A DNA stretch of 62,940 nucleotides, filler included, from Octopus bimaculoides (Eukaryota), in assembly GCF_001194135.2 (NCBI RefSeq). It is 4 parts of 4 records of this genome, joined end to end, with 100 filler letters (N's around TTAATTAATTAA, not from the genome) between each part and the next. Parts side by side here need not be neighbours in the genome. Positions count along the whole stretch, not along the records: positions 25,890 to 45,677 come from NC_068991.1; 3 more parts are not named here. One strand, 5' to 3'. Positions within the stretch are counted from its first letter, which is position 1, and every line of letters begins with the position of its first letter. Shown here piece after piece: positions 1-62,940 of this stretch. The notes under the pieces were generated by a model, which had not been told where the DNA came from, did not search any database, and saw only the letters and a list, made by a program, of their open reading frames with translations. A program made the position numbers and the translations under genes.

Positions 1-355
1 ATATATATATATATATATATATATATAAAGAATTTGTATACTCAACTGCATACCATAAAAACGAGGTAATTCGGAAAGTAAGCGAGGAGTTATAAAACCA
101 TTAATGTAAATAACAACGTACTAAAATTATAAGAATTTAGAATATAGAAGAATATAAAAAGAATGTAAACATATAACAATAAGGGTGAAAATAAATTGAG
201 AAATATGAAATATATTGAGATATAGTGGGTTAATGAAAAGGTATTTTAGAATTAATGTAGGCGAATAATATGTCTCGTAGGGGAATTAGAGAGAATTATG
301 AAGCTTGAAACATGTGTACCGCGATATCCTTTGTGTTCTGTTTTTAATTTATGTT

Positions 356-392
<37 letters not shown>

Positions 393-1293
393 AATATTCT
401 GTTGTATCTGGGGAGAGGCATTCTCTTTTGGTGCCTTATAATTTAACACACTCACCGGTGAAATTTCCACTTATTTCCTTTTTTATTTTTCTAAAATTTT
501 CGTTGAATCTTGTAAACTTTTTTCAATATTGAAAAAGTTGCNNNNNNNNNNNNNNNNNNNNNNNNNNNNNNNNNNNNNNNNNNNNNNNNNNNNNNNNNNN
601 NNNNNNNNNNNNNNNNNNNNNNNNNNNNNNNNNNNNNNNNNNNNNNNNNNNNNNNNNNNNNNNNNNNNNNNNNNNNNNNNNNNNNNNNNNNNNNNNNNNN
701 NNNNNNNNNNNNNNNNNNNNNNNNNNNNNNNNNNNNNNNNNNNNNNNNNNNNNNNNNNNNNNNNNNNNNNNNNNNNNNNNNNNNNNNNNNNNNNNNNNNN
801 NNNNNNNNNNNNNNNNNNNNNNNNNNNNNNNNNNNNNNNNNNNNNNNNNNNNNNNNNNNNNNNNNNNNNNNNNNNNNNNNNNNNNNNNNNNNNNNNNNNN
901 NNNNNNNNNNNNNNNNNNNNNNNNNNNNNNNNNNNNNNNNNNNNNNNNNNNNNNNNNNNNNNNNNNNNNNNNNNNNNNNNNNNNNNNNNNNNNNNNNNNN
1001 NNNNNNNNNNNNNNNNNNNNNNNNNNNNNNNNNNNNNNNNNNNNNNNNNNNNNNNNNNNNNNNNNNNNNNNNNNNNNNNNNNNNNNNNNNNNNNNNNNNN
1101 NNNNNNNNNNNNNNNNNNNNNNNNNNNNNNNNNNNNNNNNNNNNNNNNNNNNNNNNNNNNNNNNNNNNNNNNNNNNNNNNNNNNNNNNNNNNNNNNNNNN
1201 NNNNNNGAGAGAGAGAGAGAGAGAGAGGAAGAGACAGGGAGAGATGGAAGGGGGAGGTTCAGTCCATATTATATCGTGATTATATTATATAAT

Positions 1294-1470
1294 CTTTTCT
1301 GCTCTAGGCACAAGGCACGAATTTTTTGGGGAGGTATCCAGTCGATTAGATAGACCCCAGTACGCAACTAGTACTTAATTTATCGACCCCGAAAAGATGA
1401 AAGACAAAGTCAACCTCGGCGGGATTTGAACTCAGAACGTAAAGACACACGAAATACCGCTAAGCATTTG
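1294..1470 (-). mobile_element. tRNA-derived SINE, family A (octopod), head truncated
   Basis: Reverse complement of GAAATGCTTAGCGGTATTTCG..GTTCTGAGTTCAAAT..GAGGTTGACTTT..TTTCGGGGTCGATAAA..GTACTGGGGTC, the same motif set as the other copies in the window. Confidence 0.85.
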
Positions 1471-1720
1471 ATGAAAGGTGATTACGCATTCTGGATTTGA
1501 AGTTTCGAGATGTTGAACCTTTATAGGTAAAGCTGTTAGCATTAGTTGTTATATTACCGTTGCAGACTATATTATTAACTAAACAGTTCCTATTAATCGG
1601 ACAAGTGTTCATGTCACGGGAGTTGCACATTCTAGGTGAAGCCAGGTAAGTACTATCACTATTATTATATAAGCTAGATGAAGTATTAAGACTTATCGAA
1701 TGACTTGAAGATTCAATAAC
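1471..1720 (-). mobile_element. Penelope-like element remnant, GIY-YIG endonuclease region (copy 1)
   Basis: ORF 1460-1813(-) reads CNSRDMNTCPINRNCLVNNIVCNG..SFTYKGSTSRNFKSRMRNH, matching the C..CP..C..NIVY..YIG.T..FK.R..NH pattern of PLE GIY-YIG domains. Confidence 0.65.
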
Positions 1721-1849
1721 AGTACTACTATGGCTGGCATCATTATTATTGCTAACACTAGCAGGGTGCTCATAGTTCAAATGAACGTGCGCAGACGCAT
1801 GAAATTCAATCACATCAGAGTTATTACAACTATTAGGACATCAGTATTT

Positions 1850-2130
1850 GTTTTAATACTTCAAGTTCTATTAGTCTTAATACTTCAAACAGCTTATATA
1901 ACAACGATGATAGTCCTAACCTAGTTGCTCCTAGAATGTGCAACTGTTGTGACACAAATACCTGTCCGATTAATAGAACCTTTCTCAGTCTTGGCTCCAG
2001 TGGTTCTATGTACGCCAGCTCGATTAAGGTTTTTATTATCAACTACAAGGAACTGTATATTGATGACAGTATCAGTAGGTGCATGGCATCTATTTTCAAC
2101 CATAATATACTGCAAAATATATTAAACAAA
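1850..2130 (+). mobile_element. Penelope-like element remnant, GIY-YIG region (copy 2, inverted relative to copy 1)
   Basis: 1850-1978 is about 80% identical by hand alignment to the reverse complement of 1590-1720. ORF reads CNCCDTNTCPINR..ELYIDDSISRCMASIFNH, a degenerate YIG..R..NH. Confidence 0.5.
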
Positions 2131-2339
2131 GCTCCTTCTAGAATTCCTCATGAGAAGTCCATGAGGTCGGCTATGTCTCGATCTCGTGTGTGCTGGCACA
2201 TCCGTAGACCTGCTTCTAAGTTATGTGTTATACCTGTAGCTTCCTTTTTTTTATTTCCCTTCTCCTTTTTTCCTCTTTTTTTTTTGTTATAAACAATACA
2301 TGAGCATGTTATCAAACATGAACCTACACGCATCCAGAT

Positions 2340-2935
2340 ATAGCTAAATATATTGATTACCAGCCTCCAGTCTGTTGTTAATTTTGGGCCCTAGTCTGTG
2401 TATGAGTATAGCTTCTTTAATTCTTAAATTACCCAAATTTCTTTCATTAGCCTCAGTTGTGACTGTTATGCTTTTGTCGGTGTTCCGTCATCTGTCTAGA
2501 TGTTTTCTGGAGGAGAAGGCTCTCGTGTTCAGATGTTCTTTGATGCGGACGTGTAACGGTTTTGTTGTGGTACCCACATAGAACTTGTTGCATTTGTTAT
2601 ATTGTATTCTATACACAACATTTATTCGTTGGCATAAATCTGTGTCATGGATGGGACAGTTTATTAGTGTACATTGATTGTTGTCCCTTTTTCGTTTCTT
2701 TGCGGGGTGTCTTCTCAGAGAGGGGCCGGAGTAGGTTAGTCCTTCTCTTCTTATTGCTCTTCGGATGGCTGTAGTTATCCTCTCGCTAAAATGGGATGTT
2801 TTAAGGAAGCATGTGTTGCTGGGTTTTCTATGTGTTCGTCTTGGGTACTTAAGCTGATTTACAATGGATCTAGGGTGCCCGTTGGTTTTCAATATATCTA
2901 GGACGCGTGTAGTTTGGGTCACCTTGTCCTCTGTC
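2340..2935 (-). mobile_element. Penelope-like element 3' part with GIY-YIG endonuclease (different family)
   Basis: ORF 2488-2961(-) has CTLINCPIHDTDLCQRINVVYRIQYNKCNKFYVGTTTKPLHVRIKEH. After a stop the frame continues NLRIKEAILIHRLGPKINN, the typical PLE endonuclease C-terminus. Confidence 0.85.
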
Positions 2936-3149
2936 CTGCGAGATGGCAGAAATGTTAGCACGCTGGGCGAAATGCTTAGCGGTATTTCGTTTGTCTTTAT
3001 GTTCTGAGTTCAAATTCCAACAAGGTCGACTTTGCTTTTCATCCTTTCAGGCTCGATAAATTAAGTACGAGTTGCGTACTGGGGTCGATCTAATTGATTG
3101 GCCTCCTCCCCCAAAATTTCGGGCCTTGTACCTCGAGTACAAAAGAATA
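2935..3149 (+). mobile_element. SINE family A, near full length
   Basis: GGCAGAAATGTTAGCACGCTGGGCGAAATGCTTAGCGGTATTTCG..GTTCAAATTCC (B box)..CATCCTTTCAGGCTCGATAAATTAAGTAC..GGGCCTTGT tail. Confidence 0.9.
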
Positions 3150-3318
3150 TTGTGTTCTGCTGAGTTTGCAGTATTTTTAAATCATTTATTAAGGTCATCT
3201 CTTCAGATTTTCTTTAGAAATTACGGCCAGCACTGATTTGTTACAACGTTTCTTATTTGACTATGCCTAATGTAAACAACAATGAGATCGAAGATAAAAA
3301 AGAGGTAATGGGTATATA

Positions 3319-3597
3319 CAGTGGCGGACTGGGTCTAAAAATATTGGTTGCCAGGAGACTAAGAGGGCCGACCCGCAACTACAATGCTATCATTTAATTT
3401 TCTTCTTTTTTTTGTTAAAAGTATTCTTTTCAACTGTCTACAAACACATCCAGGCTGAAATAATTAATGCATTCTTCCATGTGTGAATAAAAAGGATCTC
3501 AAACTTGATACTAACATGGGCCGCCATATATGGATTCTAATGCCGCAGGAGCCCACTTAACATCGGGCAAGATGGTAACCTGACCAGTCCGCTATAT
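3319..3597. mobile_element. Possible degenerate hAT-type MITE
   Basis: Left end CAGTGGCGGACTGG, right end CCAGTCCGC (9-bp inverted match). No clear 8-bp TSD. Confidence 0.3.
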
Positions 3598-3699
3598 TTA
3601 GTGACCATTCTATAGAAAATCTGGAGAGGTAACATTAAAGCTTAATGCATCCAAGACTATACTAATAGACTATACTGAATATAAGGCAGAGGGTTGGTA

Positions 3700-3890
3700 G
3701 GATAATTGACACGGCTGTTTACAGTATTTCATCGAACTTTACTTTCTGAAATTCAAATTCCTCTGGGATCGACCTTGCCTTTCATCCCGTCTAGGTCGAT
3801 AAAATAACTATCGGTCGAGCACTAAGTTCGATCTAATAGACTTAACCCGTTCCCAAAATTGCTGGCCTTGTGCCAAAATTTGAAATTTAT
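3700..3890 (+). mobile_element. SINE family A, diverged
   Basis: TTCAAATTCC..TCGACCTTGCCTTTCATCC..GGTCGATAAAATAAC..GCTGGCCTTGTGCCAAAATTTGAAA. Confidence 0.75.
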
Positions 3891-4360
3891 ATTAGTGTAT
3901 ATTATCTTCAGCCATTTATAAGAAAACAAGGTGTGTGATGAAAGACAGCTGTTGTTGCTATTTTTAACAAGTCGGTATAACAGGTTCGAGTAAAGCATGC
4001 ATACTGTTTCCTAAAATATGTAGCTCTGCAACGATGTGACAAATCTAAGGAATTCTAAAACGATTTACAATATGTCCGCTGGATTTAGCATTTTGTGAAG
4101 GAAAAAGCAAAAAAAGAAGGTTGCTGTAAATAAGAAAATATACGACAAGACTCTCCTCTTTAATTGAAAATGTTTCTACATGAAATATATTCCCCATTCG
4201 TTTCAAACTTTTCTCTCTCTCTCCCTCTATCTCTATCTATCTCTCTCCTTCTCATCAGATAGAACTGATGAAACTCGTGACGTACAAATAATTGTGATTT
4301 CACTCAGTAAGTACTGTGAAGTTATATATATAATTATATATATAAAGTATGCATGTATAC

Positions 4361-4402
<42 letters not shown>

Positions 4403-5892
4403 NNNNNNNNNNNNNNNNNNNNNNNNNNNNNNNNNNNNNNNNNNNNNNNNNNNNNNNNNNNNNNNNNNNNNNNNNNNNNNNNNNNNNNNNNNNNNNNNNN
4501 NNNNNNNNNNNNNNNNNNNNNNNNNNNNNNNNNNNNNNNNNNNNNNNNNNNNNNNNNNNNNNNNNNNNNNNNNNNNNNNNNNNNNNNNNNNNNNNNNNNN
4601 NNNNNNNNNNNNNNNNNNNNNNNNNNNNNNNNNNNNNNNNNNNNNNNNNNNNNNNNNNNNNNNNNNNNNNNNNNNNNNNNNNNNNNNNNNNNNNNNNNNN
4701 NNNNNNNNNNNNNNNNNNNNNNNNNNNNNNNNNNNNNNNNNNNNNNNNNNNNNNNNNNNNNNNNNNNNNNNNNNNNNNNNNNNNNNNNNNNNNNNNNNNN
4801 NNNNNNNNNNNNNNNNNNNNNNNNNNNNNNNNNNNNNNNNNNNNNNNNNNNNNNNNNNNNNNNNNNNNNNNNNNNNNNNNNNNNNNNNNNNNNNNNNNNN
4901 NNNNNNNNNNNNNNNNNNNNNNNNNNNNNNNNNNNNNNNNNNNNNNNNNNNNNNNNNNNNNNNNNNNNNNNNNNNNNNNNNNNNNNNNNNNNNNNNNNNN
5001 NNNNNNNNNNNNNNNNNNNNNNNNNNNNNNNNNNNNNNNNNNNNNNNNNNNNNNNNNNNNNNNNNNNNNNNNNNNNNNNNNNNNNNNNNNNNNNNNNNNN
5101 NNNNNNNNNNNNNNNNNNNNNNNNNNNNNNNNNNNNNNNNNNNNNATATATATATATTTATATGTATGTATTTATATATCTATATATACATACATACACG
5201 CCTATATATACATACATTTTCCATAGATTCTTCGAAGAGAGAATTATCAAAGCTATTGTTTGTTATATATTAGACCTGAAATATCTTACTCACTTTCTTC
5301 AGTCCGGTACTGACAAATTTCGGCAGCCATTACGAGAGCTTCAAATCAAAGGTGTATCGAAATTAATGAGAAAAGCGACAAAGACAATATATATAATACT
5401 GCTTGGGTTACACAAATCAAACGACAGAGTGAGAGAGTGAGAGAGAGAGGCAGAGAGACAGAGTAAGAAATACGAGACAGAGACTGGGATAGAGAGAGAG
5501 ATGAAGACACGCAATTCTAGTGCCATATTTCGCTGGACAAGATTCACTGACTAATACAATCTACGTGGGCGTCTGTCTCCGATTTAATGCATAACGTGTC
5601 AGGCAACAATTGATGTATTTCCCGAGATTTTCAAGTTTTTCGTTAAGATGAAACAAACTCTGGTGGGCGTTGCGTATTGTTTGTCCATAAGATAGTTCAG
5701 TTTGTTATATATGTATGTATTTTGTGTGCGTACGTGTCTGTCAGTGTGTGTACCTGTGTATGTGTGAGTGTGAGCAAGCATACAAAGGTGAGGAGTACAT
5801 TTTGTATGTGAAGTAAATATACTTTTTTACTATTTTGTAATTGAGTCAGTGTATATTATTTGTCTGCACACAGAAACACAGATATATATATT

Positions 5893-5934
<42 letters not shown>

Positions 5935-5935
<1 letters not shown>

Positions 5936-6122
5936 CAAAGTTGGACCTCTTCCTATCGAGAGTCCCAGATGAACCTACCTCGCGGCAGGAGGTGCAAATG
6001 AGGGTTGCTAAATCAAACTCCATTCTTCACCAAGTGCCACATATTGTAAGAGGCTCCCTGTAATAACAGTGTAGCAACACGGTGGTGCATCAGCATGGCC
6101 GCAGCTCTAAGCTGAAACTTTA
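5935..6122 (+). mobile_element. CR1-type LINE extreme 3' end (5'-truncated)
   Basis: Translation KLDLFLSRVPDEPTSRQEVQMRVAKSNSILHQV resembles the CR1 ORF2 terminal KLD.FL..VPDEP..RAA.SNS..Q motif. Tail CAGCATGGCCGCAG..CTGAAAC follows. Confidence 0.7.
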
Positions 6123-6502
6123 AAATATATATATATNNNNNNNNNNNNNNNNNNNNNNNNNNNNNNNNNNNNNNNNNNNNNNNNNNNNNNNNNNNNNNNN
6201 NNNNNNNNNNNNNNNNNNNNNNNNNNNNNNNNNNNNNNNNNNNNNNNNNNNNNNNNNNNNNNNNNNNNNNNNNNNNNNNNNNNNNNNNNNNNNNNNNNNN
6301 NNNNNNNNNNNNNNNNNNNNNNNNNNNNNNNNNNNNNNNNNNNNNNNNNNNNNNNNNNNNNNNNNNNNNNNNNNNNNNNNNNNNNNNNNNNNNNNNNNNN
6401 NNNNNNNNNNNNNNNNNNNNNNNNNNNNNNNNNNNNNNNNNNNNNNNNNNNNNNNNNNNNNNNNNNNNNNNNNNNNNNNNNNNNNNNNNNNNNNNNNNNN
6501 NN

Positions 6503-6535
<33 letters not shown>

Positions 6536-7059
6536 TATATATATATATATGTGTGTGTGTGTACGCACACACTCACATACATCCATATAAATGCACAAAC
6601 ATATATATATACATATGTATATGTTAATCTATGAACATTCATCTATATTTACACTTATGTACATATACGTATATGTTTCCGCACATATGCACACAAGCTT
6701 GTATATATACGTGTGTGTGTGTGTGTGTGTGTGCATAACAACATTTACAGATAAATGCTTTCAAATTTTAATAGCTGTCAAGATCAAGGACACAATACAT
6801 GCCTTGATTAATATTTTCAACAATTTGTTTGCGTTGGTTTCGCTAATCCCCTTCTACTTTTCTCTACTGATGTTTGAATAATCACTACCGACGAATCATT
6901 GAAGTCACTGAGAATATCATTCCTATATGAAATACATATACATGCATATATACATATCTATACACAGACACATATATGTGTGTGTCTGTGCATAGATATG
7001 TATGTTTGTATGTAAATCTATATATATTGATAATTTACATATATATTTCTTTTATCTTT

Positions 7060-7935
7060 TACTTTTATCTTTCAACACCCGTTAGCACCTTTTTCTTTTT
7101 TGCGGTGGGAGAGGAAGAGTCCTCCGGTTTACCCGGAGGACTCAATCCCCCTTCCAACTCTACATTTGTTTGAAGTTTCGGCGGGCTACTATTAATGCCC
7201 GCCTTTCTCTTTTTCCTCTTTCTGTTGAGGCCACCGTCTCCTCACTCTTTTTCTCCTGCCGAGCAGGACTACTTTTTTTAATGGGTGTCTGCTCCTGGGC
7301 CACTTTCGTGTCCCGGCGACAATCCTTTTTCAAATGGCCAGACTCTAGGCATCCGTGACACTTGGTGGGGGGGGCGTCCCTCAAGAATCACAGGATACCT
7401 AGATCCTGCCATGGTCAAGTAGTCTCGAAAGACCAGACTGTCATCGTCTAACTGGGTCCATGACGTTAATATGGCCTTAGCCCCGACCCAGTCAGTAGAT
7501 GGCAACAATTTTACATTTAACAATTTAGTGTCTCTGGTGCCACCAAGTCCCCTTTGGATGGTTTCGGCCAACCAACTCTCTTTTAAACCCGGTGGCAACC
7601 CGCAGACAAACGCCCGCTTACATTTTCTGCCACAATGAGAGGAGGAACAAAATTCTTCCCCTTCCAGGGGCTGACTGGCGAACTTACATGCCATCTTCGG
7701 GGTTCCAAACAGCAACCATATAGTTGCATATTTCGAACCCCTGACGATATGCTTTATCGTCGTCATGTACTCCACCAGCACCTTTTCTATTTCTAGCCTA
7801 GAAAAGGGGACAATGGTATCTAACGACTTTGAATAAGTCCTTAGAACCACCGTCCTCCTTTCCAAATCTGTCACCCATTCTTTGGGTGGGTTAATTTCCC
7901 ACACGAAAGCAGTGTTATTTTTCTATTGTTCATGT
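7060..7935 (-). mobile_element. Tx1/L1-type ORF1 (gag-like, CCHC zinc knuckle), frameshifted, no ORF2
   Basis: ORF 7278-7904(-) ends VILEGRPP. Removing one C from the 8-base run at 7367-7374 joins it to TKCHGCLESGHLKKDC (CX2CX4HX4C) of ORF 7160-7384. Confidence 0.75.
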
Positions 7936-7989
7936 TTTAACTGCAAAAAATAATAATAAACAAGCAAAAAAAGAAAAAACAAAGTTCAC

Positions 7990-8265
7990 AGTTAAATGTC
8001 TGCCCTCTGGCGTATTTGAACTCCTGACCAGGCCTGTGTACTCCAATATAGGTAATCCAATAATTGGTTCACAAATATTGGTGCTCGTAGTATAATCCAA
8101 TTGTGAAAATCTTCATAAATTAAATTTTTTTTTTTTTTTTCTTTTTTCAATAAATTGAATTTACGACACAGCTACATTCGCCGTGTTGTTCAAATTAAAT
8201 GTCTTTTGGCCTATTCAAACTCCTGGCAATCCTACGTAATCCAATATAGGTACTCCACAATGATT
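7990..8265. repeat. Diverged ~70-bp direct repeat upstream of the ORF1 (about 7991-8065 and 8194-8262)
   Basis: Both copies read TTAAATGTCT..TGGC.TATT..AACTCCTG..GTA.TCCAATATAGGTA.TCCA. Confidence 0.7.
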
Positions 8266-8329
8266 TTAGGCATAAAAACAGACGTTCGCCGCGAACTTTG
8301 CAGCAAGCAACACTTCTTTTCATAAACAA

Positions 8330-8385
8330 ATACAAAAAGTCTTCCAAATACAGAAAGTCTTCCAAATACAGAAAGTCTTCTGAAA
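8330..8385. repeat. 18-bp tandem repeat (AGAAAGTCTTCCAAATAC) x~2.7
   Basis: Seen directly; gives KSSKYR repeats in ORF 8298-8507. Confidence 0.85.
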
Positions 8386-8682
8386 AATCAAAAATAGAAA
8401 GGAATTCTTGCGGCGAGGTAACGCCCACTGATAATTCTTCACTAAAACAAACGCAACCAAAGGAGGAAAAAAATGCCTCGAGGCCAGTGGAGATACCCTA
8501 TTTGTAAAAAATAACAATAAAATAACGTAGCCCCACTGTACCCCATAAACAAAATTTTTCCTACCCTTTAGCCGCATTACTAATTATCTTTCATGAACTG
8601 GTATTTACAACGGAGCCAGAATTAGCCGTGTTGTCTCCTTGGTTGACAACAACCTTGTTCTGCTCATGCGCGGTGAAGCAAG

Positions 8683-8920
8683 CTTCTTATTTCTTTATTG
8701 CCCACAAGGGTCTAAACATAGAGGGGACAAACAAGGACAGACAAAGGGATTAAGTCGATTATATCGACCCCAGTGCGTAACTGGTACTTAATTTATCGAC
8801 CCCGAAAGGATGAAAGGCAAGGTCGACCTCGGCGGAATTTGACCTCAGAACGCAAAGACAGACGAAATACCGCTAAGCATTTCGCCCGTTCTGCTAACGT
8901 TTCTGCCAGATCGCCGACTT
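8683..8920 (-). mobile_element. SINE family A, full length, CpG-intact
   Basis: Plus strand has ATTTATCGACCCCGAAAGGATGAAAGGCAAGGTCGACCTCGGCGGAATTTG..GAAATACCGCTAAGCATTTCGCCCG. Confidence 0.9.
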
Positions 8921-9932
8921 CTTACCACACAGCTAATCCTTAGTAATTACTTATGCCTCGAAAATAAGGTAAGCTGTTAAATTCTTTATATATCATGTTA
9001 ACGATACCAAAATTGCTGTATTAATGCCAGCAAAATTAATTTGCCTTTCATTGTGAAGCAAACTCAGAAAACCTGTGATGTACGTCCCCAATTCTGATTA
9101 AGAATAAGCACGGCTGGCACTCGATGATGGGACCTAGTCACGTGGTATGATAATTCTATGGTACAGTTAATCTTGGTTTCATCTTTACCACGCGAAACCT
9201 CAGCAGTGTGAATGAATTCCTCTTCTGAAAACCCTTGAAGTGTAACCAATATTTTATAAAAGTATATACATACGTCTGAGGAACTTAACTTTCACTTAAT
9301 TCTCTTATTAATCATGAACTGTGTTAATTAGAATTAATGGTATGGAGACGTACTTGTATAGACAACATGAAAATACAACATTGATATTGAATACCTACCT
9401 TTATCAATATCGGAAACTTCACACAAAGCTTTCATTGAAGATTAACATAGATAATAGGCAAAAAATGCATGATTTTTCATAAATACATTACAGAAATATA
9501 AACTTTATGTAGATTATAACTCCACACTATATTTTATGATAAAGGATTTACTTCTGCGTCGAAATAAAAAGAAGAATACGTCTCGACGAGAACATATCGA
9601 GAAAAATGGATGTTAGACAAAGATATAAAATTGTATACAAAAGACTTTAAACAGTTCTCTGAATCAGGAATAAAAATACAAAGAAATCGTCTCCATTTCT
9701 GACAAAAAAAGAAATAGCTCCTGACAATAGGGTCGTGATGTGACTTATCTCAAGAGACACAGAGGTGTATAACCGCAAATGCTGAAACATGAGCTTTTGC
9801 ACGGAAAAGATACAATTGATATGATAAATATATGCATCTGTCTACTGTAATATATATGACAATTGTCTTCTTACTATCCATCACATATCTATATTTATTT
9901 AAATTAAGACACATACATATATATGTGTGTAT

Positions 9933-9974
<42 letters not shown>

Positions 9975-10499
9975 NNNNNNNNNNNNNNNNNNNNNNNNNN
10001 NNNNNNNNNNNNNNNNNNNNNNNNNNNNNNNNNNNNNNNNNNNNNNNNNNNNNNNNNNNNNNNNNNNNNNNNNNNNNNNNNNNNNNNNNNNNNNNNNNNN
10101 NNNNNNNNNNNNNNNNNNNNNNNNNNNNNNNNNNNNNNNNNNNNNNNNNNNNNNNNNNNNNNNNNNNNNNNNNNNNNNNNNNNNNNNNNNNNNNNNNNNN
10201 NNNNNNNNNNNNNNNNNNNNNNNNNNNNNNNNNNNNNNNNNNNNNNNNNNNNNNNNNNNNNNNNNNNNNNNNNNNNNNNNNNNNNNNNNNNNNNNNNNNN
10301 NNNNNNNNNNNNNNNNNNNNNNNNNNNNNNNNNNNNNNNNNNNNNNNNNNNNNNNNNNNNNNNNNNNNNNNNNNNNNNNNNNNNNNNNNNNNNNNNNNNN
10401 NNNNNNNNNNNNNNNNNNNNNNNNNNNNNNNNNNNNNNNNNNNNNNNNNNNNCTGGTTCAGGAAGATCCGGCCGTGCAAATGTGTCCCATCGGGTGATA

Positions 10500-11160
10500 C
10501 ATAGACACAACTCGTCAAAATATATATGCTAGTACGTCAATAACGACTGCTTACATGGAGATGAAACCATACTTCATTCCTTCCTATTGCAACCAAATCC
10601 CCACACACCAAATCAGTATTGATTCCATGAAAACTGTCCTCGAGAGTATCTGCCTATGTGGCCATGCCAATCTCTTCTCTTTTTACATAAATAAAACTCT
10701 CAAGCACTACATGTATCAAGAGAGCGCTTCTGCTGCTGATGTCCCCTAAACGTCAGCATATTCAGTTAGACCCTCTCCCATATATTAGGCGTCCCTGTCA
10801 ACGAAGATCTCGCCTGGCGAACGCCATATTTTTAAGATAGCTAGTGTCGCTTCCTAAATGTGGCCCTACACCTCAAAGCCGGGGAATATTTCATCCCATC
10901 CAAAAACAGCCGACACTCAAGAAAGCTTAATTATGACAAACAATATACAATTGGTCCCTGAGACTGTGTGGACGTTAGACAGACACATCTTGAACCACAT
11001 CCAAAGAATTATTACTCGACTCATTCGCATTAAATTACTGTCGGGAATACTCCAGGTTTGACCCAGGGTTGTACAATCTCCTACCAGTTTTTTCTATCAC
11101 TACAACAATAGACTGAGCTCTTCAGACATGGCTTGCTTTAAAACTCTACCACTGAGGGCT
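10500..11160 (+). mobile_element. CR1/Jockey-group LINE RT C-terminal remnant, heavily degenerate
   Basis: Fragments ILGVPVNEDLAWR and VWTLDRHILNHIQRIITRLI resemble the CR1 ILGV...DL.W and LD.IQRKAIRLI motifs. Confidence 0.55.
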
Positions 11161-11584
11161 TACCATCTTATATGTTAATATGTGTGCACGTGTGTATGTG
11201 TATCTATGTAAGTATATATAGACAGTTTATTCCTCCAAAATCACCGAGTAAGTATTCAAATGTGTATACATACACTCCGCTCTGAGTTTGTCTTTGTATT
11301 TATTTATTTAGTTAGTTAGTCAGTTATTGGTAACTTAAGCATTTCTAGGTTTCTATGCAGATCTCCTGTTTCGTAGCCCATTGCACGTAAGATGTTAATA
11401 GGAACGAATAAAAACTTATAACCGGGAGATAAAAGCTGGGGGGGGGGGTTATTATAAGTTCTCTAGAGATATTCTCCTATCCCCCAGTTTTTGAAGAGAC
11501 ATTCACATCCACTTGGTGGTGACGGGGGTCAACTGATCCCTATCGAGATCTCAAACAACTAAGTCTAGCCTGTTGTACTTACAC

Positions 11585-11637
11585 ACATGTATATATGTAG
11601 GTGTGTATGTATATCTATCTATCTATCTATCTATCTA

Positions 11638-11674
<37 letters not shown>

Positions 11675-11969
11675 GCATATATATATGTATGTATGTGTGC
11701 ATGCATATGTATACGCACACACACACACAAAAACACACACGCACACGCACTCATATACATATATATATACACACATACACAGCGTATACAAAATAATGAG
11801 TGTATGCATGTGGCTGTGCTCGTGTGTGTGTCTGTATATGACCGAAACTGATTGTGTGTCTATGTGCGCGTTTATGTGTGCGTGTGTGTCTATCTGTATA
11901 AGCTTATGTGAATGTGCGTGTGTACGTGTGTGTGCTCGTGTATGTGTGTGTATGTATGTGTGCGTACGT

Positions 11970-12008
<39 letters not shown>

Positions 12009-12030
12009 TGTGTGTGTGTGTGTGCGTTTG
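11585..12030. repeat. Compound microsatellite (ATCT/AT/AC/GT)
   Basis: Seen directly. Similar mosaics lie at 14380-14520, 15770-15835, 26140-27700, 36840-37125, 43095-43735, 56690-57000. Confidence 0.95.
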
Positions 12031-12289
12031 TCAATGAATACCTGCGTGTAAGTAAAGTATTTCGATATATCACGTATCTGCCATTCGTTATAATAAGATG
12101 TAGGCGGGATAATTTTACCGTTGTCTTTTCTCTTTCTTCTGCTGAGATTAATCACATCTCGGCAACTTTATAATAGGAAGAAGAGCAAGGGAAAAACTAT
12201 TCTAATCTACCATGACCATATACGTACCGTGTGGCGCAATTAGTTTAATACTTGTCTTCACAAAATGATGAATAAATTGATATGTTAGC

Positions 12290-12440
12290 GGTAGTGACGG
12301 CGGTGGGAATAGAGGTGGTGCTGGTGGTGGTGGTGGCGGCGGCGGTGGTGGCGGCGACGGCGGCGGCGGCGGTGATGGTAGTGCTGGTGCTAGTGGCGGT
12401 GATAGTGTTGGTGGCAGTGTCGGCGGTGGTGATAGTGGTG
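12290..12440. repeat. (GGT/GGC)n trinucleotide tract
   Basis: Seen directly; explains the Pro-rich ORF 12202-12462. Confidence 0.9.
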
Positions 12441-12479
12441 TATAAAGGTAAATCTTAACCAATCCATAACAATCTTAGT

Positions 12480-13050
12480 CATCCTGTCCCATAAATTTCT
12501 CCCGACCGTATTTCACAAATTAATCTTGCTTTATGTTTATTTCACCTACGAATTTCTCAATAGAATTGTCCCTATATTCATCGCACCCTTGAAATTTCCA
12601 GCCGATTTATCAGGCCGCCTATCTTTGTACAAGCATTCATCCTACCCTGTACCTTCAATGTCCATCCATCCCACTATTCCAGGGAGGGTTAAATTCCACA
12701 ACACCTCCTCCACGGAGTTTATCAGAGGCAACCAATATTACACTTTCCAGATGGATTTATAAGCGTGAGCGGCTGATAACTATGGACATCATTCAAGTAT
12801 CTCGTTCTTGGTTTACTCCTAGGTCTCCTGAAGTTAGCTCGGCTTGAGGAATTTATCTTGAGATTCTTTCCTCATTCTAACCATATGTCTGTGGTACCGG
12901 AGTTGTGACTTTTCAATACGGAAATGTTTCGGTTCGACTTATAAAGACTCCCTGATTCCATCTACGCATCCTACCAAGTAATGATTCTCCAGAGACCCTT
13001 CCAAGGAACCTCAATTCCGCCACTTGTCTTTGCAATTGTACTCATTCGGT
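12480..13050 (-). mobile_element. RTE-clade LINE 3' end, degenerate
   Basis: Minus-strand fragments QVAELRFLGRVSG and EKSQLRYHRHMVRM match the RTE AAEMRFLRRV and KSQLRW.GH..RM motifs. Confidence 0.6.
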
Positions 13051-14375
13051 CATTGACTTCAATATAATAGATGTTATTGTATGAAATAAGAAATACCAAA
13101 ATATTTACATTTCTGACAAGTCCCCATTTCATTTTCTCTTCTATTCATACTAATGTATATTTATGGCGTCATAACATCAAAAAACTAATGACAGATCAAA
13201 ATCCGTTATGTTATTTAAACTGTTATTTGTTGATATTTCTGGTTACATCACATCACATACAGAAACACACAAACACACACGTGTTACGTAAAATACATAC
13301 AATCTATAGCTGTCACTTTTGTTGTTTTATAGGCATCAAAAGATATTTGTCTATTCCCTGATCAACGACGACATATAATATCGCTTGGTCTTCTTTACGC
13401 AACAACAGCCGAAATTGACCTTCATAAAACTACAGTTTAGAAATCCGATGCTTTATGTCCTTCCACGAAATTACATCTTAATTATAACAGAGATAAAAGA
13501 AAAAAGAGGAGATTATGGGATCAAAGGCAATCAAGGGATTTTCGGGGGGAAATGTTTTTCCCTAGCGAACAACTCCTCTAACGAAAATTATATATCAGTT
13601 GGCCTGAGTCAATAGAAATTAAATAATCTTTTTATGACCACTCGACCTTCTGATACGTATAAATTTCACAGTAGATATTGCTTGCCTTATTTCCTAAACA
13701 GAGAAGTTGTCCATGTCGATGCTTTTATTTTTATAGTTTTCTTCTATTTCATGCATTTTTCCATATCGTTAGTATCGACATATTATTGGATAGGGAAATA
13801 AATAACCTAAAACTTGGAAATATCTCCGAGCTATCAATCCCTCGCGGACAAGTATTATATTATGAATCTATGCTTTCATATGTTATTCGATAAGCGTTCT
13901 TCAAACGGACAAACCTTGTTGCATGCAGAAAATAACAGTTTGTTGCTTGCGGCCAATATAAATTAAGTTTACACTCCAAATCATTTTTTATGCACATGCA
14001 CCTAAAAACAGAAGTATAGAGTTTAACATTCTACAGAGACCGTTAAAGTTGCGTAATAGAATTTCTGAGAGAATTACATTCTTGGTTACTTTGGGAATTA
14101 CTATGTGTTGCCAGAGAGATATCAACATTGATAAATGATATTATGTAAGTCAACTATAAGCAGAGAGCGGAATTATTATATGCCAAATAGAGGATATATA
14201 TATACACTGTGTATACACTATGTATGTATATATGTATACATATATACAGTAACTGGTTTACAGGATCACCAATAACGTATATAATATGCATATACTCTTC
14301 TTCAAATAGTATTTTGTAGTTAGTTTTATTCTGCACATGTAGAATTTGTCCTCACGAATGAAAACACGAGAATAT

Positions 14376-14505
<130 letters not shown>

Positions 14506-14520
14506 ATGTATGTATGTATA

Positions 14521-14815
14521 AACAAACGACGTAACGTATACCGAGTGCAAAAGCGAACGCAAGACAAACAGAAGACCCGTAATTCTTCTTCAGTTATCGA
14601 CCAATTGTTAATATTCAGTTTCGCACCTTTAACGATAAGACTGACTACTTCCCGATTGGCGGTGCTTGCAAAAAAACTTTTCTTGCAGAGAATTAGGGAC
14701 AAGAGCAAACAAAACAAAAAGCAAAACGACACACAGTGTGATTTTGGACAAGGATGAACAGTCGAACAATATACGACCTTGGGACCAAAGAGACGAGAAT
14801 ATTGAGTAATGCTTA
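14521..14815 (+). repeat. Unclassified ~350-bp repeat family, copy 1
   Basis: Collinear with 15200-15503: ACGACGTAACGTATACCGA, CAGTTATCGACCAA, CAGTTTCGCACCTTTAACGATAAGACTGA, GAGAATTAGGGACAAGAGCAAACAAAACAAA. Confidence 0.85.
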
Positions 14816-15150
14816 GAAAATGTCTTGAAGGATGGAGAACGGAGAGTCAGAGAATTTGTGACTGGTCAGCTATGGGACCAGTGTAAGAAAGGAAAAAGAG
14901 AGCAACTGGCCGCTGGCCATGTAACAGCAGCAGGCAGAGGAGAAAGAGAGCACGGAGAAGAAGCGACAGAGAAGAAAAGGAAAGGGATGAGGGGGAAGGA
15001 GAAAGGTTAGGAATATAGGAGGGAGATAGAAACGGAGTAAGTAGAAAGGCTGGAATAAAAGTGGAAGGGTGAGAGAAAGAAAAGGGGGAAAGTATGAAGG
15101 TAAGAGAGAGAAAGTCACTCGAGTACATAAAAAACTTACTTGTTAATACA

Positions 15151-15768
15151 AATTCGGTGCGAGTTGCATTCCATTACTTGATAAATGAGAAGATGTATAA
15201 AGAAACGACGTAACGTATACCGAATGTAAAAATGAACGGGAGACAGACAGAAGGTTCGTAATTCTTCATCAGTTATCGACCAACGGCACTGTTCAGTTTC
15301 GCACCTTTAACGATAAGACTGAGTGCTTTTCAATTGGCGATGTCCGCAAACAAAAGTTTTCTTGCCGAGAATTAGGGACAAGAGCAAACAAAACAAAGCA
15401 AGCAAAATGACACAGAGTGTGATTTAGGACAATGGACGAGGACAAACAGTCGAACAAAATGCGGCCTTGGGGGGCCAAGAGAAGAGAATAGTGGCTAACG
15501 TTTACCGTCCTAAATCACATTCTGTGTCGTTTTGCTTGTTTTATTTACACGTCACTGATTCTGCACAAGAAAACTTTTTTTGCTGGCACCACCATTTGGG
15601 AAGCACCCAGTCTTATCGATAACTGTGCGAAACCAATTGATCGATAACTGATGAAGAATTACGGACGTTCTTTTTATCTCCCGTTCGTTTTCACCTTCGA
15701 TATACGTTACGTCATTTGTTTATGCATTTGTCATTTATCAAGTAATGGAACGCAACACACACCGAATT
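15151..15768. repeat. Fold-back: copies 2 (+) and 3 (-) of the same family, arms 15151-15430 and 15507-15768
   Basis: Outer ends AATTCGGTG..GTTGC.TTCCATTACTTGATAAATGA and inner ends GTGATTTAGGAC / GTCCTAAATCAC are reverse complements. Confidence 0.85.
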
Positions 15769-15839
<71 letters not shown>

Positions 15840-16169
15840 CGGTAGCGAATGTAATCCGGGCGGTAATCCAATAGCGAAATCAAAGTTGGAATTTTGAAGT
15901 CCGAATCGAGAGGAAGTCTGCGTAAGTGTAAATACAATGGGCAATAAAAATCAAAGAACAAAGTGTAATAAATAAGGTATTAGCTTAACGATATATTAAA
16001 GGAAAGTGAAATTATGTTAACTTTCTGGACGTTGGACCTTTATCAGACGTAAAAGATAAGTATAGAAGCCCATCTTTCTCGCATTGACTATTTCTCTTCC
16101 TCCTTTATTATTCCCCACTACATTGCCGTACTTTAGTACGTTTCTAATGTTACATTGTATGTAATCTGT

Positions 16170-16870
16170 TTGATTTCAGAGTCTATGTATCAGCGCATAT
16201 TCACTGTATACGCCCGAGTAGATATACTCCTTTACCTCTTCGATTTCATTGCTTCTCACTTCTATTAGCTTTGGGCTACATGTTTCGACTGTATTGCTTT
16301 TGTTTTCATGATGTTAATTTTAAGGCCTACTGCTGAGCTACGGATATTCAGCTCTGTCCGTACAATTTGCAACCAAATTGTGGTTTTGGCGATAAATACG
16401 AATCCGTGGCTTGTTAGCAGCTCGCTGCTGATGTCTATTCAATATCTCTAATGGTCTTTTCTAGAGGAGAGGTGAAAAGCTTTGAAGAGATGATACCTCT
16501 CTGTTTGACACCCTTCTCAGTTGAGCACTTACGGGTCGTGATAGCAGAGTTATTTCAGTGATGCATTCAGAGTTCACATCCGTGAGTAGTCTCACCTATT
16601 GCACCTCGACTCTTTGCATTTCCAGAGATTTCAGTACTGCGTTCATCTCGACGCTATCGAAGGCCTTTTCGCAGTCGACGAAAGCCAGGCACAGAGGCAG
16701 CTTGTATTGTTCGCTATTTCATATTATGTATTAGAGTGGATATATGATCTGTAGTTCTTACGGAAAATTGTTTCTAGTGGAGACGCTACGACTGTCATGT
16801 AGTAATGATATTTGTAGAGGTAAACAAGAGGCATATCGGGCGATAGTCTCTTAGATCCTGTTATCACACT
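16170..16870 (-). mobile_element. RTE-1-like LINE reverse transcriptase fragment
   Basis: Minus-strand translation gives EYKLPLCLAFVDCEKAFDSVEMNAVLKSL and SSAVGLKINIMKTK..IEEVKEYIY. Confidence 0.8.
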
Positions 16871-16966
16871 TTTTAAGAAGAATGCATGTGTATATACAGA
16901 CATTTACATGTGTGTATACATATATATATACACACATAATACAAATGTTTATTTATATGCATACGT

Positions 16967-16967
16967 T

Positions 16968-17018
<51 letters not shown>

Positions 17019-17019
17019 A

Positions 17020-17058
<39 letters not shown>
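16967..17058. repeat. (TAG)n microsatellite
   Basis: Seen directly. Confidence 0.95.
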
Positions 17059-17059
<1 letters not shown>

Positions 17060-17087
17060 TCTTACATTGTTGCAGTCTTATTAAAAT

Positions 17088-17134
<47 letters not shown>

Positions 17135-17780
17135 GTTTGTTCATCTTAAACAAACTATACGAAAGCAAATGATGTGAGTGTATATAAGTACTTAGTATTT
17201 AACAATCTCATTCGCAATCATTTCATTTCATGCTGTTTGTTATTAGAATCGTGTTAACATTTATAAATGTATAAATGTCAATTTATCGAAGTGTATGATA
17301 ATAAAATTACTCCAAATATTTTGTAGTATTGAACGACGGCGACATTCAATTGTTTAATTTAGAAATAATGCCAAAAGCATATTAAACGAAACCTGAGAAC
17401 TATTCAAAATACTTCATAAGCTAGCAAGTATTTCTCTTTATCAATATATCTTTGTGTGTTTTTCAATAGCAATATCCGTTTTATTTGTGTTAATAATTTT
17501 GAAGATAAAATTGTATTATTCAAATTTTCATTTATTTTTCAGTTTTAAATGTACGTGGATGTGTTCTAAGAACTCTTTTTTTATATATATTTTAGAGTTA
17601 TTCTGGTAGTTAATTCTGTCTGGTTTTCAGCTGTTATTTTTCCATTATTTTTTATATTTAATATTTCTGATTTTCATTTGAAATTTATTCATTTTCTTAA
17701 GTATATATTGTCAGGTTCTTCTTAATACTAATTTGTAATTCATTTTTAATCTTTTTTATAATTTATTATTAACATAAAGT

Positions 17781-18050
17781 GCGCCAAACTGGCAGAATCT
17801 TTAGCTCGTCAGACGAAATGTTTACCGATATTTCTTCCCACGTTTTATATTCTGAGTTCAGTCCTACAGAAGTCAACTTTGTCATTCGTCCTTTCGGGTT
17901 CGATAAAATAAAATACCAGTGAGATACCGGTGTCGATTTGATCGACTATTCCCTTTCCGCAAATTGTCAATCCCTTTGCCTAAAGTAGAAAGAATTATTA
18001 ACACTATTAAGTACATTGAGGCGGCGAGCTGGCAGAATCGTTAGTCCATA
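17781..18050 (+). mobile_element. SINE family A plus the head of a second copy
   Basis: GCGCCAAACTGGCAGAATC..GAAATG..TTCTGAGTTC..TTTCGGGTTCGATAAAATAAAATACCAG, then GGCGGCGAGCTGGCAGAATCGTTAG. Confidence 0.8.
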
Positions 18051-20239
18051 ACTGCAGAAAATAAAAATAATTAAATTTTTGCCTTTTATATTTGTATATT
18101 TAAAACTGGAAGGTGTCATTGTTATATTTTATGCAAAAGTAAACAACATCTTTAAACATCTTTTTCATATATTTTTTAAATAGCATTCGATTGACTACAC
18201 GGAAATTTACCCTCTTTCTCTCTAATGAGTGGATGCATTACCTAATAATGATTATCAATTTTAGATTTCATTTTTAATAGTAATACATACACGAAACGAT
18301 CGCAAGATATTTTAAACTTTTAAACCTTTTAAATAATCATACTTTATATATTTATACATATCTCTATTAATACAATACTATCATGGACGTGTATCTTTTG
18401 TGATGATTTTTTGAAGTAATTTTCCTGCTCTTATTTTATATTATAATGTGTGTGTGTATGTGTGTCAGTGTGTGTGTGTATGTCAGTGTGTGTGTGTGTG
18501 CATGTGCTCACCCGCGCGCGTGTGTGTATGTGTGTATGTATGTATGTATGTATGTATGTATGTATGTATGTATAAAACATAAACGTAACTATAACTTAGA
18601 TATGAATCTAAGCATTTGTGAATGACAGACACTTCGGAGCATTGTTATCATCGTAAATGTTGTTAACTAGAATATTTTAAAGTATCTACTCGGAAATATT
18701 CAATGACTTCCTTTATTATATTTGCTTTTTTTCTTTTTTTTTCTCTCATCTTTCGAGGAGAGAGTGGCGTGTTTTTGTCAACATTCACAAACAAAAATAA
18801 ATATCAATCATTGTCTGATTAAATTCGAAGTAGAATTTTAACATCATTTGTCATTGTTTAGAGCAATGTACAAGAAAATTTGTCATATAACCACACAATG
18901 TCATTGTTTTATTATTTGTTTGTTTTTTACTTGTGAGAGCAAAACTAAACTGAATGTCGTCTGATCTTTTGTAACAAAACGTTACTCTAAAAGAGCACAA
19001 CAAAGAAACATGATGCAGAAATCTTTTGAATAAAGTTGAATTAGAATTGTCAACTTTTAATGTACATTTATTTCTTTGACATCTTATTCGCCGACACTCT
19101 CTCTCTCTCTCTCTCTCTCTCCTTTACCTTTTCTCGATTTTTTTTACCATTATACAGAATTGATTATTCCTGATTTGAAGAGCATTGTTGTTGGGTTCGC
19201 ATAACTCACATTCTAGCCATCTTCCTAATTTTGGAGATCGTCAAAGCAATCGGCGCCAAAAGTAATTATTAAAGAAATGCTTTAAATTCTGAAGTAACGT
19301 GCCTGTTTCTATNNNNNNNNNNNNNNNNNNNNNNNNNNNNNNNNNNNNNNNNNNNNNNNNNNNNNNNNNNNNNNNNNNNNNNNNNNNNNNNNNNNNNNNN
19401 NNNNNNNNNNNNNNNNNNNNNNNNNNNNNNNNNNNNNNNNNNNNNNNNNNNNNNNNNNNNNNNNNNNNNNNNNNNNNNNNNNNNNNNNNNNNNNNNNNNN
19501 NNNNNNNNNNNNNNNNNNNNNNNNNNNNNNNNNNNNNNNNNNNNNNNNNNNNNNNNNNNNNNNNNNNNNNNNNNNNNNNNNNNNNNNNNNNNNNNNNNNN
19601 NNNNNNNNNNNNNNNNNNNNNNNNNNNNNNNNNNNNNNNNNNNNNNNNNNNNNNNNNNNNNNNNNNNNNNNNNNNNNNNNNNNNNNNNNNNNNNNNNNNN
19701 NNNNNNNNNNNNNNNNNNNNNNNNNNNNNNNNNNNNNNNNNNNNNNNNNNNNNNNNNNNNNNNNNNNNNNNNNNNNNNNNNNNNNNNNNNNNNNNNNNNN
19801 NNNNNNNNNNNNNNNNNNNNNNNNNNNNNNNNNNNNNNNNNNNNNNNNNNNNNNNNNNNNNNNNNNNNNNNNNNNNNNNNNNNNNNNNNNNNNNNNNNNN
19901 NNNNNNNNNNNNNNNNNNNNNNNNNNNNNNNNNNNNNNNNNNNNNNNNNNNNNNNNNNNNNNNNNNNNNNNNNNNNNNNNNNNNNNNNNGATTTTTTTGT
20001 TTTTCTTTCTGTTACTTATATTTTCTTTGACCTTTTAGTTTTATTGTTATTTTTTAGTGGGTTCTTTTTTTTTTCCTACCTGACAAGACAACTTCCTACC
20101 ATCTTCATTTGTTATGCGGTTTCTGTTCTGTTGTCTTTGTTTTTTTTATCTTTCTTTTCGTTTCTCTATGATTTGCTATTCGACTTAATTAAATGTCTTC
20201 TATGCTACTCTTACTGCAGTGGACACCAATTCCGAATCA

Positions 20240-20278
<39 letters not shown>

Positions 20279-20285
20279 GCACGCA

Positions 20286-20327
<42 letters not shown>

Positions 20328-20534
20328 CATGCAGCGCTTTATGCGTATCTGCCTCTGCTTGATTGGAGTATTACCAAGTATAAGTAACAAACGGTTTGCC
20401 AATTCGATGCTGTGGTTTACAGCATAATACAGACTTATCGTCTATAGTAACAAGAACTCTGTTCTGGATAATCTTAGTTAAAACAATCACACAATACAGT
20501 TAAGTGGTCTAATTACACACAATATTGCCCATAT

Positions 20535-20705
20535 AGATGCTCGCTTGGCTGTATGCTAAGAAATTTGCTTTCGAACAACATGGTTCCGGGTTCAGTTCCG
20601 CCGTGTGGCATCTTGGGCGAATATCTTCTACATTAACCTCGGGTCGACCAAAGCCTTGTGAGTGGATTTGCTATACAGAAACTGAAAGAAGATCATCGTA
20701 TGGTC
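20535..20705 (+). mobile_element. SINE family B, 5' half
   Basis: CATGGTTCCGGGTTCAGTTCC..GTGGCATCTTGGGC..CCTCGGGTCGACCAAAGCCTTGTGAGTGGATTTG..GAAACTGAAAGAAG. Confidence 0.8.
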
Positions 20706-22079
20706 TACAAGCTGCAAATATCTTTATAATTTATATAAAAGATTTCATCGACTCATTAAATTACATGCGAGGTAATCTGCTGGACTACTAGTGTATACGT
20801 GTGTGTGCGTGTATGTATATATTTCGGAATACGCTGGTTATATACACCTATTAATCAACATGTGATATGCATTTATCAAACGCAACAACGTTCTATAGAA
20901 CACGTCTGTGCATGTATAGATACATACATATAAATATATACATATAAATACATACATGTGTGTGTGTGTGTGTGTGTGTGTGCGTGCGTGCGTGCGCCTA
21001 TATATTTATATATATTGTTTGTGTCATAAAGATTTTAAAAATTTGAAAGAAGTGAAATATTTTTTTTGCTTCTGTGAACAGTGCAGCTTGAAGTAAATAA
21101 GCTATAAATATAGCGTGTAAATGTCGGATTTAAAAACCTTTGGAGAGGAAAGATAGGAGTCCTTTCTCCTTTATGTATCCAGTTAGTTCTTAACCAATAT
21201 CTATATACTGCATATGTAGCATTATCTACTTCGAGTTCCACAGTTAAAAACGAAATTTATTGTTGTATGTATGTGTGCGTGTATGTATATATAATATATA
21301 GAGATATTATACACACACACATATATATTATACAATATATATGTATATTTATAACGTGAGAGAGTTAGGGGTTGGGGGTACAACCCACTAAGGGATAGTA
21401 TCTATCCAGTATACTGCTGGGAGGGTACCCAATTATTGCTACGCTAGTGCTATACTAGGTGCAATCAATGGGAGCGGGTAAAAGTGGAGGTTTTACCCAA
21501 AATTTGTGTAACAATTAGAAAATGGAGGATAATATGCTGAACCCAACTACTTGCAGACGGTGTATCCCGTTGAATTCATTAATTTAATTCATAGCAAAAG
21601 TGACAAAGGGAGGAAGAAAAGAAAAAGAAAGAAAGAACCAAAGCACAGGTGTCCATGGCAGACTATGTTATTTTGCCAACATGGTTTACATATAGAAGTA
21701 CAAAGTACANNNNNNNNNNNNNNNNNNNNNNNNNNNNNNNNNNNNNNNNNNNNNNNNNNNNNNNNNNNNNNNNNNNNNNNNNNNNNNNNNNNNNNNNNNN
21801 NNNNNNNNNNNNNNNNNNNNNNNNNNNNNNNNNNNNNNNNNNNNNNNNNNNNNNNNNNNNNNNNNNNNNNNNNNNNNNNNNNNNNNNNNNNNNNNNNNNN
21901 NNNNNNNNNNNNNNNNNNNNNNNNNNNNNNNNNNNNNNNNNNNNNNNNNNNNNNNNNNNNNNNNNNNNNNNNNNNNNNNNNNNNNNNNNNNNNNNNNNNN
22001 NNNNNNNNNNNNNNNNNNNNNNNNNNNNNNNNNNNNNNNNNNNNNNNNNNNNNNNNNNNNNNNNNNNNNNNNNNNNNNN

Positions 22080-22164
<85 letters not shown>

Positions 22165-22779
22165 TGATTCACTCATTTTCAAAGCCCTGTTTATTGAACA
22201 TTGAGATTCACGCGTTTCAGAATGTTTAATAACATCTATTTTGACTCTATTGTATAAAGGCTGTGGCGCCTACATTTCATCACATTCGAACCCGTATTAT
22301 CGTATTTACGATTTCAAGTCACTTTTGTTAAGGCAATATATAATCAAAAGTTTTCAAAATGCTAAAAAGATCTTCAAACGCTGCTTTTCTATAACGGCGC
22401 CTTACAATGAATAACTGTCATGGCGTCGGTTTGTTTGTAAACAGAAAAGAGCGGAAAATCGACTACAAGAATATTGCACACGCTCGGGAATTTCGATCTA
22501 CAGAGACAATATTCTGTGTACGAAGAGGATTTTCCGTTTATTAATTTTCGTAAATAAACGCTTCTATTTCATTCTATTTTAGACAAAACTGCATACATAT
22601 AAAAGCAATGTTTGCATTCAATATGTAATGTCATCAGCATCATTATCATCAACATAACTCATCATCATCGTCATAATCAGCATCAACATCGTTAATATAA
22701 GCATCACTCAATCATCATCGTCACCATCATCATCATAATCATCATCATCATTATTATTACTGCTAAGGTGGTGTGCTGG

Positions 22780-23998
22780 GTAGGGCAATTCCTGGAAAAG
22801 ACTGAGGATTAGGGCGCTTCCTGAAAAAGTCGGAGGGAAAGGAAGGAAGGACTTCCTGGAAAGGTCCGTGGATGGGACACTTCCTGAAAAACTCCAAGTG
22901 AGGAAGAACTTTTCCAGGAAAGTCCGAGGGGCACTTCCTGGAAGAGGCCAAGGAAAGTGAGGAAGAGGAGTGCTTTCTGGAAAGGTCCAAGGAGAGAGAA
23001 GCGGAGGAAAACTTCTTGGAAAAGTCCGTGGATGAGGTAGGAAAGGAGGGGCATTCTGGAAAGGTCCAAGGAAAGGGGTACTTCTTGGAAAAGTTCAAGG
23101 ATGGGCGGAAGAACTTCCTGGAAAAATCCGAGGATGAAGGCACTTCCTGGAAAAGTCAAAAGAATGGAGGAACGAAAATTCCAAGGACGGGGAGGAAATA
23201 CTTCTTGGAAAGTCCAAAAATCTTCCTGGAAGGAAGGAGGAAAAACTTCCTGGAAAAGTCCAAAGAGGAGTAAGGAGAGGAAGGTATTTCTGGAAAAGTC
23301 CAAGGAGGGGAAGGAAGGAATTTCCGGAAAAGTCCAAGGTGGGGGAGCAAAGACTTCCTGGAAAAGTCAGGAAAGGGGCTTTCGCTGGAAATGTCCAAGG
23401 AGGGGAACAACTTCATAGAAAAGTCCAATTATAGATGCACTTCCTAGAAAAGTCCAAGGAGGCGGCGGAAGTACTTCCTGGAAAATTTAGAGGAAGTGGT
23501 GGACGAAGGACTTCCTCGAAAAGTCCGAGAATGGAGGAACTTCATCCAAAAGTCCAAGGGGGTGGAAGGACTTCATGCAAATATCCAAGGAGGGGGATGA
23601 AGACCGAGAAAAATGGCACTTTCTGCAAAAGCCCAAGGAGGAGAGGAAGGACTTCCTGGAAATGTCCGAGGAAAGGGGCACTTCCTGGAAAACACCAAGG
23701 AGGGCTGCACTTCCTAGAAAAGTCAAATGAGGAGGGGGAAACTCCGAAGAGGGTGTGGGGAGGAAGGAGAATGACTTCCTAGAATAAGAGGAACGTCCTG
23801 GAAAACTTCAATGACCTGGTGGAGGAAGGGGAAGAAAGGCCCGAGGGCGACGAAGGACTTCTTGGAAATATCCAGGGAGGGGGAAGACTTCCTGGAAAGG
23901 TCCGACGAAAGGGGCACTTCCTGGAAAAGTCCAAGGAAGGGTGGACTTCCTGGAAATGTACTTCCTCCCCCTCCTTGCACTTTTCCTGGAGGTGCCCC
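22780..23998 (+). repeat. Degenerate purine-rich minisatellite, ~25-45-bp unit with core ACTTCCTGGAAAAGTCCAAGGAGG, ending in one inverted unit
   Basis: Roughly 35 units seen directly. The final segment 23960-23998 is a reverse-complement unit. Confidence 0.95.
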
Positions 23999-24650
23999 AT
24001 CATTGTACTTATAGAAACTAAAAGTAGATTTTTGCCAATGTTTACAAAAATAAACGCGTTCTTTAAACGTGTAATTTCCAACAATGTATATAATTCGAGC
24101 TTTAACTCTCTTCTTACATTCCATTTCCACTACATATATCAATTTCCACACTTTTAAGCTTTATTTCCATTCATCAAGAACACTATATTTCTCCACTCTT
24201 AATTTTCTGTTAATTTCTTTCTTTCTCCTCGTTTTCTTTCTCTAAATTACCTTTGACGTTAAATCTATTAACGTTTTTTTTTTAAATAACTTGCCAGCAT
24301 TACCCTTCATCATATACGCGGTAATTACATTCGGTTAAAATGGATTATTGCTGTGTTTTGTTTCTCTTTTTCCCCTGACGAGATGATTGCATTGTTTTAC
24401 ATCATTTTTATTCCCTTCGGGATAATCTCAGTGCTTTCTTCGAAACATATGTTGAAAGTATATATGATTTGAATAACACCTGCGTTTCTTAATTTATCTA
24501 TGTAATACAAAACATTTCACTTAACTGTGGAATTTCTACTTTTATAAGTAGGCAGTAATATCCTTGGCACTTATGTGATTTTTTGCTAACCTGGTAATTA
24601 TTTTTTTTTTTCGTTTTATTTGTATACATTGAAAAAATACGCATGCATTA

Positions 24651-24719
<69 letters not shown>

Positions 24720-24818
24720 ACATGTAAGTTTGTATGTGTATATTTCTATATACATATATATATGTGTGCGTGTGTATGTGTATAAAATAGACAGAATGAG
24801 ATAAAAAATCCAATGGTG

Positions 24819-24860
24819 TGAAAGATTTCAGAACATTTATAAATGTTCTGAAATATTTCA
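24819..24860. repeat. Palindrome: perfect 30 bp (24825-24854), 42 bp with one mismatch
   Basis: ATTTCAGAACATTTATAAATGTTCTGAAAT equals its own reverse complement. Confidence 0.95.
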
Positions 24861-25789
24861 TAACCTTGGATTTTTTATCTTATTCTGTCAATTTTATATA
24901 TATATGCATGCTAATATATGACCTACTTTGGACTCCTCATTCGTATCATTATCGAACCTGAAGCTTAACTATAGTCTTTCCATAGTACTTACTCAGCATT
25001 TCAAAATACCGGTAGAATAACACTTTTTGTCTTCAGGTAGGTCTTTGTCTTTTCAAAATACCGTAAATTAATAGGACCCTTTATAAATTCCAAACTAGTA
25101 TAGTCATCTATATAAGTCTAATTGGCTGGTAACCACCTTGGAAACTTACACACAGACAGTCACCCACTCGCCCTCCACATTCCATGGTAGTTGACTTTGC
25201 ACTTGCATAGCACCTCCCCCCACCCCTTCTGGCACTGAGAGCTTCCTAACCTCTAGAAATAATATAATTTTTAGCCATAATACAATTTTAAACCACCCCA
25301 CCTAGTCTAACAAAACTGGAATGGGTTGGCTCCCTTATCGCACTGTGATGGGGTTGCCCCCCACCCTTCACTTGCACTGCCGATGACTGTGACTCACCGC
25401 GGACTTAAACCAATTTAATACACACATGTGAGATATTGAGCTTGGTCAAACTTGGAACCCCACACCAAAATAATATGCACCCCGCTCTACTACAATGAAA
25501 CTCTCCCCAGCGAAATTACCAGCTCAAGAATAAAATTAAATGTAAGACTCACTTACTAACTTTGCCTCTATTACGATCACATATATATCAATTATTTTCG
25601 CATCGTGACGATATATCAATCTATTTTTCGAATTCTGAGGAGATTTACTAAAACTAGTAAATTTAAACGATCGTAAGTGCTACCTTCATCATTGCTTCCT
25701 TCTTCTTTGTTGTCTAATTAAAGCGAAGGCATCGCGGCGAGGACAACGAGTTTGCCCTTGTTGTTTGCATCCATTTTCTTCTCGTACAT

Positions 25790-25889
25790 NNNNNNNNNNN
25801 NNNNNNNNNNNNNNNNNNNNNNNNNNNNNNNNNTTAATTAATTAANNNNNNNNNNNNNNNNNNNNNNNNNNNNNNNNNNNNNNNNNNNN
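25790..25889. other. Artificial scaffold join (44 N + TTAATTAATTAA + 44 N)
   Basis: Identical 100-bp spacer three times in the window. The 12-mer has stops in all six frames. Confidence 0.95.
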
Positions 25890-25974
25890 ATATATATATA
25901 TATATATATATACATATGTATACATATATATATGTGTAGATGTATACAAATATATATGTGTGTGTGTGTGTGTG

Positions 25975-26051
25975 AAAATAAGCAACAGGATATCAAGAGG
26001 AGATGCAGTACAACTGTTTCAAGCGGCTCTTGATATCCTGTTGCTTATTTT
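25975..26051. other. 77-nt hairpin with a perfect 25-bp stem
   Basis: AAAATAAGCAACAGGATATCAAGAG (25975-25999) and its exact reverse complement (26027-26051), 27-nt loop. Confidence 0.9.
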
Positions 26052-26144
26052 GATGTTATTCACCTTACTTTGAGTTGTACAGATAATACTGCACTGATCT
26101 GATGCTTCAACTTATGTACCTAATTCAACTGAATCTCAATTATT

Positions 26145-26191
<47 letters not shown>

Positions 26192-26212
26192 CATATGCAT
26201 ATATATATGTAG

Positions 26213-26261
<49 letters not shown>

Positions 26262-26396
26262 CGCATGTAAAAATAAAAGTAAAAGAATAAAAGGATATAT
26301 ATATACATACATATGTATACATATATATATATGTAGATGTGTGTGTGTATATATATATATATATGCCTATACATATACATATATATATGCATATAC

Positions 26397-26427
<31 letters not shown>

Positions 26428-26499
26428 TACATATATATGTATACATATATATATATATGTAGATGTATATATGTATATATACACATGTGTGTATATCTG

Positions 26500-26767
26500 T
26501 GCATACATGTATGTGTGTGTGTGTGTGTGTGCACGTGTGTGTGTGTGTTAAATATATACACGCTAAATATATTACTTTTACTGAGGGTGCTGCTGTTCTC
26601 TGTGAATGCTGGAGTCAATGTCTTGTCAAGTAATGAAGCAAATCTGTACGTGTGTATATAGTATCTAGGTATACGTATTTATGTATATATGTATGCATAT
26701 AGATGATATGTATATATACATATACATATATAGATAGAGTGAGAGAGAGGGAGAAAAACAAATAGAG

Positions 26768-26864
<97 letters not shown>

Positions 26865-26992
26865 TATACACACATGCACACATATATATGTATGTATCTC
26901 TACACAAGCATAGCTGCGTATGTAGACAATCACATATACATTATACCTATAAGTAGATACATATTTATGCATATAAATGCATGTGTGTGTGT

Positions 26993-27059
<67 letters not shown>

Positions 27060-27509
27060 GATAGAAAGACAGAGATAGATATATATACATACATATATAT
27101 ATACATATATACGTACATATATACGTACATATATACATATAAATAATATACACACACACACATACACATATATATATATACATATAACATATAAATATAT
27201 ATCTGTGTATCTGTGTGCACATGTATGCATGTGCGTGTGCATACATGTACGTGTGTGTATGTGTGTATCTGTGTGCACATGTTTGCATGTATGTGTACGT
27301 GTGCATGCATGTGTTCTCTGTGTGTGTGTGTGTTAAATATATACATACGAAATTTATTTTTAAGGATTAACACTTTTATGATGAGGGTGCTGTTGTACTC
27401 TCTGAATGTGGAGTCAATGTCGCATCAAGTAATGAAGCAACTCTGTATGTGTGTATACAGTGTCTATGTATAAGTATTTATGTATATATGTATACATATA
27501 GATGATATG

Positions 27510-27561
<52 letters not shown>

Positions 27562-27660
27562 TAGACAGACAGATAGACAGATAGACAGACAGACTGATAG
27601 ATAGATAGATAGATAGATAGGGTGAGAGAGAGAGAAAGAGAGGGAGATACATACATATAT
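26500..27660. repeat. Local tandem duplication (~800-bp period) with a unique core inside microsatellite mosaic
   Basis: Core GTTAAATATATAC..GAGGGTGCTG..GGAGTCAATGTC..TCAAGTAATGAAGCAA..AGATGATATGTA at about 26545-26715 and 27330-27512. Confidence 0.85.
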
Positions 27661-27931
27661 ACATTTGTATATATACATACTCTATGTGTGCCTCTATATA
27701 TATGTATAGATATATGTAACAACATAATATATAAATTTACATACATGTTTGCATGTACATGATTTAGATATATGCTACATGTGTGTTTTTGTACATATAC
27801 ATACATGTGTGTTAAGTATATATTATTATTATTTGCAAACAACTTGCCGATACAAGTGCTACCAGTAAAAAGCTCTGTATACTGGACACTAGCAGATCTA
27901 TTACAGTTCACATTTTTTTTCAGCAGTTTTC

Positions 27932-29683
27932 TCAAATAAAATCATCTTCAGAATATGGATTAAATTCTTTAGTAAGGTCCAGGTCAACGAAATTGCTAGA
28001 AATCTGTGATTCTGTTTCATCTCTTAGTATATTTTTCACATTTTCTAAATCAAGACCATTCCAAGGTGGGGGCCACTTCACTACTATTGGCTTTTGATTG
28101 AGTTGGGAACTACTTTTAGGAAATATAATAAAAGAAGTTTCTTTTCCTTGGGAACTATCAGTAGATGGATGCCCATACGGATTGTTACATCTATTATAGT
28201 GAATTGATGTGTTAGGTGTCTGATGCATATTTTTTTCCAATCGTATAGAGGTAGAGGATGACAAAGCTGTTGCATTATCATTGTTTTTCTGAATAACAGA
28301 CCATCTTGCCTTTGGATTTACATTTGGAAATTGTGGGACTACAAGAGCTTGGTTGCAGTCATCAGTTGGTTTTTCTTTTGCAATGTTCTTTGGTTTCTCC
28401 ATTTTCTTATTCATTGGTGAAGTAATCTTGGAATGAAGTGATGTTTTCTTGCAGGGATATTTTTTGGTCTGTTGGAAATATGCAGTGTCATAAGATATTG
28501 GTGTTTTAAGAACACGAGCTATAGAATCTATAATTTGTGAAATACAACTGACATGTAACTTATATGAGTACAAGTGTGATTGTTTGTAGCCATTCTGTAA
28601 GGCATTTATAACATTTTGAACAGTTTTTTGAAAGATTTCAGATTTTTTATTTGTAGAAATAAACAGAGATTTTTTATTGTTCTTTGAATGCTTTAGTAAA
28701 GGAGAAGTAGATGTCATTTCTCGGCCAGACAAGCAACCGATGTCACTTAAATTTGGATTGTTCTTCAAAGAATTCGAAATTACAAAGCTTCGCCTTCTTA
28801 CAGAAAGATACTGATTTAGATTATCAGTTGATTCACAACATTTGGTTATAATTTCTTTCATGTTACAAGGAAGCTGAAAGTCTGGGTAACGTACAAAAAT
28901 AATTGGCAAATGGTAGTCAAGAGCTTGTTTCAGTTGTGAAAGACATTCGCTAGAAGAAATGGTTGATTCATTAAAAATGAATATGAAAGCATTACATTCT
29001 GTGATTATGTTATTTGATGATTGTAAAGTTGGAACCATACAATGGAGAAATGTAACAGCTGATACAGATCCTAATACAGCAGAACTCATAGTATCTTTGA
29101 CATTATTTGGATCCCGACATACAAACACTTTACTTGTATACAGAGTGTTTTCTTGAGGTAATCTCTTACTCTCCAGGTGAGATGCAGCAGCAATAGATGA
29201 GACAAAAACTGAAGGAATTTTTGAAATTTTTGTGCTTTTTTTCTTTTTTCTGAACTGGACTTTTTTTTTAAAAACATTATCAGATATTTTCACACCAGTT
29301 GGTTGTAAGGTCTCATTCTTAATAGCTTTTGTCTCTTGGTTAGTACTAATTAAAAAGCTATCTATACATGTGGCAGATTCTGGGGAAGTGGCTGGTGAAG
29401 AAATTTGCACATGAAGAGGTGAGACAGTATCTAGCTGAGCTAAACCTGAAACAGAATTTGGTAATAATGGGAGAATAAAATTCCAGAGGGTATCATAAGC
29501 TTTTTCTTGGATAATTCTTGGATAGAGTTTGAGTAAATCAATAAATATTTTTAAAAAGATTTGCTTTTCTTCAATCCAGCCTAAAGCCTGCCAGTATGTA
29601 AAGGTATTAACTACATCATCAGCAAAGTGTTCCTCTGCTCTTGTAAGCATGCAAGCTGGTAGCTGTCGATGGCAGTGTTCCAT
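27932..29683 (-). CDS. Uncharacterised 583-aa single-coding-exon protein with a probable divergent TIR-like domain and a basic NLS-like patch
   Basis: 1752-bp open frame with ATG (in-frame TAG just upstream) and TGA, non-repetitive. Residues 184-280 (KVFVCR..ECNAFIFIFNESTISSSECLSQLKQALDYHLPIIFVRYPDFQLP) follow the TIR beta/alpha alternation. ORF confidence is high; the domain call is about 0.55. Confidence 0.85.
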   Translation of the reverse strand: MEHCHRQLPACMLTRAEEHFADDVVNTFTYWQALGWIEEKQIFLKIFIDLLKLYPRIIQEKAYDTLWNFILPLLPNSVSGLAQLDTVSPLHVQISSPATSPESATCIDSFLISTNQETKAIKNETLQPTGVKISDNVFKKKVQFRKKKKSTKISKIPSVFVSSIAAASHLESKRLPQENTLYTSKVFVCRDPNNVKDTMSSAVLGSVSAVTFLHCMVPTLQSSNNIITECNAFIFIFNESTISSSECLSQLKQALDYHLPIIFVRYPDFQLPCNMKEIITKCCESTDNLNQYLSVRRRSFVISNSLKNNPNLSDIGCLSGREMTSTSPLLKHSKNNKKSLFISTNKKSEIFQKTVQNVINALQNGYKQSHLYSYKLHVSCISQIIDSIARVLKTPISYDTAYFQQTKKYPCKKTSLHSKITSPMNKKMEKPKNIAKEKPTDDCNQALVVPQFPNVNPKARWSVIQKNNDNATALSSSTSIRLEKNMHQTPNTSIHYNRCNNPYGHPSTDSSQGKETSFIIFPKSSSQLNQKPIVVKWPPPWNGLDLENVKNILRDETESQISSNFVDLDLTKEFNPYSEDDFI

Positions 29684-30469
29684 GGGTCTCTAATGTGTGG
29701 AGACCTGTGTGTGCATAGGACTGGTCGTAGCATGAGAAAGGCAATGGCTAAAAATAGTCTTTTGAACTAACTGACATCATTCATATTGATATATGTGGAC
29801 AATCTATTTCAATATCAACTTTCTCTTCTGACGTACAGTATAAATCTTCTTAATCCAATGATATACATTCAGCTACTAACATAATTATGGCATCATTATA
29901 AAAGCACAATGGATAATTCCAGGGCATTATCTCTGTATGTTATCTTTCAATAGAAGCAGCTTGTTGTCTAGACTACAGGTTTACTACCTCTAGTCCATTT
30001 TACTTGGTCTTCAACTGTTGCCATGGTTTCAGAAACCAACACTTTAGTAAGGTAATCAAATTATTTGCCATATTCAATCAAAGCATCCAGTGTATAAGAA
30101 AATGGGCAATTGTTGAAATTTTGTAGCTGAAGCCCTTTAAAGATATGAATTTTTATAAAAACACAATAAAGACACAAAAATAACTTTGATAGACAACAAG
30201 GTTATTATTATGAAAAAGAGTTAATCATTATAATTATTGTTACACATGATAGCTTAATGACTCAAGTCTACAATTTGTTTCAAATTCTGCTTATCATTGA
30301 TGTAGGTATATTAATAAATGTAAATATAAAGCTAATATTGGACATCACAAAACCCTGCAGTAAGACTGACAAGTGAAACAAGATCTAGTAATGACATTTA
30401 TGCTTTCAGCATCAGAAGTAATTGACTACTTAAAAGCATTATTAGTTTTATAACCTATTGAGGGGTGGT

Positions 30470-30770
30470 GGATTGGGAAAATTCCACTTTGATCAACTTT
30501 ATCTATTATTCTTCCCAGGTTGATAAAATTAAGTACCAGTGAACTACTTTGATTAATATAATCAACAGGAAAGCCTTATACTTCTATCTGGCATCAATAT
30601 ATAATTCATTGGGAGGCAGAAGAAATGACTGCTTACTTCCTTTCAGAGATTGTCTTTTATCCCACTGAGATCAATAAAGTAATTATCAATCATGTATTGA
30701 GGTCAATATAGTCACTTATACTCTATCAACTACAATATTTGATCTTGGTACCAGTATGCCCTCTCCTCTA
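30470..30770 (+). mobile_element. Two old SINE family A fragments
   Basis: GGTTGATAAAATTAAGTACCAG and GAGATCAATAAAGTAATT..GAGGTCAATAT remnants with CpG decay. Confidence 0.55.
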
Positions 30771-30839
30771 TAACAAAACACTTGTTTCTGCTTCTCTGTC
30801 TTTGTCACACTAATCTTTCATCCTCTAGCATGAGTTCCC

Positions 30840-31070
30840 CTCAAATGCCCCTGCCCCTCTCAAAATTCATTGTCTTGCAAGTTACTTGATGACTTTGCCA
30901 GTGCTGATGCCACATAAAAAGCATCCAGTCCACACTGTAAGGTGGTTGGCATTTGGAAGGGCATCCAGCTGTAAAAATCATGCCAGAACTGACCTCGCCT
31001 GTGCTGGTGCAGCATAAAAAGCACTCATTCCACTCTGCAGAGTGGTTGGTGTTAAGAAGGGCATCTCTTT
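30840..31070 (+). mobile_element. SINE family C / RTE 3'-UTR-related repeat
   Basis: GCCACATAAAAAGCA.CCAGTCCACACTG..GGTTGG..GGAAGGGCATCCAGCTGTA, shared with 41830-42400. Confidence 0.75.
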
Positions 31071-31073
31071 TCT

Positions 31074-31104
<31 letters not shown>

Positions 31105-31414
31105 CATCTGTGTGTGTGTGTGTGTGTGTGCATGCGTGTGCGTTCGTTTTTCATGCGAAAACGACTGTGAGAATTACTTCCTTACATGGGATGCATGAAT
31201 AATTTGACTTTGGATATATAATAGGCTCTTCAGTTTATTTTTTTATTAAAAATACTTAATATTGCTTTCTCTATATGATTCACTTCTTTAAAAAGGTTTT
31301 TCAATGTCAACTTCTGATATCAACAACGAAATTTTCCATTTTCCTCTATTTCAATGATTTCATTTCAAGTTTTAATTCACTATTTGCAAACAATTATGAT
31401 AAATTACTGAAATA

Positions 31415-31815
31415 GGCGTAGGAGTGGCTGTGTGGTAAGTAGCTTGCTTACCAACCACATGGTCCCGGGTTCAGTCCCACTGCGTGGCATCTTAGGCAAG
31501 TGTCTTCTACTATAGCCTCGGGCCGACCAAAGCCTTGTGAGTGGATTTGGTAGACGGAAACTGAAAGAAGCCTGTTGTATATATGTATATATATGCATGT
31601 GTGTATGTGTTTGTATGTCTGTGTTTGTCCCCCCAACATCGCTTGACAACCGATGCTGGTGTGTTTATGTCCCCGTAACTTAGCGGTTCGGCAAAAGAGA
31701 CCGATAGAATACGTACTAGGCTTCCAAAGAATAAGTCCTGGGGTCGATTTGCTCGACCAAAGGCGGTGCTCCAGCATGGCCACAGTCAAAAGACTGAAAC
31801 AAGTAAAAGAGTAAG
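31415..31815 (+). mobile_element. SINE family B, full length
   Basis: GGCGTAGGAGTGGCTGTGTGGTAAG (A box)..GGGTTCAGTCCC (B box)..internal microsatellite..GGCGGTGCTCCAGCATGGCC..AAGTAAAAGAGT tail. Confidence 0.92.
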
Positions 31816-32019
31816 TTCACAAATTTCGTTTGAATCTGCTCATTTTGTTAATTTCCATAAAAATCTTTTATTTATTTACTTTTTGTGCACCGTGTTCAGC
31901 TCTATGTAATTGTAGTCAGTCACACACACACACATGTGTGTTTTTGTATGTACGTTTGTATACATTTGTGTGTGTGTGTGTGTGAGAGAGAGAGAAAGAG
32001 AGGGAGAAGGAGTGTATTG

Positions 32020-33255
32020 TCATGTGGGATCCAGACAAAAGCCCCCTAGAACAATTGGCTGATAGGTGGAAACAAAAACCTCTGCATGGCAAATATGTGG
32101 CCTGTAGCAAACAAGCTGGTGTAGACCAAAAGTATACCCATTAGTGGCTAAGAAGCTCAGAGCTAAGGCAGAGAGCAAGGGCTTTATCTTAGCTGCTCAA
32201 GATCAGAGCTTATTGATCTGGAAAATCCATAAGCTGCTGACTTTCAATAAGACACACTACATAAAGGCAGATGCAGATCATCTTTACCTTCCTAGAGCCC
32301 AAGGAGATCGAGGCTTGATCCAATTTGAAATCTCTTACAAAATCACCCCAATTGGACTGGCCAAATATCTCGAAACATCTAACATTGATCTGGAACTACC
32401 AAACCAATGTGATAAAAAATGGAGTAGACCTAAAGTGCCAATACTGCAACAATGAAATTGAAACAGTAGACCACCTAATCTTTGGGTGTAAGATTTTAGC
32501 ACCAGTAGAATATAAATCTAAACATGACAAAATTGGCCAATTATCTACTCTGGATAATATGCTGGTATTATTAAATCAAAACTGCAGACAAATGAATATA
32601 AGCACCATCTTGAAGCTGTAACTGAGGGAGAAAATGTTACAACTCTTTAGGACTTTCCAGTACATACAGACTGGACCACCAAAGTTAATAAACCAGATAT
32701 TGTGAAAGACAAAAACAATAAAATCTGTTTATTGATTGACATGAGCATACCTTGTGATCATAATATCTCGGTAAAAGAATTTGATAAGCTCAGAAAATAT
32801 AAAGATTTGCTGATTGAAATAAAAAAATATGGCATCCCAAGACAGTATTGTAATATCAGTGATTGTAAGAGCACTTGGAATGATCAAAAAGGGAACTGAA
32901 AATTATTTGAGGATGATCCCTGGTTTACCATCCATACAGGAAGTGCAAAAAATTGTCTTAACTGGTACATCACACATATTGAAAAGAGCAATATCACTAT
33001 GAATTTTCTTTCTTTTATCCCCTTATTTTCTTTGTTTTCTTTTTTTCATTTTTTTCCTTCTTCCCTCTGTCTTTCTTCCCTTTTATTTTTCATTTCATAT
33101 GACTTTGTAAATGGACAATCTGGTGTGTTTATTTTAATGACCTGCCAATGTATACAGTGAGCTTCTTTGCCCTAGATGTTGGGAAGATACTTGGCAAGAA
33201 ATGGAAACAAAATTGAAAGAAGATAATGATAATAATAATAATAATAATAATAATA
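32020..33255 (+). mobile_element. R4/Dong-clade LINE 3' part (CCHC finger + restriction-like endonuclease), internally rearranged, (TAA)n tail
   Basis: Fragments KPLHGKY, GFILAAQDQSL, KCQYCNNEIETVDHLIFGC, KPDIV..LLIDMSIPCD..KLRKYKDL, QEVQKIVLTGTSHIL; AAT repeats at 33221-33256. Confidence 0.9.
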
Positions 33256-33256
33256 A

Positions 33257-33420
33257 TCACCACGTCACACACATATGATTGTGATGCATGCGCCTAGTGT
33301 ACATTTATCAGACGGGCAGTCATGGTGGGTATACTGGGCTTCATATATTTTACCCCAGTGTCACTTTAATGGCATGCACTGCTCTCTTACTCAACAACAA
33401 TAACAATAATAATAATGGCA
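33257..33420 (+). mobile_element. Unclassified short element with (AAC/AAT)n tail, stacked on the Dong tail
   Basis: GC-balanced 140-bp body followed by a triplet tail. Family not determined. Confidence 0.45.
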
Positions 33421-33640
33421 ATAATGGTTTCAAATTTTGGTATAAAGTTAGCAATTTCAGGGAAAGGTTTAAGTCAATTACAATGATCCCAATATGCAAC
33501 AGGTACTTATTTCATCAACCCCAAAAAGATGGAAAGCAAAATTGACCTTGGCAGAATTTAGACTGGGAATATAAAGATAGACAAAATACCACTAAGTATT
33601 TTATCTAGCATTCTAACGATTCTGTCAGCTCACCACCTTA
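33420..33640 (-). mobile_element. SINE family A, old CpG-decayed copy
   Basis: GGTACTTATTTCATCAACCCC..GGAAAGCAAAATTGACCTTGGCAGAATTT..AATACCACTAAGTATTTT. Confidence 0.7.
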
Positions 33641-36032
33641 ATAATAATAATAATAATAATGATGATGATGATGATGACAATGACGGTGATGGTGGTGGGG
33701 ACAGCAACGATGACAACGACATTAATGCTGATGACAACGATAACAACGACAACAACAACAACGATGATGATGATGGCAATGGTGATTTCTTTTATTAGCT
33801 ACAGAGGCATTGATGAGGAGGGTATCACAAGGACAATCTACACTTTGTGTTGGATTTAAATAAGAGAATAAAGGAAAGAAAGGGAAAAGACAATGAAATG
33901 AAGTAAAAGTTTATATATAGTACACAAAGTGCTAATGATGCAATCCCGATATAGGAAACACTTCAACTAGGGCCAATCAAAGAACCCCAAGAGATCCAGG
34001 AATACCCAACCACAAAAAGCACAAGCCCTTGCCTAACACTTATTCTCCAATCTACAGACACATGCTTAGAGTAGGTTCATTCATCCCACCATTTTTTGAT
34101 AGTCACCCACCTTTTCACAAGTTCACTGGGAGGTAGCACTTTCTTCCCCACCCTCACCTTCCTTTCCAAATCAATCCTTAAAAAGCCAATGAAATCTTGA
34201 CAGGAGAGGCAGGTTTCTTTATTCAATCCTTTCAGCTTATCCACCTCACAACTTCTTTTGCCATAGTTGCTAGACAGAAGAACACTGCCTGCCTTGCCCT
34301 TTTAAAGGGCGCGGCAGCGGTGTCATCGAAAGATGTAGACACCTCAAAATATGCTCTTTTAAGCCAATCTACAGAAACGGTCTCCGTACGACCATTCATA
34401 TCGATCGTAAAAACTTTAGGTGTGCAAGAAAGTACACGAAAAGGTCTTTTGTAAGGAGAAACAAGAGGTCCCTTAACAGAGTCATCCCGAACAAAAACAT
34501 GCGACCAAGAGTCAATATCTGATGGGACATTAGTGGGTGGAGACTGGTCCTGGGAACCTATGGGCGGAAGATTAGAAAAATAGGTGCAAAGTCTGGTGGC
34601 ATACAATGCCGAATCATGAAGCTGTGAAATGTCTGGCACCAACATCGTACCAGGCAATTCTAGTGTGGTACCATACAGCAGCTCTGTAGAGGAGAAACCC
34701 AGGTCTGCCTTGACAGCAGTATGACAGCCAAGAAGCACAATTGGCAGAAACTCAGTCCAAGACTGTAGATCTGGAGAGGCACATAGAACGGCCTTGAACT
34801 GTCTATGAAACCGTTTGACCATCCGGTAGGAAGCTGGATGGTAACTGGTCATACGAATGTGATGCACACCCAGGATTCGTGATAATTCACAAAATAAAGA
34901 AGCTTCAAACTGGCGTCTGCAATCAGTAGTTAATCTGGATGGAACTCTGAAGTGGAAAATCCAACTAGAAACAAAAGCTTGAGCAACAGATTCAGCAGAA
35001 ATGTCTGCTATTGGAATGGCTTCTGGCCAAACGGGAGAAATGATCGACACAGGTCAAGATATAAGAGAACCCGTGACTCAGAGGCCATGGTCCAACCAGA
35101 TCAATGTGGACATGATGAAAGCGGACCTCCAGAGGAGAAAACTGTCCAATTGGAGCATGAATGTGCCATTGGACCTTGGAATGCTGGCACTTGGGACAAG
35201 TGCGTGTTCAAGAAGTAATCATGTGACGCATATTTGGCCAGAAAAAACGAGCAGTGATAAGCTGCAGTGTAGCAGCAATGCCCGGATGTGACAAGGAGTG
35301 CAGGGCCTCAAACACTGAGCATTGGTGATTCTCAGGCATGAGTGGCCTGGGAGAACCAGTAGAGGTATCACAAAGAATAGTGCCTGCAGCTGATGGAAGC
35401 AGAAGATAGGCAAATTGGCAACAGGAGAACTTGGATGAAGTTAAATCTAACTTTGCCAAAGCTGGTTGGTCCTGCAAAATGGCAATCAAATCGATTGCAG
35501 CAGGAGATGAAAGAGAACAGACTGGAAGACGAGAAAGTGCGTCAGCAGGAACATTCTCTTTCCCAAGTATATGACGAATGTCACTAGTAAATTGTGAAAT
35601 AAAATCCAAGTGACAGAAAGCACGAGGCGAGAGTTTGTCCGTCTTAGATGATAGGGCAAACGTAAGAGGCTTGTGATCAGTATAGATCACAAAATCTCAA
35701 CCTTCAAGCTGATGCTGGAAATGACGAACTGACAGATAGATCGCTAAGAGCTCATGATCAAATGTGCTGTATCGCTGCTCAGCTGGTTGTAATTGGCAAG
35801 AAAAGAAAGCCAAAGGTTGAGTTCAGTCGTCTATTGTGTCCGTATTTATGTATATATAACAGAGAGAGAGATTTCCCTTAAGGCATACGCTACAGATAGC
35901 CCCCCACCAGTCATTTTGTGGAAGACAAAATAGACGATAAAGGATGACATATCTGTAGCAAAGAGGTGAAAGAGCGGTTGGTCATGAAGCTGGCACTGGG
36001 TCACCAATTTGTAAATGTCTGTGCGAATGTCG

Positions 36033-36064
36033 GGCTGCGTGTTCAAATCACATCAGGGTCACCA
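36033..36064 (-). promoter_or_regulatory. Primer binding site complementary to tRNA-Trp 3' end (32 nt)
   Basis: Minus strand TGGTGACCCTGATGTGATTTGAACACGCAGCC lies 2 nt from the LTR end. Compared with my recall of metazoan tRNA-Trp. Confidence 0.8.
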
Positions 36065-36066
36065 GT

Positions 36067-36513
36067 TGTAGGAAAAGTGATTAGCACTTGCTGGGTGCTT
36101 CACAATTCCATACATAATTCATGGAAGGAAAAGGAGAGGACAAGATCTCTCTGAATAAATAACAATAATTTATTTTCTCTGAATAAACATTCCATCTCTG
36201 GTTAGCGGTAGCCATGAACGCCTTCGTGAGGAAAGCAGCAGGGTTGAATGTTAGACACAAAAGCATTAAGGCATTATTACAGACTCAAAGTGTCGCTCGC
36301 CATTAAAGGTCCATTCACCATGGAGCAGCTCTAAGTTGCATCTCGCCTGGTCAGAGGCTGCAATCGGAAAGAGTGAATGGCGGTGAACCCTAGCTGTTGC
36401 TGATGATTGTGCATGCGCATAAGGGGCTTCCATCAGGTCTTCGGAGAGCTCTAATCCTTGCGCATGCGCAGATGAATGTTCCAACATGGCATCTAGAACC
36501 ATGCGTCACTACA
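36067..36513 (-). repeat. 5' LTR of the Gypsy element (447 bp, TGTAG...CTACA)
   Basis: Inverted 5-bp termini, adjacent PBS, minus-strand AATAAA, palindromic TGCGCATGCGCA at 36459-36470. Confidence 0.8.
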
Positions 36514-36564
36514 ATTCTAAATATATTACGTTAACCATATTTGTTTCCTAGAGTATTTAATATC

Positions 36565-36602
<38 letters not shown>

Positions 36603-36704
36603 GGATTATTATGAAGTAGCATTAGCATTAACTTTAATTCCTTTTTACATATATATATATATATATACAGCTTCATATAGATCTACACATGTTTCCTAGC
36701 TGAT

Positions 36705-36841
36705 GTTAGGAAGGGCACCCAGCTGTAGAAACCTTGCCAGAACAGATTGGAGTCTAGTGCAACCTCCTGGCTTGCCAGGCCTCAGTCAAACTGTCTAACC
36801 CATGCCAGCATGGAAAGCAGACGTTAAACGATGATGATGAT
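36705..36841 (+). mobile_element. SINE family C / RTE 3' tail with (GAT)n
   Basis: AGGAAGGGCACCCAGCTGTAGAAACC..CCATGCCAGCATGGAAAGCAGACGTTAAACGATGATGATG. Confidence 0.8.
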
Positions 36842-37066
36842 ATGTGTGTGTGTGTGTGTGTGTGCGTGTGTGCGTGTGTGTGTGTGTGCGTGTGTGTGTG
36901 TGCACATACACAGATATACATATACATACATATACACATACAAATATACATACATACATACATATATGCATACATAGATACATAGATACATACATGCATA
37001 CATACATACATACATACATACATACATACATGCATACATACCTACATACATACATACATACATACA

Positions 37067-37097
<31 letters not shown>

Positions 37098-37125
37098 GTA
37101 CATACATATATGTATGCATACATAC

Positions 37126-38975
37126 AGACCTAAATGACCCATAAATAAGGAAATGACCAGAGATTTAGAGATGTTCTAACTGAAGCATTTAATGGAGAGT
37201 TACAGACATGTAACATAGAGGATAACTGGAATTTCCTGCAAGATAACTTACTGAGATCCACAGACCAAATTTGTGGCTGGTACGAAGTCCCAGCCAGACC
37301 TAGGGTGACATGGTGGTAGAGCAGTGGAGTTGACAGGGCCATTAGAACAAAGAAACGGGCCTTGAAGGACTGGAAGGGTTGTAGTAGCAAGGAACTATAT
37401 CAGGTAGCTAGAAAGGAAGCTAGGAGGAAGGTATACTTGGCCAGGGGTGAAGCAGAATGGAAGAAGTTTTCCAGTGTTCTGTGGCATGAGAACCAGCAGC
37501 TTAAAGTGTTTCAGTTTGCAAGACAGTGTGTCAGGGAAAATTGTGGTGTTGTTGGAAAGAAGTGCATTCACATGGATGGTAGTTCACTTGCAGTTAGTGC
37601 CTGTAAAGAAATAGGCTTGAAAGTGCCACTACAAAAGGTTGCTAAATGTAGACAACTCATGGGAGAAGGAGAGTCTGCCTAATGTGGATCCAAAAGAGGG
37701 ACCAGCAATTCTAATAGACAGTAGCATGGTAGATAAAGCCATGAAGGATATGAAAACAGGGAAAGTCTTTGGCTCATCAGGAATCACCACGGTGATTCCT
37801 AAATCTGGTGATGTGGGTTATGATCTAGTCATTTGTATAGTTTATCAGGCTGTACACAAGAGTGTCATACCCAATGACTGGTGTAGCAGCACCATAGTCA
37901 ACTATTACAAAGGTAAAGGTGACGCCTTAGACAAATAATTATAGAGGCATCAAACTGTTGGATCAGGTGATGAAAGTCATGGAGCAGGTCATAGCCCAAC
38001 TAATTAGGAAGAGAGTTAGTCTAGAATGAGACGCAGTTTGGTTTTGTGTCAGGGAGAAGCACCACTGATGCTATATTGCTGGTAAGGCAGCTGCAGGGGA
38101 AGTACTTAACCAAAAAGAAACTTTTGTACCTGACTTCTGTTGACATGGAGAAAACCTTTGACAGAGTACCCCACTCCCTTATCTGGTGGTCAATATGGAA
38201 AATAGGGATAGATGAGTGGTTGGTGAGAGCTGTATAAGCCATGTACAAGGATGCTGTCAGTAAGGTGAGGGTTGACAACAAGTATAGCAATGAATTCAGT
38301 GTACAAATAGGAGTTCAAGGATTGGTCCCCTCTTGTTCATCATAATTCTCTAGGCAATAACAGAAGAATTTATGTTGGTCTGCTCTTGGGAACTTCTGCA
38401 TGCTGATGACCTTGTTCTTATAGCTGAAACACTGCCAAAACTATAGAAAAAAATTTCAGGTGTGGAAGCAAGTTCTGGATCAAAGGACCTTAGAGTTAAT
38501 TTTGCGGAGACCAAACTCTTGGTAAATAGGAAAGCAGACAAATCACAAATCCCCACTCTATATATAGGAAAGACATAGGTAGAGACTTCATAAGGTGTAC
38601 CCAGTGCAAGCTGTGGACACATAAGAGATGCAATAATATCAGAGGAAGGTTAATAGGGAAAATAGTCTTTGTGTGTGGTAGATGTACAGGTACAATAAAC
38701 ACTAGAAATGTACAGACTTCAAGGGGGATACTTAGAAGTAGTTGTTTGCCTTCATTATCTGGGTTACCAAGTCAGCAGTGGAGGTGGATGCACCAAGTGC
38801 ATAGCTACTAGAATAAGAATAGGCTGGGCAAAGTTCAGAGAGCTTTCTACCTCTGTTGGTAATAAAGAGTGAAAGGTAGATTGTATGATGCCTGTGTGTG
38901 AACAACCATGTTACATGGCAGTGAAACATGGGCTGTGACAGCAGATGACATGCAAAGGCTTGAAAGAAATTTAAT
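37126..38975 (+). mobile_element. RTE-clade LINE ORF2 remnant (RT), many stops and frameshifts
   Basis: IPNDWCSSTIVNYYKGKGDALD, GRSTTDAI..VRQLQ.KY, VDMEKTFDRVP, LHADDL. Confidence 0.9.
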
Positions 38976-39519
38976 AAATCCACTTTTAGATTATAATAGG
39001 TTTAATGTATCATTTTACTTTAGAAATCATCAATAATTCTAATAAAAGTTAATCTGAGTTGACATGGTAAGTAATTGCAATATAGAGTCCTCACAGTAAA
39101 GAGATTCCCTATTTACAGTGTTGGCACAATCAGATTACACATAGTTCACAGGTTTGATGCAGAAATAAACACATCATAGGTCTTGTATGTTGTAACTTAC
39201 AACCCAGCTAGATATTGCTACATAGCTCAAATACATATTCTATTTCTGAATAATCTTAGAGAACAATTAATATATTAAGAAAATGAGTATTCTAGATTGC
39301 CTTAGGGGATCAGTTAATGCAGTCCGTCAATTAATTAAGTAGATACACCAGTTGGCAATTAGAAATGTACTTAGAGGTACTTATAAGTCAGTTTCTTATA
39401 AAAGTCTACGATGTGAAACAAAGCGACCTCTTTAAAACTTGTTTTATACATACACACATGCATACATATATAAACACACACACATATGCACAGATATCTG
39501 CAAACAGTTATAATCTTAT

Positions 39520-40257
39520 ATTGTTGTACAGATAACAACTGTCACCTTACTGACAGCCTCCCTGTACATGGCTCGCACAGCTCTCACTAACCACTCATCT
39601 ATCACTAGTTTCTACGCTGACTACCAGATAAGAGATCAGGAGATGCTGTGTTGATGAAAGCCAGGTACGGAGGTTTATCTTCGGCTACAAATTTCTCCTG
39701 CAACTGTCTTACCAGAAATATAGCATCAGTGGTGCTTCTCCCAGGCACAAACCTAAACTCCATTTTGTCTAAGCTAACTATCTCCGTAATTAATTTGGGC
39801 TATGACCCTCTCTGTGACTTTCATCATCTGGTCCAACAATTTGATACCTCTGTAATTATTTGTATCACCTTTACCTTTGTAGCAGTTGACTATAGTGCTG
39901 CTACACTAGTTATCGTGTATGACTCCTGCATGTATCACCTGATTGACTATACAGGTGACTAGACTATACCCTAAACCCACCAGATATTTTAAGCATCTCT
40001 CCAATGATTCCTGATGGGCCAGGGGCTTTCCTTGTCTTCATACCTTTAATTGCTTTATCTACTAAGGTATTGACATTTCGAATAGCTGGTCCCTCTGTTG
40101 GATGGACATTAGGCAGACTCTCTTTCTCCCATTCATTCTCTTCATTTCGCAAACTTTCATAGTGGCATCTTCAAGTTTCTCTCTTTGCAGTATCATTAAA
40201 TACAAGTGTGCCATCATCCATGTGGACACATTTCTCTCCTATGATATCACAATTCTC

Positions 40258-40262
<5 letters not shown>
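39520..40262 (-). mobile_element. RTE-clade LINE ORF2 fragment, inverted
   Basis: WEKESLPNVHPTEGPAI..MKTRKAPGPSGI; the reverse complement includes the QFRFVPGRSTTDAI region. Confidence 0.88.
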
Positions 40263-40299
<37 letters not shown>

Positions 40300-40326
40300 A
40301 CCTCTGCGTGTATATATATGTATATA

Positions 40327-42400
40327 TATAAACCTCTGTACCTGGCTTTCATTGACATGGAGAAAGCCTTTGACAGGGTCCCCCTGATCTCTTATCTGGT
40401 GTTCAATGAGGAAACTAGGGATAGAAGAATGGTTACTGAGAGCTGTACGAGCCATGTACAGGGAGGCTGTCAGTAAGGTGAGGGCTGGCAACGAGTACAG
40501 TGAAGAATTCCGGGTAGAGGTAGGTGTCCACCAAGGTTCAGTCCTCAGCCCCCTCCTATTTATCATAGTCCTCTAGGTAATAACAGAGGAAGTCAAGACA
40601 GAATGCCCCTGGGCGCTACTCTATGCTGATAACCTTACTTTAATTGCTGAGTCACTATCAGAACTAGGGAAGGTTTAGGTGTGGAAGCAAGGATTAGAAT
40701 CGAAGGGCCTTAGAGTCAACCTAGCTAAAACCGAAGTCCTAATAAGTAGGAAGGCAGACAAACCACAAATCCCTTCAGATAGATGGCCCTGCTCAATCTG
40801 TAGAAAAGGCGTAGGTAGAAACTCTATAAGATGTACCCAGTGTAAGCTATGGACACATAAGAGGTGCAGCAATATCAAAGGAAGGCTAACTGAGAAGATA
40901 GTTTTTGTATGTGGTGTGGTGTGTGCGTACGAGTAGATGTAATCGCCTTACCTCGGTTTTCTTTTCCTCAACTGCGAGTCCGTCTTGCGGTATCCGATCC
41001 TTGAAGCTTGCCCCGACCCAAAGTACACCAGGAANNNNNNNNNNTTAACACGTCTTGTCCTGACCGCAGCCCCGTTCGAAAAGGGCACGAATGCCGATCG
41101 AGGCTCCCTCTGCCCTTTTTCCCCTTCCGGTCAGCCTCCCCAGACACTGACGTCATACCACATGTGGCAGATGCTCAGGAGCAATAAACACTGAAAATGT
41201 GCAGAGAACAACTTCTGCCACATTCCAGGGAGAAGAACTAGAAGTAGTTGATAGCTTCTGTTACCTAGGTGACCAAGTCAGTAGCAGGGGTGGGTGCTCT
41301 GAAAGTGTAGCTGCTAGAATAAGAATAACCTGGGCAAAGTTCAGAGAACTCCTACCTCTGCTGGTGACAAAGGGCCTCTCACTCAGAGTAAACGGTAGAC
41401 TGCATGATGCATGTGTACGAACAGCCATGCTTCATGTCAGTGAAACATTGGCCGTGACTGCTGAGGATATGCGTAATCTTGCAAGGAACGAAGCCAGTAT
41501 GCTCCGCTGGATGTGTAATGTCAGTGTGCATACTCGACGGAGTGTAAGTACCTTGAAAGAAAAGTTGGACCTAAGAAGCATCAGGTGTGGTGTGCAAGAG
41601 AGACGACTACGCTGGTATGGTCATGTGGTGAGAATGGATGAGGATAGCTGTGTGAAAAAGTGTCACACCCTAGCAGTTGAGGGAACCTGTGGAAGAGGTA
41701 GACCCAGGAAGACTTGGGATGAGTTGGTGAAGCATGACCTTTGAACATTAGGCCTCACTGAAGTAATGACTTCTGACCAAGACCTTTGGAAATATGCTGT
41801 GCTTGAGAAGACCCGGCAAGCCAAGTGAGTCCATAACCCATGGCCTATGCCAGTGGTGTAACCAGCCCACTTATATGCACCTTTCCTGTATTGGATACTA
41901 AACTTTGCTTGCGAAGACCTGTTGAGGCGAGTGAAATCGAAATCAAATTCAATGACAGCACCGCATGACTGGCATCTATGCTAGTAGAGCGCTAAGAGCA
42001 CCATCCAAGTATGATCATTGCCAGGACCACAGACTGGCTCCCATGCTAGTGGCACATAAAAAGCACCATTCATGCGTGATCGTTACCAGCATCGCCTTAG
42101 TGGCACATGAAAAGCATTCGAGTGAGGTCATTGCCAGCGCCGCTGACTGGCTCCTGTGCAGGTGGCATGTAAAAAACACCATTTGAGCATGGCCATTGCC
42201 AGTACCGCCTGACTGGCCCACATGCCGGTGGCATGTAAAAGCACCCACTACACTCACGGAGTGGTTTGTATTAGGAAGGGCATCCAGCTGTAGAAACTCT
42301 GCCAGATCAGATTGGAGCCTGGTGCAGCCATCTGGCTCGCCAGTCCTCAGTCAAACCATGCCAGCATGGAAAGCGGATGTTAAACGATGATGATGATGAT
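40327..42400 (+). mobile_element. RTE-clade LINE 3' half with complete 3' UTR and (GAT)n tail, interrupted by an LTR-like insert
   Basis: DMEKAFDRV, CSICRKGVGRNSIRCTQCKLWTHKRC, LRWYGHVVRM..RGRPRKTW (41199-41744). The 3' UTR has 4-5 GTGGCACATAAAAAGCACC-type repeats. Confidence 0.92.
40915..41162. mobile_element. Young solo-LTR-like insertion (or collapsed full LTR element) with 5-bp TSD
   Basis: Termini TGTGGTGTG...CATACCACA (8/9 inverted match). TGTGG duplicated at 40910-40914 and 41163-41167. CpG-rich, with a 10-N gap inside. RTE sequence resumes in register. Confidence 0.75.
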
Positions 42401-43088
42401 ATATATAATGGAAAAATTATACAAAATGTATAAATAAATGATGAGTAAAGCACTGACACAGTTTCTATTACCTGTTGTTATCCGTACATTTATTGCAGGA
42501 ACTTTGCAGTGGCGATTGGGGTAACAGTATTAATAAAATCGATGGAATGAGAAAAAGATTTTATTGGGTATCACACATGTTTCGACCCGTTCAGGTTCTC
42601 TTTGGGTACATCAATAAATAGTCTCACTAGAGATTTTCTGAGTCGGCTTACATACCACTATATGTCCATCAAATTCGAAAATGAATAAAAAACAGAGAAT
42701 AATTATTGAAAGGCAAAAATTTCAAATATGAACGTGAAAATTATAAATTTGCTGTTGTAACTGTTAAGAGAAAAAAAAGGATGTAGAAGTTGAAAGGAAG
42801 ATAATACTTAGACGAAAATTTTGGTTGTGTCGGTGCTTGACAGAACCTTGATGACTGCTATGAAGCAGGAAAGTATACTAGCCCCTATATATATTTAATA
42901 CTGAATATTTCATATATTCAATAAGACATTCAATACTTCATTTCATTTTACTATTTATATTATATATTCCATATTCTATATCCCACATTAATTTTATAAG
43001 AATATAAATAAAATATAAAAAACAGACAGAGTTGGAACTCTTTTAAATAATATATTCCTCTATACACTATCATACAAACCCCTTTTTA

Positions 43089-43134
<46 letters not shown>

Positions 43135-45164
43135 GCACATATACATACACACTCACACACGCACATCCAAGTATATGGGTATATACATACAACTAGATAC
43201 ATGTGCATATGTACACATATGGACAAATACATACATATATATATATGTATAGGAACTCATATATGCAGGTACATACGTGTATATATACATAAATATACGT
43301 ACATAGATAAATATGTGCATATATTCATACGTAAAGCAAGATACAGACGTGTGTGCAAAGTTTGATACACACACACGTGTTAATACACTTGTGTTTACAC
43401 ATAAGTAAATATATACACGCATATACATACATATATATACATACACATACACACACATATACATATATGTATGCATATACACACATAAACACATGCCCGC
43501 ATACACACATACACAAATTCACACTAATATATACATACACCTACAAAAAAAACAAATGCGCACAGATGAATATGTAGACTTATATATCTATATATATGTA
43601 CGTATACACACATGCATGCACACATACACACACATACACACATACACACACACACACACACAAACGTATGTATATATATATATATATATACATATATACA
43701 CATACACACATACACGTACACATATATGCATATACATGATTTTATTCATTAAAACTTCAGAAGTTCTTACAACTACAGTCGTTGTAATGCTTTGCTTTTG
43801 CTTGTTTCATAAAATTTCCTCCACCTAATGATTTTGCTTTCATTTCGTGATGGACAGCTATCATACAGAAAATGCCAGCTATCATGCAAGTATCATGCAG
43901 AAAATCCCAGCTTCCAAATCCTGTTTTCTGATTAGGTACAGTTGATTAAACTTTAAACATCAGTAACATTTTTCTGCAATTTTTCTGGAACAAATAAATA
44001 ACATAGAAATTATTTAAATATACCAAATATGAAAAGTTTTGACGTATGGAATAAAAAATACAAAAAAACAAAAGGAGTTATATAATAGTCTTATCTTGAC
44101 AGCTGTTTCAAGCAAACCATGGCTTATGCTGTATCCACATTCAAGCATATGGAACAACACAAGCTCCTATGGATCTCTTGTGTAAGGCCAGGTCACCTTC
44201 ATCAGAAGGATGTAGCAAAAGGCCTTTTTCCACATCCTTTTGATCAAAGTGTTCTGGTCTTGCCAGGCATTGTGATAATCATTTTTCCAAAAATAAATAT
44301 ATGTACTGGTTCTATTTCATATTTTATTATTTAGTTAATTAGTTAACCAATTAACAAATGAATCTCTTGATAAATCATTTAATCAGTCAGTAAGCTGGTT
44401 TGTCACACTCTTTTCATTGTTATTCACAGCTTCATCACTGCTCAAAGGCTGTTTGTTGTCTTCAAACATTCTTATTGAATTTACAGTGTAAGTAAGTGAG
44501 TGAGTGAGTGAGTGATGATGTTAACTGATAATCTAATTATCAGAGACTGCAAGAGAAGACACACAAACCTGAACATAGCATGGATTGACTATCATAAAGC
44601 ATACAATATGATACCACACTCTTGGATAGCAATAACCATGGAAATGTATGCTGCACATATGCTGCAGCTGCTGTAGGTGCTATGCTTCACATTATGGAAG
44701 GTTCTCTATTCCAGTCTTCTAAATACCATACATATTTGGATACAGAAGTAAAGTTTTGCTTTTTTGTGTGTCTAAATGAGTGCACATGTTGTCTGAAGCA
44801 GGTATTCCAATATATGTTTTATTCAAGTTACTGTATACCAATTTACCTGCTTTTATTGGATATTTTCAGTCAGTCAGATTGTTTACTTTTGTGATGCTTG
44901 CTGTTTGATGAACAACTTGCTGGAACTTCATTTTTCCAACTATTTATTGTCATTCAGCAGAGTGAAAAGAATTGTTACGTATTTGTATGACATTTTGACT
45001 TCCCAAATTAACACACATTCTCTCACCCATATATTGAATGAACATACTGACTTCAATTAAATTAATAAGTTTGACATCTTAATAAAAATATATGTATACT
45101 CATATTTTGAGTTCTATTTTTCCTGTTTGCATTACCATACATATATACTATATGTATTCTATTC

Positions 45165-45365
45165 TTTTATTTGTTTAAGTCATCTGACTGTGGCCATGCT
45201 GAGCATCACCTTCAGTCAAAGAAATCATCCCCAGGACTTATTCTTTTGTAAGCCTAGTACTTATTCTATCGGTCTCTTTTGCCAAACTGCTAAGTTACAG
45301 GGACATAAACAAACCAACATTAGTTGTCAAGCGATGGTGGGGGAGCAAACTCAGAAACATACACA
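45165..45365 (-). mobile_element. SINE family B, 3' half
   Basis: GACTGTGGCCATGCTGAGCA..CCCCAGGACTTATTCTTTTGTAAGCCTAGTACTTATTCTATCGGTCTCTTTTGCC. Confidence 0.8.
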
Positions 45366-45427
45366 CAAATATATATACACACACACACACACAGACACAG
45401 ACACACACACACACACACACACACGAC

Positions 45428-45677
45428 GCTTTAGATACAAATAATTACAGAGGCATCAAGCTGTTAGATCAGGTTATGAAAGTTACAGAGAGGGTCATAG
45501 CCCAATTAATTAGGGAGCGAATCAATTTAGATGAGATGCAGTTTGGGTTCGTGCCAGGTAAAAGCACTACTGATGCCTTATTTCTAGTGAGACAGTTGCA
45601 GGAGAAATACCTAGCTAAGGATAAACCTCTGTACCTGGCTTTCGTTGACATGGAGAAAGCCTTTGACAGGGTCCCCC
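45428..45677 (+). mobile_element. RTE-clade LINE RT fragment cut by scaffold join
   Basis: DEMQFGFVPGKSTTDALFLVRQLQEKYLAKDKPLYLAFVDMEKAFDRVP. Confidence 0.9.
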
Positions 45678-45777
45678 NNNNNNNNNNNNNNNNNNNNNNN
45701 NNNNNNNNNNNNNNNNNNNNNTTAATTAATTAANNNNNNNNNNNNNNNNNNNNNNNNNNNNNNNNNNNNNNNNNNNN
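45678..45777. other. Artificial scaffold join
   Basis: 44 N + TTAATTAATTAA + 44 N. Confidence 0.95.
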
Positions 45778-45811
<34 letters not shown>

Positions 45812-47194
45812 TTTGACAGACTTCCACACAGTTTCTATCTATTAAATTGTCACAAGACATTTGTTGGCCCAAAGTGCTTCCACAAGGTGCCATACTGAAC
45901 CTGAAATCAAGTGGTTGCAAAGTGAGCATCTTAACCACTCAGGCATAGTTGTAAATCTTTTTCTGTATATGTATATCATGAACTACACTGTCTAATGTGT
46001 CCATTCACCATTTCTTTTAAACATGGAAATGTTCAGTTTAAATACCATTTGGCTGCTATTTCTAGAAGATTGAGTGACTGCATAGAGGCTTCCATGTTGA
46101 TTGAGAAAATAGAAAAAAAAATATTGAATTAATAGAATTAATTTCAATTAGTAAGAAAAATGAATACAAAACCATAAACAAAGAAGCAAACAAGAACATT
46201 ATTATATTTATAAGTTTAGATTTCTATTAAAGCAATGTTGAAAGGAAAGTTCTGTAATAAAGCACCAATCCCATTAACAGGAAACATTGGTTCACTGATC
46301 ATGTGTCCACATAAAATTGGTAATTGATTACAAGTTCTGATTTTGAACCTAGAGGAGATTAACTCAGCTAATCAATCCTTTTGAAGAAGCCAAGATGTGA
46401 ATATGAGGCTACATAACTTGGAGGTTTGCTTCAAAAATTTGTGGTTCAAAGTTTGAGCTGCTGACTGTTTGGCACTTTGGTTGAGTGTTTTCTGTCTTGC
46501 CTTGATTCAGTTCAGGTCTTTTGAGGTAAACTGGGTAGCTGAAAACTGTGTGGAAACTTATTGGATGGACTATTTGTTCTTTGGTGTTAGCCTTAATTCT
46601 TTGACTGTTTTAACCTGATTTTGCATCCAGCAATGTCTCTACACAGAAACAGAGACGTATTGTGTTACTTGTATGATTTGAGAGCATCAGCTTAGACTGT
46701 TTGTTCATGCTGCTTGATCTTCCGACTCGAATCCTGCATGCTGTGTTCTTTTCTCTGAGGATCCTGCTGGGATGGTGGTTCACGCTGGTTGACCACACGC
46801 CTCATGGTCGTGGCAGACAAGGAAGTATTTTATGGAGTGAGAACTGACTAGAATACTGCTCCTCGGAAGGTTGTCTGGGATGACCTAAGCAAATACCAAC
46901 AAACGATGGTTGCAGCAATGTGCTACAGCAGTGTGTTGCAACAGCATGCTTCAGCGGTGCTTGAACTCATACCTGAAATGACCTAACCTCCAGCAGAGGT
47001 CAAACTGTATTTCTCCTCACCTCTTTCAGCAGTTCTGCTCTGCCTTCTCTCATTAAGCTATAAAAACAAATTATTGATAATAAATACATACCAGTAGTAT
47101 GTTTGGGTCAATCAACAAGTAAACAACAGACGTAAACAGCATCATGGACAAAAGCCAGTACTTACTTTCTGTTGGATATCTTTCACCCTTTACT

Positions 47195-47380
47195 TTCTTT
47201 ATTTCACTCATTAGACTGCAGCCATGCTGGAGCACCACCTTGGAGAGGTTTAATCAAACAAATTGACCCCAGTGGTGCTTTGTTTTTCTAAGCCTGGTAC
47301 TTATTTTGCTGTTCCCTTTTTTCCAAACTGCTAAGTTATGAGGAGATGAACAAACCAACACTGGTTGTCAAGCAGTGGTG
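47195..47380 (-). mobile_element. SINE family B, old 3' half
   Basis: GACTGCAGCCATGCTGGAGCACCACC..AAGCCTGGTACTTATT..GTTGTCAAGCAGTGG. Confidence 0.7.
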
Positions 47381-48534
47381 AAGGATGCTGAATTTTGCTT
47401 GTTACTCAAAGTAATTAATTAGCAATATCATTACCATGTGTATAATTATCTAGTACTGACTGAGACTACTCAAGAACTGAGATGATAGAAACAACAACAA
47501 CAACAACAACAACAACCACAGCAACAATGGCAGTGGCAATGACGACGACGATGATGACAACAAATACAAAAATACAATGTTTTCAGAAAATATTTATAGC
47601 TTATTTGATATATTTGATTCGTATGAATTTTGCATTTCAGAAGTTTTCTGTTTCCTTTCTTGTAATCAAAAAGGACCAAAAGAGTGAAAACTTTGCAGGA
47701 ACTTGGTTTCCAACTTATGTATTATTTAGATGTTCTGCAGTTCATTATCAAAATTGAGATCTGTGTTAATTTCTTGCTTGAATACCTTAATAACAAACTA
47801 CACGTGTGATGTCATTAAACACAAACAAACTTAGCCTTTATTGGAGACTTTATTAGTAGTACTCATGCAGAAATAATTGTTTTCATAAAGAACTTAACCA
47901 AGTCCTGCATCTTATCAGATCTAAAGAAACATTTTAGATTGCATGTCACGAAATAAGACACATTCAATAACAAAACCTAGTATAGCTTGGAGAAAATTTA
48001 CTTCACAAGAGTGTGCTTCATTTGAAATATACAGTATAAGCCAACTACAAGTAAATTACAAGGGAAAAGTAATTAACAAACCAACATAGAAAATTAACAG
48101 AATCGTACTATAAATATTGATATTGCTCATATGATTCACTAACAACATTTTCACTGCTATTGGAGCAACAAACGTGAACTTGTGTTATTATCATAGTTGA
48201 ATGAATTTCCTACACAGAACAGGATATTAAAAAGTGTTTTTCAATCAGTTGACATTAAAGTCTAATGATTAGTTGACATGAGTCAATCTTCAATGAGTTT
48301 TGTTGAAACTTCCAGCCTTGTGTTCAAGATATCTAGCTAGAAGTTTTGCCTTAAGTTACTGTTTAGATGTATATATTTCTAAGAACAGTCAGTAGATCTT
48401 TTCTTCCTTTTTCCTTTCATTACCTTTCCTCTTTCATATCTGGCACATAAACTCCTGATCAACTAATTTCTTTCTTTCTTTCTCTCTTTTATTCTCTCTC
48501 ATACTTGCTTCTTATGTAATTTGTTAAACATGTC

Positions 48535-49280
48535 AATATTACCATTTGTCTTAATATTAACACTACCAAAGGCAGCAAGATGATAACATTGCTAATACAC
48601 TGGGCAAAATGCTTAGTGGCATTTCATCCGTCTTTATGTTCTGAGTTCAAATTTTGCCAAGGTCAGCTTTGTCCTCCATCCTTTCAAGGTTGATAAAATA
48701 AGTAGATGCCACGTAAAAAGCATTCTGTCCACACTGTAAATTAGTTGGCAAGTGGAAGGGCATACAACTGTAAAAACCTTGCCAAAATCAACTTCACCGG
48801 TGCTTGTACCATGTAAAAAGCACTCAGTCCACTCTGCAGGGTGGTTGGTGTCAGAAAGGGCATCCAGTTGCAAAACTCCTGCCAAAACAGACACAGAAGT
48901 CTGGTGCAGGCTCCTGCCTGGTCAGTTCCTGTCAAAGCATCCAACCTACGCCAACAATGATGATGATGATGATGATGATGAATACTGGGGGTCAATGTAA
49001 TTGACTTACCCCTCTCTCACGAAACCAATATTACCATTTGTCTTAATATTATCATTACCAAAGGAGGTGAACTGGCAGCATAGTTAACACACTGGACAAA
49101 ATGCTTAGTGGTGTTTCATTCGTCGTTGCATTCTATGTTCAAATATTGTTGAGGTCAACTTTACCTTTCATCCTTTCAGGGTCAATAAATTAAATACTAG
49201 CTAAGCACTGAGGTCGATGTAATCGACTTAACCCTTCCCCCAAATTGCTGGCCTTGTGCCAAAATTTGAAGCCAATATTA
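48535..49280 (+). mobile_element. Tandem pair of SINE A copies with a shared 5' flank; first copy interrupted by a family C element (about 48707-48980)
   Basis: CAATATTACCATTTGTCTTAATATTA precedes both copies. Copy 1 breaks after GATAAAATAAGTA and resumes after the (GAT)n tail. Confidence 0.8.
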
Positions 49281-49436
49281 AGACTGTCATAGATTCCAGC
49301 TGCTTACCATATTTGTAATAAATGAAGACTTAAGAACTAGGAAATGAATGTCATAAATGTTTCTGCAATATTACTAACCATTTACTTTCTTTCATTAATT
49401 AATTAATTATTAAGAAATCATTTATTAAGAAACGTA

Positions 49437-49872
49437 GGCGTAGGAGTGGCTGTGTGGTAAGAGCTTGCTTACCAACCACATGGTTCTGGGTTCAGTCCCA
49501 CTTCGTGGCACCTTGGGCAAGTGTCTTCTACTATAGCCTCGGGCCGACCAAAGCCTTGTGAGTGGATTTGATAGAAGGAAACTGAAAGAAGCCCGTCGTA
49601 TATATATATATGTATAAGTATATATATGTGTGTGTGTGTTTGTGTGTCTGTGTTTGTACCCCCTCCATCACTTGACAACTGATGCTGAGTGTGTTTACGT
49701 CCCCGTAACTTAGCGGTTCGGCAAAAGAGACCGATAAATAAGTACTAGGTTTACAAAGAATAAGTCCTGGGGTCGATTTGCTCGACTAAAGGCGGTGCTC
49801 CAGCATGGCCACAGTCAAATGACTGGAACAAGTAAAAGAGTAAAAGAGTAAAGAGTAAAGAGTAAGAGTAAA
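49437..49872 (+). mobile_element. SINE family B, full length, (AGAGTAA)n tail
   Basis: Collinear with 31415-31815. Confidence 0.92.
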
Positions 49873-50079
49873 CTATACCAATTTAATTCCATATCTGATA
49901 ATTCTCTTTTATAGTTTAATCAGTGTTTTTACAACTTCTTTCTAGCATTTAGAGACTATGAGTTTTAAGGAGGCAATTATTTTGGCATTGGGTGTAGCAG
50001 AGAGAAATATATGAGAATAAATATATGAGTGGTAGTATTTCCAGAATTCTTTCTGTATAGAGGAGTAGTGGTTGATGCT

Positions 50080-50300
50080 ATCCTCGCCGTCACCGCCGTT
50101 GCCGCTGCTGCCAACACCACCACCACCATCATCATCATCACCCCCACCATCATTCTCACCAACTTTATCATCATTGTTATCGTCATTGTTCTCATCAGTG
50201 TCATCATAATCATCACCCACCACCATCATCATCATTGTCATTATCACCGTTGCTGTTATTAGCATTGTTATCATAATTATCTTCGTTATTTTTATCATTA
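50080..50300. repeat. (CAC/CAT)n-type degenerate triplet tract
   Basis: Seen directly. Similar tracts lie at 22630-22760, 33640-33780, 47490-47560. Confidence 0.85.
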
Positions 50301-50424
50301 TCGTTTGTTCTTTTTTTGTCTTTTCCTCTATGTAATAATCAACTTTGCAAGTAAAGTACCATTCACATACTCTAATTAATAGTTCCCTGCCTCATCATCC
50401 TCATTATTAATGTTTTTGATAAGG

Positions 50425-50630
50425 CAGTGAACTGGCAGAATTGCTAGCATGCCAGACAAGAACGCTTAGCAACATCTTGTCTGTCTACATTTTGGGTTCA
50501 AATTCTGCTGAGGTTGACTAGGAGATTTTTTTGAGGCCAATGAAATAAGTACCAGTTGAGCACTGGATTCAATATAATTGACTAGGACCCTCCTGCGAAA
50601 TTTTAAGTCTTGTGCCTATAGTAGAAAGCC

Positions 50631-50668
<38 letters not shown>

Positions 50669-50890
50669 TAGATTTAAGGTGACAAGCTGGCAGAATCATT
50701 AGCATGCCGGGTGAAATGCTTAGTGGTATTTTGTCTGCCATTACGTTCTGAGTTCAAATTCTACTGAGGTTGACTTTTGCCTTTCATCCTTTCGGGGTTG
50801 ATAAAATAAGTACCAGTTGAACACTAGGGTTGATGTAATCAACTTAACCCCTTTCCCAAAACTCCTCCCCTTGTGACAAAATTTGAAACC
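50425..50890 (+). mobile_element. Two SINE family A copies separated by (TTA)n
   Basis: Heads at about 50425 and 50672; both carry GAGGTTGACT and AAATAAGTACCAGTTGA. Confidence 0.8.
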
Positions 50891-51319
50891 ATTATTTAGT
50901 AGCCTTATTTTTATCACATGCTTTCACTGCATTACCGAGCACAGTTCTGTGCTGTGGTTTGTTGCGGTGCTCTTATTTTTACTGTATTGAAAGTTTTTTA
51001 TGTAGCATCTGTGCAGTGCCTAGTAGTGCTATTTTCCGTATGTTATATATACTTGCTAGTCCTAGTGTTTTTGTTATGCATTTGTGTGAATATTTTTTAT
51101 CATACTTAATGTGCCTACTATAATAGAAATTGTTTCTGTTTTTAGGCTCCACATTCGAGTTATTTCTATTTCCAGATCTTGGTATTTTGAAAACTTCTCT
51201 GTTTCTTGTAGAGAAATATTCTTATCTGTTGGTATTGATACATTGATTAAAAAGCATTTTTTTCATGGTGATCTCTGACATTTATATCTGGCCTATTGGC
51301 CTTAATTTCTGTATCTGTG

Positions 51320-52990
51320 TGCATTGGGATATCAAGGATTCCCACTCTCATCTCTTCTGTACTTACTGGCTCTTAAACCATTGCTGTGGAAGTTGGATGT
51401 TTTGAGGGACACCTCATGTGATCTAGGATGCGGAAGGTTTGTGTTGTCTTATGCGGATGATGTCACCGTAATAGTGTTGGACATCTTGGAAATTGAGGTG
51501 GTCAGCACTGCTCCAAGAGAGTATGAAGCAGTAACAAGAGCAAAGATCAACCAGAAGTCAGTGGGCCTGTAGCTCGGCACCTGGAGAGGCAGGTCCATGC
51601 TAAATGACAGCATTGTTGAGTGCTGGATGGAAGGATCGGTTTTATTGCTTGGGATCTGGTTTGGTCCAGACCTCCAGGTGGACAAGAACTGGGGAGAGGT
51701 GACAAGCAGGGTAGCCAATCTCACCCAGAAATGGGCAGAGAGGAAGCTGTCCCTAAAGGGTCTGGCAGAGGTGGCGAATGCATGCATTGCTTCCATCATC
51801 TATGATCACCTGACCATCGTCCCTTGCTCCACTTTGTGTCTGATAAAGTTGGAGCACTTGTTCTTCCACTTTCTATGGAAGGGACGTGTTCTGCTCACCA
51901 GACGGTCCATCTGCTGTCAACAGCCACTGAGGAGAAGGCTGGGCATGCCATGGCTAATGATGCACAGGCATGCATTTTGGCTGCAACATTTCCAGCATTT
52001 TCTTAATGGTGAGCAGGTGTGGTTGCCGTTTGTCAAAAAGGACTCTCCTCAGCTCATCTCATTGATGGAGTTACAGTCCTGGGTCAAGCGAATACCAAGA
52101 AAAGGCACTTGGTACCTAGAGTATCAGCAAGCGCTTATGGCCTTCTGTCAGTCGGGCAACGTGGTTGGTGGAAGTTCCACCATAGAGTTCTATAGAGGAT
52201 TAGTAGAGAGAAAGAGCGACAACGTATCTGGGGAAACACTGGCTGTCGAGATGGATCAACTAACTGGTCTTTTCTGGAAGACTTACAGGCCAGGGCATAT
52301 GTATAACTTCCAGAAATCCCTTGTCTGGCAGTGCTACAGAGGAGGTCAGCCAGTTCTAGACAAGCTCTACCAACATGGAAGTGCTGTCAGACGGACCTGT
52401 CTGAGGTGTGCGCAGGGCGATGAAACTGTCCTGCATGCACTTGTCTGGTGTCCATGCATTAATGATACTGACCTGTAGAGCTCTGTCAAACAGCTGTTGT
52501 CATGTGTAGGATGAATCCGGTTATCTGCAGAGTCCTTTGTAAGGATTGTCCCACCGCCTTCTTTTGGCTGGGAGGGAAAGGCAGTTTTCCTCTGCCTGGT
52601 GGCTATAGTAAAAGTGGTGGTGTAGTGGACGAGGTTGAAAGGATTGAAGACAAACACTTTCCTCTTTGGCTGAGCCCTCATTGACTTTTTCAGTTTCCAC
52701 TTGAAAAGGAAAGTGAGGGTAGAGATGGAAGTACTGCCCCTCATTAAGTTTACAGAAAGGTGGGTGAATGTTGTGAAAATGGCTCGTGTGAATGGGCCTA
52801 CTCTGAATATTTGTCTGTAAGCTGGAGCAGCTGAGGGGAAGAAGGGTTTGTATTTGGCGTGCCCTTGGCAGTCAGGGTGACCAGAATGTGTGAGGTGTCC
52901 TGGCTGGAACTCCCCGCTATTGGGGCAATTTGTTGTTTAATTTTTTTGTTAAGTGTTTTTGTTTTTTTATTGATTACACGTTTTCTGTTT
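51320..52990 (+). mobile_element. Tx1/L1-clade LINE ORF2 3' half (RT + C-terminal CCHC) and 3' UTR
   Basis: QGFPLSSLLYLLAL..SYADDVTV, LLGIWFGPDL, KLSLKG, CLRCAQGDETVLHALVWCP. Confidence 0.9.
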
Positions 52991-53352
52991 TTGTTATAGC
53001 CTTGTGCTTCCAATATCGTAGTCTGGTTGATATTGTTGATATATAGAGAATAGTCTATAACAGTGTTTATAACAATACAAAATAGAAACAGCAGCAGTAA
53101 AACAAATACATAGTGAACCAACAATCATTTATGAACCAACAATCAATATTTCCAACACACTAATTCGAACTGTAAACTGTACTTGGACTTTGAAGACCAA
53201 ACTACGAACTGCCGACTATATCAGACTGCAACTATGTATATGTAGTGATACCATCTATTCTCATCAGAAGGTGTCGTGCTCTCGCCATAACAGTCTTAAA
53301 CCCTACTTGTCCCTTGGTTTGTAGTGTCCCTAATTGTTTGTTTGGCCCTTTG

Positions 53353-53353
<1 letters not shown>

Positions 53354-53390
<37 letters not shown>

Positions 53391-53713
53391 TTATGTTTAA
53401 CTTTTGTTTTGCATTTGTACAAGTTGAATCCAAGTCTCACCCAGAGACCTCAAGAGACAACAAGTTAGAAGTTCATGTAGGTGTTATGCCTAGGGTACCA
53501 TATATTTGGATTTGTACAGTTTTGTTCAAGTGAATGTTTAAGAAACCATAAGAAAATTATGTGTTTGCTTTAAAATTTGAGATCACATAGACAGTATTTT
53601 ACGTAGGATATGAGTAGTTCCCATGAGCACTATCTTTTGAACTTCAGCCATTTTGGGGTTTCCTGGTATCTGAGCTAGGTAGTAATCAGCCCGTTTCGCT
53701 GTCATTCCCAAGG
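53354..53713 (-). mobile_element. R4/Dong LINE 3' end with (TAA)n tail, cut by scaffold join
   Basis: Minus strand LGMTAKRADYYLAQIPGNPKMAEVQKIVLMGTTHILRKILSM*, homologous to the end of 32020-33255. Confidence 0.85.
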
Positions 53714-53813
53714 NNNNNNNNNNNNNNNNNNNNNNNNNNNNNNNNNNNNNNNNNNNNTTAATTAATTAANNNNNNNNNNNNNNNNNNNNNNNNNNNNNNN
53801 NNNNNNNNNNNNN
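53714..53813. other. Artificial scaffold join
   Basis: 44 N + TTAATTAATTAA + 44 N. Confidence 0.95.
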
Positions 53814-53855
<42 letters not shown>

Positions 53856-53869
53856 TGCTTGTCATAAAT

Positions 53870-54240
53870 TGACATTGACTGTTCTTGCTCAGTAATCATC
53901 TCTGGCAGGCTTGCATGTGGGCTACAAGGCCTGCTCGTAACCTGCAGCAACAATGACCTGCTGCAGGTAAAGCTACTCCATACAACAGAGAAGTGAGGCC
54001 TCTAATGTGCTCTTTTGTATCTCTCCATTGTGTCTTCTCAATGGCTGGAACTATGAGCTTCAGTGATTGGGTGCTGGGCCTTCTCCTCCTAGGTGTCAGG
54101 AGAGGTGCTGGAGTTCTTCATATGTCTCTTAAGCACATCCTTGTATCACAACCTTTGGCCACCATGGTTCGGCATAGAAAACTGACTTTAGGAGCCTGCT
54201 GCCCTCCATCCTGCAGACATCTCCTGCACACACCCACAAG
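53870..54240 (-). mobile_element. RTE-BovB-like LINE C-terminal remnant
   Basis: Fragments MEGSRLLKSVFYAE, YKDVLKRHMKNS and a terminal C..C..GLVAHM.AC-like finger. Confidence 0.65.
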
Positions 54241-54334
54241 TAATCACATAAGTGCAAACACAAGGCAGAAAAAATAGCACTTGAACACCAAAGGTAGAGT
54301 AAAATACTATTTTATTAAAGCTGTAAAAACTTCA

Positions 54335-54378
54335 AAACTATTACTCAGAGTTTCACATGACTGTTCATCAGACAGTTA
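54335..54378 (-). ncRNA. Minimal type I hammerhead ribozyme (intact core) in a ~165-bp repeat (54309-54471)
   Basis: Minus strand AACTGT-CTGATGA-ACA GTCA TGT-GAAA-CTC T GAG-TA-ATAGTT: stems I, II and III, both core boxes and a GUA cleavage triplet are present. Confidence 0.75.
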
Positions 54379-55059
54379 TGATAATATGGAAAAATGAAAT
54401 TGAATAAATTGTGAGTATAATCTTTAGTGGATACTAGTTCAATGAATAAGCATTTAAATCTGATTGGGTAACTCTACTGAATGTTGTCTTGGATATATCA
54501 CAACATTATATTTTATATACATGTAATGTTAAATCATCTCTTCACCCCTCCCTCTACCTTTTCACTTTAATAATTATTTCCCTAGTCTTTCTTTCCCTCT
54601 TCTCAACTTTTCTTTCTCTTTCTTCTTTTCTACTCTCTTTGTTTTCTTTTCTTTCCTTCATGTTTTCATTTCCTTTTCTTATTAGTGTATTTTCATTTGT
54701 TTACCTATATTAATTGAAATTAACATAGGTAAACAAATAAAAATACACCATGATGTTTAATCTTTAACTTTAGTTATATGAAACTCTCAGGGAAGTTGAA
54801 CAGCATAAGGTCTTCTGAGACAAAACATGCCTCAGGCTCTTCTGCTGACAATTTTTAGCCACTTGGATATCAGAGGCTTATTGTGCATTTAAACCATATA
54901 GAGATTTGACAAGATCTTGCTGGAACTCTTCTGTGTTGCCTCTGCTTTCAATCTTATCTTTCTTGAGTTTAGAAATAACGTTGGTATTCATGGCAATGGT
55001 GAAATGTCAACAATGTCAATGCTGCTATCAACACTATCATAACAACTCACTGAGAATTA

Positions 55060-55350
55060 CTTCCTTAGCATATGTTAAAATACACACATATTGCCCTCAA
55101 CGGTATGGAGGTCGTTTTTGTCCCTCCTCAACCAGATCCAGCTGAAACATCTCTCCACTGCCACTAATATTACCTTTAGTGTTTTGGTCCTGTTCTTTCT
55201 GGAAGCTGAGAGTTGCTTCATGAGATTATAAGCAGATTTGCCCACAAAACCTCTAGCTCCAACCTCTATAGTGAGAACTTTGACCCGGAAGCTGGTTTCC
55301 TTTAGGCTATGAGCCAAACTGTCATATTTTTCAGTCTTGAACATGATGTG
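55060..55350 (-). mobile_element. HERO/NeSL-like (R2 superfamily) LINE 3' end, RLE domain C-terminus
   Basis: KTEKYDSLAHSL..VLTIEVGARGFVGKS..VERCFSWIWLRR. Confidence 0.7.
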
Positions 55351-55863
55351 TACTTCTATTCTATTTTAAAATGGTGTGGTGAGTTCAATCAAAATTGGCT
55401 GCTTTGATAAACTGGAATTGAGTACAATATCCAGCATCAAGCCTCTTGATGATTTCTGGTTGTTTTCTTGATCTTGGGAGGTCTGCTGTGCACTCCCAGT
55501 CATCCATACCACCCAGAGGACTCCACTCCTATGCCCAAAATGACATGGCTGTTCCTGGCCATAATTTGCTGCCTCCTATCATGTAGAATGTTGTTAGAGA
55601 TTCTGGTAATATGGATTTTAACTTTACCATACTTAATCACAGGTACAAACTCCTTAAGCACATTTTGGGCGATTTACTGGTATTATATTCCTTTTTATCA
55701 TTTGCAATTCCTATTTTTTGACATAGTCTATCTTATTTTGTATATTTTTTCACTTGCTTTTACTCTAAGTTTTGCAATTAAATTATTGTTTATATTCATT
55801 TGCTTGCAATGGTCAACCGCCACTTGCAGCCATTTATACTCTATTGTTGTTTTTTTTTATTAT

Positions 55864-56033
55864 TTACCCAATCAGATTTAAATGCTTATTCATTGAACTG
55901 GTGGTATCCAAAAGAGTATATATACTCACTACTTATAAAATTTCATTAGTCTGTATTATCACAACAGTCTGATGAATGGTCATGTAAAACTCTGAGTAAC
56001 AGTTTGTGATGTTTACTTTGGCTTTAATAAAAT
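55864..56033 (+). mobile_element. Second, inverted copy of the hammerhead-bearing repeat (G12 mutated, 55963-56004)
   Basis: TTACCCAATCAGATTTAAATGCTTATTCATTGAACT..CTGATGA ATG GTCA TGT AAAA CTCTGAG TA ACAGTT..GCTTTAATAAAAT matches the reverse complement of 54309-54471. Confidence 0.8.
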
Positions 56034-56419
56034 GATGTGTCTGTGTGTGTGTGCATATGCATGTATATGCATGCATATGTGTGTGTATATATATATATAT
56101 ATGCATGTATATTGATTGAGACAGGTATGGAAATTTACATTCATGATTTTAAGTTTCCGTATCAACAATTCACTGGTCATTGCACACACTCAGCTGTGTA
56201 GCAATCATCGAGTTGTTGGCATAGAAACTTAAAGTCCTGAATCCAACTCTCCATAACTGTATCAATCAATAAATATAGTCCTCATTTCCTAATGATATTG
56301 AAACATACTCCTTCTGTCATCACATCATATGTTTATATGTAAACATATACACACACGCACACATACATATATATATATATATATATAGCTGAAATTTATG
56401 GAAAAACAAGAGATGAAGA

Positions 56420-57790
56420 CAGGTATATGAACGCTAAGCAAGTGTATTAGTTTAATACTTGGGAAAAACGAGAAAGTCTTTTACGTTTCAAGCCTACACT
56501 CTTCAACAGAAAGGAATAGGAGGAAATAAACAGAGAGAATGAAAAAAAGTTGTAGATTTCAGCAATCCAACATGGCAAATGATTGGAGAAAAGGTTGAAA
56601 GAAAGGGAGATAATAATAAAAAAAGAGGTTGAATGAAAGGGAGATAATAAAGTGCTCGTGATCCCAACAAGAGAAGGTGTGTGTGCTAGTGTGTGTGTAT
56701 GTGAGAATGGTGTGTGAGTGTGTTAGTGTGTGTGTGAGTGTGTTAGTGTGTGTGTGTGAATTGGGGTGAGAGACTTTGACAGAGTCTCTCTGACACTCTG
56801 AGTGTGTGTGTGTGTGACCAAACAGTGTGCATGTGTATGGTGTATATATGTGGGTGAAAGTTATCTTTGTCTATGTATGTTGTATGTGTTAATGCATGTT
56901 ATGTGTGTATGTATATATATATATATAGCCTGTGTTCAAGTATTATGTGTTCATGAGGTGTGGGAGTATATATTGTTTGTGTTCAGGTATTATGTGCTTG
57001 TGTAGGTGTGGGATTATGCATGATAGTGTGTGGTGTGTGTACTGAGTTAAACAGTGTGGCTGCTCACATAGTGGTATGTGTGGTGACACTACTGAAGACT
57101 GTGTGTGGATGTTTGGATGATGGTGTTTGGTGTGGGTGCTGGGAAGTGAACAGTGCTAGTGTGTGTGGAGTGGTGTGGGGTTGGTATCAAATGAAGAGAT
57201 GAGGTGAGTTGAGCTCATGTGACACAAAGGAGTGAAGAGAGAAGATTAATTCCTGTTCACAATGAAGGCGGGAGTCCAGATGGCCCCTGTGCAAAAACAT
57301 TACTAGAAGTGCAGGTAAAGGAGTTGGTGATGTGATAGGGATGCTGATGGGTTCCTGTGAGGATGGTGGTGTTGGAGAGGCAGGAGCAGGTGCAACAGCA
57401 TGGGTAGGAGCAGAGGAACAAACTAAAGTGTGAGGTGGGGTTAAGGAAAAAACTGTGAACCAGGTCACGCAGGTTATGGACTCATTTGAAGGAGGGAAGG
57501 GGTAAGTTAGGGAAGATGCGAGAAGTGAAGGGGTTGGACTGGAGTTGCCGGAAGACTCAGAGAATGATGCATTGGAGGGGTGGTAGCTGAGGAAAAATGG
57601 GAGATGGGCAACAGTGGGACGGGTGCAATTATTTAAAGATAGTTGGAGAGTTCTTACATATGGCCAAATGCTTCCAGTCAGCCACCCCCATCTCATGCAC
57701 TGTGCCAATATATTATCAGTCTTTTGTCGACAACGCTTAGGAAGTCCAAGGGAGATAACTATATGTGACCTCTAAATGAGAGATGGCAAC
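56420..57790 (-). mobile_element. Penelope-like element 3' end (degenerate GIY-YIG C-terminus, 3' UTR, hammerhead-like motif at 56476-56515)
   Basis: ORF 57187-57708 ends HRGHLDSRLHCEQELIFSLHSFVSHELN (PLE R..EQ.LIF.L....GLN). Downstream is CTGTTGA-AGAGTGTAGGCTT-GAAACGTA. Confidence 0.65.
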
Positions 57791-58561
57791 ATTCCAGTTA
57801 AAAACTTAATTACTTTTAAATTCATTATTTTGAATTGAAAAGTTTTCACATGAAATTCTGAGTATTAAATGTCTCAACAAATTATGTGTAACAGTTTAAT
57901 ATTCAGTGTATCGTCAACAGTATTTCAAAATAAAAGCATGAGTTAACATAAGAAGTTACAATTTAATTCAGTTTAAAACAATATTTTTTGTGAAAGTTCT
58001 ATAACAAACCATGGTGAAAATTGTCTCAGTGAGCATATCAAAATATAACATATACCAGTTGATATATTTCTCAAAAATTCAGTTATCGAAATGCTCCTGA
58101 AAATAATTTCTGAGCGAATAAAGAGAATGTTTCAAAGAATTCTTGATGTGATAATCTTTTAACATTGTAAATATCTATTAGATTTCAAAAATGGTTTCTT
58201 CTAATTTATCGAAAAGGGCCTATATTTAAGGGAAGGTAAAATGGTAACTGTAGAATAACTGAAAAGACTGCAACCAAGAATTAAATTATAATTTATTTTT
58301 GTTCTATGATAATATGTTTAGCAGAAATATACTAAACCCTTTAATATAATTGAACCAAAAATAGAGACTCTATGTGGAAGTTAGAAATAACAGTTAAACC
58401 TTCCTTCAATCACATTCTACTATCTTAAGAAAAGGAGGAGAGATTGGACAAAGTAGTTGCTGATACAGGAAAAAAAAACCCAAAAAAAATACAGGATGAT
58501 TATGGTTAGTAAGACTTTGATCATAAATTTGCACGATCAGGGATTACACTTTTCTTTTCTT

Positions 58562-58765
58562 TTTTTATTTGTTTCAGTCATTTGACTGCAGCCATGCTGG
58601 AGCACCGCCTTAATCAGACAAATCGACCCCAGGACTTATTCTTTGTAAGCCTAGTACTTATCCTATCGGTCTCTGTTGCCGAACTGCTAAGTTACAGAGA
58701 CGTAAACACACCAGCATCGGTTGTCAAGCGATGCTGGGGGGACAAACATAGACACACAAATATAC

Positions 58766-58804
<39 letters not shown>

Positions 58805-58960
58805 CGACAACCTTCTTTCAGTTTCCGTCTACCAAATCCACTCACAAAGCTTTGGTCGGCCCAAGGCTATAGTAGAAGACACTTGCCTAATGTGACACGC
58901 AGTGGGGCTGAACTTGGGAGAATGTGGTTGGTAAGCAAGCTACTTACCACACAGCCCCAC
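58562..58960 (-). mobile_element. SINE family B, full length
   Basis: Reverse complement collinear with 31415-31815. Confidence 0.9.
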
Positions 58961-60664
58961 AATGACTTAAAAACAATTTTCTACAAAAATATTACTTTCA
59001 CTACCATGGCTGAATTGTAACAGGTTGCTCCCCTTTATCTAATAGTAAGAAAAACGGAAAAGGAATTTACAAAATCCCCATTGTTAATTTGTATCTTGTC
59101 ATTCCTCTTTTTGAGTCTGCCTAAGAGTAAAATCAACCCACAAACATTTAATCATATAATGATATAAAATAGCTTTAGTACACTTCTGTTGCAAAGTAGC
59201 TTCTCCATTAATGTTGTACTTAAATCTTTATTACTTAACACTGAGTCTCATACTGTGGTTATTTTAATTTTATCAAAATCAATATCTACTACTTCTACTA
59301 TTAAATATGTCATTCATTTAGTATTATTATGTTTAATATGGCTTGAAACATATAACCCATGAATAATAATTTTTTTATTTATTTACTTACTATTTCCTGA
59401 TTATTATGAAATACAGTGAAGTATGATATTTTATAGCCATCAAGCAAAGAAAAAATTTTTTTGACATGATACATTTTTTATTCATAACCTTATGGCTACA
59501 AAAGTCTCTTAATAAAAAGAAAATGAGATCGAAGTAAAGAAATAGAAGTAGGGTTCATACAGTGTTACACCCTACTCCTGTATTATTAACTAATCAGAAC
59601 AAATCTTTGACTTAATATTAACAAAAACCTTTTCAAATGAAAACAACCAAAAAAGTGTTTTCTTCATAGACAGTTAATAATTTAATGTTTGTGCTCGTGA
59701 CATAGTCACCCTATGTAAAAGTCAGTATGTGGTACTTCACTGAGAAAGAATATATTTCATTGCATTTTTTTTTATATATATTTCTACTGAATTTTGGTTT
59801 TCTTAAAATGTAGCTTACTGGACAAATTTTTCAAAAATTACTTCTAAATCGGAAACTGAAATAAATGCTAATTTCTATTTTCATTGGTAATCCTTCATAA
59901 AATTAATTCAAACTTCCTAACTTCAGAAGTTTCTCAGTTACCATAGTAGACACTAAACTTCCTTGCTTCAGTTATTTCTGAGACACTGAAGTATCAAATC
60001 AATCTTCGGAATGGAGGCTGATATATAAATAGTAGTGGTGCAAAATAACATGTGCAAACTTTGCAGCTATGTTGTTTTAAGTTCAATCCTTCTTCACGGC
60101 ACATAATACAATTGCTTTTTACAATAACCTCACGTTAATTTAAGCCTTGGGAGTCAAATTTAATTCACTGTTGACTTCACAGAAATCAATATCCCAAAAT
60201 TGGAAGACTCACTTTAAGATGGAAACAAGACTTCAAGGTCTATGGCCCAGTGCATAAAAATGTATTTAACTAGCTTCATAAAATATGCAAAATATCAGTT
60301 GGAATCAATTTCAACTGATATTTTAATATATATTTATTCAATGAAAGAATTTATAAGATTGCATGTTTCTTTTTTAGTAGAAATAGTTATAACCTGAGAG
60401 AACAGAACTTAAAATCATTGAAAATGACCCATGGTATAAGCTCCTTGTAATATCAAATTTATTTATGATGATATCGGATATCCACGTGGCAATAATGACA
60501 AAATATAAAGCTCTATATCTGACCTTGATAATGAGAATGATGAATAGTTATGGAAATGATGTGAAAAGCTTACATTTAGTATTTGAAATATTTTTATGAC
60601 CATAAAAATATTTTATGACTATACAAAGAGCTTAGTGGAAAAGGTTACAGATTAATAAGCAATA

Positions 60665-60900
60665 TCGCCATTATCATCATCATCATACTTTAATGTCTAT
60701 GTTCCATACTGGCATGGGTTGGGCTATTTGACAAGGATATAGTGAATCAAGAACTGCATTGTACTCCAGTGTCTGCTTTGGCATGGTTTCCATGGATGGA
60801 TACCCTTTCCAACACCAACCACTTTACAAGGTGTACTGGGTGCTTTTTTCCTGTTACTGGCACTATTAATGTCACCATATAGCTCACAAGTCAACAAACC
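60665..60900 (-). mobile_element. SINE family C / RTE 3' tail, old copy
   Basis: CATCATCATAC.TTTAATGTC..TTCCATACTGGCATGGGTT..GGATGGATACCCTTTCCAACACCAACCACTTTAC. Confidence 0.7.
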
Positions 60901-61500
60901 CAAGGAGGGATGTTAAATGGAGGTTAAAGTATGAGTAAAGAGATTGGAGTAGAGCATATTCTTGCTATAGAGGAGCTACATGGCTACTTACATTTAGGTG
61001 AGAGAGTGAGAATGAATTTAGAAGTAATCCAAGCAGGTAGGCAGTAGTGATGAGGTGTCCAGGTGGTACATCAGGTTGCAGTAGTGGATGGTAGGGAATG
61101 GGGGTCTGCAAGATTGTGTGAGGAAAGTGATAGGGAAATTTGGGAGAGGAAGGTGGGCAACATCTGTAAAGATTAAGGGGAGAGATGGCATGAGTTAAGG
61201 AGGCTGCAAGGATATTAACAGTATGGTAGTAATGATACTATTAACAGGAGAAGAAAAAGGGAGATGACATGTTTGGGTAGGCTGCAGGAGAGAAGTAGAT
61301 AGATTAAGAATAATACATAAGGAGAGATAATTTGATGGTCCAAGAAGGTGGGATGACCACTGTAATATGAGTGTGGAGAACAATATTAATAGCAAACGAG
61401 ATGATTCTGAGTAGCAAGTGAGAAAAGGGCTATCTATATGGTAGGGGAAGGAAGCTGCAGTAGACGATATTGTGCGTATGTAGGGGGAGTGGGGCAACAT
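60900..61500 (-). mobile_element. Probable CR1/L2-type endonuclease remnant
   Basis: Pyrimidine-rich minus strand. The translation around GPSNYLSL..STSLLQPTQT loosely resembles the APE YRPPG..GDFN region. Confidence 0.4.
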
Positions 61501-62356
61501 GAAACGGGGGTGATGGAGTGCGTATATGTGTGTGTGTGTATATGTNNNNNNNNNNNNNNNNNNNNNNNNNNNNNNNNNNNNNNNNNNNNNNNNNNNNNNN
61601 NNNNNNNNNNNNNNNNNNNNNNNNNNNNNNNNNNNNNNNNNNNNNNNNNNNNNNNNNNNNNNNNNNNNNNNNNNNNNNNNNNNNNNNNNNNNNNNNNNNN
61701 NNNNNNNNNNNNNNNNNNNNNNNNNNNNNNNNNNNNNNNNNNNNNNNNNNNNNNNNNNNNNNNNNNNNNNNNNNNNNNNNNNNNNNNNNNNNNNNNNNNN
61801 NNNNNNNNNNNNNNNNNNNNNNNNNNNNNNNNNNNNNNNNNNNNNNNNNNNNNNNNNNNNNNNNNNNNNNNNNNNNNNNNNNNNNNNNNNNNNNNNNNNN
61901 NNNNNNNNNNNNNNNNNNNNNNNNNNNNNNNNNNNNNNNNNNNNNNNNNNNNNNNNNNNNNNNNNNNNNNNNNNNNNNNNNNNNNNNNNNNNNNNNNNNN
62001 NNNNNNNNNNNNNNNNNNNNNNNNNNNNNNNNNNNNNNNNNNNNNNNNNNNNNNNNNNNNNNNNNNNNNNNNNNNNNNNNNNNNNNNNNNNNNNNNNNNN
62101 NNNNNNNNNNNNNNNNNNNNNNNNNNNNNNNNNNNNNNNNNNNNNNNNNNNNNNNNNNNNNNNNNNNNNNNNNNNNNNNNNNNNNNNNNNNNNNNNNNNN
62201 NNNNNNNNNNNNNNNNNNNNNNNNNNNNNNNNNNNNNNNNNNNNNNNNNNNNNNNNNNNNNNNNNNNNNNNNNNNNNNNNNNNNNNNNNNNNNNNNNNNN
62301 NNNNNNNNNNNNNNNNNNNNNNNNNNNNNNNTAAACGATGAGGATGATGATGATGA

Positions 62357-62390
<34 letters not shown>

Positions 62391-62940
62391 CAATGAAAAA
62401 AAGACAAGAAAATTCTTTAACACATCTTTAATTACAAGTTACAAATATTTCCATACCATCTCCATTTGCAACGCCAGTTTACTTGAAAATTTTTAAGAAG
62501 AAATTATATAATATTTATGGTTTTAGGTATTGAAGAGGCACTTCTGCAGACTTGCATCAAAATCATGCTATTACACTGTGCATCTATTGGGCATTGTTGT
62601 TAGGAAAGTACCAGGAGGAAATAAAAAAGAAAAATTAAAAGTGTGTGTGTGGGATGAGTCGATGGAGAAGATACTATGTGGGTGGGGGATCGAGGAGGTG
62701 GGTATGCATCATGATAGGATGGAAAAATGGAAGGAGGAGGAAAACGAAGAAACTATGACAAAAGAGAAGTAGAAGGAGGGGGAGAGAAAGAAAGAAAGAA
62801 AGAAAGAAAAGAAGAAGAAGAAAGAGGGGAAGAGGGAGGAGTAAATACAGTGAGCAGTGCTGCATATAGCAAAACAGTCTATGTACATATATATAAAAAT
62901 ATATATACATGTATATATATACACACACACACACACACAC

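What the first reader, a model, noticed from the sequence alone, without database searches (positions are those of the whole stretch)
27932..29683. Intronless 583-aa gene with a split, probably catalytically dead TIR-like domain
Seen: the only long intact ORF in the window. It has a helical N-terminal block (aa ~18-73), a KKKVQFRKKKK basic patch (139-149) and a beta/alpha core (184-280). An ~70-aa low-complexity insert is followed by a helix-ending segment (352-393), then a disordered tail with PIVVKWPPP and an acidic end. Established: SARM1/TIR_2-type domains have FILVLS..S.WC..E(L/I)..AL....IIPV...F..P, with the Glu needed for NAD+ cleavage. Here the match is FIFIFNESTISSSECLSQLKQALDYHLPIIFVRYPDFQLP with Gln250 (codon 28934-28936) at that position. 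There is no TM, LRR, ARM or SAM domain that I can recognise. Inference: a novel nuclear or cytosolic pseudo-NADase TIR adaptor, possibly mollusc-restricted.
Basis: partly seen in the sequence, partly recalled or inferred. Interest (0 to 1): 0.75.

Follow-up and report, generated by a model that had tools for sequence, protein, structure and literature searches.

The report
Unrecognized split, glutamate-less TIR protein family
This octopus gene is real, under purifying selection, and encodes a member of an undescribed animal protein family (ctenophore, bryozoan, molluscs) built around a highly diverged TIR-type immune-signalling domain that lacks the residue needed to cleave NAD+, so it most likely acts as an assembly scaffold rather than an enzyme.

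Summary
The 583-aa ORF (27932..29683, minus strand) exists as described and is the only long ORF in the piece. Its coding region is a single exon and is conserved in Octopus sinensis (96%), another octopod (85%) and Argonauta (55%). dN/dS is 0.24-0.33 overall and 0.08-0.24 in the core.

No Pfam, NCBIfam, PADLOC or PDB sequence search recognises it. An exhaustive profile search found 38 relatives with the same architecture. AlphaFold2 on that 39-sequence alignment gives a confident core (pLDDT 83-97). Foldseek matches it almost only to TIR domains (E down to 1.4e-4). hhalign against a TIR_2 mini-profile gives 94.6% probability and places Gln250 opposite the catalytic Glu. That column holds Glu in only 1 of 39 members.

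"Mollusc-restricted" is refuted: Mnemiopsis (ctenophore) and Watersipora (bryozoan) are solid members. "Nuclear" and "adaptor" remain inference.

Beyond the TIR, the family shares an N-terminal helical domain, an IPxISVT motif, a C-terminal KETxYxVFP...PxxVxWP hairpin and an acidic FxDΦDL[ST] tail.

Best reading: a non-enzymatic, oligomerising TIR scaffold with docking motifs. It is a new variant of a known kind, of moderate interest.

The parts
27932..29683 (-). Complete single-exon coding sequence, 583 aa plus stop
   Evidence: ORF; orthologs 96/85/55%; dN/dS 0.24-0.33
29657..29668 (-). N-terminal R-x-L-P motif (aa 6-9, RQLP); family consensus R-[KR]-L-P
   Evidence: R6 27/39, L8 25/39, P9 28/39
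29465..29638 (-). N-terminal helical domain (aa 16-73) with the family signature A..W...H....L..LL..YPnLIQ...D..W.F..P
   Evidence: helices, pLDDT about 90; A33 33/39, W36 32/39, Y54 34/39, P55 37/39, W67 32/39
29237..29269 (-). Basic patch KKKVQFRKKKK (aa 139-149) in a disordered linker; octopod-specific, possible NLS
   Evidence: gapped in non-octopod members; pLDDT <50
29198..29218 (-). IPSVFVS (aa 156-162): octopus version of the conserved short motif [ILV]-P-x-I-S-V-T upstream of the TIR
   Evidence: P157 35/39, I159 23/39, V161 20/39
28787..29134 (-). TIR-like domain, N-terminal part (aa 184-299): betaA VFVC, alphaA, betaB, alphaB, betaC FIFIF, alphaC C..QL..AL, betaD LPIIFVR, alphaD
   Evidence: pLDDT 83-97; Foldseek TIR hits; hhalign 94.6% to TIR_2; dN/dS 0.10-0.22
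28934..28936 (-). Codon 250, CAA = Gln, at the position of the TIR catalytic Glu
   Evidence: family column Q12 L7 D6 S5 ..., E only 1/39
28652..28786 (-). Disordered low-complexity insert (aa 300-344) between alphaD and the alphaD'/betaE/alphaE unit
   Evidence: pLDDT <50; length-variable in all members; 56% S/T/N/K/P/Q
28505..28651 (-). TIR-like domain, C-terminal part (aa 345-393): long helix, betaE (L..GY..A..Y), alphaE
   Evidence: pLDDT 92-97; about 220-column alignments bridging the insert, TMt up to 0.61; dN/dS 0.08-0.24
28151..28504 (-). Disordered, fast-evolving tail (aa 394-511)
   Evidence: pLDDT <50; dN/dS 0.36-0.47
28067..28147 (-). Conserved C-terminal hairpin motif (aa 513-539): [KR]-E-T-x-Y-[LIV]-[VL]-F-P ... 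P-x-[VIL]-V-[KR]-W-P
   Evidence: T516 37/39, P538 38/39, P532 32/39, V535 30/39; strands 516-520, 533-537, pLDDT about 70-80
27956..28012 (-). Acidic C-terminal linear motif (aa 558-576): S-[DE]-S-[SP]-phi-x-F-x-D-[VIL]-D-L-[ST]
   Evidence: F565 31/39, D567 29/39, D569 30/39, L570 27/39, S/T571 22/39

Best explanation
The ORF is a functional, single-coding-exon octopus gene. It belongs to a previously undescribed, pre-bilaterian animal protein family. Each member has five elements: (i) a small N-terminal helical domain, (ii) a short IPxISVT motif, (iii) a strongly diverged TIR-fold domain whose alphaD/DE region carries a disordered insert, (iv) a disordered tail, and (v) a conserved C-terminal beta-hairpin motif plus an acidic FxD-phi-DL[ST] peptide. 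The TIR domain keeps the structural alphaC/betaD signature (C...L..A....IP..FVR) but lacks the catalytic Glu and the preceding Trp of NAD+-cleaving TIRs. This holds across the family, not only in octopus. Shown: gene reality and selective constraint, family membership and breadth, TIR fold, absence of the Glu. Inferred: like the non-enzymatic animal TIR proteins, it works as a soluble intracellular scaffold. The TIR domain would self-associate or pair with other TIRs, and the N-terminal domain and C-terminal linear motifs would recruit partners.
For: Gene reality: ORF; orthologs in three other octopods; dN/dS 0.24-0.33 overall and 0.08-0.24 in the TIR halves, against 0.4-0.7 in linkers; locus collinear with O. 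sinensis over 4.8 kb. Family: 38 hits at E<=1e-3 in 1.84e9 representatives. Named members are all 'uncharacterized' and come from Lymnaea, Littorina, Patella, Lottia, Bulinus, Aplysia, Crassostrea, Haliotis, Nucella, Watersipora and Mnemiopsis. A leave-out HMM gives 4.5e-46 and 1.3e-26 for the bryozoan and the ctenophore. TIR fold: the AF2 core has pLDDT 83-97 and betaA-alphaA...betaE-alphaE order. About 42 of the top 50 Foldseek PDB hits are TIR domains, including plant NLR TIRs, TLR15, MyD88, SPARTA, ThsB, SARM1 and AbTir, with best E=1.4e-4 and TMt up to 0.61. hhalign to TIR_2 gives 94.6%, E=7.2e-8, over 99 columns. The family profile hits a cyanobacterial triple-TIR_2 protein at E=2.3e-7. 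No Glu: Q250 aligns to the Glu of YCRKEIDLA and of the ..ELD.. motifs in solved TIR NADases, and the column is Glu in 1/39. Soluble: no TM or signal peptide. Transcript-like contigs of the presumed decapodiform ortholog come from two runs with identical ends at an AATAAA signal. Established knowledge: the Glu is required for TIR NADase chemistry, and most animal TIRs are inactive scaffolds (preprint 10.64898/2026.09.21.753143).
Against: Pfam TIR and TIR_2 models do not reach threshold on any member (best E=0.095, in 2 of 39). No PDB sequence hit was found even with the family profile. The fold evidence rests on a predicted model, and I could not inspect its coordinates. Foldseek E-values are modest. 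The P0057 hit is significant only as the sum of three weak domains. The BB-loop region used by canonical TLR adaptors is length-variable and not conserved here, so a classical TLR/MyD88-type heterotypic interaction is not implied. There is no expression, localisation, oligomerisation or partner data for octopus. One member (P0010) does carry Glu at the site.
Confidence: 0.6

Rival explanations
1. The domain is still an enzyme. It would cleave NAD+ or another nucleotide or N-glycosidic substrate using different residues, for example the partly conserved acidic residue at 239 or the conserved Cys189/Cys247 pair lining the former pocket.
For: C189 (30/39) and C247 (28/39) lie at the C-terminal end of betaA and the N-terminus of alphaC, where TIR active sites sit. 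Position 239 is D/E in 23/39. TeTIR shows that cryptic, insert-bearing animal TIR-like domains can be strong NADases.
Against: No invariant acidic residue exists in the pocket-forming loops. The canonical Glu column is Q/L/D/S/K and the preceding Trp position is variable. All characterised TIR, TeTIR and DNPH-type enzymes need the Glu. Cys247 is simply the common TIR 'WC..E' cysteine.
Confidence: 0.1
2. The core is a flavodoxin-like fold that only resembles TIR (convergence or a very remote relationship). It would have an unrelated role, such as nucleotide or ligand binding or a purely structural one. The conserved N- and C-terminal elements would be the real functional parts.
For: Pfam, NCBIfam, PADLOC and PDB sequence searches are negative. 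A few non-TIR Rossmann-like hits (ThiM kinase, EF-G domains) appear among Foldseek matches at E about 7e-3. The most invariant residues outside the core are in the C-terminal motifs.
Against: The top-ranked structural matches are almost exclusively TIRs from plants, animals and bacteria. An independent profile-profile alignment gives 94.6% and reproduces the TIR alphaC/betaD motif in register: C247-C, L251-I, A254-A, P260-P. Two members give weak TIR_2 Pfam hits.
Confidence: 0.15
3. The ORF is a non-functional or transposon-derived sequence, or an unexpressed retrocopy that happens to be open.
For: Single-exon CDS. The surroundings are rich in microsatellites and retroelement debris. There is no direct expression evidence in octopus, and the 85% ortholog's Logan contig is collinear with genomic DNA.
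Against: dN/dS is well below 1 and lowest in the folded parts. The ORF is intact in four octopod genomes and in about 35 distant taxa with the same architecture. No transposon-family match. The single-exon CDS is a family-wide feature on large genomic contigs. The presumed decapodiform ortholog has transcript-like contigs.
Confidence: 0.03

Closest known systems
TIR_2 / TIR domain superfamily (Pfam PF13676, PF01582)
   Same: Same predicted fold and strand/helix order. The alphaC-betaD signature is in register (C...[LI]..A....[IV]P). hhalign gives 94.6% to a TIR_2 mini-profile, and Foldseek top hits are TIRs.
   Different: Below every Pfam threshold. betaA is V[YF]xC instead of D[VI]F[IL]S[YH]. 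No catalytic Glu and no Trp before it. The BB loop is variable. A 45-aa (length-variable) disordered insert lies after alphaD. The domain is always flanked by family-specific N- and C-terminal elements.
   Same: TIR fold. Q250-L-K-Q-A-L matches the E642-I-V-T-A-L register (SARM1 motif recalled from memory; the register itself was tested against other TIR NADases). SARM1 TIR is among the Foldseek hits at E=1.5e-2.
   Different: No ARM or SAM domains. Gln instead of the catalytic Glu. SARM1 is not the best structural match; plant and TLR/MyD88-type TIRs score better.
Non-enzymatic animal TIR adaptors and cryptic TIR scaffolds (MyD88, TIRAP, TRIF/TRAM; BCAP/PIK3AP1)
   Same: Soluble proteins that pair a catalytically silent TIR with other interaction modules and linear motifs. 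The MyD88 TIR is a Foldseek hit. BCAP is a precedent, from my own knowledge, for a TIR domain invisible to sequence profiles.
   Different: No death domain, DBB, ankyrin or RHIM. No TRAF6-type PxExx motif. The BB-loop 'box 2' is not conserved. Relatives were found in a ctenophore, a bryozoan and molluscs; no vertebrate was among the named members.
TeTIR domains (TEP1, NWD1/2, NPHP3; bioRxiv 10.64898/2026.09.21.753143)
   Same: A recently recognised animal TIR-like family that standard models miss and that is enlarged by insertions. NPHP3 is a Glu-less, presumably inactive member.
   Different: TeTIR is invariably directly upstream of a NACHT ATPase with WD40/TPR repeats, has an RWG loop and usually keeps the Glu. 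The octopus family has no NACHT, no RWG and no Glu.

Membership tests
TIR superfamily (fold level) | Flavodoxin-like alpha/beta fold with parallel sheet and betaA-alphaA-betaB-alphaB-betaC-alphaC-betaD-alphaD-betaE-alphaE order | tested here: met
   The AF2 model (39-seq MSA) has this order with pLDDT 83-97. About 42 of the top 50 Foldseek PDB hits are TIR domains, E down to 1.4e-4, TMt up to 0.61. This rests on a predicted, not solved, structure.
TIR superfamily (sequence level) | Profile-profile similarity to TIR/TIR_2 alignments | tested here: met
   hhalign of A3 against three TIR_2 domains: 94.6%, E=7.2e-8, 99 columns. The family HMM hits the TIR_2 protein P0057 at E=2.3e-7, but only as the sum of three weak domains.
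Pfam TIR (PF01582) / TIR_2 (PF13676) | Score above the Pfam gathering threshold | tested here: not met
   No hit for the window protein at E<=10. Only 2 of 39 family members give TIR_2 at best E=0.095.
TIR NADases (SARM1, plant TNL TIRs, bacterial TIR NADases) | Catalytic Glu on alphaC | tested here: not met
   Gln250 (CAA) aligns to the Glu. The family column holds Glu in 1/39.
TIR NADases | Aromatic Trp four residues before the Glu (W...E) | tested here: not met
   Position 246 is E/D/F/S/... with no Trp.
TIR NADases | NAD+ hydrolase or cyclase activity | not testable with these tools
   Needs a biochemical assay.
SARM1 orthologs | ARM plus tandem SAM domains N-terminal to the TIR | tested here: not met
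   No ARM or SAM in Pfam scans of the window protein or of any family member.
TLR-pathway TIR adaptors (MyD88/TIRAP/TRIF/TRAM type) | Conserved BB-loop (box 2) and a partner module such as a death domain | tested here: not met
   The betaB-alphaB loop is variable in length and sequence. No death-fold or other Pfam domain. Interaction with TLR or MyD88 TIRs is not testable here.
TeTIR (TEP1-type extended TIR) | Directly upstream of a NACHT ATPase; RWG loop; usually a catalytic Glu | tested here: not met
   No NACHT, no RWG, no Glu. Definition taken from the preprint.
   No such Pfam hit. One ortholog per species in the searches, and a collinear locus in O. sinensis. The true TE remnants lie elsewhere in the piece.

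The most novel reading that the evidence does not exclude
An ancient (ctenophore-to-mollusc) family of Glu-less, split-TIR scaffolds that acts as a so-far-missing non-TLR TIR hub in invertebrate innate immunity or selective autophagy. TIR oligomerisation would present the invariant C-terminal hairpin. It would also present a Ser-rich acidic F-x-D-[VIL]-D-L-[ST] peptide. That peptide fits an LIR-type (aromatic-x-x-aliphatic with upstream acidic/Ser residues) or pLxIS-like phospho-docking motif that recruits Atg8-family or IRF-type effectors. The family would have been lost or diverged beyond recognition in vertebrates and ecdysozoans.
Probability: 0.12. Interest if true: 0.75.

Novelty: new variant of a known kind. 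Interest (0 to 1): 0.5.

Why it matters
TIR domains are the common currency of innate immune signalling in animals, plants and bacteria. Catalogues of animal TIR proteins rely on Pfam/SMART hits, so they would miss this family entirely. It adds a conserved, single-copy, soluble TIR-fold protein with a unique architecture to the repertoire of lophotrochozoans and at least one ctenophore. It is a clean natural example of a TIR lineage that lost NADase chemistry early yet stayed under strong constraint. Its sharply defined linear motifs could be used to fish for partners. Like the 2026 TeTIR report, it suggests that more cryptic TIR-like families remain to be found by structure-guided searches. 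No functional data exist, so its role in immunity is a hypothesis.

Tried and rejected
- AF2 on the 4-sequence octopod alignment gave mean pLDDT 29.5 and was discarded.
- Pfam, NCBIfam, PADLOC and PDB sequence searches of the single protein and of the octopod profile gave only noise: Scabin-like E=2.2, a MED15 fragment E=0.23, LpxB E=0.17, and a PADLOC DRT model at 12.9 bits over the low-complexity linker. All were rejected as chance.
- The family profile against PDB sequences gave nothing.
- The last indexed protein search used a concatenated conserved-block alignment and returned no hits, not even the Octopus orthologs. I treat this as a failure of candidate selection on artificial sequences, not as evidence.
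- The viral Foldseek library failed with a tool error.
- The Logan contig of the 85% ortholog is collinear with genomic DNA, so it says nothing about splicing or expression.
- TeTIR membership was considered and rejected.
- A TRAF6-type PxExx motif was looked for and not found.
- ARAGORN found no tRNA-like element in the piece.
- Literature searches for cephalopod TIR proteins, ecTIR-DC families, ctenophore TIRs and cryptic TIR domains found no description of this family.
- I could not obtain model coordinates. Whether the C-terminal hairpin or the N-terminal helices dock on the TIR core, and the geometry of the Cys189/Cys247 pocket, remain unknown.
Full report
**1. The observation**

The piece (25890-45677) contains one long ORF, 27932..29683 on the minus strand, with an ATG start and 583 codons. 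Every other ORF of 80 aa or more is either a microsatellite artefact or a retroelement remnant of at most 272 aa. At the local base composition (stop-codon frequency 0.071) an open frame of this length is expected about 1e-14 times in the piece. Codon 250 is CAA (Gln) at 28934-28936.

**2. It is a real, constrained gene**

The word-indexed protein search found three relatives:
- Octopus sinensis LOC118765432 (96%)
- an unnamed octopod from a Logan assembly (85%)
- Argonauta hians Ahia01_000260000 (55%)

All are full length and have no Pfam domain. In the alignment the 184-300 and 350-400 blocks are almost invariant.

Nei-Gojobori dN/dS is 0.24 (vs O. sinensis), 0.31 (vs the 85% ortholog) and 0.29 (vs Argonauta). 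The values are 0.10-0.22 and 0.08-0.24 in the two halves of the folded core, against 0.4-0.7 in linkers.

The locus is collinear with O. sinensis over about 4.8 kb. The coding region is one uninterrupted ORF in this window, O. sinensis, Argonauta and an unnamed 6.1-Mb contig carrying a distant member. 'Intronless' is therefore established only for the CDS. A pyrimidine-rich tract ending in AG lies 25 nt before the ATG and may be a 5'UTR splice acceptor.

I found no direct expression evidence for octopus. For the next-closest relative (P0004, E=2.6e-100, presumably a decapodiform cephalopod), contigs from two independent runs share the same 5' end. Both stop at the same base on an AATAAA signal, as expected of an mRNA of about 3.4 kb.

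**3. Standard annotation tools see nothing**

Pfam, NCBIfam, PADLOC and PDB sequence searches gave only noise. This held for the single protein, the octopod profile and each family member scanned separately. Two of 39 family members give TIR_2 at E of about 0.1. This explains why every database entry is 'uncharacterized'.

**4. A wider family**

An exhaustive HMMER search with the octopod profile against 1.84 billion representatives gave 38 proteins at E<=1e-3, 14 of them at E<=1e-10. They are 440-720 aa long and match in several separate stretches.

Named members:
- Gastropods: Lymnaea, Littorina, Patella (two species), Lottia, Bulinus, Aplysia, Haliotis, Nucella
- A bivalve: Crassostrea virginica
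- A bryozoan: Watersipora subatra
- A ctenophore: Mnemiopsis leidyi

I built an HMM without the last two and scored them at a search space of 1.84e9 sequences. The results were 4.5e-46 (bryozoan) and 1.3e-26 (ctenophore), with alignments that cover the N-terminal block and both core halves. The family is therefore not mollusc-restricted and probably predates Bilateria. Many further members come from unnamed ENA and Logan assemblies whose taxa I could not determine.

**5. Shared architecture**

- An N-terminal R-[KR]-L-P motif.
- A helical block, A..W...H....L..LL..YPnLIQ...D..W.F..P (P55 37/39, Y54 34/39).
- [ILV]-P-x-I-S-V-T (P157 35/39).
- A beta/alpha core, V[YF]xC ... FVR ... DxFxFxxxxxTLxDxxCxxxLxxAxxxxIPxxFVRxPxFxLPxxLP (L251 39/39, A254 37/39, P260 35/39, R/K265 39/39).
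- A length-variable low-complexity insert.
- L..GY..A..Y plus a helix.
- A disordered tail.
- [KR]-E-T-x-Y-[LIV]-[VL]-F-P ... P-x-[VIL]-V-[KR]-W-P (T516 37/39, P538 38/39).
- An acidic S-[DE]-S-[SP]-phi-x-F-x-D-[VIL]-D-L-[ST] end.

The octopus basic patch (139-149) is octopod-specific, so it is weak ground for a family-wide nuclear role. Hydropathy shows no signal peptide or membrane span. The maximum, 1.62, lies inside the folded core.

**6. Fold**

AlphaFold2 on four sequences failed, with pLDDT 29.5. On the 39-sequence alignment it gave confident structure for 30-73 (helices, about 90), 181-300 (83-97), 345-395 (92-97) and two C-terminal strands (about 70-80). Elsewhere it predicted disorder.

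The core runs E185-189, H198-208, E212-215, H223-228, E232-237, H239-256, E261-265, H275-299, [300-344 disordered], H345-368, E370-371, H374-392. That is the betaA-alphaA ... betaE-alphaE order of a TIR domain, with an insertion after alphaD.

Foldseek against the PDB returned TIR domains in about 42 of the top 50 places. They include RPPT, RPS4/RRS1, Roq1, RPP1, SNC1, RPV1, RUN1, chicken TLR15, SPARTA, MyD88 filaments, Bacillus TIRs, Hydra TRR-2, ThsB, SARM1 and AbTir. The best E is 1.4e-4 at probability 1.00. Alignments of about 220 columns bridge the insert, with target-normalised TM up to 0.61.

**7. Sequence-level link and the catalytic residue**

The family profile hit a Nostocaceae protein with three TIR_2 domains plus CHASE2 at E=2.3e-7. 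That significance is the sum of three weak per-domain matches.

hhalign of the family against that single protein aligned 221-275 to its third TIR_2 domain. Against an alignment of its three TIR_2 domains, hhalign gave 94.6% probability, E=7.2e-8, over 99 columns from betaA (VFVC vs AFISY) to beyond betaD. In that alignment C247, L251, A254 and the betaD proline are in register with the TIR_2 motif C..E[IL]..A....IP, and Gln250 faces the Glu.

PDB alignments of the cyanobacterial protein tie the same column to the Glu of the ..ELD.. motif in solved bacterial TIR NADases.

Across the family the column reads Q12, L7, D6, S5 and others, with a single Glu. The position four residues upstream, a Trp in NADase TIRs, is also variable. 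No acidic residue in the pocket-forming loops is invariant. Loss of canonical NADase chemistry is thus an ancestral family trait.

Because the codon is CAA, A-to-I editing can yield only Arg or Gln, never Glu.

**8. Mechanism**

Shown:
- a constrained, soluble protein
- a TIR fold
- no catalytic Glu
- conserved flanking modules

Inferred from what is established for TIR domains: they either cleave NAD+ through the Glu or act as homo- and heterotypic assembly platforms, and most animal TIRs are inactive (preprint 10.64898/2026.09.21.753143). On that basis the protein most likely works as an oligomerising scaffold. Its N-terminal helical domain and C-terminal motifs would recruit partners.

It is probably not a classical TLR adaptor. 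The BB loop is unconserved, and there is no death domain or TRAF6 motif. I put about 0.6 on this overall reading: about 0.85 on 'TIR-fold, Glu-less family' and about 0.5 on 'scaffold/adaptor'.

Rivals:
- a non-canonical enzyme using other residues, such as the conserved Cys189/Cys247 (0.1)
- a merely TIR-like fold with another role (0.15)
- a non-functional ORF (0.03)

**9. Comparison with known families**

At fold and profile-profile level this is a TIR-superfamily member, but it fails Pfam thresholds.
- It is not a SARM1 ortholog: no ARM or SAM, and no Glu.
- It is not a MyD88/TIRAP/TRIF-type adaptor.
- It is not a TeTIR: no adjacent NACHT, no RWG loop, no Glu.

TeTIR and BCAP are precedents for cryptic animal TIR domains. 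I found no paper describing this family.

**10. Verdict**

The taxonomic guess was wrong, and the functional labels remain hypotheses. It is a new variant of a known kind: an undescribed, old animal family with a split, Glu-less TIR and distinctive terminal motifs. Interest is moderate (0.5). It is worth a targeted biochemical and expression follow-up, but no data yet tie it to immunity.

Noticed in passing
window 25890-27900, 36750-37140, 43150-43830: Dense TA/CA-type microsatellites that generate many spurious 80-200 aa '[10 protein letters not shown]' ORFs on both strands. GC falls to 0.23-0.28 here.
   Followed up: no
window 32325-32621 (+); 34232-35690 (-); 40679-41744 (+); 45476-45677 (+): Retroelement debris: a zf-RVT fragment; an Integrase_H2C2 plus integrase-core-like pair of broken ORFs (LTR-element pol remnant); a PHD/C1-like zinc-finger ORF followed by an RT-tail-like ORF; and an RT start cut by the piece edge.
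   Followed up: partly
window 31410-31814 and 45136-45411: A 230-400 bp interspersed repeat present twice in the piece in opposite orientation. It has at least five copies in the 21.7-kb O. sinensis locus L004. ARAGORN finds no tRNA-like head. Probably a SINE-like element.
   Followed up: partly
window about 29709-29745 (minus strand), 25 nt upstream of the ATG: A pyrimidine-rich tract ending ...cacacag, which could be the 3' splice site of a 5'UTR intron. 'Intronless' is shown only for the CDS.
   Followed up: no
window codons 189 (29117-29119), 247 (28943-28945), 380 (28544-28546): Three cysteines conserved across the family: C189 30/39, C247 28/39, C380 24/39. The first two sit at the end of betaA and the start of alphaC, flanking the former active-site pocket. 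They could matter for redox or ligand chemistry. This is untested.
   Followed up: no
P0057 (Nostocaceae protein, residues 434-565): This cyanobacterial protein has three tandem TIR_2 domains plus CHASE2. The first two keep the catalytic Glu, but the third has Gln at that position, like the octopus protein.
   Followed up: partly
L005 and L006 (Logan ERR12370320, ERR12408771): Contigs for the P0004 ortholog from two runs share both ends and stop on AATAAA. This implies an mRNA of about 3.4 kb with a long (927 nt) 5'UTR and a 470-nt 3'UTR.
   Followed up: partly
P0010 (ENA ERZ25767047, locus L002 6001-7884): The only family member with Glu at the catalytic column (NIKELMEAW). Its taxon is unknown and its CDS is a single ORF on a 6.1-Mb contig. 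It is a natural comparator for activity assays.
   Followed up: no
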